Source: an uncultured Gammaproteobacteria bacterium (lineage in GTDB: Bacteria > Patescibacteriota > Microgenomatia > Levybacterales > UBA12049). From it: a stretch of 64,000 nt of DNA. The position numbers and the translations under genes were made by a program. Position 1 is the first letter of the stretch. Each line of letters starts with the position of its first letter. The DNA lies in the NCBI GenBank assembly GCA_964540055.1, contig CAZILC010000006.1, positions 8,228 through 72,227 on the forward strand. The letters are read 5' to 3'. The notes under the pieces were generated by a model. That model was not told the DNA's origin and did not search any database. It worked only from the letters and a program-made list of their open reading frames with translations. This document shows positions 1 through 64,000 of this stretch, piece after piece.

Positions 1-86
1 GTTGTTTTTCCCGCGTCAATGTGAGCAATGATGCCGATATTACGAATTCGGTCGAGTGGATATAATCGAGTTTTTGCGTCTGCCAT
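1..86 (-). CDS. fusA: Elongation factor G, N-terminal fragment (gene runs off the window start)
   Basis: Reverse-strand translation of 86..1 gives MADAKTRLYPLDRIRNIGIIAHIDAGKT(T). AHIDAGKTT is the EF-G-type G1 motif. The ORF track misses it because the window edge truncates it. Confidence 0.7.
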   Translation of the reverse strand, partial: MADAKTRLYPLDRIRNIGIIAHIDAGKT

Positions 87-106
87 AATGAAAAAACATC
101 CCCGCA

Positions 107-946
107 ATGGGGACTGCAAAAGAGTATACCATATCGCCTACAAGTTTTAAAGGATTTATTTATAAAAATAATAAATATGCGATAATAAAGTTAGTAAAAA
201 CTTTTATGGCAGAATTTAATGAAGCACCAATTGCACCTCCCAAACAAGAACGGCCGACTGTGAGGCAACGGCTAAAGAACGTAGGAGGAAGAATAATGCA
301 GTTTGTTAGACCAAACAGGAATTTTAAACTCCCCGAACAGGCATTTATGCCTGCTGCAGCTGCTGAATCAGATAAAAAAATAAATCCCGAACGTGCTTTG
401 CACATCAGTGAAGCAGGCTGTGGAGTACGGGCAATTATGTCAGCTGCCGCTTTTGCATCAGGAGAAAATAATATTAGTGCTACCACAAGTAATACAGCAC
501 CTATTGGCGAAGAAGGAGAATGGGACATGCGAATTAAACAAATCAAAGAAGGTAGAAAACCGGTAGAATTACTGAGCAAAGACCTTATGGATTTATATGC
601 TGCCTATGCGAGGCATTCTACTTCTCTTGGGAATGCATTGAGGCAAGTAAAAATTACTCAATTTAATTTAGAAGGAAAAGATATGATCAAAAATCGAATT
701 AAAGCCGGAGAACAGATAATGGTGTTTAGACCTGATAGCGATCCGAAAAAATCCCATATCTGTCATGTAGGCCTTGATAAACGAGGACGCTTTATCTCTT
801 TCAGTGATGAAAAGCGAAGTAAAAAAAGATATCAACCGGCAGATCTTTCCGGAGGAGGGCTTGTTGTTTTCAGTGTTACACCAAATGGCGTAGAACCTCT
901 TCCTACCAATGTAAGGAGTGATAAGCAACTTGCTTTAGCAGCATAA
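107..946 (+). CDS. Hypothetical protein, possible papain-fold (NlpC/P60- or CHAP-like) Cys/His hydrolase; start uncertain (alternative Met at 206)
   Basis: 279-aa ORF. A candidate nucleophile lies in ISEAGCGVRAIMSAA and a His in GEQIMVFRPDSDPKKSHICHVGLD, resembling the GD.v.f...HVg.. layout of NlpC/P60 and CHAP enzymes. Confidence 0.45.
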   Translation: MGTAKEYTISPTSFKGFIYKNNKYAIIKLVKTFMAEFNEAPIAPPKQERPTVRQRLKNVGGRIMQFVRPNRNFKLPEQAFMPAAAAESDKKINPERALHISEAGCGVRAIMSAAAFASGENNISATTSNTAPIGEEGEWDMRIKQIKEGRKPVELLSKDLMDLYAAYARHSTSLGNALRQVKITQFNLEGKDMIKNRIKAGEQIMVFRPDSDPKKSHICHVGLDKRGRFISFSDEKRSKKRYQPADLSGGGLVVFSVTPNGVEPLPTNVRSDKQLALAA

Positions 947-975
947 ATCTACTTAAAAACACCTCCTCAATTTCT

Positions 976-1004
976 TTGACATTTCCCTGTAAAAGCCATA
1001 GACT
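976..1004 (+). promoter_or_regulatory. Sigma70-type promoter candidate for the pilN operon
   Basis: TTGACA (976-981), a 17-nt spacer, then TAGACT (999-1004), 37 nt before the pilN ATG. Confidence 0.4.
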
Positions 1005-1041
1005 AGAATTAAGCCGCATTGTTTTTTGTGGCTAAATTGCT

Positions 1042-1644
1042 ATGGCTGAAAAAACACCTACAATAAATCTCTTGCCCAACAGTGGCGGCGACAGTTTTTT
1101 GACACAATTTTTTAATTGGGCGCTCACCATCGGAAGACTTCTCATCATTCTCACCGAAATGGTTGCGCTCGGGACTTTTATTTATCGATTTAGTCTTGAT
1201 ATGCAAATTGTCGATCTCCACGATAAAATAAAGGCTGAAAGCTTTATTGTTGACAATTTTAAAGTACAGGAAGCAACATTTCGGGATGTTCAGGACAGAC
1301 TGGCAACCATCAAACGCTATAACTCAGTCGGTTCTGTTACAACGAACATTTTTACGGATGTTGCGAATATGGGCAAAGGCAAGGTTACGTTTAAAGATCT
1401 ATCTGTCTCAACAAATTCCGTTAAAGTCGAAATAGCAGCTCCCAATGCATCCGCACTCTCACAATTTGTTGATTCTCTTAAAAATTATCCCGCAGTCGAT
1501 ACGGTCTCAATTGATAAAGTAGAAAATAATACCACAAGCGCACAAATAATAGTCAACGTTAGCGCAACACTTAAAGAACAAGCATTTGCACCGCAGCCAA
1601 CGAGCACAATTCCAGGCCAGAATCAACAGGTTCTCAATCCATAA
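1042..1644 (+). CDS. pilN: Type IV pilus assembly protein PilN-like
   Basis: N-terminal INLLP motif, then a single TM segment (WALTIGRLLIILTEMVALGTFIY), then a periplasmic-type domain. PilO-like gene follows immediately. Confidence 0.6.
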   Translation: MAEKTPTINLLPNSGGDSFLTQFFNWALTIGRLLIILTEMVALGTFIYRFSLDMQIVDLHDKIKAESFIVDNFKVQEATFRDVQDRLATIKRYNSVGSVTTNIFTDVANMGKGKVTFKDLSVSTNSVKVEIAAPNASALSQFVDSLKNYPAVDTVSIDKVENNTTSAQIIVNVSATLKEQAFAPQPTSTIPGQNQQVLNP

Positions 1645-1648
1645 CACT

Positions 1649-2266
1649 ATGCAATTACCAAAAAATTATTTTGAAAATTTAACAGCGACAAAATACAGGG
1701 AATATCTCAAAATTCTCCCAAATATGCAGCAGGAGCATGCGCAGTCTCTTTTGACCTTGATACTGACTTTTGCAGCCTTGAGTTTTTTCGGCATCTTTGC
1801 CATCAATCCTACCCTCTCAACAATTGCCAATCTCAAAAAGCAACTTGCCGATGACACAGAAGTAAATCAAGAGTTACAAACAAAAATTAATAATCTCAGT
1901 TCCCTGCAGACGCAATACACAGAGCTTGGACCAAATCTCACAAATATTTTAAACGCAATCCCACTAAATGCCAATGCACCGCTACTTTCTGGACAAATTG
2001 CAGCTCTTATTAAAAAACATAAATTAACGGTTTCTTCCTACCGGATTGATGAGGTACAGCTCGCATCAACTCCAAAAATTGTCAAAACACAGTCATATAT
2101 TTTTACCCTGCAAACAGAAGGAAATTATAACGATATGATGGCTTTTTCAAAAGAGCTGAACAATCTCAACCGTATCATCACCGTTGAAACAATGGAAATT
2201 GGCAAAGATACTCAGACCAATGATTTGATACTGACTGTACGTGGGAGAGAGTATTTTAAACAATGA
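1649..2266 (+). CDS. pilO: Type IV pilus assembly protein PilO-like
   Basis: Start taken at ATG 1649 (MQLPKNYF), just after the pilN stop. Has a TM segment (LLTLILTFAALSFFGIFAI), a coiled-coil stretch (LKKQLADDTEVNQELQTKINNLSSLQTQY) and a C-terminal alpha/beta domain. Confidence 0.5.
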   Translation: MQLPKNYFENLTATKYREYLKILPNMQQEHAQSLLTLILTFAALSFFGIFAINPTLSTIANLKKQLADDTEVNQELQTKINNLSSLQTQYTELGPNLTNILNAIPLNANAPLLSGQIAALIKKHKLTVSSYRIDEVQLASTPKIVKTQSYIFTLQTEGNYNDMMAFSKELNNLNRIITVETMEIGKDTQTNDLILTVRGREYFKQ

Positions 2267-2646
2267 AACAAAAACGTAGTCATATACAAAAAGATATACT
2301 ATTTATATTTATTTCCTCATTTATTGTGGTTGTTGCTTGGATTGGATTTAATATTTATCATATCTATGCCACAACGACCATCAGCGAGGAAATTCAGCTA
2401 CAATTAACACCAATAAGTCCCAACTTTGATCAAGTGACGATGCAACAACTTAAAACCCGTGAGAATATAGACCCGTTCTATGATAGTCTTAAAGCCAGTG
2501 TTTCCGTAACACCACAACCTGGTCAAGCCACTATAACACCGACTCCCACAACATCCCTTACTTCTTCTCAATCAACCTCTCAATCTGCCTCCGATGCATC
2601 TCAGCTCGCACCTGTTAACTCACCGATTAACCGATTGGGGCAATGA
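2263..2646 (+). CDS. Small membrane protein with S/T/P/Q-rich tail (pilus-operon associated)
   Basis: 127 aa with an N-terminal TM segment (ILFIFISSFIVVVAWIGFNIY). ATGA overlap with pilO (2263-2266) and with the next gene (2643-2646) indicates translational coupling. Confidence 0.5.
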   Translation: MKQKRSHIQKDILFIFISSFIVVVAWIGFNIYHIYATTTISEEIQLQLTPISPNFDQVTMQQLKTRENIDPFYDSLKASVSVTPQPGQATITPTPTTSLTSSQSTSQSASDASQLAPVNSPINRLGQ

Positions 2647-4007
2647 GACATGCGCAGCACAGACCAGTATTAGAAAAACAACTCCCCGCCTATCTAGGTT
2701 TTGTTGTCTTGCTCGTTGCCTTGGGTATAACAATTCTATTAAGCGGTAACACCGTCCTTTTTATTACGAAAGCAACTGTTGGCAGTGAACCCAAAAATAT
2801 TCAAATCAGCAACATCACCGATTCCTCCTTTACGATTTCTTATACAACCGATGTGCCGACAAATGGGTCTATTTCTTATAGCCCTGATCCATCGCTTTCC
2901 CAGATTGCTCTTGATGACAGAGATCAACAGGCGAGCGGCGCGGCCAATCATCAAGTGCATTTTATAACGGTTAAAAATTTGGCTCCTGAAACAAAATATT
3001 ATTATGCCATTAATTCCGGAAGCCAAAAAACAGAGAATAATGGTGCACCCTTTGAAATCTCTACAACGCAGTGGTCACAAGGTCAGACAGGCTCATCAGC
3101 TCCAACACTTTCAGGAAGTGTTGCCTTAAGCGATGGCAGTGTACCAACAGAGGGCATTGTCTATGTAAAAACAGACGGCTCACAACAACTCGCAACAACT
3201 ATTTTACCTGATGGCAGTTATCAACTCTCGCTTGACGGTTTGCAATCTTCAACAAGTGCCACACTTTCTCCGGATACTGTTTTACAAGTGCAAGCAGAGA
3301 CAGCAACGCAGCAATCAAGTGCAAAAGTTCTTGTCAGTGAAGCAGACCAGGTACCCAAAATCATTATTCCGCAAAATTATGATTTCACCCTCGGCACAGA
3401 GCCTTCAGTTGAGCCTTCTCAAACTGCTTCGCAATCAGGCGGCTTTCCGGAAGATACACCAGCACCTGTCAATTCTCCAGTAATAACATCACCCACCGAT
3501 CAACAGGCATATAAAGATCAGCAGCCCCTTTTTACCGGCATGGCTTTACCAAATACGGAGGTTGATATCACGATCAAATCGCAGCAAGAAATCTCTGCAA
3601 AAGTCACCAGTGATGATTCCGGCTCTTGGCAATTCCGGCCACCGGTCAGTCTCGCGCCCGGTAATCACACGATAACTATGTCGTCACTTGATGCCAATGG
3701 CATCCTCCAAACCATTTCTCGCTCCTTCACCGTGTACGCTCAGGGGAGTAAATTTATCGAACCATCAGTCTCGCCTATTGCACAACCTTCACCTATTGCA
3801 ACTCCCACAGCTGTTATGACACCAACAACAGCTCCGACTGCAACACCCACGCCAACCATATCCATCCAACCAACAATTCCTGCACCTCAGAAACCCACAC
3901 CCACGCTTGCTCCTGTTCCAAAAACCGGAAGTTCTGCTGTCATAACAGGAGTTATTTCAGGAATGGCAATACTCGGCATTGGCGCTTTACTATTCTTTGC
4001 TTTATAA
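2643..4007 (+). CDS. Multi-domain cell-surface protein with sortase-type C-terminal sorting signal
   Basis: N-terminal signal anchor; Fn3-like segment ([25 protein letters not shown]); carboxypeptidase-regulatory-like segment ([31 protein letters not shown]); Ig-like segment. A P/T-rich linker follows, then VPKTG plus a hydrophobic tail ([25 protein letters not shown]). Confidence 0.6.
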
Positions 4008-4029
4008 TACGAACTTATCGGAATTTCCT

Positions 4030-5331
4030 ATGAAAGTCGCAATTATCGGAGCCGGATTTACCGGATTATCTGCCGCGTATCAACTGGCCAAAAAAGGCCA
4101 CTCAGTTACTGTTTTTGAAAAAGATGATAAGCCCGGTGGACTTGCCGTCGGTTATCAGGAAAAGAATTGGGACTGGACGATGGAGAAGCATTACCATCAC
4201 TGGTTCACCAATGCTAACGATGCCGTGAACCATGATCAATCAGTCCTCAACCTTGCAAAAGAGATCAAGCATGATGTCCTCATAAGAAGACCCAAAACTT
4301 CAGTGTATGTCGATGGAGAAATTTTCCAATTTGATTCTCCGCTCAAAGTACTACAATTTCCCAAACTATCCCTTTTTGATCGAATCCGAATGGCAGGTGT
4401 TGTCGGAGTCATACGGTACGATCCATTTTGGAAGCCGCTGGAAAAAGTCAATGCAAATACGTTTCTCCCAAAAATGATGGGTACAAAAGCATATAAAATG
4501 ATCTGGGAGCCGCAATTTATCAATAAATTCGGCAAATACGCATCTGATGTCTCACTCGCCTGGTTTTGGGCCCGACTTGCTTCACGAACACCATCACTTG
4601 CCTATCCAAAAGGAGGATTTCTCAAATTTGCACAAGCATTGGTAACGGAGATTGAAAACAGAAACGGAACGCTTCATTTCAACGCTGAGGTACTTGAAGT
4701 GAATGAAAATAAAACAGTAACAGTTACCTGGAAAATGGCAAATGGCAAAAGAAAAACGGAAAATTACGATAAAGTCATTTTCACATTACCATCTTTTCTA
4801 TTTTTGAAAACTGTCCCACAGCTTCCGCAGTCATATAAAAAACAATTTAAAAGTTTAAAAAGTCTTGGCGCAACCAATCTCATTCTCCGTCTCAAAAAGC
4901 CATTTTTTACTGACAATACCTACTGGCTCAGTGTTTGCGATCCCACATCTCCTGTCATGGCAATTGTTGAACATACCAATTTCATGGATAAAACCCATTA
5001 CAACAATGAACATTTACTGTATCTGGGGAATTATCTCACACAAGATGATCCGAAATTCATGATGACAGCAGATGAACAATTGAATCTCTTTGATCCATTC
5101 CTCAAAAAAATTAATCCCGATTACAAAAAAAATCTCATCGGCTACCACCTCTTCAAAGCCCCATTTGCCCAACCCGTCATCCCACCAAATTATTCACGAC
5201 TGATTCCACAAATGACAACACCACTCAAAAATGTGTATTTGGCAAACATAGATCAAGTCTATCCATGGGACCGGGGGACGAGTAATGCTGTTTATTTGGG
5301 AGAAAAAGTAGCAAAGCTTATACAAGATTAA
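4030..5331 (+). CDS. FAD/NAD(P)-binding oxidoreductase (amine-oxidase / phytoene-desaturase-like fold)
   Basis: Start at ATG 4030. The N-terminus [37 protein letters not shown] is a classic GxGxxG-..E..GG dinucleotide-binding motif. Confidence 0.75.
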
Positions 5332-5390
5332 TTTTCAATTTCCAACTTTCAAAGTTGAAACATTGATTCATTGTAAATTGATTGAAAATT

Positions 5391-7082
5391 ATGAAACACT
5401 TATTTAACAAGAACATAATAATAATATTAATCTTGACCCTCATCGGTGGCTTTCTCCATTTTTACAATCTCAATTGGGGTGCGCCTTTCTACTTTCACCC
5501 GGATGAGCGCAATATCGCAAGCTCTGTCGCCCAATTACATTTTCCAAGTCACATGAATCCGCAATTTTTTGCCTATGGATCACTTCCAATATATGTCATT
5601 TATTTCACCGGATTGGCCACCAACTATATTATTTCAATTCTCACAAATCAACCAACACAGCTTGATCCCAACTTCGCCCAAGCCATTCTGGTGAGCCGGA
5701 TCTACTCCGCACTTTTAGCAACCCTTCTTATTCCGCTACTTTACCTTATTGGGAAAAAACTGTCGGAGAAAAACGACTCAGCAGGTTTGCTTGCAGCATT
5801 TTTTGCAACTGCGAGTGTTGGATTCATCCAATTCGCGCATTTCGGCACCTTTGAAATGTGGCTGACTTTTTTCTCCACACTCCTTTTCTGGAGTTGTCTG
5901 CAAATGATAAGAAAGAATAATCTTGAATACTGCATTCTGCTTTCACTTATTTTTGGTGTTCTTGTCTCAGTTAAAGTATCATCACTCGCGCTTTTGCCAA
6001 TTCCTATCTTTGTAATTCTCTTTACAGCATTTCAGCATTCCGGAAATACCAAGCATTTTGCATTTCTCAAAAATAAACATGCAATACTTATGAGTCTTCT
6101 GCGATTTCTCAAAAACATGTGTCTGTTTATCTTTCTCGTAACTCTAACGTTTATCGTGACCAATCCTTACTTCATTTTCGACCAGAAAGATTTCATCTCG
6201 AGTATGCAGTATGAATCAGGAGTAGCGCTCGGAACAACCAATGTATTTTATACCGCCAATTTCCAAAATACAGTTCCAGGAGTTTATCAGCTCCTGCATG
6301 TTTATCCTTTTCTCATCAATCCTCTCATGACAGTCCTACTTCTTGGATCTTTCTGTTATGTCTGTTTTGTAGCCATCAAAAAACGAAACCCCAACTACCA
6401 GCTACTAGTTGCCATCTTCTTAATTCTTTTCGCTTCAAATGCATTTCTCTATGTGAAATGGACTCGCTACATGGTCCCGACTCTGCCTTTTATCATGCTG
6501 ATGATTGCCTTAGCGCTCAATGCCCTCACCCAAACCAACCGTCATCTTGCCAAACTGCTCAATTTTGAAATTATCATTTTGATCTTCCTCAATTGTCTGG
6601 TCGCATTTTCCTATTTCAAAGTTGCCTTTATCGATATAGACTCAAGAATTCTCGCCGTTCTTTTCGCCCAACGCGCCCTCCCGCAAAACGCACAAATTCT
6701 TTCAGAACCAGCAGATCTGGGCGCACTGCCTTTCCAGGAAGCATTCCCACATTTTGACACTTTTAATTTTTATGAACTGGACAACAATTCTATGGATGCA
6801 ACAGAAGGACAACTCCAGGAAAAAATTGCAAACGCTCAGTACATCATCCTTCCAAGTCAAAGAATTCTCCAATCCCGCCTCGAAAATCCCCAAAAATTCC
6901 CCAAAGGGTATGTGTTCTATAAAACGCTTTTGAATGGGGGATTGGGCTATAAAAAAATCTATGAATCCCCATGCGACGCCTTCTGCACAATAGCCTACCT
7001 AGGCGACCCAATCTACTGGTGGGAACAAACCGCCTCAGTCTTTGATCACCCGACGGTGATGATATTTAAGAAGGAAAAATAA
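5391..7082 (+). CDS. GT-C fold membrane glycosyltransferase (family 39/PMT_2-like), paralog 1
   Basis: Polytopic membrane protein with first-loop motif FYNLNWGAPFYFHPDERN. Paralogous to 13602..15284 (shared HPDER loop and C-terminal VFDHPTVMIFKK). An alternative TTG start lies at 5382. Confidence 0.65.
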   Translation: MKHLFNKNIIIILILTLIGGFLHFYNLNWGAPFYFHPDERNIASSVAQLHFPSHMNPQFFAYGSLPIYVIYFTGLATNYIISILTNQPTQLDPNFAQAILVSRIYSALLATLLIPLLYLIGKKLSEKNDSAGLLAAFFATASVGFIQFAHFGTFEMWLTFFSTLLFWSCLQMIRKNNLEYCILLSLIFGVLVSVKVSSLALLPIPIFVILFTAFQHSGNTKHFAFLKNKHAILMSLLRFLKNMCLFIFLVTLTFIVTNPYFIFDQKDFISSMQYESGVALGTTNVFYTANFQNTVPGVYQLLHVYPFLINPLMTVLLLGSFCYVCFVAIKKRNPNYQLLVAIFLILFASNAFLYVKWTRYMVPTLPFIMLMIALALNALTQTNRHLAKLLNFEIIILIFLNCLVAFSYFKVAFIDIDSRILAVLFAQRALPQNAQILSEPADLGALPFQEAFPHFDTFNFYELDNNSMDATEGQLQEKIANAQYIILPSQRILQSRLENPQKFPKGYVFYKTLLNGGLGYKKIYESPCDAFCTIAYLGDPIYWWEQTASVFDHPTVMIFKKEK

Positions 7083-7088
7083 ATATTT

Positions 7089-7421
7089 CTAATTCTTTTT
7101 AGAAAAATTTTTAATAAATTTCTTTACATCCTCTAAATCTCCTGGTATCTCTTTCCACTTTTCTAAAGATTCTCCATATTCAAATATTGCTTGATTTTTC
7201 GCTTGTTCAAGATCAGGATGCCACGTATCACCACAAAATTCTCCATATTTGGTATATCTATAGAGATAAAATCCTTTAGTACTCTGCACATCTTGTACGA
7301 TAATTAATAAATCCGGAAGTGACATCATTGATTGATGGGTCAAACTTCCTGACCAATGATGAGTTTTTCTTTGAAATGTATCTTTATCTAAAATTTTAAT
7401 TTCCGTAAATAACTTAATCAT
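7089..7421 (-). CDS. Hypothetical protein (110 aa)
   Basis: Third gene of a tight three-gene minus-strand unit (gaps of 4 and 8 nt). No recognised motif; low-GC island. Confidence 0.5.
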   Translation of the reverse strand: MIKLFTEIKILDKDTFQRKTHHWSGSLTHQSMMSLPDLLIIVQDVQSTKGFYLYRYTKYGEFCGDTWHPDLEQAKNQAIFEYGESLEKWKEIPGDLEDVKKFIKNFSKKN

Positions 7422-7425
7422 GGCT

Positions 7426-7680
7426 CTACTTTACATCTTTAACCCAATAGCTCAAATAATCTGGATCTGTAATTACCTCTCCTGTACTTTTTAGAGTATA
7501 CTCACCTGATTTTGCTTTTTCCAAACCTCTCAAGTCTGGTGGAAGTGTGAAAATATCTTTTCCTTTCGGAGGTTGTATCACAATACCTTCTTTCTCATTT
7601 ACTCGAATTATTACTCCATGTCTTTGTTCAAATTTTACGATCTTCCCATCCGGTTTTTTATGTTTATAACCGGCAATCAT
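7426..7680 (-). CDS. Hypothetical protein (84 aa)
   Basis: Second gene of the three-gene unit. No recognised motif. Confidence 0.5.
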   Translation of the reverse strand: MIAGYKHKKPDGKIVKFEQRHGVIIRVNEKEGIVIQPPKGKDIFTLPPDLRGLEKAKSGEYTLKSTGEVITDPDYLSYWVKDVK

Positions 7681-7688
7681 GTATTTGC

Positions 7689-8174
7689 CTACAAGTGATT
7701 TTGCAAAAGTTTCATCGTAAGGTGTAATTTCGCCAATTTATCATAGGGCTCCTGCTGAAGAGAATGAGCCATTTTTTTAACATCTCGTAAAGCTTTTTCG
7801 TCTTTTTCACCTATGTAGGTAAAGTAGAGAAGCATATTTACTTTTGCTAATTTGTAGTTTCTGCTAAAAAACCCTTCTTCAGTTGTCTCATCGTACTCAT
7901 AAACAATCCACTCATTAACCGAATACTTTTTTATAATCGCAGGATCAATATTGTTCTTTTTAAACACAGCATGCATATCGGGTAATTCATCTTTGTCATT
8001 TGTAAAAAGATCAACCATGATTACTCCTTGTGGATGAATATCTTTTACAAAAGTGAGAGAATGATGAGGATTTTTATCTTGAACCCAACCTTTTGATGGT
8101 ACAAAAGAAAAACTCGTTTCGCCAAAAGTCCATTTTGTGCGCGAATTTGGTTTAAATATCCAATTTGATTTCAC
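7689..8174 (-). CDS. Hypothetical protein (161 aa), GTG start
   Basis: First gene of the unit. The GTG at 8174 lies 7 nt downstream of a TGCTATAAT box. Confidence 0.5.
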   Translation of the reverse strand: MKSNWIFKPNSRTKWTFGETSFSFVPSKGWVQDKNPHHSLTFVKDIHPQGVIMVDLFTNDKDELPDMHAVFKKNNIDPAIIKKYSVNEWIVYEYDETTEEGFFSRNYKLAKVNMLLYFTYIGEKDEKALRDVKKMAHSLQQEPYDKLAKLHLTMKLLQNHL

Positions 8175-8221
8175 AGGAGGGATTATAGCAGAGACGAGGC
8201 TAAAAATAAACTTATAGTAGT
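8172..8221 (-). promoter_or_regulatory. Leaderless promoter cassette, copy 1
   Basis: Minus strand reads ACTACTATAAGTTTATTTTT-agcctcgtc-TCTGCTATAAT-ccctcct-GTG. Confidence 0.5.
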
Positions 8222-8255
8222 TTTACATGCTGGTACATGATATAATCTCAACAAT

Positions 8256-8924
8256 ATGGACTGGGCCGGACTAGAAACCTCTCTCATCTTCATTGGCATT
8301 CTATTAATACCTCAAATAGGCATACTATTTCTTATTGGACTAGTTATTAGCATCATTTTAGATATTAAAAAAAGAAGATTTAAATTTTCTAAAATAGCAT
8401 TAATCACAATTACCTCAACAATTGGTTTAATTATTGGCATATTTTGGCTTCTGGATTATCTAGCCCGTCCTCCTTCCACTAAAGATCTCACTGAAAATTA
8501 TTTTAGACATAAAACTGAATTTAATCAGCTCGCACATAGAATTCAAATTGACCAGAAAAAAGGACTAGAAAGAGTAGATAACGATTGGACAAGGCCTGAA
8601 AATGTTACAACTATTGGCTTATCTGGAGATGACATAAAGAATTATCGAAGTGAATTTGGGAAACTCGGAATACCAAGAGGATTTTACGCCTATCAGGATA
8701 GTGTAGATTTTATTGCATATGCTTTTGGATTATCAGTCTCCGGATCGGATATGGGATATTTATATTCTGAAAAACTTCCACAAAATTATTTCAAAAAAAA
8801 CTGTGGTTATTCATTAAAGCCATTCAAAAGACTTGAAGACTATAAAGGCTGCCAAGGTTCAGGGGCATACACCATTTATCAAAAAATTGATAATAACTGG
8901 TATATTTATGACGAGTTGGAGTGA
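8256..8924 (+). CDS. Hypothetical membrane protein (222 aa)
   Basis: About three N-terminal TM segments followed by a soluble domain. TGATATAAT lies 9 nt upstream of the ATG. Confidence 0.5.
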   Translation: MDWAGLETSLIFIGILLIPQIGILFLIGLVISIILDIKKRRFKFSKIALITITSTIGLIIGIFWLLDYLARPPSTKDLTENYFRHKTEFNQLAHRIQIDQKKGLERVDNDWTRPENVTTIGLSGDDIKNYRSEFGKLGIPRGFYAYQDSVDFIAYAFGLSVSGSDMGYLYSEKLPQNYFKKNCGYSLKPFKRLEDYKGCQGSGAYTIYQKIDNNWYIYDELE

Positions 8925-8938
8925 AGATCTTAAAAATT

Positions 8939-9709
8939 TTACTTCACCAATGCAGTACCCCACCCATCATAAACAGCATTGTACTTTTCTGCTAAATCGA
9001 TAAGGATATCTGTTGAATTGTTTATTAAATCCGCTTTTAATGGAGATTTAACTGAAACTTCCAAAAAAAATGTTTTATTTTCATCATCAAACTCTTGATA
9101 TTTTTCTATTGGGAATTTCGCTTTTTTCAATGCTGCAAAATACTTTTTTCTGTCTTCTTTTGATTTAAAAAGAATACCATGATCAATACTATGTTCTTCA
9201 TCTGGATTATCTCCTTCTGCAGCAATATTTCTTAATAATACAGATGTCTGATATCTTTCTTTTTGTTTTGCAGGTGGATATATCGTGTCAAAATATAACT
9301 TCCAATCTTTATCCTCTTTTTGAACAAACTCGTAGGGGAACGTGAACTCCTTAACTAGACCTTCTAATTTTTGCTTTATTTTATTGGTATTATTTGTGTA
9401 TATGAGGTAATATCCTTCCCCATTAGTAATAAATCTTCCAGTATATTTTCCAGTATTTTTATTAGCAATTTTCTCTAATTTATCTTCAAAAGAATATATT
9501 TCTTCAAATTTTTCTCTTGTTGGAAATCCGTTTCTACTGGCGCCGAGATCATGGATAATAATTGCAATAAAGTCATGCAGTTTTTCTGTTTCAGGATTGC
9601 GTGCATTACAATCCACATTAACTGAAGCCGGTTTATGATCAATAAGACTCATCCACCCACACCAATCAGCTTTCATTTTTGATTTCTTGTTAAGTAATTT
9701 TGAAAACAT
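8939..9709 (-). CDS. Hypothetical protein, possibly DUF695-like N-terminus plus RraB-like C-terminus
   Basis: 256 aa. The C-terminal end ...LIDLAEKYNAVYDGWGTALVK resembles the YDGWE/G ending I recall for RraB-family domains. Weak, from memory only. Confidence 0.4.
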   Translation of the reverse strand: MFSKLLNKKSKMKADWCGWMSLIDHKPASVNVDCNARNPETEKLHDFIAIIIHDLGASRNGFPTREKFEEIYSFEDKLEKIANKNTGKYTGRFITNGEGYYLIYTNNTNKIKQKLEGLVKEFTFPYEFVQKEDKDWKLYFDTIYPPAKQKERYQTSVLLRNIAAEGDNPDEEHSIDHGILFKSKEDRKKYFAALKKAKFPIEKYQEFDDENKTFFLEVSVKSPLKADLINNSTDILIDLAEKYNAVYDGWGTALVK

Positions 9710-9723
9710 AATACTAATTAATA

Positions 9724-10698
9724 TTACTTCAAAGAAGCTGCAGGAGTTGCTTTTGAAGTTCTATTGAAAGTTAAAGTCCAGATACCAATAGAATATCCTG
9801 TTGTGAATTTAACTTGTATATCGTCGACTTTATGTTTATCTAAATAATACTTTTTTGCTTGTTTTTCTAATTGAGTACCTAATTTATTTATTTGTTCGTC
9901 ATCAAAAAATGTATTTCTGTCGACCTCAGCTCGGATCACCAAAGATGTATTAGTTTCATCTCCTGACCAAGAGCGAAAAGTACTTAAATCATATCCTGAA
10001 GTTATAACACCCTTATCCGAATTCATAGCTTGTATGAACTGCTCCGTACCATTAAATATACCTAAATTAAACGGATTAATGATACTTGCTGCAAAAAACC
10101 CAATACAAATTAACCCTGTCAAAATGAAAGATATTTTTTTAGGTTTATTACTACTTACTTTTGCTTTAAAATACTTTTGTTTTTCAAGTTTAGTTAGTAA
10201 TGTAATTTGTTTTACTTTTATACTATATACTCCGCTCACTATATCGTGTAGACCTCGATGCTGCGGATGAAATAAAATATAGACTAAGTCTGCAACAACA
10301 AAGGAAGCCACGATTGCACTGATAAAACTTTGTATAAATATATTTGTAGTTAAAGGCATCATCGCAAGAATATGGGAATTATTTATTGCCAAAAGTAGGA
10401 GAAAATTTCTCAATAAAGCTTGGTTTAATGAAAGAAACTCGCCTTTTTTATTTACCAAAGCAATTCGTAGTAATTTAGCTCCCAAAGTCTGACCCTTGAA
10501 ATAAGTCTGAAGAAATGAAAAATACAGTAAAGAGATAACTAACCCCACCCACCAACCGTTGAATCCGAGTGAAAAAAAGTAATCACCGAATGGAAAACTT
10601 AATAACATTCCAATTACTCCAAGAATGCATATATCTATACCGAAGGCAAGCCATTTCCTAAATACGCCGGCTGTCACCAAAGTTATTTTTTTATTCAT
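9724..10698 (-). CDS. RDD-family membrane protein with extra C-terminal domain
   Basis: N-terminal polytopic region ending in HRGLHDIVSGVYSI, typical of RDD domains. A further TM segment and a soluble C-terminal domain follow. Confidence 0.55.
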   Translation of the reverse strand: MNKKITLVTAGVFRKWLAFGIDICILGVIGMLLSFPFGDYFFSLGFNGWWVGLVISLLYFSFLQTYFKGQTLGAKLLRIALVNKKGEFLSLNQALLRNFLLLLAINNSHILAMMPLTTNIFIQSFISAIVASFVVADLVYILFHPQHRGLHDIVSGVYSIKVKQITLLTKLEKQKYFKAKVSSNKPKKISFILTGLICIGFFAASIINPFNLGIFNGTEQFIQAMNSDKGVITSGYDLSTFRSWSGDETNTSLVIRAEVDRNTFFDDEQINKLGTQLEKQAKKYYLDKHKVDDIQVKFTTGYSIGIWTLTFNRTSKATPAASLK

Positions 10699-10745
10699 GA
10701 GGGGAATTATAGCAGAGTTGAAACAAAAAATAAACTTATAGTAGT
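10696..10745 (-). promoter_or_regulatory. Leaderless promoter cassette, copy 2
   Basis: Minus strand reads ACTACTATAAGTTTATTTTT-tgtttcaac-TCTGCTATAAT-tcccctc-ATG. Confidence 0.5.
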
Positions 10746-10826
10746 AAACCCGTCAATTTGATTATAACAAAAAAATATCTCATAGTTTGAAATTTAATTA
10801 AATCTCTGCTATACTTGCGCTTCAAA

Positions 10827-11753
10827 ATGAAAAATAATAAAAATATAGTACAAAAACTTTTGCAAGAAGCGTCCTTTTTTGAAGACCGGGGCAAAACCGC
10901 TGATGCTGCAAAAAAATATGCTGAAATATTAGAGCATTCACCAAATAACATAAATGCTTTATATGGCTTAGGTATGTGTCTTATAAACCAAAAAGAATTT
11001 GCTGACGGAGAAAAACTGTTACAAAAAGGTATGACTCTCTATCCACATACAGATTGGTTTTATGACGCTCTCTATGTCCATGAAAACGTATTTAATAACC
11101 ATAAAGAAGTCTCAAACATTATCAAGTTATGGTTAAAAAATATACCTAATAGTGGTTTAGCACATGCAAGAAATGCTGATTTCTTAATGAAAAACAAATC
11201 AGGAAACTACACAGAAATTCTGCGAGAAGCAAAAGAGGGAATTAGACTAAACCCAGTTAATTCTACTTGTATTGAAACTATGGCATTTGCCCTTTGGAAA
11301 GCTAAAGGAGAAATAAATGAAGCAAAAGAATATTTTATACACGCATTAAAATTGGATCCTCATGATGCTATCCTACATAATAATTTTGGCCATTTCTTAC
11401 TAATGACAGGAGATCCACGAAGAGCCCTTGATGAATTTAGGATGGCTTTGCGACTAAACCCAACTTTGAAAGTTAGTGTCAACAATTTAGGAAAAGCACT
11501 TTATGCAACGAATCGATTTCTTGGATGGAGATATAATATATCTGTTTTCATGACACGTCATCCTGTATTTAATAGACTCAACGGAGTAATCGCATTTTTT
11601 GTTATTAGAGGTTTAATTGAATTAGAACAAAAGGGAATTATTTCAAGTTTTGTATTGTTATCAATCTTAATACCTTACCTTATATATTTGCTTTTTTCTT
11701 ACTTCGGATACAGTACATTTATGTATTTATTTAAAAAAGGATGGATAGTTTAA
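10827..11753 (+). CDS. TPR-repeat protein with C-terminal membrane anchor
   Basis: Start at ATG 10827 (MKNNKN). Repeated A..Y..AL..P TPR-like units (e.g. AKKYAEILEHSPNNINALYGLG, AKEYFIHALKLDPHDAILHNNFG) and two C-terminal hydrophobic segments. Confidence 0.6.
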   Translation: MKNNKNIVQKLLQEASFFEDRGKTADAAKKYAEILEHSPNNINALYGLGMCLINQKEFADGEKLLQKGMTLYPHTDWFYDALYVHENVFNNHKEVSNIIKLWLKNIPNSGLAHARNADFLMKNKSGNYTEILREAKEGIRLNPVNSTCIETMAFALWKAKGEINEAKEYFIHALKLDPHDAILHNNFGHFLLMTGDPRRALDEFRMALRLNPTLKVSVNNLGKALYATNRFLGWRYNISVFMTRHPVFNRLNGVIAFFVIRGLIELEQKGIISSFVLLSILIPYLIYLLFSYFGYSTFMYLFKKGWIV

Positions 11754-12934
11754 ATAAAACAATACAATTTCTAAAAGAAGCACTTGTAGATGAGCCAGAC
11801 AATATTGAATTACGTTTCAGGCTTGCTTCCACGTATTTTCAAAATTCAGAGCTTGAAAAAGCTATTAAACAGTGTCAAATTATTTTAAAAACACATCCTG
11901 AGAATAAAGAAGCACTTATGCTGTTACAGCATTGTCAAGAAAAACATACAGGTACGATGGAAAAAAACACTCTTTCGGAAAATAATGAAAGTTTACCCTC
12001 AATAGATAGTTCAAATAGTACACCAACAACAGATTTGCCAAACAAAAATTCACAAGATCTGCAGAAATATATTGAAAAAGCCAAAATTACTTTCTCTGAT
12101 GTTGGAGGCATGCAAGAATTGAAAGAAGAAGTGAAGTTAGGAATCATTTATCCATTTGAAAAGCCTGAACTCTATGCTAAATATGGTAAAAAAACAGGCG
12201 GCGGATTACTTTTATACGGTCCTCCCGGTTGCGGTAAAACATATATTGCTCGTGCAACAGCTGGTGAAATTGAAGCAATGTTTATGTCAATTTCTATTGA
12301 TGATGTATTAGATATGTATATCGGTCAAAGTGAAAAGCGCTTGCATCAACTATTTCAAACCGCGCGGGAGGTAAAACCAACGGTACTGTTCTTTGACGAA
12401 ATAGATGCATTAGGTATTGATAGAATGAAAGTTAGCTCTGCAGCAAGTATTGTAGTTAATCAGTTTTTAGTAGAAATGGATGGTATTGATAACAATAATG
12501 ATCAAGTAATGATAATAGGTGCTACAAACACACCGTGGCAAATTGACTCAGCATTTCAAAGACCAGGTAGATTTGACAAAATTATCTTTGTGCCTCCGCC
12601 TGATGAAGCTGCGCGTGCCGAAATTTTTAAAATTTATCTAAAAGATAAACCTACAGAGAATATTGATTATGTCGAGCTGGCAAAAAAAACAAATCTCTAT
12701 TCAGGAGCTGATATTGCCAAAATCGTCGATAGTGCAATTGAGCGTGTAATGAAAGAAGTAATTTCAGGAAAACCTGAACGCGACATTACAATGAAAGATT
12801 TAACAGAAGTTATTAATAAAACATCACCCAGTACAAAAGATTGGTTTGCCACTGCTAAAAATTTTGCGAGGTATGCGAACGAGTCAGGCAACTATACTCC
12901 GGTACTTCAGTACATTAAAGAACAAGGGCTGTAA
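11741..12934 (+). CDS. TPR-AAA+ ATPase (classical AAA clade, Cdc48/FtsH/Vps4-like module)
   Basis: N-terminal TPR units. Walker A GPPGCGKT, Walker B VLFFDEID, second region of homology ATNTPWQIDSAFQRPGRFD. Overlaps the upstream TPR gene by 13 nt. Confidence 0.85.
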   Translation: MDSLNKTIQFLKEALVDEPDNIELRFRLASTYFQNSELEKAIKQCQIILKTHPENKEALMLLQHCQEKHTGTMEKNTLSENNESLPSIDSSNSTPTTDLPNKNSQDLQKYIEKAKITFSDVGGMQELKEEVKLGIIYPFEKPELYAKYGKKTGGGLLLYGPPGCGKTYIARATAGEIEAMFMSISIDDVLDMYIGQSEKRLHQLFQTAREVKPTVLFFDEIDALGIDRMKVSSAASIVVNQFLVEMDGIDNNNDQVMIIGATNTPWQIDSAFQRPGRFDKIIFVPPPDEAARAEIFKIYLKDKPTENIDYVELAKKTNLYSGADIAKIVDSAIERVMKEVISGKPERDITMKDLTEVINKTSPSTKDWFATAKNFARYANESGNYTPVLQYIKEQGL

Positions 12935-12950
12935 GTCACATCTTACTCCT

Positions 12951-12970
12951 CATGCTACAATATCCATATG
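12951..12970 (+). promoter_or_regulatory. Extended -10 promoter with leaderless ATG (cyclase gene)
   Basis: CATGCTACAATA, with 6 nt between the TACAAT hexamer and the ATG at 12968. Confidence 0.5.
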
Positions 12971-13582
12971 AAGCTGATCGATCTCTCAGTCCCCATTTCT
13001 GCAAATATGCCAGTCTATCCCGGTGATCCGCATGTGGTTATAAAACCCGCCGGCAAATTGGAAAAAGATGGTTTTGAAGATCATTATCTCAGTATCGGAA
13101 CGCATGCTGGAACGCATATCGATGCGCCGCGGCACATGATCTCTGATGGCAAAGGACTTGATCAATTTCCTCTTGAAAAATTTACCGGCAGGGGAGTGGT
13201 AATCGATATTTTGGACAAACACTTTGATCTAGGAAAAATAAAATCGGCAAATATACAACCCGACGATATCGTATTCTTCCGTACTAGTATGAGTGATTTT
13301 TTTGATAAACCTGAATATTTTGATAACTACCCTGCTATTCCTGAAGATGTTACAAAGTATCTTATAGAGAAAAAAATAAAAATCGTCGGCGTTGATATGT
13401 GCAGTGTCGATCATGAAGAATTTATAGCACACAAACTTTTTCTCCAAAACGAAATTCTGATCATCGAAAATCTTACCAGTCTGAAAGCCTTACAAGATAA
13501 ACAATTCACCATCTACGCCTTCCCATTAAAACTCGATCTCGACGGCTCCCCTGTCCGCGTTGTTGCTGAGATTGAGGAATAA
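12968..13582 (+). CDS. Cyclase-family protein / kynurenine formamidase-like
   Basis: Motif HAGTHIDAPRHM (HxGTHxDxPxH) and the overall size are typical of the putative cyclase / arylformamidase family. Confidence 0.75.
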   Translation: MKLIDLSVPISANMPVYPGDPHVVIKPAGKLEKDGFEDHYLSIGTHAGTHIDAPRHMISDGKGLDQFPLEKFTGRGVVIDILDKHFDLGKIKSANIQPDDIVFFRTSMSDFFDKPEYFDNYPAIPEDVTKYLIEKKIKIVGVDMCSVDHEEFIAHKLFLQNEILIIENLTSLKALQDKQFTIYAFPLKLDLDGSPVRVVAEIEE

Positions 13583-13584
13583 TC

Positions 13585-13604
13585 CATGCTACAATACAAG
13601 AGTG
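13585..13604 (+). promoter_or_regulatory. Extended -10 promoter with leaderless GTG (GT-C paralog 2)
   Basis: The same 12-mer CATGCTACAATA, with 6 nt between the hexamer and the in-frame GTG at 13602. Confidence 0.45.
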
Positions 13605-15284
13605 GTAAAAAGAATTCTTGATCAAAGTAAAATTTTGCTGCTGCTAATTGTCTTCCTCGGCGCATTTTTCAGGTTTTATGATGTCAATTGGGATCAAAAT
13701 CAGCACCTCCATCCTGATGAGCGCTTCCTCACCATGGTCGCAACAGACATGAAAACTCCGCCCAATTTTGCCACCTATCTTGACCCATCAGTATCTTCAA
13801 TGAATCCAGCCAACATTGGGCATTCCTTTTATGTCTACGGCGTTTTCCCGGTGGTAGCGGACAAACTACTGGCAATCGGCACAAAAGCAGATAACTATAA
13901 CGACATCACCCTTTTGGGAAGAATGCTTTCTGGATTTGTGGATCTACTCATGGTCGCACTCGTTTTTAAAACAGCCCAGCTTTTTGAAAAGAAAGACAAA
14001 CTTCATCCATCGGTGAAATATTGGGCCGCATTTTTTTATGCTATCACAGTTCTTCCGATCCAACTCTCTCATTTTTTTACCACAGATACATTCTTAAGCG
14101 CTTTTACTTTCCTGTCTTTTTTCTCCGCCCTTTCATTTTCCTATTCCAAACGAATCTACTGGCTACTTTTGAGCGGTCTATTTCTGGGACTGGCAATTGC
14201 TTCCAAAGTCACAGCAATTTTTGTTTTTCCGCTGCTTCTGTACTTTTTTATAAATGCTTACAGTGAAAAACGAAAAATTTTAAAGAAAAATCTTCTTCGT
14301 TTACTGGGGGATCTACTGCTTTTTGGAATAACAGCATATTTATCCGTACGCATTGCCGATCCATATTTATTCCAAACCGGAAATGTACTAGATCCGACCC
14401 CAAGCCAACTTTTTTTAAAAAATCTCAAAGATCTCCAAGCTTGGAGTGATCCCAAAGCGTGGTATCCACCAGGCGTCCAATGGATTCACAAAACACCAAT
14501 TCTTTTTGCTCTGAAAAATCTGACTCTCTATGGAATTGGTATAGGCTATGCCATTTGTGTCTTACTTGGGGGATTTTTTCTTATTAAAAAAATAAGACAT
14601 GCTCAGTTGTATGTAATCGGCGGGTGGGTCATACTATTTTTTCTCTATCAATCACTGCAATCAGTCCAGACCATGCGCTACTTTATTATGCTCTATCCAT
14701 TCCTGGCTCTTTTTGCCGGCATTGGTTTTGCTTATTTGTTCAAACAATATTCCAAACTCTTCTCAGTTCCGTTACTTATTTTTGTCATTATCTGGCCGCT
14801 GCTTTTCTTCTCAATTTACACCAAACCAATTACCCGATACAGCGCATCTGATTGGATTTATAAAAATCTCCCCACCAATAGTGTTATTCTGACAGAAAGT
14901 TGGGATGACGGATTGCCATTGCCAATCTATGATATGTCGGCGAGAAATTACAAACCAGAACAACTGCCGGTCTTTGATCCCGACACACCCGATAAATGGA
15001 TGAAAATGGATGGACTATTGAAACAAGGCGACTACCTAATATTATCCTCAAACCGCGGATGGGGGAGTATCCCAACAGTCCCGGAGCGCTTCCCAATGAT
15101 GAAAGCATTCTATGCTAGTCTTTTTGCCGGAAAAACAGATTATCAAGAAATAAAACAATTTACCTCCTATCCCTCCCTCACATACCTTGGCATCCCACTC
15201 ACCATCCCCGATGACAACGCCGAAGAAGCCTTCACAGTCTACGACCACCCAAAAGTCATTATTTTTAAAAACAAAAATAAATAG
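13602..15284 (+). CDS. GT-C fold membrane glycosyltransferase (family 39/PMT_2-like), paralog 2, GTG start
   Basis: FYDVNWDQNQHLHPDERF loop and C-terminal VYDHPKVIIFKNK match paralog 1. Start set at the in-frame GTG 13602, 6 nt after TGCTACAAT, rather than the overlapping track start at 13560. Confidence 0.65.
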   Translation: MVKRILDQSKILLLLIVFLGAFFRFYDVNWDQNQHLHPDERFLTMVATDMKTPPNFATYLDPSVSSMNPANIGHSFYVYGVFPVVADKLLAIGTKADNYNDITLLGRMLSGFVDLLMVALVFKTAQLFEKKDKLHPSVKYWAAFFYAITVLPIQLSHFFTTDTFLSAFTFLSFFSALSFSYSKRIYWLLLSGLFLGLAIASKVTAIFVFPLLLYFFINAYSEKRKILKKNLLRLLGDLLLFGITAYLSVRIADPYLFQTGNVLDPTPSQLFLKNLKDLQAWSDPKAWYPPGVQWIHKTPILFALKNLTLYGIGIGYAICVLLGGFFLIKKIRHAQLYVIGGWVILFFLYQSLQSVQTMRYFIMLYPFLALFAGIGFAYLFKQYSKLFSVPLLIFVIIWPLLFFSIYTKPITRYSASDWIYKNLPTNSVILTESWDDGLPLPIYDMSARNYKPEQLPVFDPDTPDKWMKMDGLLKQGDYLILSSNRGWGSIPTVPERFPMMKAFYASLFAGKTDYQEIKQFTSYPSLTYLGIPLTIPDDNAEEAFTVYDHPKVIIFKNKNK

Positions 15285-15304
15285 CATTACAATATTTCGG
15301 CAAT

Positions 15305-15445
15305 AATGCGCGCAACGTCAAAAAAATTTATGAAATGAAGCGTTAAAAAAACCGAACGGTTTTTAGCATAATGGAATAAATTTTTAGCGAGCACATCCTT
15401 GCCGAGAGTTTTGGTACTTTGGCGGCCCAAAGTACAAGAAATAAT
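15305..15445. repeat. Structured intergenic repeat, copy A
   Basis: Aligns with 21027-21202. The last 48 nt (15397-15444) match 21154-21201 at 47/48 positions. Contains the TGCGCGCA palindrome, an A/U-stem hairpin, a TTTTTAGC direct repeat, and the perfect hairpin GTACTTTGG-cggc-CCAAAGTAC (15414-15435). Confidence 0.75.
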
Positions 15446-15447
15446 AT

Positions 15448-16944
15448 ATGAAAAAATACTTCCTAAACAACTGGCAACTCATAGGTATCTTATTGGTATA
15501 CCTATGTGTCGCTCTCTACCAACTCGATTCAATCCCCGGTGAAATCTGGGGCGACGCAATCTCCCATTACAATCTTGCAGAAAAAGTGCTTCATGGAGGC
15601 TTCTTTTATGATTACGAATTCGGTGGCGACGGCCCGATATTCACCTATCTAGCAGTTGCAGTCTCGTACGTCACGCATCTTTCATTTTATAGTTTGAAAC
15701 TTACGTCTGTAATAATCGGATTCTTTTTCGTCCTGTCCATGTATTTTCTCGCAAAAGAATTTTTTAAAGAAAAAACAGTCGCGCTTTTATCAGCATTTAT
15801 CAGTGGCATCTCCTTCTGGACCCTTGTTTTTGCTAAACAACCCCATGCGCGTATCCTCGTCCCGCTTTTTATCTGCCTGACGCTCATTTATACTCTCAAA
15901 AAGAAAAATATTGTCGCCGGAATTTTCCTTGGACTGGGGATGTACACTCAAGCAAGTTTTTGGGGAATGATACTTACTTATTGGCGCAACTGGAAAACAC
16001 TTCTCATCGGAGTAATCCTCACCATACCTCTTATCTTTGCATTTATTTACAATCCAGTCAGCTTCTTCTCAAAAGATTCCTATTTCGGCGAAAAACTTGC
16101 CGTTCATACACCATTTACTCAGGATCTCTACGCATTTTTCTATAACGTTCAGGCAAATCTATTATCATTTAACGTCAAAGGCGACAGTATTTTCCGCATG
16201 AATATTCCTCACCATCCGCATCTGGATGTCATAAGTGGCTTGCTTTTTGTTTTTGGATTTCTTTTCATTCTTGTCCAAAGTATTAGAAAAAAACAAAAAG
16301 AATTTATTCTCTATTTTATTCTGCCCTTTTTCTTTATTCAGGTTCCCTCATTTCTGGATATTCATAATTACTTCTCCCAGCCAAACATCTCACGCATGAT
16401 AGGTGTTATTCCGTTTGTTTATATGAGTGTTGCCTATGGTATTTTTAAATTAAACGAGTTGCTAACGAAAAAAATTCACAACCAAACTGCTAGGGAATAT
16501 GTGCCATATTTCATGTATATCGGCCTGCCTATCTTTATTTTTATTCTCAATTTTTATAACTACTTTTATATTTTTCCTCTGACTCTCCCGAACAGCAACA
16601 CGCCGTTTGGTAAATTAATTGCTGAGGCAATCGATGATACAACCCCACAAACCCATGCGATAATCATTGGTGCCGGGTGGGGACAATATGTCCAACCGGA
16701 AGTTGCGGGCATTCCAATGGTGCAAACAACAGTGCACCAGGAAGATTTTTTTCAAACAGTTGATCAAACAACCCAATCGCTTTGTCAAACCACACAGCAC
16801 GGAACACCTATTCTTATAGCTAGTAATCCCGCATTTGCAAGCCAGTTACAATCCGCAAATATGTGTATCAATAAAACAAAATCATATATGCTCAGAAGTA
16901 ACGGTTGGGATGTGGCATATATTATTGAGGGTGTGCAGAAGTAA
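15448..16944 (+). CDS. GT-C fold membrane glycosyltransferase (ArnT/GT39-like)
   Basis: 498-aa polytopic protein with about 10 or more hydrophobic segments. Has an early loop GEIWGDAISHYNLAEKVLHG and a soluble C-terminal domain. Confidence 0.55.
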   Translation: MKKYFLNNWQLIGILLVYLCVALYQLDSIPGEIWGDAISHYNLAEKVLHGGFFYDYEFGGDGPIFTYLAVAVSYVTHLSFYSLKLTSVIIGFFFVLSMYFLAKEFFKEKTVALLSAFISGISFWTLVFAKQPHARILVPLFICLTLIYTLKKKNIVAGIFLGLGMYTQASFWGMILTYWRNWKTLLIGVILTIPLIFAFIYNPVSFFSKDSYFGEKLAVHTPFTQDLYAFFYNVQANLLSFNVKGDSIFRMNIPHHPHLDVISGLLFVFGFLFILVQSIRKKQKEFILYFILPFFFIQVPSFLDIHNYFSQPNISRMIGVIPFVYMSVAYGIFKLNELLTKKIHNQTAREYVPYFMYIGLPIFIFILNFYNYFYIFPLTLPNSNTPFGKLIAEAIDDTTPQTHAIIIGAGWGQYVQPEVAGIPMVQTTVHQEDFFQTVDQTTQSLCQTTQHGTPILIASNPAFASQLQSANMCINKTKSYMLRSNGWDVAYIIEGVQK

Positions 16945-16946
16945 TC

Positions 16947-18086
16947 TTACCTCTTTATAAACTCTTCTGCATGGTGAACAATTTTTTCAGTATCCAACAG
17001 CTCTCGAAGTTTATTTTCATTTTTCATGATATCCGATTTTTGCTTTTCAAAACGGATAATTGCTTCTGCCAATTCTTCAGGTGATTCGGTTTTAAAAGTT
17101 AAACCAAATCCTGATTCTTTTACCAAATACCGAAGCCCAGGAATATCGCTCACAATTGCTGGTGTCCCGCAAAGCATTGCTTCTGCTTGAACTAAATTAA
17201 AACAATCTGACCGTGACGGAACAATAATTGCATCAATTCCCTGATAAAAACTTTTCAATCCCGAATCATCCAATAACCCAAGAAATGTCAGATGATCTTT
17301 GACTTGCTCAAATAATTTCTTGTTCTTTCCAAAAAAATCTTCATAAGACATTTCTTGCCCAGCAATAACAAAGTGAGCGCTTGGAATTTTTTCTAAGATT
17401 TTAGGAATTGCACGAAACAAAATATCAAAACCTTTCTCTTCAACAAACCGCCCGGCAAAACCAAAAATAAGCTTATGTTGTTTTTGTAATATTTCAATTT
17501 TGTCTAATGGTTTAGCAACATTTTTAGATTGCAATACAACAGGTAACAAAATGGGAGTAAATTTTTTCAAATGCGGCTTGAGAATTCGTGAATGCCTGGC
17601 ATAATCCGCTGTATATGTGCTGACTTTATCAGCAAGGGACAATGAAATAAAACAAGAAAGATCAAATACTTTTTCAATTACTTTGTTGATTAAACTCGGA
17701 GGAAGAATTAAATCACCCTGATGAAAAATCAATAATTTTTTACCGAAAAGTTTGGCAAATAAGGAAAAGAAAACAATATTTGCACTGGGCGAATTGATCA
17801 TTACGCAATCATTTTTTGAAACATTCTGTAAAAAATCCCATAAAATTGCTAACGAATACTTAGATCTGCTAATCGATAACAAATAATCACTTCTCAAAAC
17901 TCTCACTTTACCCAAGTTCTCCGACTTCCCCAACTTTTTATCAAAACTGACAGTCAAAACGGTTATTGTAAACCTATCCTGCAAGGCCTGAGTTAACGAA
18001 AAAACCGATTTTGCTATGCCTGTCCAGTGAGGATAAAAAAAATCGGTAACAAGCAGAACGCGCATTTGCTTTTCCTGTGTTGTCAT
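16947..18086 (-). CDS. Glycosyltransferase family 4 (GT-B, glycosyl transferases group 1)
   Basis: C-terminal domain FGFAGRFVEEKGFDIL...VPSRSDCFNLVQAEAMLCGTPAIVSD carries the E-x7-E-type GT4 signature region. Confidence 0.85.
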   Translation of the reverse strand: MTTQEKQMRVLLVTDFFYPHWTGIAKSVFSLTQALQDRFTITVLTVSFDKKLGKSENLGKVRVLRSDYLLSISRSKYSLAILWDFLQNVSKNDCVMINSPSANIVFFSLFAKLFGKKLLIFHQGDLILPPSLINKVIEKVFDLSCFISLSLADKVSTYTADYARHSRILKPHLKKFTPILLPVVLQSKNVAKPLDKIEILQKQHKLIFGFAGRFVEEKGFDILFRAIPKILEKIPSAHFVIAGQEMSYEDFFGKNKKLFEQVKDHLTFLGLLDDSGLKSFYQGIDAIIVPSRSDCFNLVQAEAMLCGTPAIVSDIPGLRYLVKESGFGLTFKTESPEELAEAIIRFEKQKSDIMKNENKLRELLDTEKIVHHAEEFIKR

Positions 18087-18123
18087 GGTTAAGTAATATT
18101 ATATAATAAAAAGACTAAATTCT

Positions 18124-18669
18124 ATGAAAATCGGTTTTGATCTGGACAAAATTTTTATTAATACGCCGCCTTTGGTCCCCATTTCGATCATCAACAAATT
18201 TTACAAACAGCGAGATAATGGCATATTACTGTATCGAATTCCAACGCGACCCGAACAGCTCTTTCGAAAAGCAACCCACGTGCCGCTTCTTCGCCAACCT
18301 ATTAAAAATAATCTTAGCTTACTCCGAAATCTTGCCAAAAATAAAAATAACCAACTGTTTTTAATATCAAGCCGTTTTAAATTTCTCGAACCTGAAACCG
18401 CAATGCTTGTCAAAAAATATGGCCTTGATCAAATATTTGATAAACTTTATTTTAATTATGAAAATAAACAGCCGCATAAATTTAAAAACGAAATTCTCCA
18501 GCATTTAAAACTGGATATTTTTGTCGATGATGATTTGTCCCTTGTCCGTTTCGTTGCCAAAGATAATCCGAAAACCCAATTTTTCTGGCTTAATGAACAA
18601 AAAATTGAAAAAAAACTCACTGACAATATCACAGCAATTTCAAAATTAGGAGAAATTATTAAAAAATAA
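18124..18669 (+). CDS. HAD-superfamily-like hydrolase
   Basis: N-terminal FDLDKI (DxD motif I) and C-terminal FVDDD (motif IV-like). Small size. Confidence 0.45.
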   Translation: MKIGFDLDKIFINTPPLVPISIINKFYKQRDNGILLYRIPTRPEQLFRKATHVPLLRQPIKNNLSLLRNLAKNKNNQLFLISSRFKFLEPETAMLVKKYGLDQIFDKLYFNYENKQPHKFKNEILQHLKLDIFVDDDLSLVRFVAKDNPKTQFFWLNEQKIEKKLTDNITAISKLGEIIKK

Positions 18670-20936
18670 TGAATCAATCAGATATTATTGCCGTCCTTCA
18701 ATGGTGGCTTGTCATTTTCGTTTTGGGAGTCGGTTTTACACCTGTTACCTTTAGATTATTTTCGCCATTTTTTGATAAAGGATATCTTTACTCGCGTCTG
18801 GTCGGACTTGTTCTTGTCGGCTTCTTTGTTTTTGTTCTCGGGACATTTCATATCGCAACCTTCTCAAATCCGACAATTATTATTACGGCACTTATTATTG
18901 CTGCAGTTGCTTTTTTCTTTTTCAAGCCACTTTGGAAACTTCTTATCATTTTTAAACAAATGTGGTACATCTTTATCCTTGAAGAATTACTCTTTTTAGG
19001 AATTCTTTTTATGTGGGCGTATATTCATTCCTTTTCACCCGATATCCACGGACTTGAAAAATATATGGATTTCGGATTTGTTAATTCACTTCTGCGATCC
19101 GATTATTTCCCACCTAAAGATATGTGGTTCACACCTTATACGATAAATTATTATTACTTCGGCCATTTACTCACAGCGCTTCTGACCAAACTTTCCGGAC
19201 TTCCTTCGTATATATCGTTTAATTTGATGCTTTCAACGATCGTCGCATTTTGTTTTACAACGACATTCTCACTTGGCGCAAATCTGTATTATTTCCTGGT
19301 CAAAGCGGAAAAATTTAGTAAATTAAAACTTGCTCTTGCCGGTCTTTTGACAGCTGCTTTGACAACCTTTGCCGGCAATCTGCATTTGCTGTATGGATTT
19401 TTTAAGCCGTACAACACCGACAATCCTGTGCCAATGTGGGATTTACCATTTAAACCTTTCAATTTCCCGAATAGCTACTGGTATCCCAATGCGACACGGT
19501 TTATTTATCATACCATCCATGAATTTCCTATCTATTCCTGGACCGTTGCGGATCTTCACGGGCATGTTTTGGATATTCCTTTTGTCCTTCTTACTGTTTC
19601 ACTTCTTTTCTCATTTTATATAATGCACAGTGAAAATCCGGATGCTGAAAAAACAGTAGGACAAACATTTATCGTCCACCCATTGCATTTACTCTTCATT
19701 GGGGTGTTACTTGCGGTTATGTATATGACCAATGCCTGGGACGGGGCAATCTACTGGGCGCTTGCTGCGATGACTCTTGCAGTCATTCACGGACAAAAAA
19801 AGTATCAATACAAAGCAGCATTTGATAAAAATGAATCAGCATCGGTTGTTAAAAACGGCAAAAAGCAAACTCGATTTGGCAAACTCCAATCTTGGCAAAT
19901 AGCATGGGTCCGTGATTTTTCTCTATCAATACTTGTCGTAACAGCTGCATTTCTTCTTTTTTCAACCCCATATAATATCCATTTCAAACCGTTTGCATCA
20001 GGAATCGGAGTCATCTGTGCACCTGACGTCTTGACCAAAATAGGCAAAATCGGGCCGTTTCTTTTTGAAGCGGATCATTGCCAGCGTTCTTACTGGTGGG
20101 AACTCGCAACACTTTACGGGTTTTTCTATTTCTTTGTCATTGCTTTTGGCGTTTTTCTGGTTCGCGCCAAACGTCACTCACCAACAGATGTTTTTGTAGC
20201 CCTACTTATCATTCTTTCAACCTTGCTAATATTTATTCCGGAATTCTTTTATTTGAAAGATATCTATCCGACTTATTACCGTGCAAACACCATGTTTAAG
20301 CTCGTCTTTCAGGCTTTTATGATGCTTTCAATTACGAGTGCCTACGTGATCTATCGTATGACAATTCTGATTCCTTATCAACGATTAACGAAAAAAATCT
20401 TTCTCTTTATCTTTTTCCTAGTATCAGCAATGCTTGTTTGTGTGGTTTTAACGTATCCATATCTTGCCGTAAATGCCTATTATAATAATTTAAAAACATA
20501 TCAAGGACTTGATGGCATCACCTATTTAAAAAACCAGTATCCTGATGACTACTTAGCAATTCAATGGCTCAATAAAAATATCAAAGGCCAACCAGTGATT
20601 CTTGAAGCGCAAGGAGATTCCTACACGGATTATGCCAGAATTTCAGCAAATACAGGCCTCCCAACAGTTCTCGGCTGGACCGTTCACGAATGGCTTTGGC
20701 GCGGAACCTATGATATCCCTGCTCCAAGAATAGAAGAGGTAAAAACGCTTTATGAAACAACAAATATGCAAACTGCCAAAGACCTCATTCAGAAATACAA
20801 CGTTCAGTATGTCTATATCGGATCCCTCGAGTTCCAAAAATATCCAAACCTCAATGAATCCAAATTTGCTCAACTAGGCCAACTTGTCTACAATCACGGT
20901 ACAGTAAAGATATATAAAATAAATCAATACCACTAG
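18669..20936 (+). CDS. YYY-motif membrane protein (DUF2298 / Chlor_Arch_YYY family, GT-C-like)
   Basis: 755-aa polytopic protein containing TPYTINYYYFGHLLTA, the motif that names the family. Confidence 0.7.
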   Translation: MNQSDIIAVLQWWLVIFVLGVGFTPVTFRLFSPFFDKGYLYSRLVGLVLVGFFVFVLGTFHIATFSNPTIIITALIIAAVAFFFFKPLWKLLIIFKQMWYIFILEELLFLGILFMWAYIHSFSPDIHGLEKYMDFGFVNSLLRSDYFPPKDMWFTPYTINYYYFGHLLTALLTKLSGLPSYISFNLMLSTIVAFCFTTTFSLGANLYYFLVKAEKFSKLKLALAGLLTAALTTFAGNLHLLYGFFKPYNTDNPVPMWDLPFKPFNFPNSYWYPNATRFIYHTIHEFPIYSWTVADLHGHVLDIPFVLLTVSLLFSFYIMHSENPDAEKTVGQTFIVHPLHLLFIGVLLAVMYMTNAWDGAIYWALAAMTLAVIHGQKKYQYKAAFDKNESASVVKNGKKQTRFGKLQSWQIAWVRDFSLSILVVTAAFLLFSTPYNIHFKPFASGIGVICAPDVLTKIGKIGPFLFEADHCQRSYWWELATLYGFFYFFVIAFGVFLVRAKRHSPTDVFVALLIILSTLLIFIPEFFYLKDIYPTYYRANTMFKLVFQAFMMLSITSAYVIYRMTILIPYQRLTKKIFLFIFFLVSAMLVCVVLTYPYLAVNAYYNNLKTYQGLDGITYLKNQYPDDYLAIQWLNKNIKGQPVILEAQGDSYTDYARISANTGLPTVLGWTVHEWLWRGTYDIPAPRIEEVKTLYETTNMQTAKDLIQKYNVQYVYIGSLEFQKYPNLNESKFAQLGQLVYNHGTVKIYKINQYH

Positions 20937-20957
20937 CTTTTAACTTAAATCGTAAAA

Positions 20958-21012
20958 CTCAAATCTCAAAGTTACATCTCAAATTTCAAATCCAATAAAC
21001 TCAAATATCAAT
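20958..21012. repeat. Degenerate direct repeats of about 20-21 bp built on CTCAAAT
   Basis: CTCAAAT-type heptamers at 20958, 20965, 20978, 20985 and 20999, arranged as pairs 7 nt apart that recur every 20-21 nt. Confidence 0.4.
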
Positions 21013-21026
21013 CTTGAATCGGCATT

Positions 21027-21202
21027 TACTGCGCGCAGCGTTAAAAAAATTTTCGTAGTGGAGCGTATAATAAAAACGAACGTTTTTTAGCGGAACGGAG
21101 AAAATTTTTAGCGAGCGCCACCATGAAATGACAAGTACTCTTGGAGTGCACAGCCTTGTCGAGAGTTTTGGTACTTTGGCGGCCCAAAGTACAAGAAATA
21201 AA
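21027..21202. repeat. Structured intergenic repeat, copy B (with roughly 35-nt insertion)
   Basis: Has the same modules as copy A (CTGCGCGCAG; AAAAACGAACGTTTTT; TTTTTAGC x2; hairpin at 21171-21192), plus an extra segment at about 21116-21153. Confidence 0.75.
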
Positions 21203-21209
21203 ACTTACT

Positions 21210-22430
21210 CTATTCTTTAACTGAAGCAGTAGATTGAGGTTTGGGCGTAGGCGTCACAATGCCATACTGCCCCACAACACAATTCCCCGCAGCAATCTGA
21301 CACGCAACATATCTCTGAATCTCAGAATAATCAGTCGCGCCAGCACGAGGAGCCAATACCCAAGCCCCTCCGTAATCGACAGTTGGCGGATTAATTAACA
21401 AACCATAACTCTCAGTCTCCGAATCCCCAGTATCGAGAACATTACTGACAATTTTTGCACCCTTCATATCTTGGGCAAGCCTTATGAAATCAGCATATTG
21501 GCCTTGCGTGATATCCGTCTCCAGACTTCCCGAAAGCGTATTCACCAGATCAATAACCTTAACGGGATTGAGAAGTGTTCCTACAGAAAAGAGCTTGGCC
21601 TTAAAAGCACTGATAACTAAGGCTTGACGTCTGGATCTGGCAAAATCCGATCCTTCAGGACCCAGTGCATGACGAGACCGTACATATTCCAAAGCTGTCT
21701 CCCCATCCATATGTGTTGAGCCTTTATCATAATGAATATGCTTGTATCTGCAAGGGAAAGAGTCAAGTTCTGTTGCACTGCCTGATGCAATTGCCGCCGA
21801 ATCACTGGCAATTTGCGCATCAGTTAATCCACACGTCGCATCTTCCTGACCTGTAATCGGATACGCATAATCATCAAATGTCCTCTCAACATTTATATCC
21901 AGCCCGCCAAGAATATTCACAGCTTTAACAAAACCCCCAAAATCAATTTTCACGCCATAATCAATATGTTGACCGAGAATTTTACCGACTTCTGTTTTCA
22001 TTACCGACAAACCGCTGCCGGGATTTTTTTCTGACGCAAATGTATAGGTTGCATTTATTTTTGCTCCAATATCAGGTACCCACAAATCCCGCGGAAGCGA
22101 GACAAGCGTTACTTTTTTATGAATCGGATCTATATGCATAAAAATAATAGTATCCGTCAAATCCGGTCCTTCATGCGTTCCACCGCCGATACCCAAAAGG
22201 AGAATATTAACTGGTTTGAGAGGTGGAGCATTAATATGCGCAATTTGCGTAACACTTGTATCCCAGAATGCAGAAAGAATCGCGCTGCTTTTCCAAATTA
22301 GAACACCGCAAATAAGAATAATTGCTACCCAAAAAGCCACTATCACACGCTTGCGGATGGGTTTTTTTCTTCTGTGTGGCACAAGCCTCGATGATTGCAA
22401 CCGGGATTCCGGTCTGTATCCATTATCCAT
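21210..22430 (-). CDS. LytR-CpsA-Psr (LCP) family protein
   Basis: N-terminal TM segment, then NILLLGIGGGTHEGPDLTDTIIFMHIDPIHKKVTLVSLPRDLWV, the LCP core signature. Confidence 0.85.
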   Translation of the reverse strand: MDNGYRPESRLQSSRLVPHRRKKPIRKRVIVAFWVAIILICGVLIWKSSAILSAFWDTSVTQIAHINAPPLKPVNILLLGIGGGTHEGPDLTDTIIFMHIDPIHKKVTLVSLPRDLWVPDIGAKINATYTFASEKNPGSGLSVMKTEVGKILGQHIDYGVKIDFGGFVKAVNILGGLDINVERTFDDYAYPITGQEDATCGLTDAQIASDSAAIASGSATELDSFPCRYKHIHYDKGSTHMDGETALEYVRSRHALGPEGSDFARSRRQALVISAFKAKLFSVGTLLNPVKVIDLVNTLSGSLETDITQGQYADFIRLAQDMKGAKIVSNVLDTGDSETESYGLLINPPTVDYGGAWVLAPRAGATDYSEIQRYVACQIAAGNCVVGQYGIVTPTPKPQSTASVKE

Positions 22431-22462
22431 GAGCTAATAGTTAATAGTAGAACAAGTAATCT

Positions 22463-23173
22463 TTAAATACTCTTAATTATAGAGACAAATTTCTCCACAT
22501 CCAAACTTGCCTGTCCGGGAAGTCCACCAGTTACATGTTCCAAACCGAATATTGTAGAAGCATTATCAGGATTGACACTTCCTCCGTAAATGGTAACTAC
22601 GTCTTTTCCAATCATTTTTCCTATGGCTGCAGTATTCACATCGATATCTTTAGGATCTACCGCATGAAAAGCTCCGCCGCCGCTGATGGCACTTGGCGGC
22701 TCATATACAAAGATAATTTTATCAGCATTTGAGACGAGTACATCATCTTCTTTCATGTAAAACTCCAACTGCTTCATGTCGCTAATACAAAGAACTGGAG
22801 TGATTTCTTGTGCGAGCAATTGTTTTAACTTTGCCAAGACATCGGCATCTGTCTCATGGAAGTATTTTCTCCGTTCGGAATGGCCCACTAGTGCATGAGT
22901 AACAATCCCTTTAACCTGCCTTGCAAAGATAGCACCGGTATAAGCACCTTCTTCAAATGGGGAAATATCCTGTACACCGAGTTTGAGTGGCAAATTATTC
23001 GACTCGATATATGCCTTCATTTCAGTGAGAAAAGGAAATGGCGGACAGATAATTACTTCTTTTTCTTCAGGTGTAAACGCAGGAGCTAATTCTTTAAATT
23101 TCTCAAGCCAAGCAATCGCATCGGAGAGTGTTTTGTATGATTTCCAATTGCCAACAATAAAGAGCTTTTTCAT
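22463..23173 (-). CDS. tpiA: Triosephosphate isomerase
   Basis: GNWKSYK near the N-terminus, VGHSERR, and the YEPPSAISGG region. Confidence 0.9.
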   Translation of the reverse strand: MKKLFIVGNWKSYKTLSDAIAWLEKFKELAPAFTPEEKEVIICPPFPFLTEMKAYIESNNLPLKLGVQDISPFEEGAYTGAIFARQVKGIVTHALVGHSERRKYFHETDADVLAKLKQLLAQEITPVLCISDMKQLEFYMKEDDVLVSNADKIIFVYEPPSAISGGGAFHAVDPKDIDVNTAAIGKMIGKDVVTIYGGSVNPDNASTIFGLEHVTGGLPGQASLDVEKFVSIIKSI

Positions 23174-23196
23174 ATGCTATTATACCATTATAACAA

Positions 23197-23703
23197 ATGC
23201 CCAACCAATTTTCGCACCCTTGGAAGAAGAAAGATATAGATTTTCTTATAACTAACTTTCGTCTTATGTCATACCAAGATATTGGTACTCACCTGAACAG
23301 AAGTTATAGCTCAGATTTACTCGTACTTGGAATCACACCGAGAAAAAGTTTAATAATTAAACCACCAAATATACCTAATAAATATTTTTGGCATTACATA
23401 AGAGGTTTTTTTGATGGAGATGGCTGTGTCCATCTTTTTCGAAATCGATATCCAAGTCATCTTAATACATACTTTTATACAGGAAGTCCTTATATGGCAG
23501 AATTCCTTTGGCAAAAACTTTCAGGATATTTAGTTGACTATAAAGGCACCATAATGAAAAAGCGTAACAAAAATGCTTTTGTAATTCATTTCGGTCAAAA
23601 ACATAGTGAAGTAATCTTTCGTTATATGTATAATAATGCAACTATCTTTATGAATCGTAAATATTCTATATTTTTGAAAGGGATTAATACCAATGGATCT
23701 TAG
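23197..23703 (+). CDS. Free-standing LAGLIDADG-type protein (single-motif homing-endonuclease-like) with N-terminal HTH-like segment
   Basis: YIRGFFDGDGCVHLF is a LAGLIDADG dodecapeptide. The N-terminal WKKKDIDFLITNFRLMSYQDIGTHLNRS looks like a DNA-binding helix-turn-helix. The 3' end overlaps pcrA by 11 nt. Confidence 0.55.
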   Translation: MPNQFSHPWKKKDIDFLITNFRLMSYQDIGTHLNRSYSSDLLVLGITPRKSLIIKPPNIPNKYFWHYIRGFFDGDGCVHLFRNRYPSHLNTYFYTGSPYMAEFLWQKLSGYLVDYKGTIMKKRNKNAFVIHFGQKHSEVIFRYMYNNATIFMNRKYSIFLKGINTNGS

Positions 23704-25579
23704 CGGACTCAATAAAGAGCAACAAAAAGCTGTATTAGCTACAGAAGGACCAGTGATCATTCTAGCTGGAGCTGGATCGGGTAAAACTCGAGTTCTGACT
23801 TATCGAATATTATATTTGCTTACTGATAAACATATTGATCCATCAAGTATTCTTGCCATCACATTCACCAACAAAGCTGCCTTGGAAATGAAAGAGCGGA
23901 TGAAAAAATATCTGCCCGACAGGCCGCTGCCATGGATCGCGACGTTTCATGCCATGTGTGCCAAAATACTCCGTCGGGAAAGCCATCACCTGGGCTTTTC
24001 GCACAATTTTATTATTTATGACTCAGCAGATCAGCTAGAAGCGATAAAAGAAGCTATGCGGATACTCAATATCTCAACCCGTGATTTCAAACCTCATTCA
24101 GTCCATGCCACCATCTCTCAAGCCAAAAATGAAATTATTATGGGAAGTGAATATAAAAATTTTGCCCGCGGCTATTTCCAGGAAACAGTTGCAAAAATTT
24201 ATCCTGTCTATCAGACAATTCTGAAAGAAAATGATGCGCTTGATTTTGATGATCTTATTCTGCATACGATTAAACTATTCCGCGATCATGAGCAAATCCT
24301 GAAGAAATATCAGAATAACTTCCGCTACATTCTTATCGATGAATATCAGGACACCAACCGTGCGCAGTATGTACTGACCAAACTGCTCGTTGGCACGAAT
24401 CCGAATAAACAAAATATTTGTGTCGTTGGAGATTTTTCCCAAAGCATTTACAGCTGGCGAGGAGCGGATTATCGCAACCTCAGCCGGTTTAAAGACGATT
24501 TTGCCGGTACGAAAACATTTTCACTTTCTCAAAACTACCGCTCCACACAAAAAATCCTCGACGGCGCGACAACAGTGATTTCCAAAAATACCAGCCATCC
24601 AGTCCTCAAGTTATGGACGGAAAATGCTGAAGGCGAGGAAATTGACCTCTATGAAGCGGATAATGAAGGTGATGAAGCGGATTTTATCATCAGAACTGTT
24701 GCTAATTTGGGACTCAAACGACTAAATCAGGTAGCGGTTCTGTACAGAACCAATGCTCAATCCCGTGTCATCGAAGAAGCGCTTTTGCATCATGGGCTTC
24801 CGTATCTGCTCATTGGCGGGACGAGATTTTATGAAAGAAAAGAAATTAAAGACATACTTGCCTATCTTCGCGTTATCAGTAATCCTAAAGATTTGGTGTC
24901 ATACAAACGGATTGAAAAATTGGGGAAAGGCAGACTTGAGCGCTTTTTGGAATTGAACGAAACATTAAAAGTTACAAAAAAACCTGAAGTTGAGCCTGAC
25001 CCAGCAGGCAATGCATTTACCGATTCATTAGGTGCTCCGGATAAAACTGACAGACCTGAAAAAACAATCGATATCCTCGATAGTGTCGTCAAAGCTACAA
25101 ATTATCTTGATCTGTATGATGATAAAATTGAAGAAGATCGAGCGAGACTTGAAAACATTAAGGAATTACGCTCTGTTGCGATTGAATTTCCCAATCTGAC
25201 TGACTTTTTGCAAAATGTTACGTTGGTGGAACAGGAATATCATTCGGATCGACAAGCAGACGGTGAAAAGAAAAACGCGATAACCCTTATGACGCTTCAT
25301 GCGGCAAAAGGACTTGAGTTCCCGATCGTTTTTATGATCGGCATGGAAGAAGGGCTTTTTCCGCATTCGCGGTCTCTTATGGATAGGGGAGAGCTGGAAG
25401 AAGAAAGAAGACTTTGTTATGTCGGGATGACACGGGCAAAAGAAAAACTGTTTCTCACGTACGCTCGACGCCGGCTCTTTTTTGGGCAACGGACTACCAA
25501 TGTCGTCTCGCGTTTTGTCACAGAACTGCCCGAACACCTAATAACCCAACGGGTCTCAGAAAACGACAGATATTTCTAA
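23693..25579 (+). CDS. pcrA: UvrD/PcrA/Rep-family ATP-dependent DNA helicase
   Basis: LNKEQQKAV...ILAGAGSGKTRVLTYRI (motifs Q and I), ILIDEYQDTN (motif II), and C-terminal motifs LMTLHAAKGLEF and YVGMTRA. Confidence 0.9.
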   Translation: MDLSGLNKEQQKAVLATEGPVIILAGAGSGKTRVLTYRILYLLTDKHIDPSSILAITFTNKAALEMKERMKKYLPDRPLPWIATFHAMCAKILRRESHHLGFSHNFIIYDSADQLEAIKEAMRILNISTRDFKPHSVHATISQAKNEIIMGSEYKNFARGYFQETVAKIYPVYQTILKENDALDFDDLILHTIKLFRDHEQILKKYQNNFRYILIDEYQDTNRAQYVLTKLLVGTNPNKQNICVVGDFSQSIYSWRGADYRNLSRFKDDFAGTKTFSLSQNYRSTQKILDGATTVISKNTSHPVLKLWTENAEGEEIDLYEADNEGDEADFIIRTVANLGLKRLNQVAVLYRTNAQSRVIEEALLHHGLPYLLIGGTRFYERKEIKDILAYLRVISNPKDLVSYKRIEKLGKGRLERFLELNETLKVTKKPEVEPDPAGNAFTDSLGAPDKTDRPEKTIDILDSVVKATNYLDLYDDKIEEDRARLENIKELRSVAIEFPNLTDFLQNVTLVEQEYHSDRQADGEKKNAITLMTLHAAKGLEFPIVFMIGMEEGLFPHSRSLMDRGELEEERRLCYVGMTRAKEKLFLTYARRRLFFGQRTTNVVSRFVTELPEHLITQRVSENDRYF

Positions 25580-26472
25580 TCTTCACTGTACCTGCTATAC
25601 AACCACACACCGATAACGACCAACCAGGCGCCGAAGAATTCCACATAGGAAATGCTTTCACCATATAATAAATAGCCCAAAATTAATGAAAATAAATTAC
25701 TTACAAGCAATAATTGCGTAGCGACGACCGCATTTAACTTCTGAAATCCGAAATTCTGGAGTTTGGTAACGAGCACAATGATAAATCCACTCACAAGTAG
25801 TCCATATAAAGCAATAGAATTTAAAAAGCCGGAAACAGGTAATGACTCACCAATAAAAAACGCGGTAATTACAGAGCAGATAAAAGCAAAAAACAAGACA
25901 ACAACAGCAATTTCAGTATTATTGAGTTTATTTGAAAGAAATTTTCGACCTAGTACATAAATACCTATCCCTGCCGCGTAAAGTAAAACAAAAAAGTCAC
26001 CACTATTAAACTGGGATAATGATGGAATTAAAGATTTTGTCGCAAGGACAAAAACGCCGTAAATAGTGATTAATAAAAACAGAAGCAGATTTAGTTTAAA
26101 AGCTTTCCTGAGAACCAATATCGTAAACAGAAAGACAAAAAGCGGCGTTGTTGAGCTCATTACAGCCACATTAAGCAATTTTGTATGAAGAACACCAAGT
26201 GTCACAAAATCCACTGCAAGTCCATAACCTAAGGTCCCCATTAAAACAAGTAAAATCCAATCTTTCCGGCTTATTTTTCCAAACTTTTTAAAATCAATCT
26301 TCTTATAAAAAAGCCCTATGGTCAAAAGCAAACCCAACGCGATCCGTAAATATACCTGGGTGAAAGGCCCAAAACCTGCATTTATTATCCGGACAGAAAT
26401 ATTGAGGAGAGTAAAACACAAAGCAACAATACACATTGCTACAATTGCTTTTTGCTTTGAAGTTAAGCTCAT
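25576..26472 (-). CDS. EamA/DMT-family transporter
   Basis: 298 aa with about 10 TM segments in two homologous halves, typical of drug/metabolite transporters. Confidence 0.75.
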   Translation of the reverse strand: MSLTSKQKAIVAMCIVALCFTLLNISVRIINAGFGPFTQVYLRIALGLLLTIGLFYKKIDFKKFGKISRKDWILLVLMGTLGYGLAVDFVTLGVLHTKLLNVAVMSSTTPLFVFLFTILVLRKAFKLNLLLFLLITIYGVFVLATKSLIPSLSQFNSGDFFVLLYAAGIGIYVLGRKFLSNKLNNTEIAVVVLFFAFICSVITAFFIGESLPVSGFLNSIALYGLLVSGFIIVLVTKLQNFGFQKLNAVVATQLLLVSNLFSLILGYLLYGESISYVEFFGAWLVVIGVWLYSRYSED

Positions 26473-26487
26473 TTCTCAAGTATATCA
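26470..26487 (-). promoter_or_regulatory. Extended -10 promoter with leaderless ATG (EamA transporter)
   Basis: Minus strand reads TGATATACT-tgagaa-ATG. Confidence 0.5.
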
Positions 26488-26543
26488 GGTTTTATGTTCT
26501 TATTTTTTTCTTACTATTTTACAACTCCATCCTTGCGTGAGGC

Positions 26544-26561
26544 TGCTATTCTTGAGCCATG
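26544..26561 (+). promoter_or_regulatory. Extended -10 promoter with leaderless ATG (26559 gene)
   Basis: TGCTATTCT-tgagcc-ATG. Confidence 0.45.
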
Positions 26562-27362
26562 GTTAAAAGCGCAGTAATTTTTTCTGACGAAGATCAGGAA
26601 AAAAAAGAAGAAAAAAATTTCCGTTCAAATAGGCAGGAATCTGTCAATTTATCCCGTGAAGAATATAGACAGCTGATAAAAGAAGCTTATCACGAAGGTA
26701 GAGAAGAAGCACTGAATGAACAGCATAAACAACCTGGCGAACAACTGAATCAAACTGCAGATAATAAAACCCAATCGAAAAAAAGACCGAATAAATTAAT
26801 GCAGCAGCAAGAGAAAAATAGGAAGCGTTTTAAAGAAGCTATTGTCCCTGAGGCAGAAAAACAAAACCTTGAAGTTGAAGGCAAAGAAGATGCGATGCGA
26901 CTACACGCCAAAGAAGAGCAAGAAAATCTGCAACGTTTTAAAACAATCACTGAAAGACATGAGATTGAGATTATGCGGGCAAAATCCGTATGGCCTTTTT
27001 CTTTGTTCACCGATACATTGGTTATAGATACAACAAAAGTAACTATTGCCCATAAGCAGATGTTTGCTACAGAATATGTCGCAACAATTCCTCTAAAAGA
27101 TTTAGCAGACGTAAATATTCAAACCGTGCTTTTTCTAGGAACCGTGTTGATAAAATATATGCCGCAATCGGAAAGTCCCGGCATGACGAAACCTGTTGAG
27201 GTCCGAATTCCCAATCTTACGAGAGAAAATGCCGTCAAGGCAAAAAATATCCTTAAAGGAGCACTCGTAGCAAAAGCCGAGGAGATTGATATCGCCAAAT
27301 TACCGCCTGATGAAGTCGTAAAAGTACTTGAGAAATTCGGAGGCAACGAAGGAGTAGTTTAG
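26559..27362 (+). CDS. Hypothetical protein: K/E/Q-rich N-terminal half plus bacterial-PH-like C-terminal domain
   Basis: 267 aa. The C-terminal segment WPFSLFTDTLVIDTTKVTIAHKQMF...VNIQTVLFLGTVLIKY resembles YdbS/YdbT-type PH folds (weak). Confidence 0.45.
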   Translation: MVKSAVIFSDEDQEKKEEKNFRSNRQESVNLSREEYRQLIKEAYHEGREEALNEQHKQPGEQLNQTADNKTQSKKRPNKLMQQQEKNRKRFKEAIVPEAEKQNLEVEGKEDAMRLHAKEEQENLQRFKTITERHEIEIMRAKSVWPFSLFTDTLVIDTTKVTIAHKQMFATEYVATIPLKDLADVNIQTVLFLGTVLIKYMPQSESPGMTKPVEVRIPNLTRENAVKAKNILKGALVAKAEEIDIAKLPPDEVVKVLEKFGGNEGVV

Positions 27363-27375
27363 AAGGGTAAAGGAC

Positions 27376-27975
27376 TTATTTCCCTCTTTGTTTATCCGAA
27401 ATTAAAGAAAGAAAGTATTCATGCAGGCGCGTATCATGCGTAAGTTCCGGATGGAAAGATGTTGCGAGCATATTGTTTTGTTGTGCGGCAACAATAGTAC
27501 CATCAGTTAGTTGTGATAAAACTGTGACTTTTGGACCAGCTTCGATTATTTTCGGCGCCCGGATAAACGTAGCATGTAAAGGCTTATCATCAAGAACTGA
27601 TATAGAAAGTGGCGTTGCAAAACTGTCAATTTGTCGTCCAAAAGCATTGCGGTCAACGACAATATCCATAAGGTTAAGAGGCGCTGGCCTTAGTTGGGCC
27701 AATTTTCTGGCCAGTAGAATCATCCCGGCACAGGTTCCCCAGACTGGCATACCACTCTTAATCCTCTGTCTTAATGGCTCCCGTAAATTAAAAACCTCAA
27801 GTAGTTGTGCTATTGTGGTACTTTCACCACCCGGAAAAATTATTCCATCAATTGATTCTAAATCCCGGGGGAGTCGTACTTCTTTTGTAGCTATCCCCAA
27901 CTTTTTAAGCGTTGTTATGTGTTCTAAAAAATCTCCCTGAAGCGCGAGTACTCCGATTGTTGTAATGTTTACCAT
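27376..27975 (-). CDS. pdxT: Pyridoxal 5'-phosphate synthase glutaminase subunit
   Basis: [12 protein letters not shown], the catalytic GTCAGMILL, and the C-terminal FHPELT region. Confidence 0.9.
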
Positions 27976-28877
27976 CCTCTTTTTGCGAGCAATTGTTCTT
28001 CCGGCAAGGTGCGGACATCAATACTCTGCATTGCTTCGCCCAAGCCTTTTGAAACTTTGGCGATGATTTCAGGATTTTGATATTGGGTCGTCGCAACGAC
28101 AATTGCCTTTGCTCGCTTGAGTGGATCACTTGATTTAAAAATACCTGATCCGACGAAAACCCCATCTGAACCGAGCTGCATCATGAGAGCCGCATCAGCT
28201 GGCGTTGCGATGCCACCTGCAGCAAAATTAACAACGGGAAGTCTTCCTAATTTTGCAACCTCTTCAACTAGGTCAAACGGAACTCTATATTCTAATGCTT
28301 TTGCCTCTCGTTGTTTCTTACTCAAATTCTTAAGAGCTACTATTTCACCAGTTACTGTCTTTTGATGCCTAACTGCTTCAACAATATTTCCTGTTCCAGC
28401 CTCACCTTTCGTTCTGATCATCGAAGCGCCCTCATTGATTCTTCGAAGTGCTTCCCCTAAATTGCGACATCCGCAGACAAACGGGACGTTAAAATTATGC
28501 TTATCTACATGCGCTTCTTCATCAGCAGGAGTGAGAACTTCCGACTCATCAATATAATCAACACCCAATGCTTCAAGAACTTGCGCCTCGACAAAATGAC
28601 CAATTCTGCATTTTGCCATAACAGGAATTGAAACCGCATCCATAATTTTTTGGATCATTTCAGGATCAGACATTCTGGCAACTCCTCCTGCCACTCTTAT
28701 ATCTGAAGGCACTCGCTCCAATGCCATCACTGCGCATGCTCCAGCATCTTCAGCGATCTTTGCATGCTCAACATTAACAACATCCATAATGACGCCGCCT
28801 TTAAGCATTTGTGCGAGACCTTTTTTGACTTCAAAAGTCGCAGTACTCTTCACTGTTGTGCTTTTTCCGTTTTTCAC
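27969..28877 (-). CDS. pdxS: Pyridoxal 5'-phosphate synthase lyase subunit (GTG start)
   Basis: [33 protein letters not shown] and [10 protein letters not shown] motifs. Overlaps pdxT by 7 nt. Confidence 0.95.
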
Positions 28878-28922
28878 AGTTTAGTTTATACCTTACTTTG
28901 GGTATAAAAACAACCCCGGGTT

Positions 28923-28941
28923 TGTTAAGATAGAAGATATG
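28923..28941 (+). promoter_or_regulatory. Extended -10 promoter with leaderless ATG (femAB-like)
   Basis: TGTTAAGAT-agaagat-ATG. Confidence 0.45.
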
Positions 28942-29982
28942 CAAATAGTACCAATACAAACTGAAGATAAAGATATCTATAACAACCTCGTCACTCACCC
29001 GCTGCAGGCGTTTGAATGGGGACAATTCCGTGAGGAGGAAGGAGTAAAAGTTATCCGACGGGGTTTTGTTAATGGCGACAAACTTGTTTCTGGCTTTCAA
29101 TTAACTATCCATAAAGTGCCCAGAACAAATTTCACCATAGGATATCTCCCGAAAGGGGAGATGCCGACTAAAGAATTACTTGACGAACTAAAAAAAATCG
29201 GCAAAGAAGAAAACTGCATTTTTATTCAATTGGAACCAAATGTAACAACAAAAGAAATGGAAAACGGAAAACGGAAGATGGAAAGTTTCGGACTACGTCC
29301 TGCAGCTCACCCATTATTCACCAAATTTACTTTTGTCTTAGATCTTACTAAAACTGAAGAAGAACTTCTTGCATCAATGCATCCAAAAGCCAGATACAAT
29401 ATCAAAGTTGCCAAGAAACATAATGTGGAAGTGAAAGAAGATGATTCAGATAATGCTTTTAAAGAATACTGGAGACTCACCGAAGAAACAACCAAACGCC
29501 AAGGATTTTACGCGCATACGAAACATTACCATGAATTACAATGGCAGACAATTCCTCACGCGCTAACTACCAACTCCCAGCTACCAACTACAAATAATCT
29601 GACATCCCATTTATTTACTGGAAAATATGAAAATAAAACCTTAACTACCCTGCTCTTTTTTGTCTTTCACGACACACTATATTATCCTTATGGAGCATCA
29701 AGCAATGAACATAGAAATGTCATGCACTCCAATCTCACGATGTGGGAAGGAATATTATTTGGTAAAAAACTCGGGCTGAAAAAATTCGATATGTGGGGAG
29801 CACTCGGCCATGAACCCGATCCCAAAGATCCCTGGTATGGCTTCCACGATTTCAAAAGAAAATTCGGCCCCGAACATGTGGAATTCATCGGGAGTTATGA
29901 TTTAGTAATTAATCAAGCGATGTATCAAGCATACAAAGTTGCGGATAAACTCAGATGGCTTTATTTGAGAATGAAAAAATAA
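28939..29982 (+). CDS. FemAB-family peptidyltransferase (peptidoglycan interpeptide-bridge formation)
   Basis: Size and motifs (FEWGQFRE, MHPKARYNIKVAKKHNVEV, KRKFGP) are typical of FemX/FemAB-family enzymes. Confidence 0.75.
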   Translation: MQIVPIQTEDKDIYNNLVTHPLQAFEWGQFREEEGVKVIRRGFVNGDKLVSGFQLTIHKVPRTNFTIGYLPKGEMPTKELLDELKKIGKEENCIFIQLEPNVTTKEMENGKRKMESFGLRPAAHPLFTKFTFVLDLTKTEEELLASMHPKARYNIKVAKKHNVEVKEDDSDNAFKEYWRLTEETTKRQGFYAHTKHYHELQWQTIPHALTTNSQLPTTNNLTSHLFTGKYENKTLTTLLFFVFHDTLYYPYGASSNEHRNVMHSNLTMWEGILFGKKLGLKKFDMWGALGHEPDPKDPWYGFHDFKRKFGPEHVEFIGSYDLVINQAMYQAYKVADKLRWLYLRMKK

Positions 29983-29983
29983 A

Positions 29984-30934
29984 TTAGGCAGCTAATCGGG
30001 CAAGTGGCGTAGAACCTAACTCGGCAAACGCTTGTACAACATCTTTTGCCTCTTCAGGATGACCATATCTTACTGTCCCTTCTATTTCTTTTCTTTTATT
30101 TCTTTTCCCTACTAAGACAGAATCCTTTACCAAAATATGGGCATTGTCAAAAGGAACATCAACAGGTGTTCCAATAATCGAATGTTCAACTATGCCGCCA
30201 AGAACACTTGGAAAAACATCTACTGTCCCGTAAATTACACTATTAATCACGTCAACTCCTGCGGTTTCCTGTGATTGAATCGCGGGGATAATCCAACGAT
30301 CAACAACTCTCGCTGTCTCTGCCATTTTTCCAAACCCTTCATATTCATCATTAGCTCTTGCTCTACCAAATGACGAATACGACATATCCTTATCAAGAAG
30401 CTTATCAATCTCTCGTAAACTTCTCCTCACCATTCCACTATTTGTATTTCTTATACCGTCCGCCATCGCAATAAGTGATTCAAAATGAGACGCAGTAAAT
30501 TCAGGAGGATTAGCGCCTCTTACAGCTCTTCCCAGTACAAATGCTCCAACAAGTAACTCGTCTGAAACCTGAGGATTCCTCGCTGATCTGAGAATATTAG
30601 AAGATGCAAAAATTACTCCACCTGATAAACTAGCATCAACTGACTCTGCAAGAACAGATCTTCCTTTTATGGACTTCCCACTCGATGAATAACCTTGTAA
30701 AGGACCTGCCAGAAGAGTTTCTGAATCAAGTTCTCCCCAAAGTGGAAGTAAGTCTCTTCTCATAACAGTGCCTTTTCTCCCTTGCCTCCGCCTTGCCATT
30801 GTAGCAGAGCTGAATTCGTGTTCTTTCCAATGCGGTTGATCAATGACGATCAGCCTCTTCAATGCAGGTTCAATAACTCCTGTATGAACCATCACATCTA
30901 AAGGTACTCTTGCTCTTGCGTCTACTTTTGCCAT
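29984..30934 (-). CDS. Hypothetical protein (316 aa), no recognised domain
   Basis: Long uninterrupted ORF, soluble and Arg/Ser/Gly-rich. Own promoter-like TAGTATAAT lies 11 nt upstream of the ATG. Confidence 0.5.
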   Translation of the reverse strand: MAKVDARARVPLDVMVHTGVIEPALKRLIVIDQPHWKEHEFSSATMARRRQGRKGTVMRRDLLPLWGELDSETLLAGPLQGYSSSGKSIKGRSVLAESVDASLSGGVIFASSNILRSARNPQVSDELLVGAFVLGRAVRGANPPEFTASHFESLIAMADGIRNTNSGMVRRSLREIDKLLDKDMSYSSFGRARANDEYEGFGKMAETARVVDRWIIPAIQSQETAGVDVINSVIYGTVDVFPSVLGGIVEHSIIGTPVDVPFDNAHILVKDSVLVGKRNKRKEIEGTVRYGHPEEAKDVVQAFAELGSTPLARLAA

Positions 30935-30990
30935 AATAAGAGGAAATTATACTATAAATAAAAACAAATACAACCTATAAGAATAGCTAG

Positions 30991-31572
30991 TCAATATTTA
31001 CTTCGTGGCTCATGCTTCTGATGGGGGATTTCGTAGCAATACAACTCCGCTTTATCATCCTTCGCAATAAGTGGCAGATCCATTTGGTAAACAAAGGTTA
31101 CAATTCTTGTTCCCGGTTTGAGTTCTTTGAGAAATCTCGGACGGAGCTTCACAAGTGTCTTGGGAATCAGATACATAAAAATAACTGACGCTTTGGAAAT
31201 GTCCTGATTCCAGAAATTATCTCTTCTGATTTCAACCTGTTTCGAAACTCCCGACAATTTTACATTGATTTTCGAAATCCACGCACGAAACGGATCTATT
31301 TCAATCCCCACTCCCGTTGCCCCGTATTCCTTGGCTGCAATGATGAGTGCAGTCCCTTCACCAGAACCCAAATCATAGATCACATCACCTTTTTTTACTT
31401 TCGCCAGATTGCATTCAATCCGCGCACGTTCAGGAGTAGTCCGCCACCAGGGAGACCAGGGACTATCTGGTGGCCAGAGCATCGAGAGAAGAAAAAGCAA
31501 AATAACAAGGACAACAAAAGAAAGAACTATGACAGCCATACTTTCCCTATTATAGCGCTTTTTTCGACCCAA
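30991..31572 (-). CDS. Membrane-anchored class I SAM-dependent methyltransferase
   Basis: N-terminal TM segment (VIVLSFVVLVILLFLLSMLW) and SAM motif I VIYDLGSGEGTALIIAA. Overlaps the sodX-like gene by 46 nt. Confidence 0.65.
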   Translation of the reverse strand: MGRKKRYNRESMAVIVLSFVVLVILLFLLSMLWPPDSPWSPWWRTTPERARIECNLAKVKKGDVIYDLGSGEGTALIIAAKEYGATGVGIEIDPFRAWISKINVKLSGVSKQVEIRRDNFWNQDISKASVIFMYLIPKTLVKLRPRFLKELKPGTRIVTFVYQMDLPLIAKDDKAELYCYEIPHQKHEPRSKY

Positions 31573-31847
31573 CCAAAGACTCTACTATCAGTACTCGCAT
31601 TTTTGTTATCCCCCTGGACAAAATACCTTGTTCCACTTTTTTTCGTAATTCTTTTAATAAGCATTTTGCCATCTCTTGGATCAAGAAGAACAATAATGTC
31701 ATTTTTCTGTGGATGTCTTAACCAAAAACTCATGCGATTTACCAGAACAGTCTCGCCTGCTTTTATTGTTGGTTCCATACTTATTCCTTGAATGTTGCAT
31801 TTATAAATAGGGGAGAGGAAGAGAATTTTTTTTAAAACACTAAACAC
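31527..31847 (-). CDS. sodX: S26-family signal-peptidase-like protease, NiSOD maturation protease candidate (GTG start)
   Basis: GISMEPTIKAGE (catalytic Ser region), IKRI and GDNKNASTDSR S26 motifs. Lies immediately downstream of sodN with a 1-nt overlap. Confidence 0.7.
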   Translation of the reverse strand: MFSVLKKILFLSPIYKCNIQGISMEPTIKAGETVLVNRMSFWLRHPQKNDIIVLLDPRDGKMLIKRITKKSGTRYFVQGDNKNASTDSRVFGWVEKSAIIGKVWLS

Positions 31848-32260
31848 TATTTTGCAGCTTTAGTTTCTTTAAATATCTTATCTATTTCAGAAATAAGATC
31901 CAAAAGCTTTTGCCCGACTGATGGATCTACTGATTTTTTGGTATCTCCTGCTGCTTTGGTTGCACGCCAGAAGATATCGTGAAGATTGGGATATTTTTCA
32001 ACGTGTTCGGGTTTGAAATAGTCAGTCCACAAGACCCAAAGATGATGCTTTACGAGTTCTGCACGTTGCTCTTTGATAAAAACTGCCCGCCACTTTTGCT
32101 CGTCTTCATGTAGTCCCGCATATTTTTCCATAATCTTCATCACACTTTCAGCCTCAATTCTCGCTTGTGCGGGATCATAGACACCGCAAGGAAGATCACA
32201 ATGAGCGAAAGCTGTTTGTGTTGGAAGCATTTTGGACAAAAGTGTAAGAGCGGAGTTCAT
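31847..32260 (-). CDS. sodN: Nickel superoxide dismutase precursor
   Basis: The leader MNSALTLLSKMLPTQTAFA is followed by the Ni-hook HCDLPCGVYDP. Start set at ATG 32260, 7 nt after a TATTAT box, not at the track start 32416. Confidence 0.9.
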   Translation of the reverse strand: MNSALTLLSKMLPTQTAFAHCDLPCGVYDPAQARIEAESVMKIMEKYAGLHEDEQKWRAVFIKEQRAELVKHHLWVLWTDYFKPEHVEKYPNLHDIFWRATKAAGDTKKSVDPSVGQKLLDLISEIDKIFKETKAAK

Positions 32261-32323
32261 AACAAAAATAATAGCGCTTCTCTGAACAGATTGCAAGACA
32301 TAATTCAGTAAGAGCACAAAGTG

Positions 32324-32341
32324 TGTTACTATAAAAACATG
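32324..32341 (+). promoter_or_regulatory. Extended -10 promoter with leaderless ATG (membrane protein 32339)
   Basis: TGTTACTAT-aaaaac-ATG. Confidence 0.45.
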
Positions 32342-33046
32342 TTCAATCTCCTTACCAAAGAACGACTTCTGGCAGTTGCTTTTATTTTCATTGCTTTGAT
32401 TCTTTTGATAACACAAGGCAATCTTTCTTTTATCGTTTTATTACCAATTCTTGTGCTAATGTTAATCATTAGCTGGTATCTTTATAAAGAAATACAACGA
32501 GATAACGAAGAAAATCTTAAGCAGAGTATCAAATATATGCAGGAAGAAGCACAAGCACAAAAATGGCTGCACAGATCATTTGTTCCCAAAGCCCGAAGGC
32601 TCGCAAAAAAAGAGCTAGGAAGCATCATTCTCGCGAGTGGCATAACCCTTTTGACCTTCATATTTTTCTGGAGTTATTTTGTAAGCGGCCTTACTGCAGC
32701 ACTTCTTAATACCCTTTTTGGTTTATTTTTCTTTGTAGGATTTACATTATATACACTCTACGCGCCAAAAGAATTTACAAAAATTTTCAAACACGTCCCG
32801 ACCCGTTATCAGCATCACAGCAAAAATGATTGGGTGCATGCTTACCTGCTTTTGTTGCCTTTTGCCCTTGCGGGATATATTATTTATTCGCTTACCACAA
32901 CAGGGGAGGGAATAGGAAGAATTTTAATTGAAACGCTCGCCTTCTTTTTTTCGTATACATTTCTTTTTATCTGTATGTATTCTATATGGTTTTTATATAA
33001 GGAATATCAAAAAGAACAAGTTGGATTATTTAAAAAACTCCGATGA
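32339..33046 (+). CDS. Hypothetical polytopic membrane protein
   Basis: Start at ATG 32339, 6 nt after TGTTACTAT. About 6 hydrophobic segments; no recognised motif. Confidence 0.5.
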   Translation: MFNLLTKERLLAVAFIFIALILLITQGNLSFIVLLPILVLMLIISWYLYKEIQRDNEENLKQSIKYMQEEAQAQKWLHRSFVPKARRLAKKELGSIILASGITLLTFIFFWSYFVSGLTAALLNTLFGLFFFVGFTLYTLYAPKEFTKIFKHVPTRYQHHSKNDWVHAYLLLLPFALAGYIIYSLTTTGEGIGRILIETLAFFFSYTFLFICMYSIWFLYKEYQKEQVGLFKKLR

Positions 33047-33583
33047 GAACAATGATGGCGCTATAGCTTGCGCAGCATACATTTCATTCCAATACGTTGA
33101 AGGCACTTTTTCTAGAAGCTCTGCATTAATAAACCCACCCTGTTTAGAAACTTCTTTGAATTTTTCAAATGACACCGGATATGGGACCCATTGATTACCC
33201 TCATCGGTATTGTATTCAACAATCAATAATTTGCCGTTCGGTTTGAGTAAATCCCGAATTTTGGTCAGAAAAGCAGGTTGCTCTTTTACATAATGAAGAG
33301 AATTTGCCATGAGAATGCCATCTAATTCAGGCAAATTTATTTGATTGGTAAAATCTTTATGAATAAAACGGACATCAAAGCTCGAAAACATTTTATCAAA
33401 AGCATTTTCCTGGACCCGCAAACGGCTTTCGTCTTTATCAATTGAGAAAATTCTGGTTAGGGGTCCTGCAAGGTCACGAAGCGCGAGAGTAAAAGCGCCA
33501 TCACCGGAACCAAAATCCGCCCATGTGCCGCCCTTTTGAGTAATCGCCTTTTTAATCAGATGTACATGTTCATCGTGTGTCAT
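33026..33583 (-). CDS. Class I SAM-dependent methyltransferase
   Basis: WADFGSGDGAFTLAL (motif I) and LKPNGKLLIVEY (post-II/III region). Confidence 0.8.
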   Translation of the reverse strand: MTHDEHVHLIKKAITQKGGTWADFGSGDGAFTLALRDLAGPLTRIFSIDKDESRLRVQENAFDKMFSSFDVRFIHKDFTNQINLPELDGILMANSLHYVKEQPAFLTKIRDLLKPNGKLLIVEYNTDEGNQWVPYPVSFEKFKEVSKQGGFINAELLEKVPSTYWNEMYAAQAIAPSLFSSEFFK

Positions 33584-34197
33584 ACTTTTGCAGCCAAGCT
33601 ATTGGCCAAAGAATCTGCTCTCTCGTTATTGGGATCACCTGAATGCCCAAGGACTTTTTTATAATCCACCAGTAAATTATTCTCTTGTATCACCTTTTCG
33701 ATATCTTCAAAAATTTCACGATTTGCGATCACTTTACTTGCAGGCTTTTGAAGATTAAAAAGTGAAATCTGGCTATCCGTATACAACAATATGTTTCTAA
33801 AATTCTGCTCAGCCGCCCATTTAAGAGCATAATAAATAGCCAAACCTTCAGCTCTGTTATTTGTTTGTTTACCTTCCACGCGGCCTGCAGCTTCTGTTTT
33901 ACCAGAGACAAAGGCCCAAGCTGCTCTAGCCTTAGGTGTTCCATTATATACGCAAGCCCCATCTGTCCAAATCTCAGCATCATATCCCGTCAAACTTTTT
34001 GTTTGTGATCCTGAAAAGAGGGGAGAGGTTTGGGGATTCGTTACTTTAAACTTATCATCATGATACAACTTATTGCAATTGGAACAATAATAATATGCTG
34101 AATAATAAAATGGTTTTTGTAATTGCTGAGGAGTACGTTTAGTCTGTTTTTCAACCAACCTCTTACCGCAATTTTTACAAGTTCTCTGTTCTTCCAT
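33580..34197 (-). CDS. rnhA: Ribonuclease HI with N-terminal zinc-ribbon
   Basis: IWTDGAC...NNRAEGLAIYYAL...YTDSQ...GHSGDPNNERADSLA carries the RNase H DEDD residues. The N-terminus has CKNCGK...CSNCNK (two CxxC pairs). Confidence 0.85.
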   Translation of the reverse strand: MEEQRTCKNCGKRLVEKQTKRTPQQLQKPFYYSAYYYCSNCNKLYHDDKFKVTNPQTSPLFSGSQTKSLTGYDAEIWTDGACVYNGTPKARAAWAFVSGKTEAAGRVEGKQTNNRAEGLAIYYALKWAAEQNFRNILLYTDSQISLFNLQKPASKVIANREIFEDIEKVIQENNLLVDYKKVLGHSGDPNNERADSLANSLAAKV

Positions 34198-34360
34198 ACT
34201 TTTTATTATTATATCAGGAATCTACAAATAGAGGCTAAATAGTTTAATAAAAACACTATATCTATATATTAACTATATCAGGTACACTATCGGTCTTATG
34301 GAACTCTATGTGTCCAGCAATATCTAATGGTACAATGAAGTAAAGTACACAAACTAAAGC

Positions 34361-34792
34361 ATGATATTTATTAAAATTACGACAAAAATGTCACGAAAAC
34401 TCTTTTCATTTAGTGAGAAGGTATGGAAAACGGCAGATGTTCAATATTACGGAAAACAAATTGATTGGAAAAAAGAGATGCTCATCATTCAGGCATATAA
34501 TAAAGATGAGCTTGCCGGCGTTCTAGAACTTTATATGCAGGCCGGAGTGATGCACATACAGGATCTCGTTGTAGATTTTGCGCAGCAGAAACAAGGGATA
34601 GGAACAGCACTCATGAATAAGGCTGAAGAAATCGCAAAACAAAACAACATGCATAAAATATATCTAGAAACAGGAAAAACATGGGGAGTCAGAAAATTTT
34701 ATGAGAAACTCGGTTTTAGCCTGACAGGAGAATTACCCAAACATTATGCCAAACAAGATTACGTGGAGTACACCAAACTACTTAATTTATAA
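34361..34792 (+). CDS. GNAT-family N-acetyltransferase (start 34361 or 34388)
   Basis: QQKQGIGTALMNKAEEIA (acetyl-CoA motif A, Q/RxxGxG/A) and the C-terminal FYEKLGF. Confidence 0.8.
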   Translation: MIFIKITTKMSRKLFSFSEKVWKTADVQYYGKQIDWKKEMLIIQAYNKDELAGVLELYMQAGVMHIQDLVVDFAQQKQGIGTALMNKAEEIAKQNNMHKIYLETGKTWGVRKFYEKLGFSLTGELPKHYAKQDYVEYTKLLNL

Positions 34793-36928
34793 TTCTATTT
34801 TTCCATCTTTCACCTTAGGCTCGATGGTATCTCCAGGTTTGATTGTTCCTTCAATAATCCTCGTTGCGATTTCATCAACCAGCTTTTCCTCAATTGCCCG
34901 ACGTAGAGGGCGTGCACCAAAGACTGGATCGTAACCGACTTCTGCGAAATACATTGCAAGATCATCGCTTATTTTAAGGGATACACCATTTTCAGCCATC
35001 CGTTCTTTAACCTCATCAAGCTGCTGCTCGGCAATATGGAGAAGATCTTTGGGGGAGAGGGGATTGTAAATGACTACTGAATCTAAACGATTGAGAAATT
35101 CAGGTTTGAAATGTGCATGCAGCAACTCCCAAACACTTTTCTCAGCAGATTTTTTATCTTTGGCCTCACGAATCACATCTCCGCCAAGATTGCTCGTCAT
35201 GATAATAATAGTATTACGAAAATCAACCGTCATACCCTTGCTATCCGTGAGTCGTCCGTCATCAAATATTTGAAGAAAAATATTGAAAACCTGCGGATGA
35301 GCTTTCTCAATTTCATCAAAAAGAATTACCGAGTATGGACGACGCTTTACAGCCTCAGTAAGCTGTCCGCCTTCATCATAGCCGACATAGCCTGGAGGAG
35401 CACCAATCAATCGCGCAACGGAGTGAGACTCCATATACTCGCTCATATCAATCCTTGTCATGGCATGCTCATCAGTAAAAAGAATGCGGGCGAGTGCCTT
35501 GGCAGTTTCAGTTTTACCAACACCAGTCGAACCAAGAAAAAGAAATGACCCAATTGGCTTGTCTTTACGGCCCAATCCTGATCGAGAACGCCTGATGGCA
35601 CGAGAGACAACTGATGTAGCTTCATCCTGTCCAACGACATATTTTTTGAGTTCATCTTCTAGGTTTAGTAGTCGCTCAGATTCCGTTGAAAGGATTCTTG
35701 TTGCAGGGATACCTGTCCAGCGGGAGACAACCCGCGCAATATCATCTTCATCAACTTCTTCGCGCAGAACACGTTCCTCAGATGGAATTTTTTTCCATTG
35801 TGCATCAGCTTCCTGTAATTTCTTCTCAAGCTCAGGAATTTTGCCGTATTTAATCTCCGCAGCTTTCTGGAGATCAACAATTCGTTCAGCTTTATCCAAT
35901 TCAATACGATAAGCATCAATTTTGGCACGGATATCCTGAATTTTTTGAATCAGATCTTTTTGTGCTTTCCAACGATCTTCTATAACCGATGCTTCCTTTT
36001 TGAACTTTTCGAGTTGTTCTTCCTGTTGTAATTTGCGGGACTTAGCAATCTCTGTTTTATCACGCCGAAGTGCTGCTAATTCAATCTCTAATTGCATTAT
36101 GTGCCGCTTAAGTTCATCAAGTTCTGCCGGCATACTTTCAGTTTCAATTTTTATCGCAGCTGCTGCTTCATCAATTAGATCAATTGCTTTATCAGGCAAG
36201 AATCTTTGGGGGATATACTGAGCGGACAATTTAGCTGCAGCAATGAGTGCATTATCTGTAATTCGTATTCCATGATGTAATTCATATTTTTCCTTAATGC
36301 CGCGCAAGATTGAAATGCTATCTTCAATTGTTGGCTCATCAATAAGAACTTGTTGAAAACGACGGGCGAGTGCGGGATCTTTCTCAATATATTTACGATA
36401 TTCGGTAACAGTTGTTGCGCCGATCATACGGAGTGTGCCGCGTGCAAGGGCCGGTTTGAGGATATTGGCGGCATCATTTGAGCCTTCTGCAGCTCCCCCA
36501 CCTACTAAAGTGTGAAGCTCATCGATAAACATAATATATTTACTATCGGCTTCTTCTACAGCTTTAATCACGCCCTTAAGACGTTCTTCAAATTCACCCC
36601 GGAATTTTGCACCAGCTAGTAATAATGCAAAATCCAATACGACAACTTCTTTATCTTTAAGTGGTGTTGGAACCGCATTTTCAACTATTTTTTGGGCCAA
36701 ACCTTCAACAATTGCTGTCTTACCAACGCCAGGATCGCCAATGAGGACGGGATTATTTTTCGTCCGACGCGATAATATCTCCATTACCCGACGAATTTCC
36801 ACTTCGCGACCAATGACAGGATCGATCTTACCGGAGCGTGCAGAATCGGTTAAATTAATGGTAAATTTCTTTAATGCAACGAGTGGCTCAACCGGTTTGA
36901 GAAAGTCTGGGACTTGATTACTATCCAT
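34787..36928 (-). CDS. clpB: ClpB-type AAA+ disaggregase lacking the N-terminal Clp_N domain
   Basis: Two AAA modules ([15 protein letters not shown]; [15 protein letters not shown]), a long coiled-coil M-domain between them, and the signature [25 protein letters not shown]. At 713 aa it starts only about 30 aa before NBD1. Confidence 0.9.
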
Positions 36929-36972
36929 ACTACCCTATTTTAGAATTAGCAAACTAAGTTGTCAAGTGCTAA
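36926..36972 (-). promoter_or_regulatory. clpB promoter (TTGACA-N17-TAAAAT-N8-ATG) overlapped by a CIRCE-like inverted repeat
   Basis: Minus strand reads TTAGCACTTGACAACTTAGTTTGCTAATTCTAAAATAGGGTAGTATG. The inverted repeat TTAGCACTT-N9-GTTTGCTAA compares with the CIRCE consensus TTAGCACTC-N9-GAGTGCTAA. Confidence 0.5.
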
Positions 36973-37079
36973 AGTTAAAGGATAAATAATCCTCCCTATC
37001 GGACAGGTGCGGTAAATACGGTAAAAAATGAACTCAATACTCCTAAGATGTGTTTTTCGATAAATGCTAACATGATTTT

Positions 37080-37254
37080 CTTTAGTCCCCTCCTCTCTTC
37101 AGTTTTGGGGCAGCGAGTTAATTTTAGGAATGGCTATCAGTCATAACCGAGCGTTGGTCTCTTGCGAGGTTCGCTTCAGAATGGCTTAGTGATAACCGCT
37201 CCCCTTTTCACGATGCATCATAGACATCTTAAATATCATATGATGTGGGACTAA
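37080..37254 (+). ncRNA. Candidate structured small RNA (unclassified; 6S-like architecture is one hypothesis)
   Basis: GC-rich patch in a 516-bp ORF-free gap. Nested helices: 37082-37089/37247-37254; 37107-37115/37197-37204; an apical hairpin at 37149-37176; a side hairpin at 37215-37246. Five G-U pairs exist only on the + strand. TGCTAACAT ends at 37073. Confidence 0.35.
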
Positions 37255-37332
37255 GAAATACGCAAATAGTACGTAAGAATTTGGCAAGAAATTTAATTTG
37301 TGATATACTATAGTATAAAGTGTTGTAAATAT

Positions 37333-37361
37333 TTGACAACTAAGTTAAAAAGTTGTGTAAT
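37333..37361 (+). promoter_or_regulatory. Promoter candidate for gdh-proBAC
   Basis: TTGACA (37333-37338), a 17-nt spacer, then TGTAAT, about 85 nt upstream of the gdh ATG. Confidence 0.35.
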
Positions 37362-37444
37362 ATAAAAATACTCAAGATTTTATAGTCATATTCTCTCTAT
37401 AAAAAGGTATTAAAAGTAACCACTTAGTTAGCAAATAGCTAAAT

Positions 37445-38686
37445 ATGTATACAAATAATCCTTGGACTCGTGCCCAAAGACAACTGAAGAAAAATGCGTC
37501 GATGTTATCAATCTCACCTCTTCTCGTCGAGCGATTAACTCATCCCCAACGAGTCATCGAAGTAGCACTCCCTGTCGCATTGGAAGACGGAACAGTAAAA
37601 ACATTTATGGGCTACCGTGTACAACACAGTAATATTAGAGGCCCATTTAAAGGCGGTCTTCGTTATCACTCTGATGTATCAATGGATGAAGTTAAAGCTC
37701 TCGCCTTCTGGATGACGATGAAAAATGCAGTTGTTGATGTACCATTTGGTGGTGGAAAAGGTGGGATAACTGTTGATCCAAAACAATTAACAGAAAACGA
37801 TTTAAAAAATCTTACTACCCTCTTTACCAGTCGTCTGGGCGGCAATATAGGCCCACAAATTGATGTTCCGGCACCTGATGTTAATACTAATCCAAAAGTT
37901 ATGTCATGGATCGCCAATGAATATAGCAAAAGTGCTGGCAAGGACAGCCTCGCTGTCGTTACCGGAAAACCCCTTGATAAAGGTGGTTCTTTGGGAAGGA
38001 CTGAGGCAACGGGGCTGGGTGGAGCGTATGTTTTATTATATGCTTTAAAAAAACTCAATAAAAATCCTAAAAATTTAACTGTTGCTATACAAGGATTTGG
38101 GAATGTTGGCCGTTATGTTGCCGAATTCCTCACCCAATTCGGACTTAAAATTGTTGCAGTTTCAGATTCAAAAAGCGGTATCTATCTTCCAAGTGGCATT
38201 AAAGATATTGCGATGCTTGAAAATTATAAAAAGGAAAAGGGTACGCTTGAAGGCTTTTCCTCTGCAGCGAAAATTACTCCTAAAGAGTTACTCAAGCTTC
38301 CAGTTGATATCGTAATTCCTGCAGCTTTGGAAAATGTAATTACCGAAGATAACGCCCAAAAAATTAAGGCATCTATTATTCTTGAGCTTGCAAATGGACC
38401 CACAACTATTGAAGCTGATACTATTCTTCAGAATAAAAATATAAAAGTTATTCCTGATATTCTTGCGAATGCAGGTGGAGTTGCAGTGAGTTATTTTGAA
38501 TGGTATCAAAATATCAATACTATTCACTGGACAAAAGAAGAAGTTTTTAAAAAGTTAAAAAAGAAAATGGATGTCGCAACAAAAGAAGTTTTTGCTTTTA
38601 GCACAAAACATCACGTACCTCTTCGTGATGCAGCGTATTTACTTGCCCTGACACGTATTCAAAAAGAATGGGAAACTCGTAGCTGA
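37445..38686 (+). CDS. gdhA: Glutamate dehydrogenase (Glu/Leu/Phe/Val dehydrogenase family)
   Basis: FKGGLRYH, PFGGGKGG and GFGNVG (Rossmann) motifs. Confidence 0.95.
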   Translation: MYTNNPWTRAQRQLKKNASMLSISPLLVERLTHPQRVIEVALPVALEDGTVKTFMGYRVQHSNIRGPFKGGLRYHSDVSMDEVKALAFWMTMKNAVVDVPFGGGKGGITVDPKQLTENDLKNLTTLFTSRLGGNIGPQIDVPAPDVNTNPKVMSWIANEYSKSAGKDSLAVVTGKPLDKGGSLGRTEATGLGGAYVLLYALKKLNKNPKNLTVAIQGFGNVGRYVAEFLTQFGLKIVAVSDSKSGIYLPSGIKDIAMLENYKKEKGTLEGFSSAAKITPKELLKLPVDIVIPAALENVITEDNAQKIKASIILELANGPTTIEADTILQNKNIKVIPDILANAGGVAVSYFEWYQNINTIHWTKEEVFKKLKKKMDVATKEVFAFSTKHHVPLRDAAYLLALTRIQKEWETRS

Positions 38687-38706
38687 GATCTCTAAAGAGG
38701 AACAAA

Positions 38707-39447
38707 ATGAAAAAAGTAGTAGTAAAATTAGGAAGAAGTATCGCAACATCTGAGAATAACACGATTGATGAAAATCAATTTGAAAATCTCTCTAAGCAAA
38801 TAAAATTACTTCACGAACGCAACATTTTTGTTATTCTTGTTGTATCTGCTGCAGTATCATGCGGCGAACAAGAACTAGGACTGATCGGTCCATATTCTGT
38901 AACAAAACATCTTGTTGCCGGAGTCGGTCAGGCAGCCATTATGGCAGATTTACATCGTATTTTCCGAAAAAATCATTTAAAAATTGCCCAATTGCTCGTG
39001 ACAAAAAGTGACTTACAAGAACGGCAAAAACGCGAAAATATTAAACAAGTTATCCACCAAGCTGCTGAAAGAAATATTGTCTTGGTAGTAAATGAAAATG
39101 ATATCGCTGAGCTGCATAGTTTTGAAGGCAATGATTATCTCGCAGCAGAAATTGCCAAACTCGTTCACGCAGATAGTCTCCTCTTTCTCACCGATGTCCA
39201 GGGAGTTTTAGATGATCATATGCAAGTCATGAAAGTGTATTCAAAAAATAAGAGCCTTGCTCAAGTTATCAAAACGAATGGTAGAGGTGCCGTAGGAGGC
39301 ATGCAAGCAAAACTCGACTCAGCAACAAGTGCTGCGACAAATGGTATAGACACATGGATTTCTAATGGAAGAATGCAAAATCTTCTTATTAGAATACTTC
39401 TTGAGAATGAACACATCGGCACAAAGATCTCAAATGACACGTTATGA
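38707..39447 (+). CDS. proB: Glutamate 5-kinase (no PUA domain)
   Basis: Amino-acid-kinase fold (VVKLGRS...VVSAAVSCG...NENDIAEL) located upstream of proA and proC. An AAGAGGA SD-like element precedes the ATG. Confidence 0.75.
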   Translation: MKKVVVKLGRSIATSENNTIDENQFENLSKQIKLLHERNIFVILVVSAAVSCGEQELGLIGPYSVTKHLVAGVGQAAIMADLHRIFRKNHLKIAQLLVTKSDLQERQKRENIKQVIHQAAERNIVLVVNENDIAELHSFEGNDYLAAEIAKLVHADSLLFLTDVQGVLDDHMQVMKVYSKNKSLAQVIKTNGRGAVGGMQAKLDSATSAATNGIDTWISNGRMQNLLIRILLENEHIGTKISNDTL

Positions 39448-40691
39448 ATGACCTTGATGGCAAATTAAAAAAAGCAAAACAGGCTTCTTTTGAAATAGCC
39501 AAACTTACAGCAAAGAATAAAGCAACCCTCCTTCTTACAATTGCAGCAACTTTAAGACAACACAAAAATGAAATTCTTGAAGCAAATGCTTTGGATGTTT
39601 CTCAAACAAAAGAAAAAGGAGCAAGCAGCGCATTTATTGATAGACTAACCCTCTCAGAAAAAGGCTTTGCGGGGATGATTTCCCAACTTGAAACCGTTGC
39701 TCACTTACCTGAAGTACTTGATGAAGTTATTGAAGAAAGAACACTTACGAATGGTGTGCTTTTAAAAAAAGAAAGATTTCCCCTTGGCCTTATTGCTATG
39801 ATTTATGAATCCCGTCCAAATGTAACTGTTGATGCAGTAGGATTATGTCTTAAAGCTGGAAATGCGGTAATTCTTAAAGGTGGATCAGAGGCTGCACATA
39901 CCAATAGAATGCTCGTGCATTATATCCATGAAGTGCTTACCCAACACCAGATCTCACAAGCAGCGGTTACTCTTTTGGATAAAGCAACTCATGCAGATAT
40001 TGATGAAATGCTTACACGAAATGATGTTATTGATGTTGTAATTCCAAGAGGAAGTTACGCACTTACCACAGCTGTAGCAAACAAATCCCGTATACCTATA
40101 CTCTATCATTCCGCTGGAGGAGCACGGATGTATGTTGATAAAAGTGCTGATATAGAACAAGCGCTTGAGATATGTGTAAACGCAAAAACAAATAGAACAG
40201 GCGTATGTAATGCCCTTGATATGGTCCTCGTTCACAAAGAAGTTGCTGAAAAATTTCTTAAGAAGTTAGATGAAGTAATAACTGCAAAAGGATTTGAAAT
40301 CCGCGCAGATGCAAGAGCAAGAGAATATATGCCTAATGCAAAACAAGCAGCGGAGAAAGATTTTTCAACGGAATTTTTGGATACTATATTGGCAGTAAAA
40401 ATTGTTGATGATGCACCGGAAGCGATACAATTTATTAAAACCCATACCCATGGTCATACAGAAATTCTTGCGACCAAAGATGAGGATATTGTTAACACAT
40501 TTATCCATGAGATAGATGCGGCAGGACTCATGATTAACTGCTCTTCTCGTCTGCATGATGGCGGAGAATTTGAAATGGGCGCTGAGATGGGTACTGCAAC
40601 AGGAAAACTTCATGCGCGTGGTCCCGTGGGCGTACGTGAGCTAACAACGTATAAGTGGATTGCATTTGGAAATGGACAAATAAAGCAATAA
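39444..40691 (+). CDS. proA: Gamma-glutamyl phosphate reductase
   Basis: Aldehyde-dehydrogenase-type protein with typical ProA regions (IYESRPNVTVDA, ILKGGSEA, NAKTNRTGVCNALD). ATGA overlap with proB. Confidence 0.9.
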   Translation: MNDLDGKLKKAKQASFEIAKLTAKNKATLLLTIAATLRQHKNEILEANALDVSQTKEKGASSAFIDRLTLSEKGFAGMISQLETVAHLPEVLDEVIEERTLTNGVLLKKERFPLGLIAMIYESRPNVTVDAVGLCLKAGNAVILKGGSEAAHTNRMLVHYIHEVLTQHQISQAAVTLLDKATHADIDEMLTRNDVIDVVIPRGSYALTTAVANKSRIPILYHSAGGARMYVDKSADIEQALEICVNAKTNRTGVCNALDMVLVHKEVAEKFLKKLDEVITAKGFEIRADARAREYMPNAKQAAEKDFSTEFLDTILAVKIVDDAPEAIQFIKTHTHGHTEILATKDEDIVNTFIHEIDAAGLMINCSSRLHDGGEFEMGAEMGTATGKLHARGPVGVRELTTYKWIAFGNGQIKQ

Positions 40692-40695
40692 TACA

Positions 40696-41466
40696 ATGCG
40701 TGAGCGAATTGCAATCATCGGGTCAGGAAACATGGGGCAAGCCATCGCTCGTGGACTGCTAGATAACAAAATAATTACCCAACAACAACTTTTCTTAACG
40801 AATTCTCAAACCGGCAATAAAGAGGCTATCACAAAAGCAGATATTATTATTTTGGCAGTAAAACCGCAAAATAAAGATACTGTCTTTGAAGAAATAAAAG
40901 AAGTAGTCACTAATCAACTTATAATATCAGTAATGGCCGGAATCACCATCGAATCGATCCAAAACTCACTTGGTGGAAAAAATAGCATAATTCGAGTGAT
41001 GCCAAATATTGCGGCAAAGATTGGCAAATCTATGTCTGTCTGGATAAAAAATCCACAAGTTTCCTCGACACAAACTGAGAAAATCAAACTAATACTTGAA
41101 GCCATTGGCCAGCAACTGGAATTGCACACAGAAGATCAAATCGATAAAGCAACAGCGATTTCAGGCAGCGGACCTGCTTACATTTTTTATCTTACAGAAA
41201 TTTTGGAAAATGCTGCTATAAAAATTGGGTTTTCTGACCGAGAGGCAAAATTATTAGCTGAACAAACTCTCATAGGAAGCGCTGAATTGTTACAGAAATC
41301 AAAAGAATCAGCAACAAATTTACGAAGTGCTGTTACGTCCAAAGGCGGTACAACTGAAGCTGCGATAACTATCTTACAGAAAGAAAATATACAGAATATT
41401 TTTAGCAAAGCTATTACAGCAGCATATACCAGAGCTAAAAAGCTCGGGGAAAACCTACGTAAGTAA
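40696..41466 (+). CDS. proC: Pyrroline-5-carboxylate reductase
   Basis: IAIIGSGNMGQAIARGL Rossmann motif and the C-terminal SKGGTTEAAI signature. Confidence 0.9.
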   Translation: MRERIAIIGSGNMGQAIARGLLDNKIITQQQLFLTNSQTGNKEAITKADIIILAVKPQNKDTVFEEIKEVVTNQLIISVMAGITIESIQNSLGGKNSIIRVMPNIAAKIGKSMSVWIKNPQVSSTQTEKIKLILEAIGQQLELHTEDQIDKATAISGSGPAYIFYLTEILENAAIKIGFSDREAKLLAEQTLIGSAELLQKSKESATNLRSAVTSKGGTTEAAITILQKENIQNIFSKAITAAYTRAKKLGENLRK

Positions 41467-41518
41467 CCACCATTTTCACTTTACTTATCCCCTATTTTAT
41501 TTTATGCTGGAATAAGCC

Positions 41519-42313
41519 ATGAAGATTGACATTTTTTCTGCTGCAATGATCAAAACATTCCTTTATGCCGGGATTACCCTTCTTATTGCAGTATTATTGG
41601 ATTATATTCTCAGATCGCTCATCAGAGTTCCTAAACATTTTAACAATAAAAGAACCCAAACCGTAGCCGCGGTGACGCGTAATATAATAACAATCATTAT
41701 ATATGTGTTCGCAGGATATATTATCATTACTCTTTTTGGCATCAATTTGACCCCACTTCTTGCCAGTGCAAGTATTATTGGTATCGTTCTTGGAATCGGC
41801 GCTCGTGAGATCATAGAGGATTTCGCTAACGGATTTTTTCTCTTATCTTTGGATTCGATAGCAATTGGAGATTATCTACAAATTGGTACCAACTTTATTC
41901 AAGGTGATAATACGCTAGGCACTGTTGAAAATATTGGTGCTCGGACGCTGACTATCAAAGCTGATGACGGTTCATTTCATATAATCCCAAACGGTCAAAT
42001 CAAAAAGATCATAAACTATTCCAGACATCGATTTAATATTTTTATTGATCTTCCCGTGAAGGCAAATCAGGATATTGAGAAAGTGACAAAAGCAGCAGAA
42101 AATGCCATGAAACAGCTGCATAGTGATCAAGAATTTACCGAGGCAATACTCACCGGCTCACAAGTAAATGGCATTGAAAGTTTCGCAACTGGTGAAGTTA
42201 TGATATTTAGAACTACAATAACAACTTATCCATCACGACGTATAGAAATAGCAAAACAATATCGCTTACTCGTTAAAAAAGAATTTGAGAAACACAAAAT
42301 TCAATTTGCATAA
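41519..42313 (+). CDS. Small-conductance mechanosensitive channel (MscS family)
   Basis: Three TM segments, then GIVLGIGAREIIEDFANGFFLLSLDSIAIGDYLQIG, the MscS pore and beta-domain junction. Confidence 0.8.
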   Translation: MKIDIFSAAMIKTFLYAGITLLIAVLLDYILRSLIRVPKHFNNKRTQTVAAVTRNIITIIIYVFAGYIIITLFGINLTPLLASASIIGIVLGIGAREIIEDFANGFFLLSLDSIAIGDYLQIGTNFIQGDNTLGTVENIGARTLTIKADDGSFHIIPNGQIKKIINYSRHRFNIFIDLPVKANQDIEKVTKAAENAMKQLHSDQEFTEAILTGSQVNGIESFATGEVMIFRTTITTYPSRRIEIAKQYRLLVKKEFEKHKIQFA

Positions 42314-44835
42314 TGGCCGATTTATTACAAGAAAAAGAATATTGGCAGAAATCACCTGATCAAATTCTACAAAAATTGCAAACAAGCATTTCAGGACTAA
42401 CGGAAAAAGAAATCCTAACCCGGCAAAAACAATATGGACTCAACACAATTCACAAAAGGAATGTCAATCTTCTAACGCTTTTTATCAGACAATTCACAGG
42501 AAATCCTCTTATTATTATCCTCGCGGTCGCGACATTTGTTTCCTACCTCCTTGGCCAACATATTAGCTCTTATTATATTTTTGGGATGATTATTCTCAGT
42601 GTTTTTTTGGGTCTGTGGAATGAATATAGCGCTGTCAGAACTGTTGAAAATCTTTTGAAAAAAATATCCCCTACTGCACTTGTTGAAAGAAACGGAGAAA
42701 AACTAGAAATTCCCGTCACACATCTGACAGTTGGTGACATTGTTCTACTCTCACAAGGAAGTATTATCCCGGCAGATGTTCGCCTCATTGAGACAAAAGA
42801 TATGGAAGTGAATCAGTCAGCTCTCACTGGTGAAGCAAAAACTGTTTTTAAAACAAATGAAGCACTCACTGATGCACCCAAAAGCGCTACCAATATCGAT
42901 AATATCGGCTATATGGGAACTATTGTTGAGAGCGGTTCAGGAAAAGGAGTTGTGATTCAAATCGGTAAAGACACCGCCTTTGGGAAAATTGCTCAAACTT
43001 CTTCATTCGTCAGACCAATTACCGATTTTCAAAAAGGGCTTATTACTTTTGGTGATCTCATTATAAAAGTAATTATCATAATGACCATTGTCATTTTTGT
43101 AATAAATTGGCTGTTGGGACATGCACTGATTGACTCTCTCCTCTTTTCACTCGCAATTGCAGTCGGTCTGACACCCGAAATGCTCCCTGTTATTGTAACA
43201 GTAAGTCTTGCTCATGGTGCTGGTAAACTTGCGAAAAAACATATTGTTATCAAACAACTTATTTCAATTGAAAACTTAGGAAATATGGATGTCTTATGTA
43301 CCGATAAAACAGGTACATTAACTGAGGGTAAAATTGATGTAATCGACTTTTTTGATGTACACGAAAAAAGAAATATCGATGTTCTTAAATTAGCGCTCAC
43401 TTGTAATACAGCGATCGTCCATCATAAAGTTCTAGGCAACGCTATAGATGTATCCCTATGGGAATATGCTATTAAGAATAATATTAAGCTCGATAAAGGA
43501 ATTAAAAAAGTAGATGAAGAGGCATTTGACTATAACAAAAAAGCTATGTATACAGTTATTGAAAAACATGGTGAAATAATCTTAGTTGCGAAAGGTGCTC
43601 CTGATAATATTATTGCGCTTTGCAAAAATATTCCGGACAAAAAGAAATTACATGAAAAATTAATGAGTCTCAACAATAGCGGTTTGCGTATGGTTGCAGT
43701 CGCGACTAAAAAAATAAAAAAACAAACAGAATACAACTGGGATGATGTCGCTGATTTACAATTTGAGGGGTATATAACTTTTCTTGATATCCCCAAGAAG
43801 AGTGCCAAAGAAGCATTAGAAAAATTACACAATCTCAATGTCCAGACAAAAATTATTACCGGTGATAATGAAATTATTACCAAACGTATATGCCATGAAG
43901 TTGGCATCCCTTTTGATCAGGTGCTGATTGGCTCAGAAATTGAAAAATTATCCGATCACGAGTTAATGGCAAAAGTAAATGATGTTGATATTTTTGCCCG
44001 AGTAAGCCCCGATCAAAAACTGAGAATTATTCAAACGTTACAAAAGCATGGCCATACTGTGGGGTATATGGGAGACGGTATCAATGATTTACCATCCCTG
44101 CATAGCGCAGATGTTGGTATTTCGGTGAATACTGCAGTTGATGTAGCAAAAGACGCTGCTGCAGTTGTTCTTCTTCACAAAGGTCTTGATGTGATTGCCG
44201 ATGGTATAACAGAAGGCAGAAAAACGTTTAACAATACAATGAAATATATCTTGATGAGTACCAGCTCTAATTTTGGCAATATGTTCTCAGCTGCCGGTGC
44301 ATCTTTTTTCCTCCCCTTTTTGCCGATGACTCCGGTGCAAATTTTGCTTACTAACGGACTGTATGATATTTCACAATTAAGTATTCCAACAGATAACGTC
44401 GATGCCGAATCGCTTCTCAAACCCCGGCACTGGAATGTTGATTTTATTAAAAATTATATGATGTTCTTTGGACCGCTTTCCAGTATTTTCGATTTTGCCA
44501 CCTTTAGCATTATGCTTTTTATTTTTCATGCAAGCGGATCGTTATTTCAAACAGGATGGTTTGTTGAATCCATTGCCACAGAAATTCTCGTTGTTTTTGT
44601 CATACGTACCGCACGAACTCCTTTTTTCAAAAGCACACCCGGCAAATGGCTTCTTATCACTTGCATTACAATGACTACAATCGGAATTCTTTTACCATTT
44701 ACTCCGCTTGCTCAACCTCTGGGGCTTGTTGCTCCCCCACTTCGATATTTTGGAATTTTACTGGTTCTCATAGTTGCTTATCTCTTCCTTGTTGAAACAA
44801 TTAAAACTGTCTTTTTGAAAAAATTCAACCTCTAA
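42313..44835 (+). CDS. P-type cation-transporting ATPase (MgtA-like / type II-III)
   Basis: CTDKTGTLT phosphorylation motif, TGDN, and the MGDGINDLPSLHSADVGISV hinge, with about 10 TM segments. Confidence 0.9.
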   Translation: MADLLQEKEYWQKSPDQILQKLQTSISGLTEKEILTRQKQYGLNTIHKRNVNLLTLFIRQFTGNPLIIILAVATFVSYLLGQHISSYYIFGMIILSVFLGLWNEYSAVRTVENLLKKISPTALVERNGEKLEIPVTHLTVGDIVLLSQGSIIPADVRLIETKDMEVNQSALTGEAKTVFKTNEALTDAPKSATNIDNIGYMGTIVESGSGKGVVIQIGKDTAFGKIAQTSSFVRPITDFQKGLITFGDLIIKVIIIMTIVIFVINWLLGHALIDSLLFSLAIAVGLTPEMLPVIVTVSLAHGAGKLAKKHIVIKQLISIENLGNMDVLCTDKTGTLTEGKIDVIDFFDVHEKRNIDVLKLALTCNTAIVHHKVLGNAIDVSLWEYAIKNNIKLDKGIKKVDEEAFDYNKKAMYTVIEKHGEIILVAKGAPDNIIALCKNIPDKKKLHEKLMSLNNSGLRMVAVATKKIKKQTEYNWDDVADLQFEGYITFLDIPKKSAKEALEKLHNLNVQTKIITGDNEIITKRICHEVGIPFDQVLIGSEIEKLSDHELMAKVNDVDIFARVSPDQKLRIIQTLQKHGHTVGYMGDGINDLPSLHSADVGISVNTAVDVAKDAAAVVLLHKGLDVIADGITEGRKTFNNTMKYILMSTSSNFGNMFSAAGASFFLPFLPMTPVQILLTNGLYDISQLSIPTDNVDAESLLKPRHWNVDFIKNYMMFFGPLSSIFDFATFSIMLFIFHASGSLFQTGWFVESIATEILVVFVIRTARTPFFKSTPGKWLLITCITMTTIGILLPFTPLAQPLGLVAPPLRYFGILLVLIVAYLFLVETIKTVFLKKFNL

Positions 44836-44874
44836 GCTGTACTATATGCTATAATTAGTCTTATAGGAGAAACT

Positions 44875-45516
44875 GTGGACAAAAATAATACCACAAACAA
44901 ACCAAAACGGGACAAAATCGAAGTCTTTTCTTTTGCTGCTTATAAAAAACATCACGATTCAATAAAGCCACAGACACTAAGAGAAAAAATCACTCACAAA
45001 ATAAAACATCACAAAGTCACCAAATCCGAATATGAAAAAATATATGAAGAATTAAAAGAAATGGATCCTGATGAACCTATTATCTGGATGGGAAAACCAT
45101 CTCAAGTTACGAATTTATTTGGATATGTAGTATGTTTTCTCTTTTGCTGGTTAGTATTTCCTCTTATTCTTGCATATTATTTATATTTACGCACGAAGTT
45201 TACAGTGTATGTTCTTACCGCTCAACGACTGCGAGTTTACTCGGGAGTATTTATTAAACGAATTGATGATGTTGAGTTATATCGGGTAAAAGACACAATT
45301 TTTCTACAACCCTTTTTTCTTGCATGGTTTGGCCTTTCAAATATCCAACTCATCACTTCAGATTCTACATGGGGAGATGCTATGATAATGGGCATTACAA
45401 ACGGAAGAATGTTGAGGGAAAAAATTCGAAGTATTGTTGAAGTTGCCCGAGAGAGAAAAGGAGTTCGCGAAGTTGATTATTATACGCGGGGTGAACCAAT
45501 GCCTGCCGGACTATAA
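44875..45516 (+). CDS. Bacterial PH-domain (bPH_2/YdbS-like) membrane protein, GTG start
   Basis: Two-TM hairpin, then TAQRLRVYSGVFIKRIDDVELYRVKDTI...IQLITSD, typical of the DUF304/bPH_2 family. AGGAGA SD lies 4 nt before the GTG. Confidence 0.6.
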   Translation: MDKNNTTNKPKRDKIEVFSFAAYKKHHDSIKPQTLREKITHKIKHHKVTKSEYEKIYEELKEMDPDEPIIWMGKPSQVTNLFGYVVCFLFCWLVFPLILAYYLYLRTKFTVYVLTAQRLRVYSGVFIKRIDDVELYRVKDTIFLQPFFLAWFGLSNIQLITSDSTWGDAMIMGITNGRMLREKIRSIVEVARERKGVREVDYYTRGEPMPAGL

Positions 45517-45560
45517 TAAACTTGACATTACTTCAAATTTTTGCTCTACTAAAATTAGAC

Positions 45561-46022
45561 ATGAATAAAAAAACTGCTCCCAAAAAATCTACTGTAAGAA
45601 AATCCGTCAAACGCACAATCCCCCGCTCCCATACTTCACGAAGCAATCAAACCATTCTTATTAGAAGAATTGTAATTTTTAGCGCATGTCTCGTTATGGT
45701 TATCGGCATTGCAGCAACGTTCAATCGAGGTTCTGCAAGCCAGGCAGTCGCAGGTGCAGCTATCACACGGGGATTATTTAATCAAACAACCATTTGGATT
45801 CCATCAGTACCTAACGCGACAGGATATAATATCTATTACAAGCAACAGGGTGAACAGAAATTCACCAATGCAGTACGCAATATTCCAGTGAACGTTCACC
45901 AATACACAGTTTCTTACTTAAAAAGAGGTGTTACCTATCAATATACAGAAGCCGCGATTGTCGGCGGAAAAGAAGTCAATTTCACTCCGATCACAACCAT
46001 AACAAATCTCCAATCAATGTAG
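45561..46022 (+). CDS. Hypothetical secreted/anchored protein with Fn3-like domain
   Basis: Start at ATG 45561 (MNKKTAPKK). Basic N-terminus, a TM segment (IVIFSACLVMVIGIAA), then a beta-rich segment (PNATGYNIYYKQQGE...YTVSYLKRGVTYQY). Confidence 0.45.
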   Translation: MNKKTAPKKSTVRKSVKRTIPRSHTSRSNQTILIRRIVIFSACLVMVIGIAATFNRGSASQAVAGAAITRGLFNQTTIWIPSVPNATGYNIYYKQQGEQKFTNAVRNIPVNVHQYTVSYLKRGVTYQYTEAAIVGGKEVNFTPITTITNLQSM

Positions 46023-46086
46023 TTTTCTAATTTTTTAAACTAAACTCTTACAGATTTCCTTGACAAGTTTTATATAATATAACTAT

Positions 46087-46641
46087 ATGAGTTCTGATAC
46101 TCTACAAACTGCAACGTTTGCCAACGGCTGCTTCTGGTGCACAGAAGCTATCTTTAAACGCATAAAGGGAGTAGAATCGGTTATGTCAGGCTACTCTGGC
46201 GGTACAATTGAAAACCCCACTTATGAACAAGTTTCAAGTGAATCTACTGGACACGCAGAGTCAGTTCAGATTACTTTTGATCCAAAAATAATTTCTTATG
46301 AAACTATAGTAGATGTTTTTTTTGCAACACATGATCCAACTACACTGAATCGACAAGGCAATGACGTAGGAACACAGTATCGTTCTGCCATTTTTTACCA
46401 CAATGAAGAACAAAAGAAATTAGCTGAAAAAGCAATCGAAAAGCTTGAAAAATCAGGAAAATATCATGATCCTATTGTTACAAAAATTGAAAAGTTCACA
46501 AAATTTTACCCTGCAGAAGAGTACCACAAAGAATATTATGATTCTCATCGCTCCGCTCCTTATTGTATGGTCATCATTGATCCAAAAATAAGAAAATTAA
46601 TGGAAAACTTTAAAGAGAATGTAAAAGAAGAATATAAATAA
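46087..46641 (+). CDS. msrA: Peptide-methionine (S)-S-oxide reductase
   Basis: GCFWC active-site motif and the [12 protein letters not shown] and YHKEYY regions. Confidence 0.95.
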
Positions 46642-46655
46642 AACCACCCGGCATT

Positions 46656-47522
46656 TCATCCTGCCAAACGAATAGTACTATTTTTAATTATTATAAAACC
46701 TTCAGCTGCTAATTCATCAAGCAATTTCTGCAACCACTCTTTTTCATTATCTATATAATCTTTTTTAATGAGTAATCCCACATCTTGAATTGCTACTTTT
46801 TTCTTCTGCAACAATAATTTGAGAATCTGCCCTCGATAATATCTGCGAGACCCATGAAATTTTGATTGTTTAGGAATTGGAATTTTTTCTTTTTTCAACA
46901 TCGCAGCTGAATAATCCATCAATGCCTGATTCCATTCATAAGCCTTCCCTATTGGCAATAACTGGGTTGCTATTTCATACATTTTTTTGTCATCAATTTT
47001 ATTTTCCAAACTATCCTTACTATCTGATAACCTTAAGTTTTGTTTTTCTACTTTTTCTGAATTTAGAAGCTGTGTTAGGATAACTTTTCTCACATTTGTA
47101 TCCACCACCGCAATTTGCTGATCAAAAGCAAAACACAAAACTGCACGCGCGGTATACTGTCCAATTCCAGGTAAAGATACTAATTCTTTCTCATCTTCTG
47201 GAAATTTTCCATGATACTTTTCAGAAATAATTTCAGCTGTTTTTTTCAAATTAAGTGCACGTCTGTTGTACCCCAATCCGCTCCAATACTGAAGTACCTC
47301 AGCAACTTTTGCCTTTGCCAAACTTTGAACCGTTGGGAATTTCTCAAGCCAAGCTTCATATTTGGGAACAACACGGGAGAGTTGCGTTTGTTGAGACATA
47401 ACTTCAGAAATTAATATCTTGTATGGTTCTCTTGTTTCTCTCCAAGGCAAATCGCGTTGATTTTTTTGATACCACTCAAGAATAAGATTTTGGAAATCGA
47501 CAATTTTTTGTTGTGGAATCAT
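46656..47522 (-). CDS. HhH-GPD DNA glycosylase, MutY/Nth-like, lacking the 4Fe-4S cysteine cluster
   Basis: LPWRETREPYKILISEVMSQQTQ, the HhH-GPD region LPGIGQYTARAVLCFAF, and VVDTNV (catalytic Asp). The protein has a single Cys, so no Cx6Cx2Cx5C loop. The C-terminus is not NUDIX-like. Confidence 0.75.
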   Translation of the reverse strand: MIPQQKIVDFQNLILEWYQKNQRDLPWRETREPYKILISEVMSQQTQLSRVVPKYEAWLEKFPTVQSLAKAKVAEVLQYWSGLGYNRRALNLKKTAEIISEKYHGKFPEDEKELVSLPGIGQYTARAVLCFAFDQQIAVVDTNVRKVILTQLLNSEKVEKQNLRLSDSKDSLENKIDDKKMYEIATQLLPIGKAYEWNQALMDYSAAMLKKEKIPIPKQSKFHGSRRYYRGQILKLLLQKKKVAIQDVGLLIKKDYIDNEKEWLQKLLDELAAEGFIIIKNSTIRLAG

Positions 47523-47537
47523 TTTTGTATTCTAGCA
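47520..47537 (-). promoter_or_regulatory. Extended -10 promoter with leaderless ATG (MutY-like)
   Basis: Minus strand reads TGCTAGAAT-acaaaa-ATG. Confidence 0.5.
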
Positions 47538-47589
47538 AATAAAATATGAACTTTAAAACAGTTATTATTACTCATATATAAAATATCCA

Positions 47590-47607
47590 TGATATACTTG
47601 ATAAATG
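47590..47607 (+). promoter_or_regulatory. Extended -10 promoter with leaderless ATG (EEP nuclease)
   Basis: TGATATACT-tgataa-ATG. Confidence 0.5.
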
Positions 47608-48381
47608 TTACTTAAAATCTTACAGCTCAATATGAATGCAAATAACTACTGGAATACTTTAATTCCATTTCTTACCTCACATAATTTTGACATTATTAAT
47701 TTACAAGAATTAACAGGAAAAAACACAGTGAGTGGAAATATGAATTCACAAATCGATGTCTTTGAAGAATTACAAAAAATACTTTCTACTCAATACAACG
47801 GTGAACTTTCAATCAATACACGATACTCATCAGATCCCCAAAATTCATATATGGGAAACGCAATTTTTTATAAAAAAACATTTACCTTAAAAGGTGAACA
47901 TATTTTGACCCTCCATAAAAGAACTGAACCATTCCCTGCAGTACTTACTCACTATGAAGAATTAGGAAGAACTGCAATGCATTTAAAATTAGCTATTGAT
48001 GGTACAATCATTTCAATTATTAATGCTCATCTTGCCTGGGCAAAAACACCAGTTGAGGAGCCGCATCAAACAAAACAAGGAGAAAAATTCTTAGAATTTT
48101 TAAAAACAATTCACTTACCATTTATCCTAACAGGAGACTTTAATTTGGACCCTGATCAACCGCTAGTCCAAAAAATAAATAAATTGGCAAGAAATCTTAC
48201 AAGTGAATTTCATGTTACCAATACGTTAAATCCTCGAACTCATCGCGCAAAAGTACTTTTTCCAAAAGGAGTTGCAGTTGATTATATATATATTAGTAAC
48301 GATTTGAAAGTAAAAAATTTTTCAGTTATTGAGGAAGATATTTCTGATCATTTGGGATTGATTGCTGAAATAGAAATTTAA
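47605..48381 (+). CDS. Endonuclease/exonuclease/phosphatase (EEP) family protein
   Basis: ILQLNM...IINLQEL at the N-terminus, TGDFN, and a C-terminal SDH motif (DISDHLGL). Confidence 0.8.
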   Translation: MLLKILQLNMNANNYWNTLIPFLTSHNFDIINLQELTGKNTVSGNMNSQIDVFEELQKILSTQYNGELSINTRYSSDPQNSYMGNAIFYKKTFTLKGEHILTLHKRTEPFPAVLTHYEELGRTAMHLKLAIDGTIISIINAHLAWAKTPVEEPHQTKQGEKFLEFLKTIHLPFILTGDFNLDPDQPLVQKINKLARNLTSEFHVTNTLNPRTHRAKVLFPKGVAVDYIYISNDLKVKNFSVIEEDISDHLGLIAEIEI

Positions 48382-49385
48382 AGTAATCCCATTTTTTCTC
48401 TCACTTCTTTTACTGTCTCTTTAGCAATCGCGCTTGCCTTTTCATTCCCTTCTTCTATAATACGGTCAACTTCTTGAGGGTTGCTCTCCAGCTCTTTTCG
48501 TTTTTCTTGGATTGGTTGAAGTTGGTTGTAAATGGCTTGGGATAATTCCCTCTTTAAATCACCATATCGTATGCCTTCATGCTGATAGTCTTTTTCATAT
48601 TCTTTACGTTTGTCTTCACCTTGAAATAATTGTACAAAGGAAAGAAGTGCTGAAACTCCTACTGGCATTGCCTCAAGACTTCCCTTTCCAGAGTCAGTTG
48701 GAGCTTTAGCTAATTTTCCTTTAATAGTTTCCAAATCATCTGTAAGGTTAATAAAACTTCCCTCAACACTTTTACTCATCTTACCTTCCCCCGTCAAAGA
48801 TGGCACATACTCTCCAGTTGTTTTAAATGTCTGGGGTTCGGGAAAATCTGTTCCAAAATCTTGATTCATACGTCGGGCAATTTCTCTTGCAACTTCCAAA
48901 TGAGGTTCCTGATCAACCCCCACTGGCACTGATGATGCCTTATATGCCAAAATGTCAGCAGTCATTAAAATTGGATAATTCAGAAGAGCCATTGTTGAAT
49001 GTTGAGGATGTTGTTTTACTTTGTCTTTAAACGTTGGCAGATGCTGCATTTTTGCAATAGTTACGACGCTTGAAAGATAAAATGCCAATTCTGGATGATG
49101 AGGATTTGCTGCTTGCTGAAATAGTATACTTTTTTGTGGATCAAGACCTGCAGCAAGATAATCAACTATCACTTCCCGCCGATTTTTTTTTAATTCTTCA
49201 ACATTATATGGTGTCGTAATGGAATGCAAATCTGCAACCATATAGAGAGTTTCATAATCCGGATCATCTTGCAAAGCAAGCATTCCTTTAATAGCTCCTA
49301 GATAATTTCCCAAATGCAATCTACCTGTTGCGCGTATTCCTGATAAAACTCGTTTCTTCATACTGTTGTATTGTATGTCATCCAC
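48378..49385 (-). CDS. trpS: Tryptophanyl-tRNA synthetase (start 49385 or 49361)
   Basis: GIRATGRLHLGNYLGA (HIGH-type) and KMSKS (GEGKMSKSV) class I motifs. Size is typical of TrpRS. Confidence 0.95.
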   Translation of the reverse strand: MDDIQYNSMKKRVLSGIRATGRLHLGNYLGAIKGMLALQDDPDYETLYMVADLHSITTPYNVEELKKNRREVIVDYLAAGLDPQKSILFQQAANPHHPELAFYLSSVVTIAKMQHLPTFKDKVKQHPQHSTMALLNYPILMTADILAYKASSVPVGVDQEPHLEVAREIARRMNQDFGTDFPEPQTFKTTGEYVPSLTGEGKMSKSVEGSFINLTDDLETIKGKLAKAPTDSGKGSLEAMPVGVSALLSFVQLFQGEDKRKEYEKDYQHEGIRYGDLKRELSQAIYNQLQPIQEKRKELESNPQEVDRIIEEGNEKASAIAKETVKEVREKMGLL

Positions 49386-49390
49386 AAAAC

Positions 49391-50188
49391 TTATTCAATG
49401 GATAAGTCTTTGATAAATTGTTTTATTGATTCAGCTCTCTTATTTTTATTAGTTTTATTAATAACATCAATAATTGCACTTCCAACAATCGCAATATCTG
49501 AATAACCCCTTAGCATTTGAATGTGTTCTTTTTGCGAAATTCCAAAACCAACAGCAACTGGAATTGAAAAATATTTTTTTATTTTTTTAAGATAGGTCAT
49601 AAGTTGGGGATCCAATTCTTTTTTTGCGCCAGTTGTTCCTTGTTTCGCAGTGAAGTATACAAACCCTCTAGCTTGTGATGCTATTTTGCTAAGCCGTCCT
49701 TCTGTTGAGGCAGGTGAAACTACATAGATTGGATATAATTCGAACTTTTTTGCAAACGCATAAAAATGTTCATACGCTTCTTCATCAATCGGCATATCCG
49801 GAACAATCAAACCACCTGCACCTGCATTTTTTGCATCATGGCAAAATTTTCCAACACCATATCGAAAAATAGTATTATAATATGCCATAAAAAGAAGGGG
49901 TATACTAACTTCTGAAGAAAGCGTTTTCATAACTTGAAACGCATCTTTCACTTTTGTACCATTTGCCAGCGATTCTTCACATGCTCTCATAATAGTTGGC
50001 CCATCAGCCAGGGGATCTGAAAACGGAATTTGTAATTCGACAAAATCGGCCCCACTCTCAACCATTGTTTTAACAAGAGTTACTGTTTCTTCCAGACTTG
50101 GATAACCGATAACTACATGCGTCATCAGCCCCATTCGATTCTCTTTTTTTATTGCTATTAACTGTTGATCAATATTATTCATAACCAT
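49391..50188 (-). CDS. trpA: Tryptophan synthase alpha chain
   Basis: GADFVELQIPFSDPLADGPTI and the VGFGIS region. Confidence 0.9.
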   Translation of the reverse strand: MVMNNIDQQLIAIKKENRMGLMTHVVIGYPSLEETVTLVKTMVESGADFVELQIPFSDPLADGPTIMRACEESLANGTKVKDAFQVMKTLSSEVSIPLLFMAYYNTIFRYGVGKFCHDAKNAGAGGLIVPDMPIDEEAYEHFYAFAKKFELYPIYVVSPASTEGRLSKIASQARGFVYFTAKQGTTGAKKELDPQLMTYLKKIKKYFSIPVAVGFGISQKEHIQMLRGYSDIAIVGSAIIDVINKTNKNKRAESIKQFIKDLSIE

Positions 50189-51392
50189 TTTTTACTTCCT
50201 CTTTAAGAAACTCATAAAACTTTTTATCTTTAAAAGCTTTCGTCAGAATAAACAAATCCTTGTCTCCCCTACCTGATACATTTACAACAATTATTTTATT
50301 TTTAGAAAGAGACGGTGCAAGTTTTATTGCGTAAGCAACTGCGTGAGCAGATTCTAGAGCTGGAATAATTCCTTCAGTTCGTGCCAATGTTTTCACTGCA
50401 GCCAATACCTCATTATCAGATGCAGATACAAATGAAACTCTTCCAGAATCATGTAAATAACTAAGTTCCGGACCAATACCGGGATAATCAAGACCCGCTG
50501 AAATGCTATGTGTTTTTTGCAAATTTCCATCACTGTCTTGCAAAAAATATGATTTGTACCCTTCAACGACCCCCACTTTTCCGTTTAAAAACCTGACAGC
50601 ATGTTCCCCCACCTTTTTCCCTTTACCACCTGCCTCGACACCGATTAAGCTAACACTTTCTTCTTTTATAAACTTTGTAAATGCTCCCATTGCATTGCTG
50701 CCACCACCGACACAAGCTATTACATAATCCGGCAAAATTTTCTCCTGTTCGCGAAGTTGCTCTTTTATTTCTTTTCCTACAATTGACTGAAAATCACGAT
50801 TCATAGTCGGAAATGGATGTGGACCGAGCGCTGATCCAAGCAAGTAATGTGTATCTTGTACATTTTCTATCCAATCTTTTAGAGCAGCATTTACCGCATC
50901 TTTCAGTGTTTTAGTTCCTGCATCAACGGAAATAACCGTTGCTCCCAATTGCTCCATTAGAAAAACATTTGGACGCTGTCTGGCAATATCAACAGCTCCC
51001 ATATAAACAGTGCAAGAGAATCCTAATTTTGCAGCAACCGTTGCAGTTGCTACGCCATGTTGTCCAGCACCTGTTTCCGCAATCAATCTTTTTTTACCCA
51101 ATCTTTTAGCAATCAACCCCTGCCCTATGCAATGTGTTATTTTATGTGCACCTGTATGATTATGCCCCTCATTTTTTAAATAAATTTTTGCCCCACCCAG
51201 TTCTTTTGTTAGATTTTCTGCAAAAACAAGAGGAGTCGGTCTTCCAGAAAAGTTTGTAAGCAAATTCTTAAACTCTTTCTGAAACTTTGGATCTGTCTTG
51301 GCAGTCCCGTATTCTTTTTCCAATTCAATAAGAGCTGGCATCAACATTTCCGGTACATATCTTCCACCATATTGTCCAAAATGGCTTTTCAT
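50175..51392 (-). CDS. trpB: Tryptophan synthase beta chain
   Basis: FGQYGGRYVPE, HTGAHKIT (PLP lysine) and GGGSNAMG motifs. Confidence 0.95.
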   Translation of the reverse strand: MKSHFGQYGGRYVPEMLMPALIELEKEYGTAKTDPKFQKEFKNLLTNFSGRPTPLVFAENLTKELGGAKIYLKNEGHNHTGAHKITHCIGQGLIAKRLGKKRLIAETGAGQHGVATATVAAKLGFSCTVYMGAVDIARQRPNVFLMEQLGATVISVDAGTKTLKDAVNAALKDWIENVQDTHYLLGSALGPHPFPTMNRDFQSIVGKEIKEQLREQEKILPDYVIACVGGGSNAMGAFTKFIKEESVSLIGVEAGGKGKKVGEHAVRFLNGKVGVVEGYKSYFLQDSDGNLQKTHSISAGLDYPGIGPELSYLHDSGRVSFVSASDNEVLAAVKTLARTEGIIPALESAHAVAYAIKLAPSLSKNKIIVVNVSGRGDKDLFILTKAFKDKKFYEFLKEEVKNGYE

Positions 51393-51979
51393 ATTTCTAC
51401 TCCTTTCGCATTAATAATAAACTGTTTTATTTTCTGCAAATCTTCCCTGCCGTTTGTTTCAATTCCGGAAGCCACATCCACTGCAAATGGTTTCACTTTC
51501 TCAATTGCTATTGCTATATTATCCGGAGTCAAACCACCTGCAAAAAAAATAGCATTTTTTTCTGCCAGATCTTTTGCATATGTATAATCAACCATTTTCC
51601 CTTTTCCTTGAATTTTTCTATCTACGAGTAAAAATTGCGCATATATAGGTGTTATTTTTTGCATTCTGTTAATACTTTTTATTACCGGATAGTGTAACTG
51701 TTTGATGTATGTATCATCTTCATTCCCATGTAATTGAATATAATCCAAATTAAGTTTTTGTGCTATACTTTTTACTTCCCGTATGTCAGCATTTCTAAAT
51801 ACTCCCACAATTTTTATTTTACCTCTGATTTGATTAATTATCTTTAAGCTTTTTTCCGGGTCAATATATCGACCTGCTGATGGTACAAAATTAAAACCGA
51901 TAAATTCCGCACCTTCATTACTAGCAACAAGTGCTGATTCCAAACTTCGAATACCACAAATTTTTACTTTCACTTTCAT
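51389..51979 (-). CDS. trpF: Phosphoribosylanthranilate isomerase
   Basis: VKICGI...GAEFIGFNFVPS...QLHG...FAGGLTPDN pattern, and its position between trpC and trpB. Confidence 0.85.
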   Translation of the reverse strand: MKVKVKICGIRSLESALVASNEGAEFIGFNFVPSAGRYIDPEKSLKIINQIRGKIKIVGVFRNADIREVKSIAQKLNLDYIQLHGNEDDTYIKQLHYPVIKSINRMQKITPIYAQFLLVDRKIQGKGKMVDYTYAKDLAEKNAIFFAGGLTPDNIAIAIEKVKPFAVDVASGIETNGREDLQKIKQFIINAKGVEI

Positions 51980-52755
51980 ATTTTTAAATCATTTATAAAA
52001 CTTTTAATATCATTTGCTTGCATCAAACTTGTTCCAACCAAAATGCCATTAACTCCTGAATTTTTATATAATGATACCTCTTTGTGTGATGTAACTCCCG
52101 AAAATCCTAGTTTAATAAATTTATCTGGAATTTTTTCAATTAGCTTGCATGCACGTGAAATATCAACAGTAAGAGTTTCTAAATCTCTTGCGTTAACTGC
52201 GATAATATTTGTATTTGTTGTAATAGTTTTTTTTAAATCCTCATCATTATTTATTTCAACAACAGGTTCAATATGTAATGACTGACAAAGCGAAACAAAT
52301 TCACTCAATTGTTTATCATTTACTAGTCTGGCTATTAATAATAAAGCATCAGAACCGGCTCGTTTAGCTTCATAAATTTGCTTTGAATCAATAATAAAAT
52401 CCTTTTGCAATATTGGAAGCGCTACTACTTTTCTAACTTGTGCCACAGTTTCTATATCCCCCTTAAAGAAATGTCGCTCAGTTATTAACGATATAACATC
52501 AGCACCTACATCTTCGTATTGTTTTGCCCGATCTAAAAGATCATCGCGTGATCCTAAATGCAAATTTGAAGGTGATGCAAATTTTATTTCGGCTATAATT
52601 TTTAACTTATTTTTTTGTGTTTGAAATACTTCTAAAAACTTTACATTTTTTGCATATTGTCCCTCATGCACAACTTTTTTTTCAGTTTTATGAGATAATT
52701 CTTCTCTTTTGATTTTAACAATCTCTTGTAAAAAATTTTGATTTTTTTTAAGCAT
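51976..52755 (-). CDS. trpC: Indole-3-glycerol phosphate synthase
   Basis: IIAEIKFASPS, ISLITERHFFKG, ILQKDFI and AVNARDL motifs. Confidence 0.9.
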   Translation of the reverse strand: MLKKNQNFLQEIVKIKREELSHKTEKKVVHEGQYAKNVKFLEVFQTQKNKLKIIAEIKFASPSNLHLGSRDDLLDRAKQYEDVGADVISLITERHFFKGDIETVAQVRKVVALPILQKDFIIDSKQIYEAKRAGSDALLLIARLVNDKQLSEFVSLCQSLHIEPVVEINNDEDLKKTITTNTNIIAVNARDLETLTVDISRACKLIEKIPDKFIKLGFSGVTSHKEVSLYKNSGVNGILVGTSLMQANDIKSFINDLKI

Positions 52756-53764
52756 ACTTATTTGTCTCCTTTATAAGGTTTTGTAAAACATTTTTTGCGT
52801 GTCCTTTATCAATAGATTCTTCTGCCAATTTTATTCCTTGATGAACATCTTTTACCTTTCCGGAAACCAACAAGGCAAATGCACTATTCAATACCACAAT
52901 ATCGCGTCTGGCATCTTTTTTACCCGCTAAAATTTCCTTAAGAATTTCTGCGTTCTCATTCACATCTCCACCTTGTATTGTTTTAATTTTTGATTTTTTT
53001 AAACCGAATTCTTGTGGATCTATTTTTCTCCTGCTGATTATGTTCCCTTTGATTTCAAATATAGTTGTTGTTTCATGCAATCCGATTTCATCCAATCCAC
53101 TTTCTCCCGCAATAAGTATGAGATGTTTATAATCAAGATTTACAGCAACTTTTGCCAATTTTTCAGCTAACGCAATTGATGGCACACCAATAATTTGCCT
53201 TTTGACTTGGGAAGGATTTAAAAAAGGTCCTAGATAATTAAAAACAGTTCGTGTGCCAAGAGCCTTTCGTACTGGACCGATTATTTTCATTGCCGGATGG
53301 TAAATAGGTGCAAAAAGAAAAACCATACCGACAGCATCGAAAACGGCTTTTGCCTGAACTGGCGTAAGCGTAATAGTAACACCTAATTCAGATAAAACGT
53401 CTGCACTGCCGCATTTGCTGCTTGCTGCTTTATTACCATGCTTAATAACTGGAAGTCCTACCCCAGCAACAACTAATGCAACAGCTGTTGAAATATTAAA
53501 TGTTCCCAGACCATCTCCACCTGTTCCACAGGTATCAATTGCATTTATAACTTTTGGAAATGAAATACTGTGTTTGCGCATAACATGGATTAATCCGCTT
53601 ATCTCATCAATTGTCTCCCCTTTCATACGGAGTGCCACAAGCAGGGCACTCAGTTGAATTTCCGACATTTCTCCTCTTATACAACTATCTAAAAGAGATT
53701 CTATTTCAAAAGATTTCAAATCTTTTTTTTCAATTAATTTTTCAAGTAAATAAGTATCATTCAT
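52748..53764 (-). CDS. trpD: Anthranilate phosphoribosyltransferase
   Basis: DTCGTGGDGLGTFNISTA and KHGNKAASSKCGSADVLE signatures. Confidence 0.95.
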   Translation of the reverse strand: MNDTYLLEKLIEKKDLKSFEIESLLDSCIRGEMSEIQLSALLVALRMKGETIDEISGLIHVMRKHSISFPKVINAIDTCGTGGDGLGTFNISTAVALVVAGVGLPVIKHGNKAASSKCGSADVLSELGVTITLTPVQAKAVFDAVGMVFLFAPIYHPAMKIIGPVRKALGTRTVFNYLGPFLNPSQVKRQIIGVPSIALAEKLAKVAVNLDYKHLILIAGESGLDEIGLHETTTIFEIKGNIISRRKIDPQEFGLKKSKIKTIQGGDVNENAEILKEILAGKKDARRDIVVLNSAFALLVSGKVKDVHQGIKLAEESIDKGHAKNVLQNLIKETNKYA

Positions 53765-54362
53765 ATCTTTGTGTTAAAAAATTCTCAAGCATTTTTTTAC
53801 CGGCTTCTGTTGCAAAAGATTCAGGATGAAATTGTATTCCTTCAAGCGGCAATGTTTTATGCCGGATTCCCATTATTTCTCCCGTGTCCATTGCTTTTGC
53901 TGAAACTTCAAAACACTTTGGCAAACTTTTAGTTTCAATGATCAGTGAATGATAACGCATTACCTCAATGTCTTGAGGTATAGTTTTAAAAATACCTTTT
54001 TGATCATGAGAAATATTACTTACTTTTCCATGCATCGGTTTTATTGCCCGAACTACTTTACCACCAAAACAATACGCCATTCCCTGCATCCCAAGACAAA
54101 CTCCTAATACTGGAACTGTTTTACCAATCTCTATTATTACTTCTTTACAAACACCAAAATATGCCGGATCACTGGGATCCCCAGGACCAGGAGAAATAAC
54201 TATCTTGTCATACTTTCTTTTTTTAATTTGGTTCAGCGTAATTTTGTCATTGCGAAAAACATCAATAATGAAATTGATTTCTTTTTGTTGCAGTACCTCA
54301 CCAATGTATTGGTAAAGGTTAAAAGTAAAAGAATCGTAATTATCAATAAGTAACACATTCAT
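53757..54362 (-). CDS. trpG: Anthranilate synthase component II (glutamine amidotransferase)
   Basis: IDNYDSFTFNL, GVCLGMQ (catalytic Cys) and the FHPES region. Confidence 0.9.
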   Translation of the reverse strand: MNVLLIDNYDSFTFNLYQYIGEVLQQKEINFIIDVFRNDKITLNQIKKRKYDKIVISPGPGDPSDPAYFGVCKEVIIEIGKTVPVLGVCLGMQGMAYCFGGKVVRAIKPMHGKVSNISHDQKGIFKTIPQDIEVMRYHSLIIETKSLPKCFEVSAKAMDTGEIMGIRHKTLPLEGIQFHPESFATEAGKKMLENFLTQRYE

Positions 54363-55708
54363 GATTCCAATACCTCTCTCATAGCTGCTAATTTATTTTG
54401 AATTTCTTCATATTCTTTCTGTGCAACCGAATCTGCAACAATCCCTCCACTTGTTTGTGCATAGCCATAATTGTCTGAAACAAAAAATGAACGAAGAGCG
54501 AGCGCAAAAGTGCAATCACCATTAAATCCAAAATGTCCCACACCACCACCGTAAGGACCGCGAGCATCAGGTTCATTGGCATCTATAATTTTAATCGTTT
54601 CAATTCGTGGTGTTCCGCAAACAGTCGGCATCGGGAAATTACTTGCCAGACCTGAAAACATATCTTCATTCGGACGAATTAATCCTACTACTTCACTGGA
54701 AATATGCTGCACATGACTAAATTGTTTAATTGTCATAAGATTACGGACCTTTACTGTCCCAAATTTAGCAACTTTTCCGATATCATTTCGATGCATATCA
54801 ACAATCATTGTGTGCTCTGCTCGTTCTTTAGGATCATTGAGTAATTGCCGAACCAAACGTTGATCTTCTTTTGCATCTTTTCCACGCTTTATGGTACCCG
54901 CAAGTGGATTGCTCGTCATTTCACCATCCCTGAGTGAGAAAAGTAACTCAGGACTCGCACCAATTATTTTCTTATCACCGAATTTTACATAATACATAAA
55001 CGGTGAAGGATTAATACGTCGCAACCGTTCATATATCTGCAATGTATCACCGCTCACTTTATATTCTGTTTTAAAACCAACTTCGCACTGAAATGTTTTT
55101 CCTGATAAGATTAATTCTTTAACGCGGTTAACAATGGCTGCATGTTCTTCTTTTGTTAAGCTGTTTCTTATAAATTGAGCACTGAATTTTTGTGGTACAA
55201 TCTTTTTTTTCAGCATTTTATAAATAATATTGCTCCGGTCATTTTGATAATAAAAGTAAAAAACTTCATTGGTTAATTTGTCATAAACTAGTCCATCAGT
55301 ATAAACACCAAAAAGAAATTGATCGAATTTGTCATGAACTTTTGCATTGAGAGAAGTTTCAATATAATTAACTGCTTCATAACTCAAATATCCAACAAGT
55401 CCTCCTGTATATTCTCTGGTAATAGTTTTTTGTGGCATCATTTGTCGGAGAGCATCATAAGGATTTGAGACATGATATTGTATAGTATCTATCGTTAATA
55501 CATTTTCCTTTGCAGAAATTATGTTATCTGGATCAAATCCTATTATCGAATAACGCGAGAACTTCGCTTCCTCTCCAAGCGATTCATATAGAAAACATGT
55601 TGAGAACTCACTGTCAATTTTTCGAAACAATTCAAAAAAATCAATATCATCTGCTATTTTTGTATAATTCGGTTTTTGTCCGATTTTGATTTTTGGTAAT
55701 TTTTTCAT
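54359..55708 (-). CDS. trpE: Anthranilate synthase component I
   Basis: Chorismate-binding C-terminal domain (GASPELL, GTIKRG, PMPTVCGTP, RGPYGGGVG). Confidence 0.95.
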   Translation of the reverse strand: MKKLPKIKIGQKPNYTKIADDIDFFELFRKIDSEFSTCFLYESLGEEAKFSRYSIIGFDPDNIISAKENVLTIDTIQYHVSNPYDALRQMMPQKTITREYTGGLVGYLSYEAVNYIETSLNAKVHDKFDQFLFGVYTDGLVYDKLTNEVFYFYYQNDRSNIIYKMLKKKIVPQKFSAQFIRNSLTKEEHAAIVNRVKELILSGKTFQCEVGFKTEYKVSGDTLQIYERLRRINPSPFMYYVKFGDKKIIGASPELLFSLRDGEMTSNPLAGTIKRGKDAKEDQRLVRQLLNDPKERAEHTMIVDMHRNDIGKVAKFGTVKVRNLMTIKQFSHVQHISSEVVGLIRPNEDMFSGLASNFPMPTVCGTPRIETIKIIDANEPDARGPYGGGVGHFGFNGDCTFALALRSFFVSDNYGYAQTSGGIVADSVAQKEYEEIQNKLAAMREVLES

Positions 55709-55744
55709 AAATTAAAAATAAAAAACCTCTCGCTATGAGAGGTT
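55709..55744 (-). terminator. Intrinsic terminator/attenuator between the trpR-like gene and trpE
   Basis: Minus-strand RNA reads AACCUCUC-AUAGC-GAGAGGUU (perfect 8-bp stem), followed by UUUUAUUUUUAAUUU and then the trpE AUG. Confidence 0.7.
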
Positions 55745-55778
55745 CATTGTTATATTTATATACCTTTAAACACGACAA

Positions 55779-56063
55779 TCAGCCTCTCAAGGAAGACAAA
55801 TTGCGCCACCAAGTAGTTTTTTGAATATTTCCCCGTTGTATTTCTTGTGAACCGCGTGTCACAGTCGCGACACCAACACCGACCTTCTCGGCTATTTCAT
55901 GTTGTGCTGTGCCTTTTTTTAATAACTTAAAAATTTCCAAACGCTTTGGGAGTTCTTCCAATTCTTTCTGAGTTAAAAGCCCATGCAGCAAAGCATCCAG
56001 TTCTTTTTTATTTTTTACATGAATTAACGAATTAAGTAATTCTGAATATAACTGGTCATTCAT
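55779..56063 (-). CDS. TrpR-like (YerC/YecD-family) helix-turn-helix protein
   Basis: 94 aa. LTQKELEELPKRLEIFKLLKKGTAQHEIAEKVGVGVATVTRGS matches the TrpR/YerC HTH layout. It lies directly upstream of trpE and its C-terminus contains WW. Confidence 0.7.
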   Translation of the reverse strand: MNDQLYSELLNSLIHVKNKKELDALLHGLLTQKELEELPKRLEIFKLLKKGTAQHEIAEKVGVGVATVTRGSQEIQRGNIQKTTWWRNLSSLRG

Positions 56064-56082
56064 ACATACTATTATACTAGTA
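56061..56082 (-). promoter_or_regulatory. Leaderless promoter of the trpR-like gene embedded in a TrpR-operator-like palindrome
   Basis: Minus strand reads TACTAGTATAATAGTA-tgt-ATG. TATAAT sits at the centre of the near-palindrome. Confidence 0.5.
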
Positions 56083-56136
56083 TGAGATTAAGTATGCAAG
56101 GGGCAACTTTATTTATGCTTGCTGATAAAAATACGA

Positions 56137-56151
56137 TATAATACAACTATG
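56137..56151 (+). promoter_or_regulatory. -10 box with leaderless ATG (rsmB-like)
   Basis: TATAAT-acaact-ATG. Confidence 0.45.
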
Positions 56152-57105
56152 GATCAATGTAACAATCTACCTTCTCAATTGATTAATCGATGGGAAAATC
56201 TTTTTACTGAAAAAGAATATAAAAAATTATTATTCGTGTTAACAAATAAGTTAATCGCTTCTTTTCGAATCAACACTATACGTACAACTTCAGAAATAAT
56301 TGAGAGAGAATTGACAAAACAAGGCTTCGAGTTTGAGAAAGTTAGCTGGTACAAAGATGCATATATAATGAAAAATAAATCTATACGCGATTTGACAGAT
56401 ACTGAAACATATAAAAATGGCTTTATATATATTCAAAATCTTTCGAGTATGATACCCGCGCTAGTGCTGGATCCGAAGGATGATGAAAAAGTACTGGATA
56501 TAGCAGCGGCACCGGGTAGTAAAGCAACACAAATTGCAGCACTTATGCATAATACCGGTGAATTGACTGCAAATGATATCAGCTTCAAACGGCTTTTTAA
56601 GCTAAAAGAAAATTTAAAACAAATGGGAGTTACTAACGCCAAAGTATTAAATCTTGCAGGTGAATCTTTCTGGAAAAAGCTTCCTGAGTATTTTGACAAA
56701 ACTCTTGTTGATGTCCCGTGTTCTATGGAAGGCCGCATTAAATGTGATGATCCGAAAACGTATAAGGACTGGTCGACAAAAAAAATCAAGCAATTGTCTC
56801 AAATGCAAAAATATCTTCTTCGTTCTGCAGTTTCTGCAACGAAAGTTGGCGGGACCATTGTGTATTCAACCTGTACAATGGCACCAGAGGAAAACGAAGA
56901 AGTAATCGAATGGGTTGTACAGAAATCGCCAAGTGCACTCGTGGTTGAAAAAATAGAAATAGCAAACTTACAAATGCAAAAGGGACTTACTTCATGGAAA
57001 AATAAACACTACAAATATACCAGTAATTGCCAACGAATCATTCCAAGTCAAACCATGGAGGGATTTTTTATTACAAAGCTTCATAAAACTGCATCGACAC
57101 TTTAA
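56149..57105 (+). CDS. RsmB/RsmF-type (NOL1/NOP2/Sun) RNA cytosine-C5 methyltransferase
   Basis: VLDIAAAPGSKATQIA (SAM motif), DVPCSMEGR and YSTCTMAPEENE (catalytic Cys motifs). Start set at ATG 56149, 6 nt after TATAAT. Confidence 0.85.
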   Translation: MDQCNNLPSQLINRWENLFTEKEYKKLLFVLTNKLIASFRINTIRTTSEIIERELTKQGFEFEKVSWYKDAYIMKNKSIRDLTDTETYKNGFIYIQNLSSMIPALVLDPKDDEKVLDIAAAPGSKATQIAALMHNTGELTANDISFKRLFKLKENLKQMGVTNAKVLNLAGESFWKKLPEYFDKTLVDVPCSMEGRIKCDDPKTYKDWSTKKIKQLSQMQKYLLRSAVSATKVGGTIVYSTCTMAPEENEEVIEWVVQKSPSALVVEKIEIANLQMQKGLTSWKNKHYKYTSNCQRIIPSQTMEGFFITKLHKTASTL

Positions 57106-57155
57106 TAAAGTTACTTTTTAAGTTGCGTCATGGGTAGAGTTACGTTAGAATGTGA

Positions 57156-58100
57156 ATGATGAAGAAAATTATTCTACTGGTCGTAGCAATTATTATTATT
57201 TTTGTGGGCGTTATAAACCACAAAGCACTTGGTGACACTGCTTATAACCTCCTCTATCAATCTCCTTGCGCAACGCCAAAAACATTTCGCATCGGGAAAA
57301 TAGATTCAAGATTTGATATCAGTAAAGCAGAACTTTTAGAGGACGCAAAAGAAGCAGGCGGAGTTTGGAAAAACAGTCAAGGAGAAATTCTGATGCAATA
57401 TGACCCTAATTCAGCAATGCCAATTAATATGGTATATGACCAAAGGCAGTATCTCGATACAAAAATTTCAAATTTAAACGACCAGGTTAACCAGCAAAAA
57501 AATTCACTTAAGCCGCAAATTGCTGATTATCAACAAAAAGTTGCCTCTTTTAAAAAAGACAGTGATGATTTGAATAATCAGGTACAATATTGGAATAACA
57601 AAGGCGGTGCGCCGCAAGATGTCTACAACAATCTCGTTGCCAAACAAAAATCTCTCCAGACACAAGCAGCACAATTACAGGAAATGGCAGATCAGCTAAA
57701 TCAGAATACCGACCAATACAACCAGCAGATTCAACAGCTTAACCAACAAGTCGATAATTATAATAATGTGTTAGTAAATAAACCTGAAGAAGGGCTTTAT
57801 ACAAGAGACGGCGCAAATGAATCAATTGATATATATTTTAATAATTCTCGCCGGGAATTAATTCATACACTTGCTCACGAAATGGGTCATAGCCTTGGAA
57901 TGAATCATAACAACAATCCCCAATCAATAATGTATCCTCAAACTAACCTTATCACAACACCTTCCTCTGACGATGAAGATGCATTAGCGCAAGTTTGTGC
58001 AAAACGGAGTATCTTTGTTCTAGCAACAGAAAAACTCATTCTATTCTTAGGGTCATTACATCAGAGTCTGAACAATCTTATAATTCAATACCAACAATAA
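57156..58100 (+). CDS. Membrane-anchored metzincin (matrixin/M10-like) zinc protease with Q/N-rich coiled-coil insert
   Basis: HTLAHEMGHSLGMNHNNN (HExxHxxGxxH) followed by SIMYP (Met-turn). N-terminal TM segment, and a roughly 110-aa Q/N-rich heptad-like region. Confidence 0.7.
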   Translation: MMKKIILLVVAIIIIFVGVINHKALGDTAYNLLYQSPCATPKTFRIGKIDSRFDISKAELLEDAKEAGGVWKNSQGEILMQYDPNSAMPINMVYDQRQYLDTKISNLNDQVNQQKNSLKPQIADYQQKVASFKKDSDDLNNQVQYWNNKGGAPQDVYNNLVAKQKSLQTQAAQLQEMADQLNQNTDQYNQQIQQLNQQVDNYNNVLVNKPEEGLYTRDGANESIDIYFNNSRRELIHTLAHEMGHSLGMNHNNNPQSIMYPQTNLITTPSSDDEDALAQVCAKRSIFVLATEKLILFLGSLHQSLNNLIIQYQQ

Positions 58101-58278
58101 TCTAAAAACTCTGATACTTTAATAAGTATCTCTTACATAAATCTTATTGATTTACCATCAATTCTTAACATAGCACCCCTATGCTACTGACAGATAACTA
58201 CGCTAGAACTCCTTACACTCAGTATCCTATTTAGCAAATAACTCACGCACCCAAATACTTTCAGAAAGGAAAATCTGT

Positions 58279-58887
58279 ATGCAAAACGGAATGATTACCC
58301 GAGGAAACTGGAATATTTTCCTAACACTCAAAGATGAACAACTCCTCCTTGTAAAACGCAAACACCCCTTTGTGGTGCTTACACAAATAATTATTATTTG
58401 TTGTCTCGCTCTTTTTTTTATTTCAAGCGGATTCGTTCTTTTTCAAGACATTATTCATTCCGCTTCACTTTTCTATGTAACAGCACTTCTTCTTATTAGT
58501 ATTGCAATTAGTTTGAGTACCAAAACAATAGTTGATTGGTACTTCCATATGTATATTTTGACAAACCGGAAAATTCTTGAGCTTCGATATACTCCACTTA
58601 CTTCATATATGGTGAATGATGTGATGCTTGATCGGGTCAATTGTACGGAAGTTGATCTACAAACAAGTGGATTTTTCAACGAGATAATCGATATGGGAGA
58701 TATCTGCATTACCTTTGATAGACCAACGAGAAGAGAGGAATTTCTTATTAAAGATATTCAAGGTTCACATGAACTTGCCACCTATTTAACACAACAGTTA
58801 CTTGATAGTGCGCCCCAATCTACTAGAATGCAACAACAAAATACAATATGGTTTAGACAACCTAATACGAATCATTCAACTTATTAA
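58279..58887 (+). CDS. Hypothetical membrane protein with PH-like C-terminal domain
   Basis: Two TM segments, then YILTNRKILELRYTPL...GDICITFD resembling bPH folds. AAGGAAA lies upstream of the ATG. Confidence 0.5.
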   Translation: MQNGMITRGNWNIFLTLKDEQLLLVKRKHPFVVLTQIIIICCLALFFISSGFVLFQDIIHSASLFYVTALLLISIAISLSTKTIVDWYFHMYILTNRKILELRYTPLTSYMVNDVMLDRVNCTEVDLQTSGFFNEIIDMGDICITFDRPTRREEFLIKDIQGSHELATYLTQQLLDSAPQSTRMQQQNTIWFRQPNTNHSTY

Positions 58888-58890
58888 AAA

Positions 58891-59124
58891 ATGCTAGATC
58901 TTACGGTAAATCATTTTAAAAGTATAATTTTATTTTTCTATTTATTCGTAGTTATTGTTGTTGTGCTATTTAGCTGGCTGTATCTCAGCAGAACGACACG
59001 CGCAACTAAAGCAATTGGGCTGCATGCTCCTGAGTATCTCAAAATAATGGTACGAGTAAGTATTGCTAATGCCATCCTTACCGCTTTTCTTATCTTCTTT
59101 TTCCTTCTAACAAATATATACTAA
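58891..59124 (+). CDS. Small membrane protein (77 aa)
   Basis: Two hydrophobic segments. Lies 3 nt after the upstream gene. Confidence 0.4.
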   Translation: MLDLTVNHFKSIILFFYLFVVIVVVLFSWLYLSRTTRATKAIGLHAPEYLKIMVRVSIANAILTAFLIFFFLLTNIY

Positions 59125-59146
59125 ATAATTTCTATAGTTGTGTTGG

Positions 59147-59227
59147 CACGGACAGAGAGTCCTCTGCAGCGCGCAGTTCGTTCGAGCAAAGCGAGACTAG
59201 AACGAGCACTGTAGAGTGTAGCCCGTG
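59147..59227 (+). other. GC-rich interrupted 21-bp hairpin (candidate structured RNA or processing/termination element)
   Basis: Helices 59147-59151/59223-59227, 59162-59169/59209-59216 and 59176-59183/59200-59207. Two G-U pairs are specific to the + strand. Confidence 0.3.
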
Positions 59228-59247
59228 ACAGGACCCCCACAATGCTA

Positions 59248-59287
59248 TTGACAAATTTTATACGTATATGTATACTATACGTATATG
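59248..59287 (+). promoter_or_regulatory. Canonical promoter with leaderless ATG (EXLDI gene), flanked by two ATACGTAT palindromes
   Basis: TTGACA-N17-TATACT-N8-ATG. The 11-mer TATACGTATAT is repeated at 59259-59269 and 59276-59286. Confidence 0.55.
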
Positions 59288-59794
59288 GGAAACAAAACTA
59301 TTTATGTGAGTGAAAAAGATGAACAGCTTTTTGACAGGGCAAAAGACCTTGCGGGAGAAGCGTTATCAACAGTTATTGCTCGTGCACTACGTGAATTTGT
59401 CTCCCGACATGAAAAACAAGCACAAGGTATGAAAGAAATCACCGTAAAAGTGGGCCAACTTAATTCTCAACGAGAACAACGTTTTGTGGGCCAGGAAATT
59501 GGTAAATGGTCAGGCTTTTCTGATGATAAAATCTGGCTGATGGATGCAAAAATCTATCGAACGCAAAAAGGTAATTGGGCAATTTTGCTCCACGAATCAG
59601 CAAAAGCCACCCTTCTAACAAATCCTAAAGAATGGTCAAAAAATGCTGACTATCTTGAGCAATCAAAGGGCACAGAGCTATTAGTTGGTGAGAATCTGGA
59701 TACTCTTAAAAGTAAACTGCCTAAATCTCTCTTCTCTACCCTGCAAGATTTAGCAACACGATTTGAAAATCCGGTTGAATACTTGGATATTTAA
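59285..59794 (+). CDS. EXLDI-family protein with N-terminal ribbon-helix-helix-like segment
   Basis: 169 aa ending ...NPVEYLDI, the C-terminal E-x-L-D-I motif that names the family (recalled as a TIGRFAMs family, from memory). The N-terminus IYVSEKDEQLFDRAKDLAGEALSTVIARALREFV looks RHH-like. Confidence 0.6.
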   Translation: MGNKTIYVSEKDEQLFDRAKDLAGEALSTVIARALREFVSRHEKQAQGMKEITVKVGQLNSQREQRFVGQEIGKWSGFSDDKIWLMDAKIYRTQKGNWAILLHESAKATLLTNPKEWSKNADYLEQSKGTELLVGENLDTLKSKLPKSLFSTLQDLATRFENPVEYLDI

Positions 59795-59807
59795 GGAGGT
59801 GACATGT

Positions 59808-59981
59808 ATGACAAACATTGATGATAAACATTTTGAACATTTGGCAAAAATGAGAACACTTGAAAGTATGAATCACTGGTATAGTTGGGAATCACCAATT
59901 GGACTTAGTATATTTTTCTTAACGTTAGTAATTATTGTAGTACTTCTCAAATGGGCATTTTTCCCGCATGTTGGGATCTAA
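59808..59981 (+). CDS. Small single-TM protein (57 aa)
   Basis: ATG 59808 is preceded by a strong SD AAGGAGGTGA (59793-59802). TM segment IGLSIFFLTLVIIVVLL. Confidence 0.5.
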   Translation: MTNIDDKHFEHLAKMRTLESMNHWYSWESPIGLSIFFLTLVIIVVLLKWAFFPHVGI

Positions 59982-59999
59982 ATTCTGGAGCAGAGATTG

Positions 60000-62384
60000 T
60001 TATAAGTGTGAACGCTGAGCAATTTCTGCTTCAACGGTATCAACAGCTTTTCCATATTTGAGCCTAGATAGTTCTTTCACCAATTCCGCAACACGAGGAT
60101 TTTCAAGCGCTTTTTCTTTTTCAATATCCTTAGTAGTATCAAGTGAGAATGGCTGAGCCGGTTCCCCATTAATCAACGTTCTCATAAAACAATTAAATTT
60201 ATCAACATTAATCAAATCATGCTCATTAAAAATAGGTTGGAATTCGTGAGCAAGATAATTTGCATCAGTCACACCAACACGGAATGATGCAACAGTACCA
60301 ACGTTTCCGAAAATCGCGTTTTTGATTTCTTCTTCCATCTGGCCGATAAACTGATTGGCAACAATAAGATTTAAACGATATTTTCGAGCCTCTGAAAGAA
60401 TTTGCGCGAAATCAGGCGTTGCAAAATTCTGAAACTCGTCAACATACAAGAAGAAATCTTTACGTTCACTCATCGGCATATCCTGGCGTGACATTGCGGC
60501 AACCAACAATTTTGGAACCAATACCAAGCCCAAGAAATTCGAATTTTCCTCTCCAATCGTTCCCTTCGAAAGATTGATAAGCAAAATTTTCTGTTCATCC
60601 ATGACTTTACGGAAAGAAAAGGCACTATCTGACTGTCCAATAATATTACGAATCATTTTATTCGTAACGAAGCGTCCGAATTTCGATGTAATATAGTCCA
60701 AAACCTCTGATTTATGAAAATCCGAAGTTTGTGCGATTTGATCGGTCCAATAACGTCTGATAATCGGATCTTGCACTTTTGGCAGTAGTTCTTGAACATA
60801 ATTTTGGTCAGTCAATACACGCATAACCTCAATAAGCGTACTCCCCTTTTCATACATTACTGTAAGCATTGCATTACGTACTGCGTGTTCAAAACGCGGT
60901 CCGACTATACCGGTTTTGTTCGGATCGAACAATTTATACATAAGACCGATGATTGAATTGGCTGCGAAGTGCTTTTGCTGTTCGGTATCTGCTTCGAGCA
61001 TATTAAAGCCCATTGGACGCTCGAAATCTGACGGATCAAAAAGAATCACATCTTCCGCCCGTTTCGGTGGAATAACTTTAAGAATATCTTCAACCAAATC
61101 TCCATGAGGATCAATGACCGCACACCCTTCACCATTATTAATATCCTGAATAATCATACTTTTAAGAAACTCAGTCTTACCAGTACCGGTTTTTCCGATA
61201 ATATACATATGCCGCCTTCTATCATCACGTTCGATAAAGACAGGCCTGGCCAAACCCCGATACGTACTACGCCCCAGGTACAAACCACTTGTTGCGATAT
61301 TTGATGGAGCTGCAGAACGCTTCGCGTTGAGCCAATGAATCCCCGGTGTAACGACACTTTTATTGGGAAAATGGTAAATTGTCGCGAGTTCTTCACTGGA
61401 CATAACAGACGTCCCACGAAACATTGGGAAATAGCGGTAAATAAAATCTGTCATAAAAAGACCTCGGAAAAATTGCCAGCGCTTTTTGAAATGATTCATG
61501 TAGTCAAATTGATTAAATACTCCTCGGATATTACTCAAATGAGCGTTTGCAGCCTCCTGAGTCTCTGCGCAAACAACGACTCGGATGGTGGTATTAAATC
61601 CTGACTTCGTCAATTTATTCTCAACGGCTTCGAGTTCTTTTGCGTCGGCTTTATAGCTAGCTTTTTCAGGATTAGCTTCATTTTTCTTCACATTTCCGAC
61701 ATAACTTCGTCCAATTTTTTTCCAGTGATTGCTTGCCGGTTGAATAATTATCTGGATTGCAGCACCTTCTCCTTCCCGCATTTTTCCGAGAATTGAGGTA
61801 ATCGTTGACATTGGATCAATCGGCAAATCTTTATATGTTTTAATCGGAAGATAATCGGCTCCTTTCAAATTCATCCACATAAAAGCAACTTTTCCATTAT
61901 CCGAAAAGATATTATATTCGGTACCAATTACTGTTCCTCCTCCACGCTGTTTGGCGGCTGGATCATTCACAGATAATATATCAGCTTCAGGATACGCTCC
62001 ATTAATTTCTTTTTCGACAAAATCCCGGTACTTTGCAGGTACATTGACATAAAATCGGATATCTCCCGGCAAACCCACAATTTCAAATGATACATGGGGC
62101 TGAGGTTTGAAATATTCAAATCTGGATGTTCCATATAACGCATATAAACTCGCAAAAAGCTGCTCTGCCGCATCAATTTTGATCTCATTTTCGCGTGGAA
62201 CTGTCACTTGGAGTAAAACGGAATTCAGAGATATATTTTCACGATTGCGGTATCTGAGCCACAAAACGAATATATAAAAACCACCCCAGCAAATAGCGCA
62301 CACGGCAGCAATACCTAAAACAATCAGGATGAGTGATGCTAAAACGTAGGCTAAATTGTGTACTGTTAAATCTTGTAATTGCAT
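60000..62384 (-). CDS. Membrane-anchored P-loop ATPase of the VirD4/TraG coupling-protein / HerA-FtsK superfamily
   Basis: N-terminal TM hairpin and a roughly 330-aa unknown domain. Walker A IIGKTGTGKT...VIDPHGD, Walker B-like FFLYVDEFQNF, and ARKYRLNLIVANQ. Confidence 0.65.
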   Translation of the reverse strand: MQLQDLTVHNLAYVLASLILIVLGIAAVCAICWGGFYIFVLWLRYRNRENISLNSVLLQVTVPRENEIKIDAAEQLFASLYALYGTSRFEYFKPQPHVSFEIVGLPGDIRFYVNVPAKYRDFVEKEINGAYPEADILSVNDPAAKQRGGGTVIGTEYNIFSDNGKVAFMWMNLKGADYLPIKTYKDLPIDPMSTITSILGKMREGEGAAIQIIIQPASNHWKKIGRSYVGNVKKNEANPEKASYKADAKELEAVENKLTKSGFNTTIRVVVCAETQEAANAHLSNIRGVFNQFDYMNHFKKRWQFFRGLFMTDFIYRYFPMFRGTSVMSSEELATIYHFPNKSVVTPGIHWLNAKRSAAPSNIATSGLYLGRSTYRGLARPVFIERDDRRRHMYIIGKTGTGKTEFLKSMIIQDINNGEGCAVIDPHGDLVEDILKVIPPKRAEDVILFDPSDFERPMGFNMLEADTEQQKHFAANSIIGLMYKLFDPNKTGIVGPRFEHAVRNAMLTVMYEKGSTLIEVMRVLTDQNYVQELLPKVQDPIIRRYWTDQIAQTSDFHKSEVLDYITSKFGRFVTNKMIRNIIGQSDSAFSFRKVMDEQKILLINLSKGTIGEENSNFLGLVLVPKLLVAAMSRQDMPMSERKDFFLYVDEFQNFATPDFAQILSEARKYRLNLIVANQFIGQMEEEIKNAIFGNVGTVASFRVGVTDANYLAHEFQPIFNEHDLINVDKFNCFMRTLINGEPAQPFSLDTTKDIEKEKALENPRVAELVKELSRLKYGKAVDTVEAEIAQRSHL

Positions 62385-62388
62385 ACTA

Positions 62389-63234
62389 TTACGCTGCCAC
62401 TTTTTCAGTAGGCGGAACTTTACTCGCTGTTAGCTGGCTCAAATTGACAGATGCTGTTTTAACCGGTACCGTTTTGACAGGAACTGTCTTGACCGGCAGT
62501 TTATTTGCTATAGCTCCTTTAGATACAGGTTTCATCACAGTCATTGCGATATCCGGATTCATTTTTCGCCATAAATATTTAATTTTTTCAAGCAGCCAGA
62601 ATTTTGAACTATGTAACCTATTGGCTTTGATTAATTCTTCTTGTGTAATTGCTTGTGCATACGTTACAGGAATTTTAGGTTTTGAAAGATGCATATCTGC
62701 CGCATCAATTATCCCGGGCCCCGAATGCGTCACGCCGATATTTTTGAGCTCCGTACTAATTTTTGGTTTCTCAAGCTCGTTAACCTCAATAAGTTTTTCT
62801 ACTTCCGGACTTGCTGCAATAACTTCAGGGACTGCCGGCTGAAGCTCAGGCCCAACCTCCTCAACATCTACAACTGCAGGTTGACTGACAATTTGCTGCT
62901 CGTCTTCCTGCAAATCATCCGAGCCTTGCCCCATAACACCGAGATTCTTTTTTTCTTGTGGCGCAACCTGCAATTCATCTTCATCATCGTCATCATCAGG
63001 ATCCTCAGCAGCAATCACTGCAGATCCCGATTCCAAACCGCCGCTTCCTGAGACAGAAATCTGTGTTTTCTGTATTGGAGCAGGTTTAGGCTGCACTGGC
63101 TGCGTTGGTGCTGGCGTATTAGAATTTGGACCTGCTTGCTGCGTTGCATTCTGATCCGACGACATATCGGTTACCGGTTGGGCAGCAGGAGTTTGATCTT
63201 GCACATTTTGAGCAGCAGGTGCACTTGGATCCAT
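62389..63234 (-). CDS. Acidic, low-complexity protein with (PVKTV)x3 repeat
   Basis: 281 aa with a P/Q/A-rich N-terminus, a DDDDDEDE tract, and C-terminal LPVKTVPVKTVPVKTASV. Ends 5 nt before the ATPase gene start. Confidence 0.5.
   Translation of the reverse strand: MDPSAPAAQNVQDQTPAAQPVTDMSSDQNATQQAGPNSNTPAPTQPVQPKPAPIQKTQISVSGSGGLESGSAVIAAEDPDDDDDEDELQVAPQEKKNLGVMGQGSDDLQEDEQQIVSQPAVVDVEEVGPELQPAVPEVIAASPEVEKLIEVNELEKPKISTELKNIGVTHSGPGIIDAADMHLSKPKIPVTYAQAITQEELIKANRLHSSKFWLLEKIKYLWRKMNPDIAMTVMKPVSKGAIANKLPVKTVPVKTVPVKTASVNLSQLTASKVPPTEKVAA
62456..62500. repeat. Coding 15-bp tandem repeat (3 units)
   Basis: GTTTTAACCGGTACC / GTTTTGACAGGAACT / GTCTTGACCGGCAGT encode PVKTV x3 on the minus strand. 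Confidence 0.8.
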
Positions 63235-63278
63235 ACTCTCTATATTAGCATGTCAAGGCTATAGAGGCAATGAAAGGC

Positions 63279-63611
63279 TTATTGATACGTTGCAAGCAAT
63301 TGAGAGAGTGATTCTTTTTGTTGTCCGATAAGTGTTGGGGTTATATCCTTAATAAGTTGGCTAATTGCATCAGCAGATACACTTATTAATTCCTGCAAAT
63401 AAAGTTCCTGAGGGATATATTGCTTTATCTTTTCAGGATCGGCATGGTTTAATTTTATATATTCCCTGACTTCTGGAGTTAACTTTGGCAGAACATTTGT
63501 CAGTGCATCAAGATAATTTAAATATTCGAATTCTGTAACAAACTTTTCTTTATTCGGATGCTGGATAATGTGAAGAATATCTAAGAGCATGTCTCTATAT
63601 GATTTTTGCAT
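63279..63611 (-). CDS. Hypothetical protein (110 aa)
   Basis: Compact helical-looking ORF in the same minus-strand array. No recognised motif. Confidence 0.5.
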   Translation of the reverse strand: MQKSYRDMLLDILHIIQHPNKEKFVTEFEYLNYLDALTNVLPKLTPEVREYIKLNHADPEKIKQYIPQELYLQELISVSADAISQLIKDITPTLIGQQKESLSQLLATYQ

Positions 63612-63634
63612 CGTTCGTTTACTCCCTTTCTTTA

Positions 63635-63934
63635 TTAAGCTCTTGCAACATCAATTGCCGCTTTTCCGGCACCAAGCCCTGTTAAGATACCACCCATGCT
63701 AAGAAGCCATTTTCCGGCAGCATATCCATATCTTGTTAAAGCAGCCTTATTACAAGCTGCTATGGGAATCACAGGTACAATAAGTTTCGTCGCAAGTAAT
63801 ACCCCTACAGCCACAACAGCAGTTCCAATTCCCCAGGCCAATAGATTTTTTGCTATCTTTGACATTCGTCTCCGTTTACTTGTTTCTGCAGCATCAACAG
63901 CAGGATTTTCAGCATGATTTTTTCTCTCAGCCAT
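63635..63934 (-). CDS. Small two-TM protein (99 aa), speculative VirB2/TrbC-pilin-like
   Basis: Basic N-terminus and two hydrophobic segments (LLAWGIGTAVVAVGVLLATKLIV; LLSMGGILTGLGAG). Canonical promoter upstream. Confidence 0.45.
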   Translation of the reverse strand: MAERKNHAENPAVDAAETSKRRRMSKIAKNLLAWGIGTAVVAVGVLLATKLIVPVIPIAACNKAALTRYGYAAGKWLLSMGGILTGLGAGKAAIDVARA

Positions 63935-63971
63935 ATGGAGGATATTATACCACTCAACTATGGGATGTCAA
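63932..63971 (-). promoter_or_regulatory. Canonical promoter for the 99-aa membrane protein
   Basis: Minus strand reads TTGACA-N16-(TGG)TATAAT-atcctccat-ATG. Confidence 0.5.
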
Positions 63972-64000
63972 TGAGGTGACCAACCACATTCGGGGCAGGC

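Follow-up and report, generated by a model that had tools for sequence, protein, structure and literature searches.

In the 64-kb window analysed here (the whole stretch of CPR/Patescibacteria DNA), the placement of a bacterial -10 box shortly ahead of gene starts was confirmed and lies far outside chance expectation. Most genes that open a transcription unit are very probably expressed from sigma-70-type, mostly extended -10 promoters located directly at their start codons, which would render them leaderless or near-leaderless. By this reading about 28-30 of the 69 genes, or about 60-75% of the first genes in the window, would be of the leaderless type.

Position of the -10 motif ahead of gene starts

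Gene starts were chosen blind to the motif, as the first ATG or GTG of each of the 69 ORFs in the window, and compared with the 3329 other ATG/GTG codons, with local 40-nt shuffles and with 451 spurious ORF starts built by the same rule. A TAnnnT hexamer ends 5-9 nt ahead of 28 of the 69 genes (41%), compared with 9.0% of the other ATG/GTG codons (p=2e-12) and 8.9% of the spurious starts. For TGnTAnnnT the corresponding values are 13 of 69 (19%), 0.7% (p=4e-15) and 0.4%. The preliminary description of this DNA had proposed a comparison with shuffled controls; carried out on the window, it yields z=5.0 for TAnnnT (local 40-nt shuffles, 5-9 nt) and, with a shuffle mean of 0.71, z=14.7 for TGnTAnnnT. 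At 6-7 nt, TGnTAnnnT precedes 10/69 genes, as opposed to 5/3329 other ATG/GTG codons and 1/451 spurious starts. TAnnnT spacings form a peak of 11 genes at 6 nt and 7 genes at 7 nt, with ~2-3 genes per offset elsewhere and background level outside 5-11 nt. Enrichment near starts also emerges from an unbiased scan that begins at the motif.

Sites were scored by their matches to TATAAT, plus one point for an upstream TG. In the 28 strong sites the spacing to the start codon is 6-7 nt (the mode) in 15 and 5-8 nt in 21; in the whole set of sites, eight or nine have a spacing of 9-11 nt, among them 8256, 10827, 18086, 30934, 31539, 34197, 41519 and 63934. The window has 38% GC and contains 2628 TAnnnT hexamers, and a generic -35/-10 scan found no overall enrichment over shuffles (63 found versus 72 expected, and 68 versus 66). 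Consensus matching is thus uninformative by itself in such AT-rich DNA, and the case rests on the position of the motif rather than on its abundance. A terminator scan of the window was likewise not above shuffles (16 versus 13.8 and 13 versus 14.5). Applied to E. coli, the same pipeline gave 2/30, which is not significant, and applied to Deinococcus radiodurans MP1 it gave 6/23 (p=2.5e-7); the negative and the positive control thus behave as expected.

Promoter features and Shine-Dalgarno usage

Judged by its sequence context, the motif behaves as a promoter and not as a ribosome-binding site (RBS), given its restriction to first genes, its TG extension, a weak TTG at 17 nt and its mutual exclusivity with Shine-Dalgarno (SD) elements. 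Of the 39 genes that open a transcription unit 29 have it, compared with only 5 of the 30 internal ones (Fisher p=2e-6; 23/39 versus 2/30 when strong matches alone are counted). The TG extension is present in 16 of the 28 strong sites (T in 22, G in 20), and at a 17-nt spacer the bases T, T and G occur in 18, 16 and 11 of these sites. The three TTGACA boxes pointed out in the preliminary description, at 36965 (-), 59248 (+) and 63971 (-), are all present, with spacers of 17, 17 and 16 nt.

An SD 4-mer is found at 0/28 strong sites versus a background of 10.9%, in line with the earlier statement that motif-type starts lack an SD. The other 41 genes are SD-enriched (5-mer in 8/41 versus 3.2% background, p=4e-5), with the 4-mer in 11/41, a minority, and SD motifs are rare overall in the window. 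Seventeen internal genes overlap the stop codon of the preceding gene, and ATGA overlaps identify TGA as a stop codon in the window. The proposed coexistence of two initiation modes is supported by the sequence: predicted leaderless or near-leaderless first genes stand beside SD-led and coupled internal genes. Start codons at the 28 strong sites comprise 26 ATG, 2 GTG and no TTG; when TTG was admitted as a candidate start, the box lay 5-9 nt ahead of no ORF-first TTG. In five divergent pairs both genes are of the motif type and their start codons are 78-86 bp apart, just enough for two back-to-back promoters and none further. Scanning the window for Rfam families and tRNAs gave no matches, and thus the 16S 3' end with its anti-SD lies outside it.

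Individual sites and choice of start codons

Among the 21 genes listed in the preliminary description, 19 carry a TAnnnT hexamer of at least 5 points that ends 5-9 nt ahead of the ATG or GTG given (Table 1). The exceptions are 41519 and 28877. A -10-like box does precede 41519, but it had been misidentified as TGcTGGAAT; three genomes share the hexamer TATGCT at 10 nt instead. The site at 28877 is weak. For the alternative starts 57156/57159, spacing is canonical at 57159, whereas 57156 is only 4 nt from the box. Nine more sites of the same kind were found, at 8256, 10827 and 45561 on the forward strand and at 18086, 30934, 31539, 34197, 49361 and 63234 on the reverse strand.

Table 1. Promoter and SD elements ahead of gene starts in the window (distances are to the start codon unless given as spacers)
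Positions	Strand	Elements	Start codon (gene)	Remark
8172-8190	-	TGcTATAAT, 7 nt	GTG 8174
8238-8258	+	TGaTATAAT, 9 nt	ATG 8256	not in preliminary description
10696-10714	-	TGcTATAAT, 7 nt	ATG 10698 (RDD family)
10807-10829	+	TTGAAA, 17-nt spacer, TGcTATACT, 11 nt	ATG 10827	near-leaderless, predicted leader ~4-5 nt
12953-12970	+	TGcTACAAT, 6 nt	ATG 12968 (cyclase family, 12968-13582)
13587-13604	+	TGcTACAAT, 6 nt	GTG 13602 (PMT_2 glycosyltransferase, 13602-15284)
18084-18103	-	TATAAT, 11 nt	ATG 18086 (GT4 glycosyltransferase)	near-leaderless
23171-23187	-	TGgTATAAT, 5 nt	ATG 23173 (tpiA)
26470-26487	-	TGaTATACT, 6 nt	ATG 26472 (EamA transporter)
26544-26561	+	TGcTATTCT, 6 nt	ATG 26559
28875-28891	-	TAAACT, 5 nt, or TATAAA, 8 nt	GTG 28877 (pdxS)	weak, no TG
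28923-28941	+	TGtTAAGAT, 7 nt	ATG 28939 (FemAB family)
30932-30951	-	TATAAT, 11 nt	ATG 30934	near-leaderless
31537-31554	-	TATAAT, 9 nt	ATG 31539 (methyltransferase)
32258-32273	-	TATTAT, 7 nt	ATG 32260 (Ni superoxide dismutase precursor)
32324-32341	+	TGtTACTAT, 6 nt	ATG 32339
34195-34216	-	TGaTATAAT, 10 nt	ATG 34197 (RNase H)	near-leaderless
36926-36965	-	TTGACA, 17-nt spacer, TAAAAT, 8 nt	ATG 36928 (ClpB-like AAA+)
41480-41521	+	TTTACT, 17-nt spacer, TATGCT, 10 nt	ATG 41519 (MscS-like)	near-leaderless, predicted leader ~3-4 nt
44847-44877	+	TGcTATAAT, 19 nt; SD AGGAG(A) at 44865	GTG 44875	leadered
45522-45563	+	TTGACA (45522-45527), TGcTCTACT/TAAAAT	ATG 45561	exact -10 hexamer ambiguous; TTGACA conserved
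46073-46089	+	TATAAT, 8 nt	ATG 46087 (msrA)
47520-47537	-	TGcTAGAAT, 6 nt	ATG 47522 (HhH-GPD glycosylase)
47590-47607	+	TGaTATACT, 6 nt	ATG 47605 (Exo_endo_phos family)
49359-49375	-	TACAAT, 8 nt	ATG 49361 (trpS)	internal promoter, end of trp operon
51392-51406	-	SD AAGGAG, 7 nt	ATG 51392 (trpB)
56061-56076	-	TATAAT, 7 nt	ATG 56063 (TrpR-like repressor)
56137-56151	+	TATAAT, 6 nt	ATG 56149 (RsmB/F methyltransferase)
57146-57161	+	TAGAAT, 7 nt	ATG 57159
59248-59287	+	TTGACA, 17-nt spacer, TATACT, 8 nt	ATG 59285
59793-59810	+	full SD AAGGAGGTGA	ATG 59808	internal SD-led gene
63232-63250	-	TGcTAATAT, 7 nt	ATG 63234	not in preliminary description
63932-63971	-	TTGACA, 16-nt spacer, TGgTATAAT, 9 nt	ATG 63934

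The proposed starts agree with the N-termini of homologues, with Pfam coordinates and with the length of the Ni superoxide dismutase propeptide, and the earlier preference for 13602, 32260, 56149 and 32339 over the starts of longer ORFs is borne out. Homologues of the 13602 product have 558-560 aa, with the N-termini VLKRILDQSK/MKKIVDQSK at the proposed start, and the orthologue in the related locus L009 carries TGTTACAAT, 6 nt and ATG; the deposited annotation of this gene (P0001, 549 aa) begins at TTG 13635, 11 codons too late. In the Ni superoxide dismutase the mature N-terminus HCDLPCG begins at residue 20, and ATG 32260 hence yields a 19-aa propeptide. The TTG at 56119 was rejected as the start of the RsmB/F gene in favour of ATG 56149, since Pfam RsmF_N aligns residues 7-97 of the product with profile positions 1-85. 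In the locus L004 the orthologue of 32339 shows TATAAT, 6 nt and ATG, and its ORF contains no earlier ATG/GTG. GTG 49385 was discarded as the trpS start, ATG 49361 being backed by the L004 gene (TACAAT, 7 nt, ATG) and by Pfam tRNA-synt_1b (residues 4-280, profile 7-290). The long-ORF TTG at 45522 falls within the -35 box of 45561. Pfam alignments also begin close to the proposed N-termini of the cyclase (residues 4-149, profile 1-142), TpiA (TIM, residues 5-235, profile 2-244), PdxS (SOR_SNZ, residues 15-220, profile 2-207) and MsrA (PMSR, residues 8-160, profile 1-152). The 13602 promoter starts immediately past the cyclase stop codon, and that of 31539 falls within the 3' end of the preceding gene. 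A TTGACA near 46087 was rejected as the -35 box of msrA, since no more than 7 nt separate it from TATAAT and L004 lacks it.

Clearly leadered first genes are 44875, which has an SD, 18124, 1042 and gdh (37445), the leaders at 1042 and gdh being longer. The L004 orthologue of 44875 combines TGTTATAAT with an AAAGGAA leader. At 18124 a conserved -10 box lies 16 nt ahead and there is no SD, so that this organism does appear to translate from an SD-less leader. As to the SD elements named in the preliminary description, those at 59793 and 44865 were found in place, whereas AAGAGGA lies at 38695 and not at 38690. The SD arrangement of trpC (52755) and trpG (54362) is similar to that of trpB.

Conservation in relatives

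The predicted promoter-start geometry is conserved in relatives. In the orthologues of the ClpB-like, MscS-like, msrA, trpS, 47605, 32339, tpiA and 13602 genes, spacing is kept while the promoter sequence diverges. The layout of the ClpB-like promoter is retained in L004 and L001 with a varying spacer sequence, and the TATGCT at 10 nt of the MscS-like gene, together with its -35 box at 17 nt, is kept in the same two loci. In L004, msrA has TGTATAAT, 6 nt and ATG, the counterpart of 47605 has TGcTATACT, 6 nt and ATG, and the RNase H gene has TATTAT, 6 nt and ATG. The counterpart of 28939 in L012 shows TGaCATAAT, 7 nt and ATG, and tpiA in L009, L011 and L012 likewise carries a -10-like hexamer at 5 nt. 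Pooled first genes of related Patescibacteria MAGs gave 16/38 (p=8e-9) and 16/47 (p=9e-6). In L009-L012, syntenic loci of more distant relationship, the spacing peak is broader. The distant loci L005-L007, which have 39-49% identity and in part carry the label archaeon or Gammaproteobacteria, displayed no enrichment in a small sample (3/22). L008, a contig full of frameshifts, was left out of the comparison.

Proposed initiation mode and alternative explanations

We propose that first genes are transcribed from sigma-70-type promoters with the consensus TGnTATAAT and a weak or absent -35 box, at which RNA polymerase would begin at, or a few bases from, the first base (A or G) of the start codon. 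A -10 box 5-9 bases from the start codon implies that the mRNAs probably begin at that codon, and the peak at 6-7 nt is the distance expected if +1 is its first base; these mRNAs would have no or a very short 5' UTR and no SD. The first gene would presumably be translated via the leaderless pathway, in which the ribosome binds the 5'-terminal AUG/GUG directly, and downstream operon genes would begin by stop/start overlap (translational coupling) or ordinary SD pairing. We infer the transcription start sites from the usual -10-to-start distance of 6-8 nt and, from studies of mycobacteria, Deinococcus and E. coli, how ribosomes are recruited.

The promoters might be real and yet fire a few bases upstream or elsewhere, giving short SD-less leaders that are translated independently of an SD, and hence no truly leaderless mRNAs. 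The eight named sites with 9-11 nt spacing, which point to leaders of 2-5 nt rather than none, and the SD-less 18124 are consistent with this explanation. We nevertheless regard it as unlikely, since the modal spacing (15/28 sites) puts +1 on the start codon and the 78-86 bp divergent intergenic regions leave no space for more promoters; moreover, leaders of up to 5 nt conventionally count as leaderless. Alternatively, the A/T-rich motif could function at the mRNA level, as a ribosome-binding or enhancer element of the non-SD, Bacteroidetes type ('group B'), a reading that would fit its RBS-like distance of 5-11 nt and the overall rarity of SD motifs in the window. Such an element would, however, be expected at internal genes too, where it is found at only 5/30 (strong, 2/30). 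Both the TG at -15/-14 and the TTG or TTGACA lying 16-17 nt further up are sigma-70 features that act at the DNA level, and the same consensus recurs 19 nt ahead of the SD-led 44875, where it can only be explained as a promoter; we therefore hold a ribosome-binding role to be very improbable.

The low GC content, the sheer number of TAnnnT hexamers and the by-eye selection of the earlier starts would also allow for an artefact, arising from the AT-richness of intergenic DNA, from the ORF-opening stop codon or from start choice fitted to the motif. This reading was tested and rejected, and we assign it next to no weight: the association persisted with starts re-picked blind to the motif (z=5 for TAnnnT and 14.7 for TGnTAnnnT against shuffles), spurious ORF-first starts reached only 8.9% and 0.4% as against 41% and 19% in real genes, offsets beyond 5-11 nt stayed at background, and E. 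coli displayed nothing under the same analysis. Promoters positioned at the start codons of leaderless or near-leaderless first genes thus remain our preferred explanation.

Relation to known leaderless systems

The predicted arrangement is the one already described for leaderless genes of bacteria (GeneMarkS-2 group C); a low-GC CPR lineage is an unusual host for it. Leaderless genes have been defined by the same criteria before (PMC3160421, PMC6028130, PMC4633059), and the group C bacteria of GeneMarkS-2 include Actinobacteria and Deinococcus-Thermus (PMC6028130). As in group C and the 'TA-led genes' of Zheng et al. 2011 (PMC3160421), TAnnnT lies 6-8 nt ahead of operon first genes, and -10 box and SD are mutually exclusive, as also described in PMC4633059; the RBS/SD that serves the other genes in those systems is enriched here, but in a minority of the remaining genes. 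The proportions estimated here, ~41% of genes and 60-75% of first genes, are at or above the Deinococcus-Thermus range of 35.9-46.1% of genes (PMC3160421). Code-11 group C genomes are nearly all high-GC according to MetaGeneMark-2 (10.1101/2022.07.25.500264), whereas the present host is a low-GC (38%), standard-code member of the CPR/Patescibacteria. In contrast to the low-information TAnnnT of the high-GC phyla, its box comprises the complete extended -10 element TGnTATAAT, and unlike in group C its internal genes are sparse in SD, with stop/start overlap dominant.

Mycobacterial leaderless transcripts (Cortes 2013; Shell 2015, PMC4633059) similarly have ATG/GTG at the 5' end (as inferred here), no SD and a -10 hexamer directly ahead; there, start-site mapping, ribosome profiling and reporters established the pattern, which is here deduced from sequence. 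The low-GC group C Mycoplasma (code 4; 10.1101/2022.07.25.500264) also have small genomes of low GC content, in which a predicted 30-60% of transcripts are leaderless, but belong to another phylum and read TGA as Trp, which is a stop codon here. Archaeal leaderless genes (GeneMarkS-2 group D) agree in that operon first genes lack leaders and internal genes use SD or coupling, yet they depend on a TATA box ~26 nt ahead instead of a bacterial -10 box at ~6-7 nt. Bacteroidetes-type non-SD initiation (group B) resembles the present case in its A/T-rich motif near the start and low SD use; its motif, however, lies within the mRNA at first and internal genes alike, whereas here it is largely confined to first genes and has promoter features.

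The mechanism is not new, and the published framework and tools can already detect the pattern. A search of the literature on leaderless and SD initiation in Patescibacteria, CPR, Saccharibacteria and Microgenomates found no report for CPR. The pattern would extend abundant leaderless initiation to an uncultured, low-GC, standard-code, small-genome lineage. We give an even chance to the broader proposition that leaderless initiation is the default for operon first genes throughout a Microgenomates-like branch of the CPR/Patescibacteria, in which internal genes would be mostly coupled and SD would have a minor role. If this holds, the branch would join Actinobacteria and Deinococcus-Thermus as the third major group of bacteria whose transcriptome is mostly leaderless, and one with low GC content and reduced ribosomes. 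Gene starts would then be systematically mis-called in thousands of CPR MAGs. SD-tuned gene callers misplace starts in such genomes. The longest-ORF starts 13560, 32416, 32321, 45522, 49385 and 56119 would be too early. Start calls, the prediction of N-terminal signal peptides and promoter maps of CPR MAGs would all gain from a rule based on the -10 box. The pattern also bears on the debated ancestry of leaderless initiation and on mRNA recruitment by ribosomes short of several proteins.

A minor feature of the window is the 12-mer CATGCTACAATA, which the preliminary description had noted as common to the neighbouring genes 12968 and 13602 and which indeed occurs at 12951 and 13585. A promoter duplication as its origin was considered but not supported: similarity stops at 12 bases, and at least two matches occur in 8/100 shuffles, which makes the shared 12-mer only mildly unusual.

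Positional enrichment of the -10 box

The window has a GC content of 38% and is densely coding (~69 genes). To keep the starts motif-blind, they were re-derived as the first ATG/GTG in each of 69 non-overlapping ORFs. TAnnnT ends 5-9 nt upstream of 28/69 of these genes, compared with 9.0% of the remaining 3329 ATG/GTG codons (p=2e-12); for the extended form TGnTAnnnT the values are 13/69 and 0.7% (p=4e-15). Against shuffles of each gene's own 40 upstream bases, the comparison suggested in the preliminary description, the window starts gave z=5.0 (TAnnnT) and z=14.7 (TGnTAnnnT). The offset profile has its maxima at 6 nt (11 genes) and 7 nt (7 genes), with ~2-3 elsewhere, and in a motif-first scan 12 of 191 TGnTAnnnT sites lay 6-7 nt before the ATG/GTG of an ORF of 80 aa or more, other offsets holding ~0.5 each. 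Because an in-frame stop precedes every ORF-first start and might raise TA counts, we added a control of spurious ORFs chosen by the same rule (n=451), which yielded 8.9% TAnnnT and 0.4% TGnTAnnnT. Motif-blind starts, shuffles and this control all bear out the proposed -10 box 5-9 nt before starts. The same pipeline found 2/30 first genes in E. coli K-12, which is not significant, and 6/23 in Deinococcus radiodurans MP1 (p=2.5e-7, spacings 6-11).

Positions 12951-13604 hold a cyclase-family gene flanked at both ends by an identical extended -10 box (see table). A 12-mer had been described as shared by genes 12968 and 13602 (numbers naming genes are start-codon coordinates); the identical box stands at both, while the 12-mer by itself is not significant. 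Nine additional sites of the same kind were absent from the original list, and some of its entries change. At 41519 there is a -10 box near the start, not TGcTGGAAT but the conserved TATGCT, 10 nt upstream and with a -35 at 17 nt, and the transcript likely has a leader of ~3-4 nt. Gene 28877 is only a weak case, and of the alternatives 57156/57159 the latter has the canonical spacing and is retained.

Promoter or ribosome-binding site

If a gene counts as the first of its transcription unit when its neighbour is divergent or the gap is 25 nt or longer, the motif lies upstream of 29/39 first genes versus 5/30 internal genes (p=2e-6), or 23/39 and 2/30 for strong matches only. The 28 strong sites, aligned on the hexamer, have the consensus TGnTATAAT, with TG present in 16/28 and a weak TTG exactly 17 nt upstream; TTGACA is complete at three sites, in line with the three promoters already credited with it. 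A Shine-Dalgarno (SD) match, even of four bases, occurs at 0/28 strong sites, versus SD 5-mers in 8/41 remaining genes, an enrichment over 3.2% (p=4e-5). The evidence thus favours a putative promoter rather than a ribosome-binding site. A generic two-hexamer (-35/-10) scan of the window showed no enrichment; the evidence for promoters is positional, not an excess of consensus matches. Five divergent pairs with both genes of the -10-box type have 78-86 bp between start codons, barely space for two back-to-back promoters.

As had been claimed, SD sequences are absent at -10-box starts yet carried by some other genes, and both initiation modes seem to coexist. Not all first genes are predicted to be leaderless: the leader of 44875 spans 12-13 nt and includes an SD, and those of 1042 and gdh are longer. 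The AAGAGGA SD element exists, at 38695 instead of 38690. Gene 18124 carries TATAAT or TACAAT 16 nt upstream of its ATG, without an SD and conserved in four genomes, which points to a possible third initiation class, characterised by a short, SD-less leader. Seventeen internal genes overlap the stop codon of the preceding gene.

Checks on start codons

For most of the proposed starts the ORF offers no earlier start codon, and Pfam alignments begin only a few residues after them. Preference for 13602 over the longest-ORF start, TTG 13560, agrees with homologues of mostly 558-560 aa, whose N-terminus (VLKRILDQSK or MKKIVDQSK) falls exactly at 13602. The deposited protein P0001 (100% identical, 549 aa, NCBI contig of 81,196 nt) starts at TTG 13635, 11 codons downstream of the homologue-supported start, and is a concrete case of a mis-called start in a predicted leaderless genome. 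For the Ni-superoxide dismutase (Ni-SOD), the mature protein begins (HCDLPCG) at residue 20 numbered from ATG 32260, giving a 19-aa propeptide; a short propeptide is a known property of Ni-SOD. GTG 32317 and TTG 32416 would give 38 and 71 aa. The earlier choice of 32260 over the long-ORF start 32416 holds. TTG 45522, where the long ORF begins, is part of a conserved TTGACA box, and ATG 45561 is the true start.

Features of the window and Pfam alignments of proposed starts
Feature	Position	Strand	Remark
TGcTACAAT	6 nt upstream of ATG 12968	+	cyclase-family gene's own start
TGcTACAAT	6 nt upstream of GTG 13602	+	next gene, PMT_2 glycosyltransferase
TIM	residues 5-235, profile 2-244		Pfam alignment from proposed start
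PMSR	residues 8-160, profile 1-152		Pfam alignment from proposed start
Cyclase	residues 4-149, profile 1-142		Pfam alignment from proposed start
RsmF_N	residues 7-97, profile 1-85		Pfam alignment from proposed start
AAATTAAGCCGYRTTGT motif region	~1000-1041	+	upstream of ATG 1042; also L009, L010, L011
Gene 18124 upstream region	18094-18123	+	also L010, L011, L012
LAGLIDADG-like ORF	23197-23703	+	weak Pfam match
Ni-SOD precursor	31527-32260 (with the S26-type peptidase gene)	-	
Hairpin with T-run	55723-55745	-	9 pairs

Conservation in related genomes

We examined 64 kb of this genome and ~150 kb of relatives (loci with L numbers). By the names on records and proteins, the nearest relatives are Patescibacteria (CPR) metagenome-assembled genomes, and one window gene has named homologues from Levybacteria and Roizmanbacteria (both Microgenomates). 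The motif precedes 16/38 pooled first genes of close relatives (p=8e-9) and 16/47 of syntenic loci (p=9e-6); among the three loci furthest removed there was no signal (3/22). A ClpB-like gene keeps TTGACA, 17 nt, TAAAAT or TACAAT, 8 nt and ATG in three genomes with a variable spacer sequence, and in four genomes tpiA retains a -10-like hexamer at 5 nt. L004 retains a box 6-8 nt upstream of msrA, trpS, 47605, 32339, 34197 and 47522 with differing hexamers, and the L009 orthologue of 13602 reads TGTTACAAT, 6 nt, ATG.

Mechanism and comparison with known systems

The promoter geometry puts the predicted +1 at the start codon or within a few bases. Leaderless transcripts are translated from a 5'-terminal AUG/GUG without SD pairing (PMC4633059, PMC6028130, PMC3160421); by analogy with that work, the -10-box first genes here would be translated in the same way, and established work suggests coupling or SD for downstream cistrons. 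The architecture is that of GeneMarkS-2 group C (PMC6028130) and of the TA-led genes of Zheng et al. (PMC3160421), best known from Actinobacteria and Deinococcus-Thermus (PMC6028130, PMC3160421). It differs from group C in its low-GC, code-11 CPR host, whereas high GC is the rule, with few exceptions, among code-11 group C genomes (MetaGeneMark-2 preprint 10.1101/2022.07.25.500264), in a fully informative extended -10 box and in internal genes with sparse SD. An incomplete literature search found no earlier report of leaderless genes in CPR. The main value lies in better CPR genome annotation; comparison of translation-initiation evolution among bacterial groups is also served.

Additional features of the window

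Scans of the 64-kb window for tRNA, rRNA and Rfam families gave no match. A 20-mer, ACTACTATAAGTTTATTTTT, recurs without change at 8202-8221 (-) and 10726-10745 (-), each copy followed by CTCTGCTATAAT and lying over the -35 areas of a separate divergent promoter region (8174-/8256+; 10698-/10827+). Chance would account for 0.01 matches; the 20-mer may be an operator common to both regions or mark a duplicated promoter. Upstream of the PilO-containing (pilus-like) operon, AAATTAAGCCGYRTTGT lies ~20-30 nt before the first ATG in four genomes and is therefore a conserved leader element, not a leaderless start. The 516-nt spacer 36929-37444 is unusually long for this compact window; ~160 nt of it (37123-37281) are 80% identical in L004, align in L001 too, and contain a conserved ~75-nt hairpin (~37131-37207) and the conserved stretch CTAAGAAATACGCAAA. 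An Rfam search of this segment gave no match, its fold z-scores are unremarkable and a set of three sequences is too small for covariation. The segment may represent an uncharacterised small RNA or a regulatory leader.

The PMT_2 genes (5391-7082; 13602-15284) adjoin each other in the syntenic relatives L009-L012 and in the gene lists for the proteins P0003 and P0034, and the ~6.5-kb block between them (7089-13582; small ORFs, the cyclase gene, RraB/DUF695, RDD, TPR and an AAA ATPase) looks like an insertion confined to this genome. The LAGLIDADG-like ORF lies between tpiA and a UvrD-like helicase gene and shares 11 nt with the helicase start. L009, L011 and L012 lack this ORF, and their helicase gene carries a predicted leaderless start of its own (xATTAT, 5 nt, ATG); in the window a similar CATTAT, 5 nt, ATG precedes the inserted ORF.

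A strong hairpin directly follows the predicted leaderless TrpR-like repressor gene (55779-56063) and ends 14 nt before the trpE ATG 55708; this terminator or attenuator, as it may be, would control read-through into the complete trpEGDCFBA operon. For a CPR genome, the possession of a full trp operon alongside proBAC, gdh and pdxST is noteworthy. An S26-type peptidase gene stands immediately downstream of the Ni-SOD precursor gene and overlaps it by 1 nt; we take the two to be the classic sodN-sodX maturation pair, in this case within a CPR genome.

What the first reader, a model, noticed from the sequence alone, without database searches (positions are those of the whole stretch)
15305..15445. 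Structured intergenic repeat found after two different GT-C glycosyltransferase genes
Copy A (15305-15445) follows the stop of the 13602-15284 gene and precedes the 15448 gene. Copy B (21027-21202) follows the 18669-20936 gene. They align module by module:
- A GC palindrome: TGCGCGCA in A, CTGCGCGCAG in B. I noticed the hexamer GCGCGC only here and in the 59.17-kb element.
- An A/U-stem hairpin with a GAAC loop. The copies differ by one whole base pair (AAAAAACCGAACGGTTTTT in A, AAAAACGAACGTTTTT in B), so the indel is compensated on both arms.
- Two TTTTTAGC boxes 13 nt apart.
- A 48-nt block that is 47/48 identical and contains the perfect hairpin GTACTTTGG-cggc-CCAAAGTAC.

In copy A the hairpin ends 12 nt before the start codon of the next GT-C gene. 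Neither strand has a U-tract after the hairpin, so this is not a classical terminator. Possible roles are a 3'-UTR or processing element, a cis-regulatory leader for glycosyltransferase genes, or a MITE-like repeat.
Basis: seen in the sequence. Interest (0 to 1): 0.58.

Follow-up and report, generated by a model that had tools for sequence, protein, structure and literature searches.

The report
Structured palindromic intergenic repeat in Saccharibacteria
The two look-alike spacers are copies of a small non-coding repeat found in some ultra-small (CPR) bacteria: a variable rod-shaped hairpin followed by a 34-base hairpin module that hardly varies, inserted sporadically between genes of many kinds rather than serving as a switch for glycosyltransferase genes.

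Summary
Copy A (15297-15444) and copy B (21019-21201) are homologous. Their last 41 nt are identical, and 0 matches are expected by chance.

Both fold on the + strand into a closing stem (P1), an A/U-rich rod, and a perfect 9-bp hairpin extended by UUUU paired with purines. Seven of 50 pairs show compensatory changes among only three sequences.

The link to GT-C genes is coincidental:
- In relatives, the two genes that flank copy A overlap (TAATG) and carry no element.
- A third copy, from the same sample, lies next to a VanW gene.
- Other copies lie next to dprA, topA, comM, hemK and other genes, in either orientation.
- One copy has decayed.

The family is rare. It occurs in Saccharimonadales and in one Buchananbacteria genome. 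It shares an almost invariant 34-nt module, CCGAGAGUUUUG-GUACUUUGG-CGGY-CCAAAGUAC, combined with rods of 70-210 nt or with other hairpin modules.

It has no Rfam family, conserved ORF, U-tract terminator, conserved promoter, terminal inverted repeats, clear target duplication or nearby transposase.

My best reading is a new REP/BIME/ERIC-like mosaic palindromic repeat. Its invariant hairpin would be recognised by an unknown protein, and any effect on neighbouring genes would be incidental. A trans-acting small RNA remains possible.

The parts
15297..15444 (+). Copy A, whole element: rod, invariant 3' module and purine tail.
   Evidence: Aligns with copy B. The covariance model R1 scores it 178.7 bits. 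It occupies the 163-nt spacer between two genes that overlap in all relatives examined.
15297..15405 (+). Copy A rod. It is an imperfect palindrome closed by P1 (UCGGCAA 15297-15303 with UUGCCGA 15399-15405). It has an A/U helix and an apical hairpin (15347-15364, loop GAAC).
   Evidence: The minimum-energy fold is -40.5 kcal/mol with z = -3.5. Rod helices carry 7 pairs with compensatory changes. P1 is kept in six sequences, with double changes at 4 of its 6 pairs.
15402..15435 (+). Copy A, near-invariant 34-nt module CCGAGAGTTTTG-GTACTTTGG-CGGC-CCAAAGTAC (hairpin 15414-15435).
   Evidence: Identical in A, L119, L121 and L123 apart from the loop Y; B and L120 differ at one flank base (T for C), L124 at one. 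The nine stem pairs never vary.
15436..15444 (+). Purine-rich tail AAGAAATAA. It pairs with UUUU at 15409-15412 and so extends the hairpin. It may be partly host flank.
   Evidence: Tails are purine-rich in all nine copies, and the U-A or U-G pairs are kept in 92% of cells. AAGAAAT is also present at the element-free site of relative L134.
21019..21201 (+). Copy B, whole element. P1 is 21019-21024 with 21157-21162, the lineage-specific 33-nt insertion is 21115-21147, and the hairpin is 21171-21192.
   Evidence: 157.1 bits. It lies between the convergent DUF2298 gene (ends at 20936) and the LytR_cpsA_psr gene (stop at 21210).
20954..21011 (+). About eight degenerate AAATCTC heptamers just upstream of copy B. 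This is neighbouring sequence and is not shared with copy A.
   Evidence: Tandem Repeats Finder: period 7, 8.3 copies, 62% matches.

Best explanation
The two spacers are copies of a previously undescribed family of small, non-coding, mosaic palindromic repeats in CPR bacteria (Saccharimonadales, plus one Buchananbacteria genome).

The basic unit is a REP-sized module of about 34 nt. It has a single-stranded flank (C)CGAGAGUUUUG followed by a perfect hairpin, GUACUUUGG-CGGY-CCAAAGUAC. In most copies this module is preceded by an imperfect-palindrome rod of 70-210 nt closed by a short stem (P1). In some copies it is followed by a further hairpin module.

Copies arise sporadically in intergenic DNA close to gene ends, in either orientation relative to the neighbouring genes, and some later decay.

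The folded strand is the + strand. Both hairpin arms stay fixed without covariation while the rod co-varies freely. The simplest reading (inferred, not shown) is that a protein recognises the flank and hairpin sequence-specifically. An enzyme acting on single-stranded nucleic acid, as RAYT and IS200-type HUH transposases act on REP hairpins, would fit. On this reading the rod only has to stay base-paired.

Any effect on neighbouring genes would be a by-product. Copy A now separates two formerly translationally coupled GT-C genes by 163 nt of compact structure. Copy B supplies the only stable hairpins between two convergent genes.

Shown: homology, structure with covariation, strand asymmetry, sporadic and mosaic distribution, absence from known families.
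Inferred: mobility, its mechanism, the protein partner, and any effect on expression.
For: - The repeat is real. The final 41 nt are identical in both copies, with 0 of 100 shuffles matching.
- The structure is conserved. 98.7% of cells are paired and 7 of 50 pairs show double changes, against 0-2 in slid controls.
- P1 is 100% paired in six sequences from three groups, with double changes at 4 of 6 pairs.
- The strands differ. There are about 12 G-U cells against 1 C-A. The + strand folds 8-13 kcal/mol better in B, L120 and L014.
- Copy A is an insertion. In relatives P0002, L127, L128-L133 the two flanking genes overlap (in L134 they lie 21 nt apart), and neither the hairpin nor the model is found in those 20-kb loci.
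- The L121 copy fills about 330 extra nt after dprA. Five relatives with 68-82% identical DprA lack it.
- A third copy lies at the ends of contigs L144 and L145, from the same sample as the window's own contig L126. It is orthologous to the L120 copy. L142 holds a decayed copy and L143 holds none.
- The build is mosaic. Rods are about 70, 100 and 210 nt long. L116 has the 3' module without a rod. L119, L121 and L123 carry an extra GGAUCCUGAA hairpin.
- Neighbouring genes and orientations are unrelated from copy to copy.
- No sequence is conserved upstream of the sharp left edge TCGRCA. No site matches this genome's own TGnTAnAAT promoter type.
- There is no Rfam family and no match in phage, plasmid or viral collections.
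Against: - Copy number looks low. There are 2 copies in 64 kb, 2 exact hairpins in a 438-kb Buchananbacteria contig, and 6 distinct loci in the JGI metagenome scan.
- No transposase or HUH gene was found among all 60 window ORFs of at least 100 aa scanned with Pfam.
- There are no terminal inverted repeats that include the 3' module, and no convincing target duplication.
- The two Buchananbacteria copies lie in opposite orientations where the local GC skew has the same sign. That does not fit the strand bias expected of IS200/IS605-like elements, although n = 2.
- Compensatory changes between paralogues, and retention at the VanW site in genomes whose VanW is only 81% identical, show lasting selection on structure. 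That would equally suit a functional RNA.
- No transcript data exist.
Confidence: 0.45

Rival explanations
1. A family of independently transcribed, trans-acting small RNAs of about 150-300 nt. The rod is a scaffold, and the invariant 3' hairpin with its flank is the binding site for a conserved RNA-binding protein or serves to protect the 3' end.
For: Base pairing co-varies and G-U pairs favour one strand, even in copies that are antisense to both neighbouring genes (L120, L121, L124). The copy at the VanW locus is retained in genomes whose VanW is only 81% identical. The paralogues A, B and C differ by 15-25% yet keep the fold. Weak -10-like hexamers lie 3-8 nt upstream of P1 in A, B and L120.
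Against: Nothing is conserved upstream of the left edge, even between the orthologous L120 and L144 copies. There the -10-like TAAACT reads GAAACT. None of the copies has this genome's TGnTAnAAT promoter type. There is no intrinsic terminator, although relatives do use canonical ones. The element is absent from close relatives at two loci and decayed at a third. The interior is too variable (70-210 nt, or missing) for one shared target-pairing function.
Confidence: 0.2
2. A structural element retained by the host that acts in cis on whichever transcript contains it. It could stabilise the 3' end, insulate against read-through between convergent genes, or uncouple or compact the spacer between operon genes, as described for some REP, ERIC and BOX copies.
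For: In four of nine copies the hairpin lies 12-17 nt from an ORF boundary (A, B, L120, L124). The genome is extremely compact and most convergent gene pairs have 0-14 nt between them, so three insertions of 150-180 nt stand out. Folding would bring the stop at 15284 and the start at 15448 to within about 25 unpaired nt of each other.
Against: Orientation relative to the host transcript is not consistent, while the fold is asymmetric between strands. Relatives function without the element. No transcript evidence exists.
Confidence: 0.15
3. A double-stranded DNA site. The perfect 9-4-9 palindrome would be an operator for a dimeric DNA-binding protein, overlapping an outward promoter (TGgTACTTT is an extended -10-like box).
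For: Both arms are invariant with no covariation, as expected for half-sites read by a protein. TGGTACTTT fits the TGnTAnnnT pattern. An unrelated Pedobacter repeat uses the same palindrome, and there TACTTTG fits the Bacteroidetes -7 box TAnnTTTG as I recall it.
Against: Six of nine copies point at the 3' end of a convergent gene, not at a gene to be expressed. The U-tract and purine-tail extension, with its U-G pairs, argues that the whole hairpin is transcribed or single-stranded. The conserved flank is asymmetric.
Confidence: 0.07
4. A riboregulator or leader specific to GT-C glycosyltransferase genes.
For: Copies A and B both follow GT-C-type genes, and A precedes another. The L014 copy lies 84 nt upstream of a gene whose N-terminus looks like a GT4-type glycosyltransferase by eye; no family scan was run on it.
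Against: Orthologous glycosyltransferase clusters in relatives lack the element. Most other copies lie next to unrelated genes. Copy B has no downstream gene on its own strand.
Confidence: 0.03

Closest known systems
REP / BIME elements of enterobacteria and pseudomonads (REPINs, mobilised by RAYT tyrosine transposases)
   Same: The unit is a 20-40-nt palindrome with a conserved single-stranded tag beside the hairpin. It is combined in a mosaic fashion with other motifs. It sits in intergenic DNA near gene ends, codes for nothing, lacks terminal inverted repeats and a target duplication, and is presumably recognised as a hairpin on one strand (background: PMC3733652, PMC3184786).
   Different: The tag is GAGAGTTTTG, not GTAG or CGTC. 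The stem is A/T-rich rather than G+C-rich. Copy number appears to be a few per genome rather than hundreds. No RAYT or IS200-like gene was seen. The hosts are CPR bacteria.
ERIC (IRU) elements of enterobacteria and RPE elements of Rickettsia
   Same: These are imperfect palindromes of about 100-150 nt that fold into rods. They are present or absent at orthologous intergenic sites in related species, occur in both orientations, lie inside operons, and have no known means of mobilisation (own knowledge; reviews PMC2229807, PMC3184786).
   Different: Those elements lack an appended invariant hairpin module shared across phylum-level lineages. RPEs also insert into ORFs, which was not seen here.
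BOX elements of Streptococcus pneumoniae
   Same: They have a modular build (boxA, boxB, boxC) with variable numbers of modules, stable RNA folds, intergenic locations and reported effects on neighbouring genes (own knowledge; PMC2229807).
   Different: There is no sequence similarity, and BOX elements number more than 100 per genome.
MITEs such as Correia/NEMIS
   Same: They are small, non-coding and dispersed, and they can carry promoters or processing sites.
   Different: MITEs have true terminal inverted repeats and a fixed target duplication. Here the inverted 7-mers TCGGCAA and TTGCCGA are not terminal, because the 3' module lies outside them. They also co-vary between copies.
Intrinsic (Rho-independent) terminators
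   Same: A stable hairpin lies just after stop codons in several copies.
   Different: No U-tract follows on either strand. The sequence is fixed across lineages, unlike generic terminators. Relatives use ordinary terminators elsewhere.

Membership tests
MITE | Terminal inverted repeats at both ends of the element | tested here: not met
   The only inverted ends are P1 (15297-15303 with 15399-15405). The conserved 3' module (15404-15435) lies outside them. P1 also changes by compensatory substitution between copies.
MITE | Target-site duplication of fixed length flanking each copy | tested here: inconclusive
   Filled sites were compared with empty sites in relatives. Only short A-rich words such as AAATA recur, which is not distinguishable from chance. 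The relatives are too distant to fix the ends.
MITE | A cognate autonomous IS with the same ends | not tested
   No transposase was found among the window ORFs scanned. Whole genomes could not be searched.
REP / REPIN (RAYT-associated) | A short palindrome with a conserved GTAG (or CGTC) tag at one end | tested here: not met
   The flank is (C)CGAGAGTTTTG and the stem starts with GTAC. No GTAG or CGTC tag is present.
REP / REPIN (RAYT-associated) | High copy number per genome and an associated RAYT gene | not testable with these tools
   Only 64 kb of the genome and fragments of relatives could be read. There were 2 copies in 64 kb and 2 in a 438-kb contig.
Riboswitch or cis-regulatory leader | Conserved position upstream of homologous or functionally related genes | tested here: not met
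   Only 3 of 9 copies precede a gene on the same strand, and the neighbouring genes are unrelated. Orthologous GT genes lack it.
Riboswitch or cis-regulatory leader | A conserved ligand-binding core with a variable expression platform | tested here: not met
   The pattern is the reverse. The interior varies from 70 to 210 nt, or is absent, and the 3' hairpin is invariant.
Intrinsic terminator | A G+C-rich hairpin followed by a U-tract | tested here: not met
   The terminator scan reports nothing at either copy. The tails are AAGAAAUAA on the + strand and CAAAACUCUC on the - strand.
Any Rfam family (4227 models) | Score at or above the family's gathering threshold | tested here: not met
   There were no hits in the window or in 19 related loci. 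The best sub-threshold hit was lactis-plasmid RNA at 19.4 bits against a threshold of 70.
Small protein gene | A conserved ORF with a start codon | tested here: not met
   On the + strand the frame ..EFWYFGGPKY.. has stops immediately upstream and no start codon in the window copies. On the - strand the frame YFGPPKYQNSR.. has no start codon in L014 and L119, and the sequence after the motif is unrelated between copies.
Trans-acting sRNA gene | Its own promoter and a defined 3' end | tested here: inconclusive
   No upstream motif is conserved and there is no TGnTAnAAT box. Weak -10-like hexamers are present. There are no transcript data.

The most novel reading that the evidence does not exclude
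The 34-nt flank-plus-hairpin module is the recognition site of an as yet unidentified protein conserved across CPR lineages. One version of this reading makes the protein a new kind of single-strand-specific (HUH-like) mobilising enzyme, which would give CPR bacteria their own class of REP-like mobile element. The other makes it an RNA-binding protein that uses a family of rod-shaped RNAs as scaffolds. A Pedobacter repeat with the same stem would then point to a recognition logic shared beyond the CPR.
Probability: 0.25. Interest if true: 0.7.

Novelty: new variant of a known kind. Interest (0 to 1): 0.5.

Why it matters
CPR (Patescibacteria) genomes are tiny and tightly packed, and I know of almost no mobile or regulatory non-coding elements described for them. 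Neither my literature searches nor Rfam turned up this element.

A structured repeat that keeps its fold through compensatory mutations would be a handle on one of two open questions. Its 34-nt module is almost unchanged between genomes of 33% and 56% G+C, and it can land between translationally coupled genes. That points either to how DNA moves within and between these episymbionts, or to an unknown RNA-protein partnership.

On the practical side, the element breaks short-read assemblies. It could also mislead annotation of glycosylation loci if read as a regulator. If it proves to be only a low-copy selfish repeat, the result is a modest addition to the catalogue of bacterial interspersed repeats.

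Tried and rejected
- **Known RNA families.** Rfam at gathering thresholds found nothing in the window or in 19 loci. Permissive scans of copy A, the L119 spacer and the 59.1-kb stretch also found nothing. ARAGORN found no tRNA or tmRNA.
- **A hidden small protein.** The palindrome forces Y-F-G-x-P-K-Y in one frame on each strand. The + frame has stops and no start codon. The - frame looked tempting: three A/B/L120 differences are all synonymous and the 33-nt insertion in B is in frame. However, it lacks a start codon in L014 and L119 and diverges completely after the motif. Two of the three 'synonymous' changes are explained by compensatory partners in the rod.
- **Terminator and sigma-70 promoter scans.** Nothing specific was found.
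- **attL/attR-type direct repeats around an island.** Rejected, because the 5.7 kb between A and B is ancestral synteny in relatives.
- **IS200/IS605-like strand bias.** The sign of the GC skew is inconsistent across loci.
- **Relation to the 59.17-kb GCGCGC element.** The two share a few words, but model R1 does not hit it and its fold is unremarkable.
- **Homology of the L134 DUF2298-LytR spacer to copy B.** Not convincing.
- **A recurrent neighbouring gene for the Pedobacter repeat.** None was found: 193 flanking proteins fell into 156 clusters.
CPR genomes in that collection were therefore not fully sampled.
- **Other collections.** The viral scan (for the 22-nt hairpin pattern) and the phage and plasmid searches (with copy A) had no match.
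- **Literature.** Searches for the sequence and for CPR repeats or ncRNAs found nothing relevant.

Full report
**1. What is there**

Copy A lies in the 163-nt spacer between a PMT_2-type GT-C gene (13560-15284) and a 498-aa membrane protein gene (15448-16944). That protein has only a sub-threshold PMT_2 match. Copy B lies between the DUF2298 gene (18669-20936) and the convergent LytR_cpsA_psr gene (21210-22430).

The two copies align from TCGGCA (15297 in A, 21019 in B) to AAGAAATAA (15444 in A, 21201 in B). B has a 33-nt insertion at 21115-21147. The last 41 nt are identical and occur nowhere else in the window at up to 3 mismatches. No shuffle gave a match. The hexamer GCGCGC, however, is no more frequent than chance: 3 were found and 4.8 expected.

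**2. Structure**

Copy A folds on the + strand into four parts (-40.5 kcal/mol, z = -3.5):
- a closing stem P1 (15297-15303 with 15399-15405);
- an A/U-rich rod with an apical GAAC hairpin;
- three unpaired bases (GAG);
- the perfect 9-bp hairpin (15414-15435), extended by UUUU pairing with the purine tail.

A metagenome contig, L120, carries an element 86% identical to A. RNAalifold on A, B and L120 predicts 50 pairs, and 7 of them have changes on both sides. On that structure 98.7% of cells are paired. Structures slid by 1-3 columns give 35-52% paired and 0-2 double changes. One P1 pair runs G-C in A, G-U in B and A-U in L120. The two TTTTTAGC boxes are simply the 3' strands of two A/U helices.

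G-U pairs outnumber C-A mismatches about 12 to 1. The + strand folds 8-13 kcal/mol better than the - strand in B, L120 and L014. It is roughly equal in A, L121 and L124. The + strand is therefore the folded one, as RNA or as single-stranded DNA.

**3. The family**

It still found two copies in a Candidatus Buchananbacteria contig (L014, L116).

A metagenome scan with the CGGN loop found 8 loci, 6 of them distinct. Names on protein homologues place both the window organism and L121 in Saccharimonadales.

A, B, L119-L121 and L123-L125 share (C/T)CG(A/G)GAGTTTTG-GTACTTTGG-CGG(C/T)-CCAAAGTAC, followed by 4-5 purines; the Buchananbacteria copies L014 and L116 keep the hairpin but have a diverged flank, GAGCTTTGCG / GACCTTTGCG. 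What lies upstream differs between loci:
- a rod of about 100 nt in A, B and L120;
- a rod of about 70 nt in L124;
- a rod of about 210 nt in L121;
- a different rod with G-U-rich closing pairs in L014;
- no rod in L116.

L119, L121 and L123 add a further hairpin, GGAUCCUGAA-N5-UUCAGGAUGA, downstream.

I built mini-constructs from the P1 strands indicated by the minimum-energy folds. On these, P1 is 100% paired in six sequences, with double changes at 4 of 6 pairs. The nine hairpin pairs never vary. The UUUU-purine extension is kept through U-A and U-G pairs. One caveat applies: the P1 5' strands were located by folding, so some selection bias is built in.

Model R1 recovers all members. It finds nothing else in the window or in about 200 kb of related Saccharimonadales loci.

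**4. Not tied to glycosyltransferases, and sporadic**

Relatives whose 498-aa protein is 66-77% identical keep the same gene order. There, however, the PMT_2 gene and the 498-aa gene overlap (…TAATG…) and there is no spacer. Copy A is therefore an insertion exactly at a former stop/start overlap.

The L121 copy occupies about 330 extra nt after dprA. Five relatives with 68-82% identical DprA lack that stretch.

A third copy, C, lies at the broken ends of contigs L144 and L145. These come from the same or a sister sample as the window's own short contig L126. Copy C is divergent from a VanW gene and orthologous to the L120 copy. L142 keeps only the first 45 nt or so, and L143 has nothing. L126 itself starts inside copy A, so the repeat breaks assemblies.

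The neighbouring genes are unrelated: dprA, topA, a sigma-like gene, comM, hemK, DUF3048, VanW, an Rpf-like gene and glycosyltransferases. Both the upstream and the downstream neighbours are about evenly split between orientations.

**5. What it is not**

- It matches no Rfam family, tRNA or tmRNA.
- It is not a gene. Both the + and - strand frames forced by the palindrome lack start codons or conservation.
- It is not an intrinsic terminator.
- It shows no sign of a promoter of its own. Nothing is conserved upstream of the sharp left edge, even between orthologous copies. This genome's promoters are clear TGnTAnAAT boxes placed just before start codons, giving leaderless mRNAs.
- It is not a classical MITE. 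The inverted 7-mers are not terminal, and no target duplication is evident.
- No transposase was found among the 60 window ORFs scanned. The only mobility-related gene is a T4SS coupling protein at 60000-62384.
- Nothing similar was found in viral (hairpin pattern), phage or plasmid (copy A) collections.

**6. Interpretation**

The contrast within the element is the key clue. The rod needs only to pair and co-varies freely. The flank and hairpin are fixed base for base between genomes of 33-56% G+C.

That pattern is expected if a protein reads the flank and hairpin sequence-specifically while the rest is a structured passenger. Add the sporadic gain, the decay, the mosaic build, the lack of gene-context or orientation rules, and the absence of a promoter or terminator. 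Taken together, the closest known kind is the REP/BIME, ERIC, BOX and RPE group of interspersed palindromic repeats (background: PMC3733652, PMC3184786, PMC2229807).

Membership in any of those families is not established, and for REP and MITE defining features were tested and not met.

The mobilising mechanism is inference only. The low copy number, the long-term structural selection and the retention at the VanW locus keep a functional small RNA alive as the main rival.

**7. Verdict**

The glycosyltransferase interpretation is not supported, and the 'repeat' interpretation is the nearest. This is a new, rare, structured repeat family of CPR bacteria. It is of moderate interest, and a genome-wide census and transcript mapping would decide the open question.

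Noticed in passing
window-wide; for example 8160-8180, 10690-10710, 12950-12970, 22430-22470, 46060-46090: Most genes have a TGnTAnAAT-type box ending 5-11 nt before the start codon. This suggests that leaderless mRNAs are the rule in this genome. Shine-Dalgarno-like GGAG appears mainly before internal operon genes.
   Followed up: partly
window 8170-8221 and 10694-10745: A 52-nt direct repeat, 81% identical. On the - strand it carries a CTGCTATAAT box and the start codon of two leaderless genes (7689-8174 and 9724-10698). It looks like a duplicated promoter and start region.
   Followed up: partly
window 20954-21011: About eight degenerate tandem copies of the heptamer AAATCTC lie between the DUF2298 stop codon and copy B.
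   Followed up: partly
window 59136-59290: A G+C-rich stretch with inverted repeats, including the third GCGCGC. It is followed by a perfect palindrome, TATACGTATA-N7-TATACGTATA, that overlaps the start of the 59285 gene. The next gene (60000-62384, - strand) is a T4SS coupling protein (TrwB/TraG-like). It has no Rfam hit, an unremarkable fold (z = -1.1) and no hit from model R1. It could be an operator or an oriT-like region.
   Followed up: partly
L144 1-34 (-) and L145 1-38 (-); L142 45-125 (-): A third copy of the element sits at the contig ends in the same or a sister sample as the window's own contig. It lies about 145 nt from a VanW gene and is divergent from it. L142 holds a decayed copy at the orthologous site. 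Short-read contigs (L126, L144, L145) break inside the repeat.
   Followed up: yes
L001-L117 (Pedobacter genomes), for example L002 6740-6900: An interspersed repeat of about 140 nt, with more than 100 copies in the fetched loci. It contains the same 9-bp stem GTACTTTGG/CCAAAGTAC, with loop CGCT and flank GCGCTTTGG. It is not in Rfam and has no recurrent neighbouring gene. The upstream gene is on the same strand in 65 of 94 copies that have an upstream ORF. Its relation to the CPR family is unknown.
   Followed up: partly
L014 7270-7316 and L116 3945-3990 (Buchananbacteria contig PEZY01000012): A 41-nt repeat, AAAAAATGCAAACATTAAAAAATATTGTGCCAATTTTATAT, lies next to both hairpin copies. It is in the same orientation as one hairpin and inverted relative to the other. 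It may be a promoter-like module of the mosaic.
   Followed up: no
L119 12500-12530, L121 (reverse strand) and L123 about 110-145: A conserved hairpin, GGAUCCUGAA-N5-UUCAGGAUGA(C), lies downstream of the invariant module. A second similar unit, GGAUYCCC…GGGGAUGA, occurs in L119 and L123. Both carry GGA motifs at the stem bases.
   Followed up: no
window 5382-20936: A glycosylation island with four GT-C-type genes (5382-7082, 13560-15284, 15448-16944, 18669-20936) and a GT4 gene (16947-18086). Gene content between the GT-C genes varies among relatives, which carry an extra methyltransferase, an extra PMT_2 gene or extra small ORFs.
   Followed up: partly
window 49391-55708 (-): A complete tryptophan biosynthesis operon (trpE, G, D, C, F, B, A) in a Saccharimonadales genome. 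As far as I know, members of this group usually have very limited biosynthetic capacity.
   Followed up: no

Follow-up and report, generated by a model that had tools for sequence, protein, structure and literature searches.

Among the described systems closest to the locus reported here are RNA thermometers, translational riboswitches, leader peptides and the CIRCE operator. Thermometers of the ROSE and FourU types are structured 5′ leaders before heat-shock or chaperone genes; the Shine-Dalgarno (SD) sequence, the start codon or both lie inside an imperfectly paired hairpin, the SD being occluded by a pyrimidine-rich partner, and RNA thermometers conserve shape rather than sequence. Translational riboswitches have a conserved, covarying domain, a variable linker and, beyond it, an SD; in many riboswitch classes the apical stem varies in length. 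Leader or arrest peptides (TnaC, SecM, MifM and the Erm leaders) are encoded by short ORFs immediately upstream of the regulated gene (TnaC has 24 codons), and a peak of conservation at the C-terminus, beside the stop codon, is typical of such regulatory nascent peptides. In the CIRCE/HrcA system, an inverted repeat with TTAGCA...TGCTAA ends, 27 bp overall, overlaps the sigma-70 promoter of a chaperone gene. The stretch described here lies upstream of clpB, shares traits with each of these systems and is probably part of a new clpB leader that acts in cis and includes a regulatory upstream ORF (uORF).

The DNA analysed is a single stretch of 64 kb (the window). In it, clpB (34787-36928, minus strand) is separated from the gdh-proB-proA operon, which is on the plus strand and has its first base at 37445, by a gap of 516 bp (36929-37444). 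A first-pass annotation had singled out the segment 37080-37254 inside this gap as a locally GC-rich, plus-strand structured RNA of about 175 nt. The composition bears out its description: GC is 44.6% in the segment, 33% and 24% in its two flanks, and 37.7% over the window. The idea of a structured RNA element also stands, in that a conserved, covarying element does lie here, but the strand, the boundaries and the class of RNA proposed for it did not hold up. No second copy or repeat family of the element was found in the 64-kb window. The clpB gene that it accompanies encodes the heat-shock and main protein disaggregase, here of 713 aa, whose alignment with the NCBIfam ClpB profile starts only at profile position 154 of 853, so the N-terminal domain is absent. 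The length of the gap had raised the idea that it might hold a remnant of this domain; the idea was rejected, as the gap has no long minus-strand frame and its conserved pieces are a set of helices and a 25-codon ORF.

Judged from related loci, the element belongs with clpB and not with gdh. The ClpB relatives that are 79-92% identical range from 705 to 727 aa, and none has the N-domain. The loci of eight of them were read and others were added by a pattern scan, giving 11 loci in all, and in every one of the 11 a homologous non-coding stretch of 400-840 bp lies upstream of clpB. (Two further ClpB relatives, for which only gap lengths are given, have 454 and 499 bp upstream of clpB.) The neighbour on the far side varies: it can be gdh, an aminotransferase, a Pyr_redox protein, a GATase, a co-oriented CAP-domain gene or an unnamed protein, and gdh takes this place only in the window, in L001 and probably in L093. 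In L001, the order clpB-gap-gdh is kept and the gap aligns with the window from clpB to about 37290. Synteny around gdh ends there, with the next gdh relatives (P0003 and P0004) having other neighbours, and the region is absent where gdh relatives have no adjoining clpB. A degenerate pattern of the core, run over a metagenome collection, matched only upstream of clpB, plus one chance match in GC-rich coding sequence. Since the upstream stretch is kept with clpB while the far gene changes, the element is to be read on the minus strand. In a whole-ClpB protein scan of genome contigs, the matches listed were ClpBs of other phyla, 54-59% identical, aligned through the conserved AAA+ motifs. The best named matches of the Gdh protein are from Patescibacteria (Daviesbacteria and Levybacteria, 60-67% identity; that of L001 is 85% identical), and the source name of one ClpB relative (P0143) is ‘Candidatus Saccharimonadales’. 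On these source names of ClpB and Gdh relatives, the host group can be labelled a Patescibacteria-like clade.

The core of the element is an irregular hairpin of 65 nt (37132-37197, minus strand) made of three stems. In the window, P1 pairs GGUUAUCA (37197-37190) with UGAUAGCC (37139-37132), P2 pairs CAUU-CUGA-A-GCG (37183-37172) with CGC-UCGG-U-UAUG (37153-37142), and P3, CUC-GCAA-GAG (37168-37159), ends in a GNRA tetraloop. Across loci, P1 is described as GGUUAUCA/UGAUAACC and P2 as CAUU-CUGA-A-GCG / CGC-UCAG-U-AAUG with conserved bulges, and P3 is a stem of 2-3 bp capped by GCAA, GAAA or GUAA in 6/9 distinct sequences. A covariance model (R1) was trained on eight sequences, with L095, the most divergent, withheld. 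It scored 82 bits at the window's hairpin and 67-84 bits at known members, and it recovered the sequence left out (E = 0.007). Elsewhere it had no match, either in the rest of the 64-kb window or in 38 loci that have no leader (35 with the clpB of other phyla, two with gdh only, and one truncated duplicate).

Covariation supports the same fold. In an alignment (A6) of only ten distinct sequences that is fitted to the model R1, 95.3% of P1-P3 cells hold standard pairs, versus 88.3% in shuffles, and 10/22 pairs have changed on both sides, versus 2.3 +/- 1.2 in shuffles (0/500 shuffles reach ten). When the structure is slid by 1-3 columns, pairing falls to 22-40% and 0-1 pairs are changed on both sides. 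The P1 signal rests mostly on L095, in which GGUUAUCA/UGAUAACC becomes AAUAGG/CCUAUU, and on L088. That of P2 rests on L084 and L088: the segment P2b changes from CUGA/UCAG to CCGG/CCGG in the former, and P2c from GCG/CGC to UCG/CGA in the latter. A further case is L096 (ClpB 79% identical), where the strands of P1 and P2 are retained and an insertion of about 125 nt with several hairpins stands in place of P3; its P1, GGUUAUAGG/CCUUAUAACC, still closes the minimum free energy (MFE) fold (z = -4.7). Functional RNAs typically vary in this way, extending at the apex while the basal helix is conserved, and such a pattern is hard to explain at the level of DNA. On this comparative evidence the P1-P3 hairpin is a real, covarying structure. 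The first-pass annotation had named the lack of a homologous segment or of covariation in relatives as grounds for giving up its structured RNA, and both are present; P3, P2 and P1 are what it had listed as the apical hairpin and inner arms. The direct repeat that it saw in these arms is made up of the two strands of P1 and P2a, helices that are near-palindromic, and neither L001 nor the other relatives preserve it as a repeat. A search of Rfam for 6S and other families had also been suggested there. Rfam 15 gave no match for the whole window at gathering score, only SpF36 and RT-7 (E 8-9, far below threshold) at E <= 10 over 36900-37480 on both strands, and no 6S or other match in ten homologous loci.

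The sense strand is very probably that of clpB (minus), and several lines of sequence evidence point this way. First, G-U pairs, which had been offered as evidence for the plus strand, favour the minus strand over the conserved helices: the structure-based alignment has 10 G.U cells when read on the minus strand, versus 2 A.C cells (which would be G.U on the plus strand). Counted as independent events and including L096, the figures are about 9 versus 2 (one-sided binomial about 0.03). Second, the apical loops GCAA, GAAA and GUAA are GNRA loops only when read on the minus strand. Third, an SD and a conserved ORF lie directly downstream of the hairpin on that strand. Folding energy is uninformative on this choice: RNAalifold gives -17.7 for the sense and -16.1 for the antisense strand, and the MFE of single sequences is often lower on the antisense strand.

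The gap had been described as having no ORF, but it holds one of 25 codons plus TAG on the minus strand (MLAFIEKHILGVLSSFFTVFTAPVR, 36996-37073) that is open in 11/11 loci; the ORF listing had a limit of 30 aa, and the frame fell below it. It has a Shine-Dalgarno, AGGAGGGG, in the purine tract GAAGAGAGGAGGGGA (37087-37094, minus strand), 13 nt before the ATG, and every locus has GGAGG or GGGGGG 2-14 nt ahead of its ATG. The linker between core hairpin and SD is variable (10-55 nt). The frame is 25 codons long in eight loci and 28, 29 and 30 in three others, so that the differences (+3, +4 and +5 codons) are all in frame. Among six directly alignable sequences, variable sites at codon positions 1, 2 and 3 number 11, 8 and 17, and pN/pS is 0.18-0.57 in 15/15 pairs. 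The consensus peptide is M-I-x-F-I-E-K-[HQ]-I-x-x-[VI]-[LF]-x-S-F-F-x-V-F-S-A-P-[VI]-[RH]-stop (in L096 the peptide is MREKIRQFLQELYSSFFILWSTPVR), and conservation is strongest at the C-terminus beside the stop, SFFxVFSAPV[R/H]-stop. These patterns of substitution and length amount to a coding signature for the uORF.

The mini-ORF resembles the leader and arrest peptides in several respects: it is a conserved short ORF of 25-30 codons, with its own SD, placed directly upstream of the putatively regulated gene in 11/11 loci, and its peptide is conserved most near the stop. The stop lies 53-69 nt from the clpB ATG across loci, and no terminator-like site was found in between; the only hairpin there is a CIRCE-like repeat, which does not cover the clpB start. 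Unlike the known cases, the clpB leader has no recognised terminator/antiterminator pair or rut-like feature, no downstream SD masked by a hairpin that a stalled ribosome would open, and no sequence similarity to known leader peptides (the peptide matches no family in Pfam or NCBIfam). A full promoter also stands between uORF and clpB, and stalling is here a proposal made from the sequence.

This clpB-proximal promoter is of sigma-70 type (TTGACA-17-TAAAAT, 36937-36965, minus strand) and fits 11/12 consensus positions. Its -10 ends 8 nt before the clpB ATG, and both hexamers are kept in 11/11 loci, with the -10 reading TACAAT in L091 and TATAAT in L096. It overlaps the CIRCE-like inverted repeat TTAGCA-N15-TGCTAA (36946-36972), which resembles CIRCE in its ends, in its overall length of 27 bp and in its place over a chaperone gene's sigma-70 promoter. 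All loci conserve the outer TTAGCA/TGCTAA (in L096 it is CTAGCA..TGCTAG, changed at both ends). Unlike a full CIRCE, the repeat fits only 15/18 arm positions of TTAGCACTC-N9-GAGTGCTAA in the window and fewer in relatives, with inner arm bases replaced by the -35 hexamer; it neighbours the segment 37080-37254 and is not part of it.

Two further parts of the leader lie on the far side of the core. The first is a pyrimidine-rich 5′ block of 41 nt (TTTCTTGCCAAATTCTTACGTACTATTTGCGTATTTCTTAG, 37251-37291, minus strand), which no other non-helical stretch in alignments A3 and A4 matches in conservation. Its consensus is TTTCTTGCCnAATCCTTACGyAyTnTTTGCGTATTTCTTAG, and it contains a palindrome or small hairpin, TACG..CGTA, which can also be written TACGCA-N6-TGCGTA. 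Candidate roles for the block are the 5′ end of the leader RNA, an anti-SD, an operator or an unusual promoter; neither a sigma-70 -35/-10 spacing within the block nor a promoter consistently placed upstream of it was found. The second is P0, GAUGU-N7-GCAUC (37212-37228, minus strand). Its sequence is kept, as GAUGU...ACAUC, in 8/11 loci with almost no covariation, and a hairpin structure is thus not proven for it.

Occlusion of the SD is possible in folding models, through either the 5′ block or a pyrimidine tract after P1, and the support comes from base composition. In ensemble (partition-function) folds, the SD pairs mainly with the 5′ block in 7/9 leaders, and with the tract after P1 in the window and L091; the leaders of L087 and L092 have no such tract. 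For the duplex between 5′ block and SD, the energy ranges from -8.6 to -14.1 kcal/mol; against dinucleotide shuffles, z lies at about 0 (from -1.5 to +1.1). A specific anti-SD pairing of the block or the tract was rejected, the energies being no better than those of shuffles.

As in the ROSE and FourU thermometers, a structured 5′ leader precedes a heat-shock or chaperone gene and the SD may be occluded by a pyrimidine-rich partner, in a pairing that cannot be told from an effect of composition. In contrast to them, the clpB leader matches no Rfam thermometer model, its hairpin is highly conserved in sequence in bulges and loops, and the gene directly controlled would be the uORF, not the chaperone gene. 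The SD also lies outside the hairpin, 40-90 nt downstream of it (in the window the core hairpin ends at 37132, 37 nt upstream of the SD at 37094). Translational riboswitches share another part of the layout: the conserved, covarying, aptamer-like fold is followed by the variable linker and then the SD, and the apical stem varies in length, as the insertion in L096 demonstrates. Unlike riboswitches, the clpB leader occurs in one gene context only and has no evident ligand, and it is a single hairpin without a multi-stem junction and belongs to no Rfam class.

From these parts a mechanism can be proposed, in which the long RNA, the direction of regulation and the signal are all inferred from sequence. 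The transcript would start at or just upstream of the 41-nt block (about 37291-37305), carry P0, the 65-nt P1-P2-P3 hairpin, a strong SD and the translated 25-codon uORF, and continue into clpB; read-through into clpB is proposed because the 53-69 nt that follow the uORF stop contain no terminator. The folded domain would act as a sensor (for temperature, for a protein such as a chaperone, or for a small ligand) and set the efficiency of uORF translation. Translation of the uORF, or stalling on its conserved C-terminus, would in turn set the yield of ClpB from the long transcript, and the second, sigma-70-type promoter, under CIRCE-like control, would give independent and nearly leaderless expression of clpB.

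The signal is a tentative part of this proposal. A temperature signal, or another of the SD-occlusion type, is one tentative possibility, and a structural or stability element with no signal is an equally tentative one. Protein binding is possible at slightly lower confidence, and a small-ligand riboswitch is doubtful. The conserved bulges and loops of P2 argue for a specific protein or ligand partner over a pure thermometer. The most specific version of the mechanism is a proteostasis-sensing switch of an as yet undescribed kind: the hairpin binds a chaperone or aggregation factor, or senses temperature, and the nascent peptide stalls the ribosome and so decides the output of ClpB from the long transcript. 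Taken with all these details, it is an improbable guess from the sequence.

On a different account, leader and mini-ORF are a small-protein gene in its own right, whose 5′ UTR is structured and which happens to stand beside clpB. Its product would then work in trans, perhaps as a small membrane peptide, or by partnering the N-domain-less ClpB or modulating it in the manner of a substrate, and there would be no regulation in cis. The purifying selection on the peptide, its richness in aromatic and basic residues, and the position of clpB's own promoter downstream of the ORF all fit this account. As the promoter between uORF and clpB is strong and invariant, clpB can be transcribed without need of the leader, and leader plus uORF could be a separate unit. 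We nevertheless consider a trans-acting protein unlikely: with no terminator before clpB, transcripts should reach that gene, 25 residues are very short for a stable protein, and conservation peaks where it does in regulatory nascent peptides.

A type I toxin-antitoxin-like module, with a peptide mRNA whose 5′ UTR hides the SD and which is repressed by a plus-strand antisense RNA, is very unlikely, even if the peptide is small and partly hydrophobic and the structured leader may hide its SD. The reverse complement of the ATG-ATA start, TATCAT, is -10-like on the plus strand in most loci, but this hexamer is forced by the Met-Ile/Leu codons, and neither a -35 nor a TG (and hence no antisense promoter) is conserved with it. 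The N-terminal half of the peptide is charged and only about 16 residues are hydrophobic, and the G.U pairs favour the sense strand. Unlike such modules, the element is neither mobile nor multi-copy: it is present once in the 64-kb window and, over the loci examined, always upstream of a clpB whose product is 79-100% identical to the window's.

The free-standing plus-strand small RNA of about 175 nt (37080-37254), 6S-like or with an anti-SD seed, retains very little credibility; the segment is instead probably part of a cis leader on the minus strand. All four helices listed for the plus-strand RNA do exist in the window: a terminal one (UUAGUCCC, 37082-37089, with GGGACUAA, 37247-37254), a second one (GGGGCAGCG, 37107-37115, with CGCUCCCC, 37197-37204), the apical hairpin (37149-37176) and a 3′-side hairpin (37215-37246). 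The core hairpin, moreover, can also form on the plus strand with a similar alifold energy. As a whole, though, the plus-strand RNA folds no better than shuffled sequence (z = -1.6, with 14/200 dinucleotide shuffles as good), versus z = -3.5 and 0/200 for the minus strand. The two outer helices, the closing one and the second, are confined to the window and, in part, to L091, its closest relative: over ten leaders, in a MAFFT alignment that is loose in the variable parts holding them, 52% of their cells are paired, a value equalled by 144/500 shuffles, and slid controls reach 40-50%. The promoter proposed for this RNA, an ‘extended -10’ (TGCTAACAT), is the reverse complement of codons 1-3 of the mini-ORF (ATG-TTA-GCA), and its TG is missing in several relatives; by this comparison it is an artefact of the codons that open the mini-ORF. 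The window does have the CCUCC tract, but what was read as an anti-SD seed is the complement of the mini-ORF's Shine-Dalgarno. The likeness to 6S RNA (RF00013), which consists of the length of about 175 nt and a closing stem plus internal loop in the fold of the window alone, finds nothing in its support: no model matches, the closing stem is not conserved, and unlike 6S RNA the element is on the opposite strand, fixed to clpB and followed by an SD and an ORF. The linkage to clpB and not gdh, the counts of G.U versus A.C and the GNRA loops likewise tell against the plus strand.

Equally improbable is a purely DNA-level region in which blocks and repeats are heat-shock operator sites and RNA structure has no function, for although divergent genes flank the region, one of them a heat-shock gene that it precedes, and it has palindromes (TACGCA-N6-TGCGTA and the CIRCE-like repeat), an operator fails to explain compensatory changes that link P1 strands about 50 nt apart (in L096 across an insertion of 170 nt), the strand-specific tolerance of G.U pairs, or the signature of SD plus ORF, which indicates a translated RNA.

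The preferred reading thus remains a cis-acting clpB leader with a regulatory uORF. Literature searches turned up neither a clpB leader or uORF nor such a structured RNA in Patescibacteria, nor any regulatory RNA or uORF at clpB in other organisms, and the element is apparently undescribed; it is of a known kind, that of chaperone genes preceded by a structured 5′ leader and a uORF with a regulatory or small-protein role. The finding adds an RNA motif and a small-peptide family that are absent from Rfam 15, Pfam and NCBIfam. It also illustrates that a gap with ‘no ORF’ can conceal a conserved 25-codon gene and that a fold of one window can suggest the wrong strand. To our knowledge, gene regulation in Patescibacteria (the candidate phyla radiation) is almost unexplored, and the locus offers a concrete and testable entry point to heat-shock and proteostasis control in these bacteria. 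If the sensing switch were true, it would be a ‘monitoring’ uORF for the disaggregase, specific to a clade of Patescibacteria.

The predicted promoter closest to clpB is TTGACA-17-TAAAAT, which lies within a CIRCE-like inverted repeat (TTAGCA-N15-TGCTAA); together they occupy window 36937-36972. It occupies the same place and is invariant at clpB in the window and in the related loci read for comparison (L001 and L084-L096), each time enclosed by the repeat. In 10 loci the distance from the end of the -10 element to the clpB ATG is only 8-10 nt, which implies that clpB mRNA made from this predicted proximal promoter would be leaderless or nearly leaderless. In one relative, L096, both ends of the repeat are altered (CTAGCA..TGCTAG), and the predicted clpB 5′ UTR is about 85 nt.

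Farther from the gene, a pyrimidine-rich 41-nt block (window 37291-37251, minus strand), which may be the 5′ part of the proposed clpB leader, contains ATCCTTACG and the palindrome TACGCA-N6-TGCGTA. Its conservation exceeds that of all other sequence in the non-coding gap between clpB and gdh except P2, a stem of the core covarying hairpin; the palindrome itself is absent from L088 and L092. The block showed no fit to sigma-70 spacing. Between the hairpin and clpB lies the mini-ORF, of 25 codons and with its own SD. In the relative L085 (~3747-3875), an in-frame ATG within P2 would lengthen it to 42 codons, an extension that is not kept in other loci, so the likely start there is the homologous one after the SD. 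Across the whole 64 kb window, Rfam gave no match at gathering score, whether to tRNA, rRNA or another family.

On the other side of the gap, a gdh-proB-proA operon followed by a proC-like gene (window 37445-41466) makes up a route from glutamate to proline; P5CR domains are present in the fourth gene of the L001 locus. Among named organisms, the best relatives of the genome that holds these genes are Patescibacteria, in which amino-acid biosynthesis is usually missing. L088, one of the ClpB relatives, lies on a chromosome of 1.61 Mb, large for Patescibacteria.

Downstream of clpB by 1-3 kb, an RNase H gene recurs across the clade, often with NUDIX and GNAT genes (L084, L085, L087, L088, L095, L096); the window's GNAT gene (34361-34792) is on the strand opposite to clpB and overlaps its end by 6 nt. 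ClpB itself (34787-36928) has 713 aa and lacks the entire N-terminal domain, its profile match starting at position 154 of 853. Because a short ClpB of 705-727 aa is common to all 120 relatives among the matches listed (78-92% identity), comparison of these proteins indicates that an N-domain-less ClpB is normal for the clade rather than a truncated protein.
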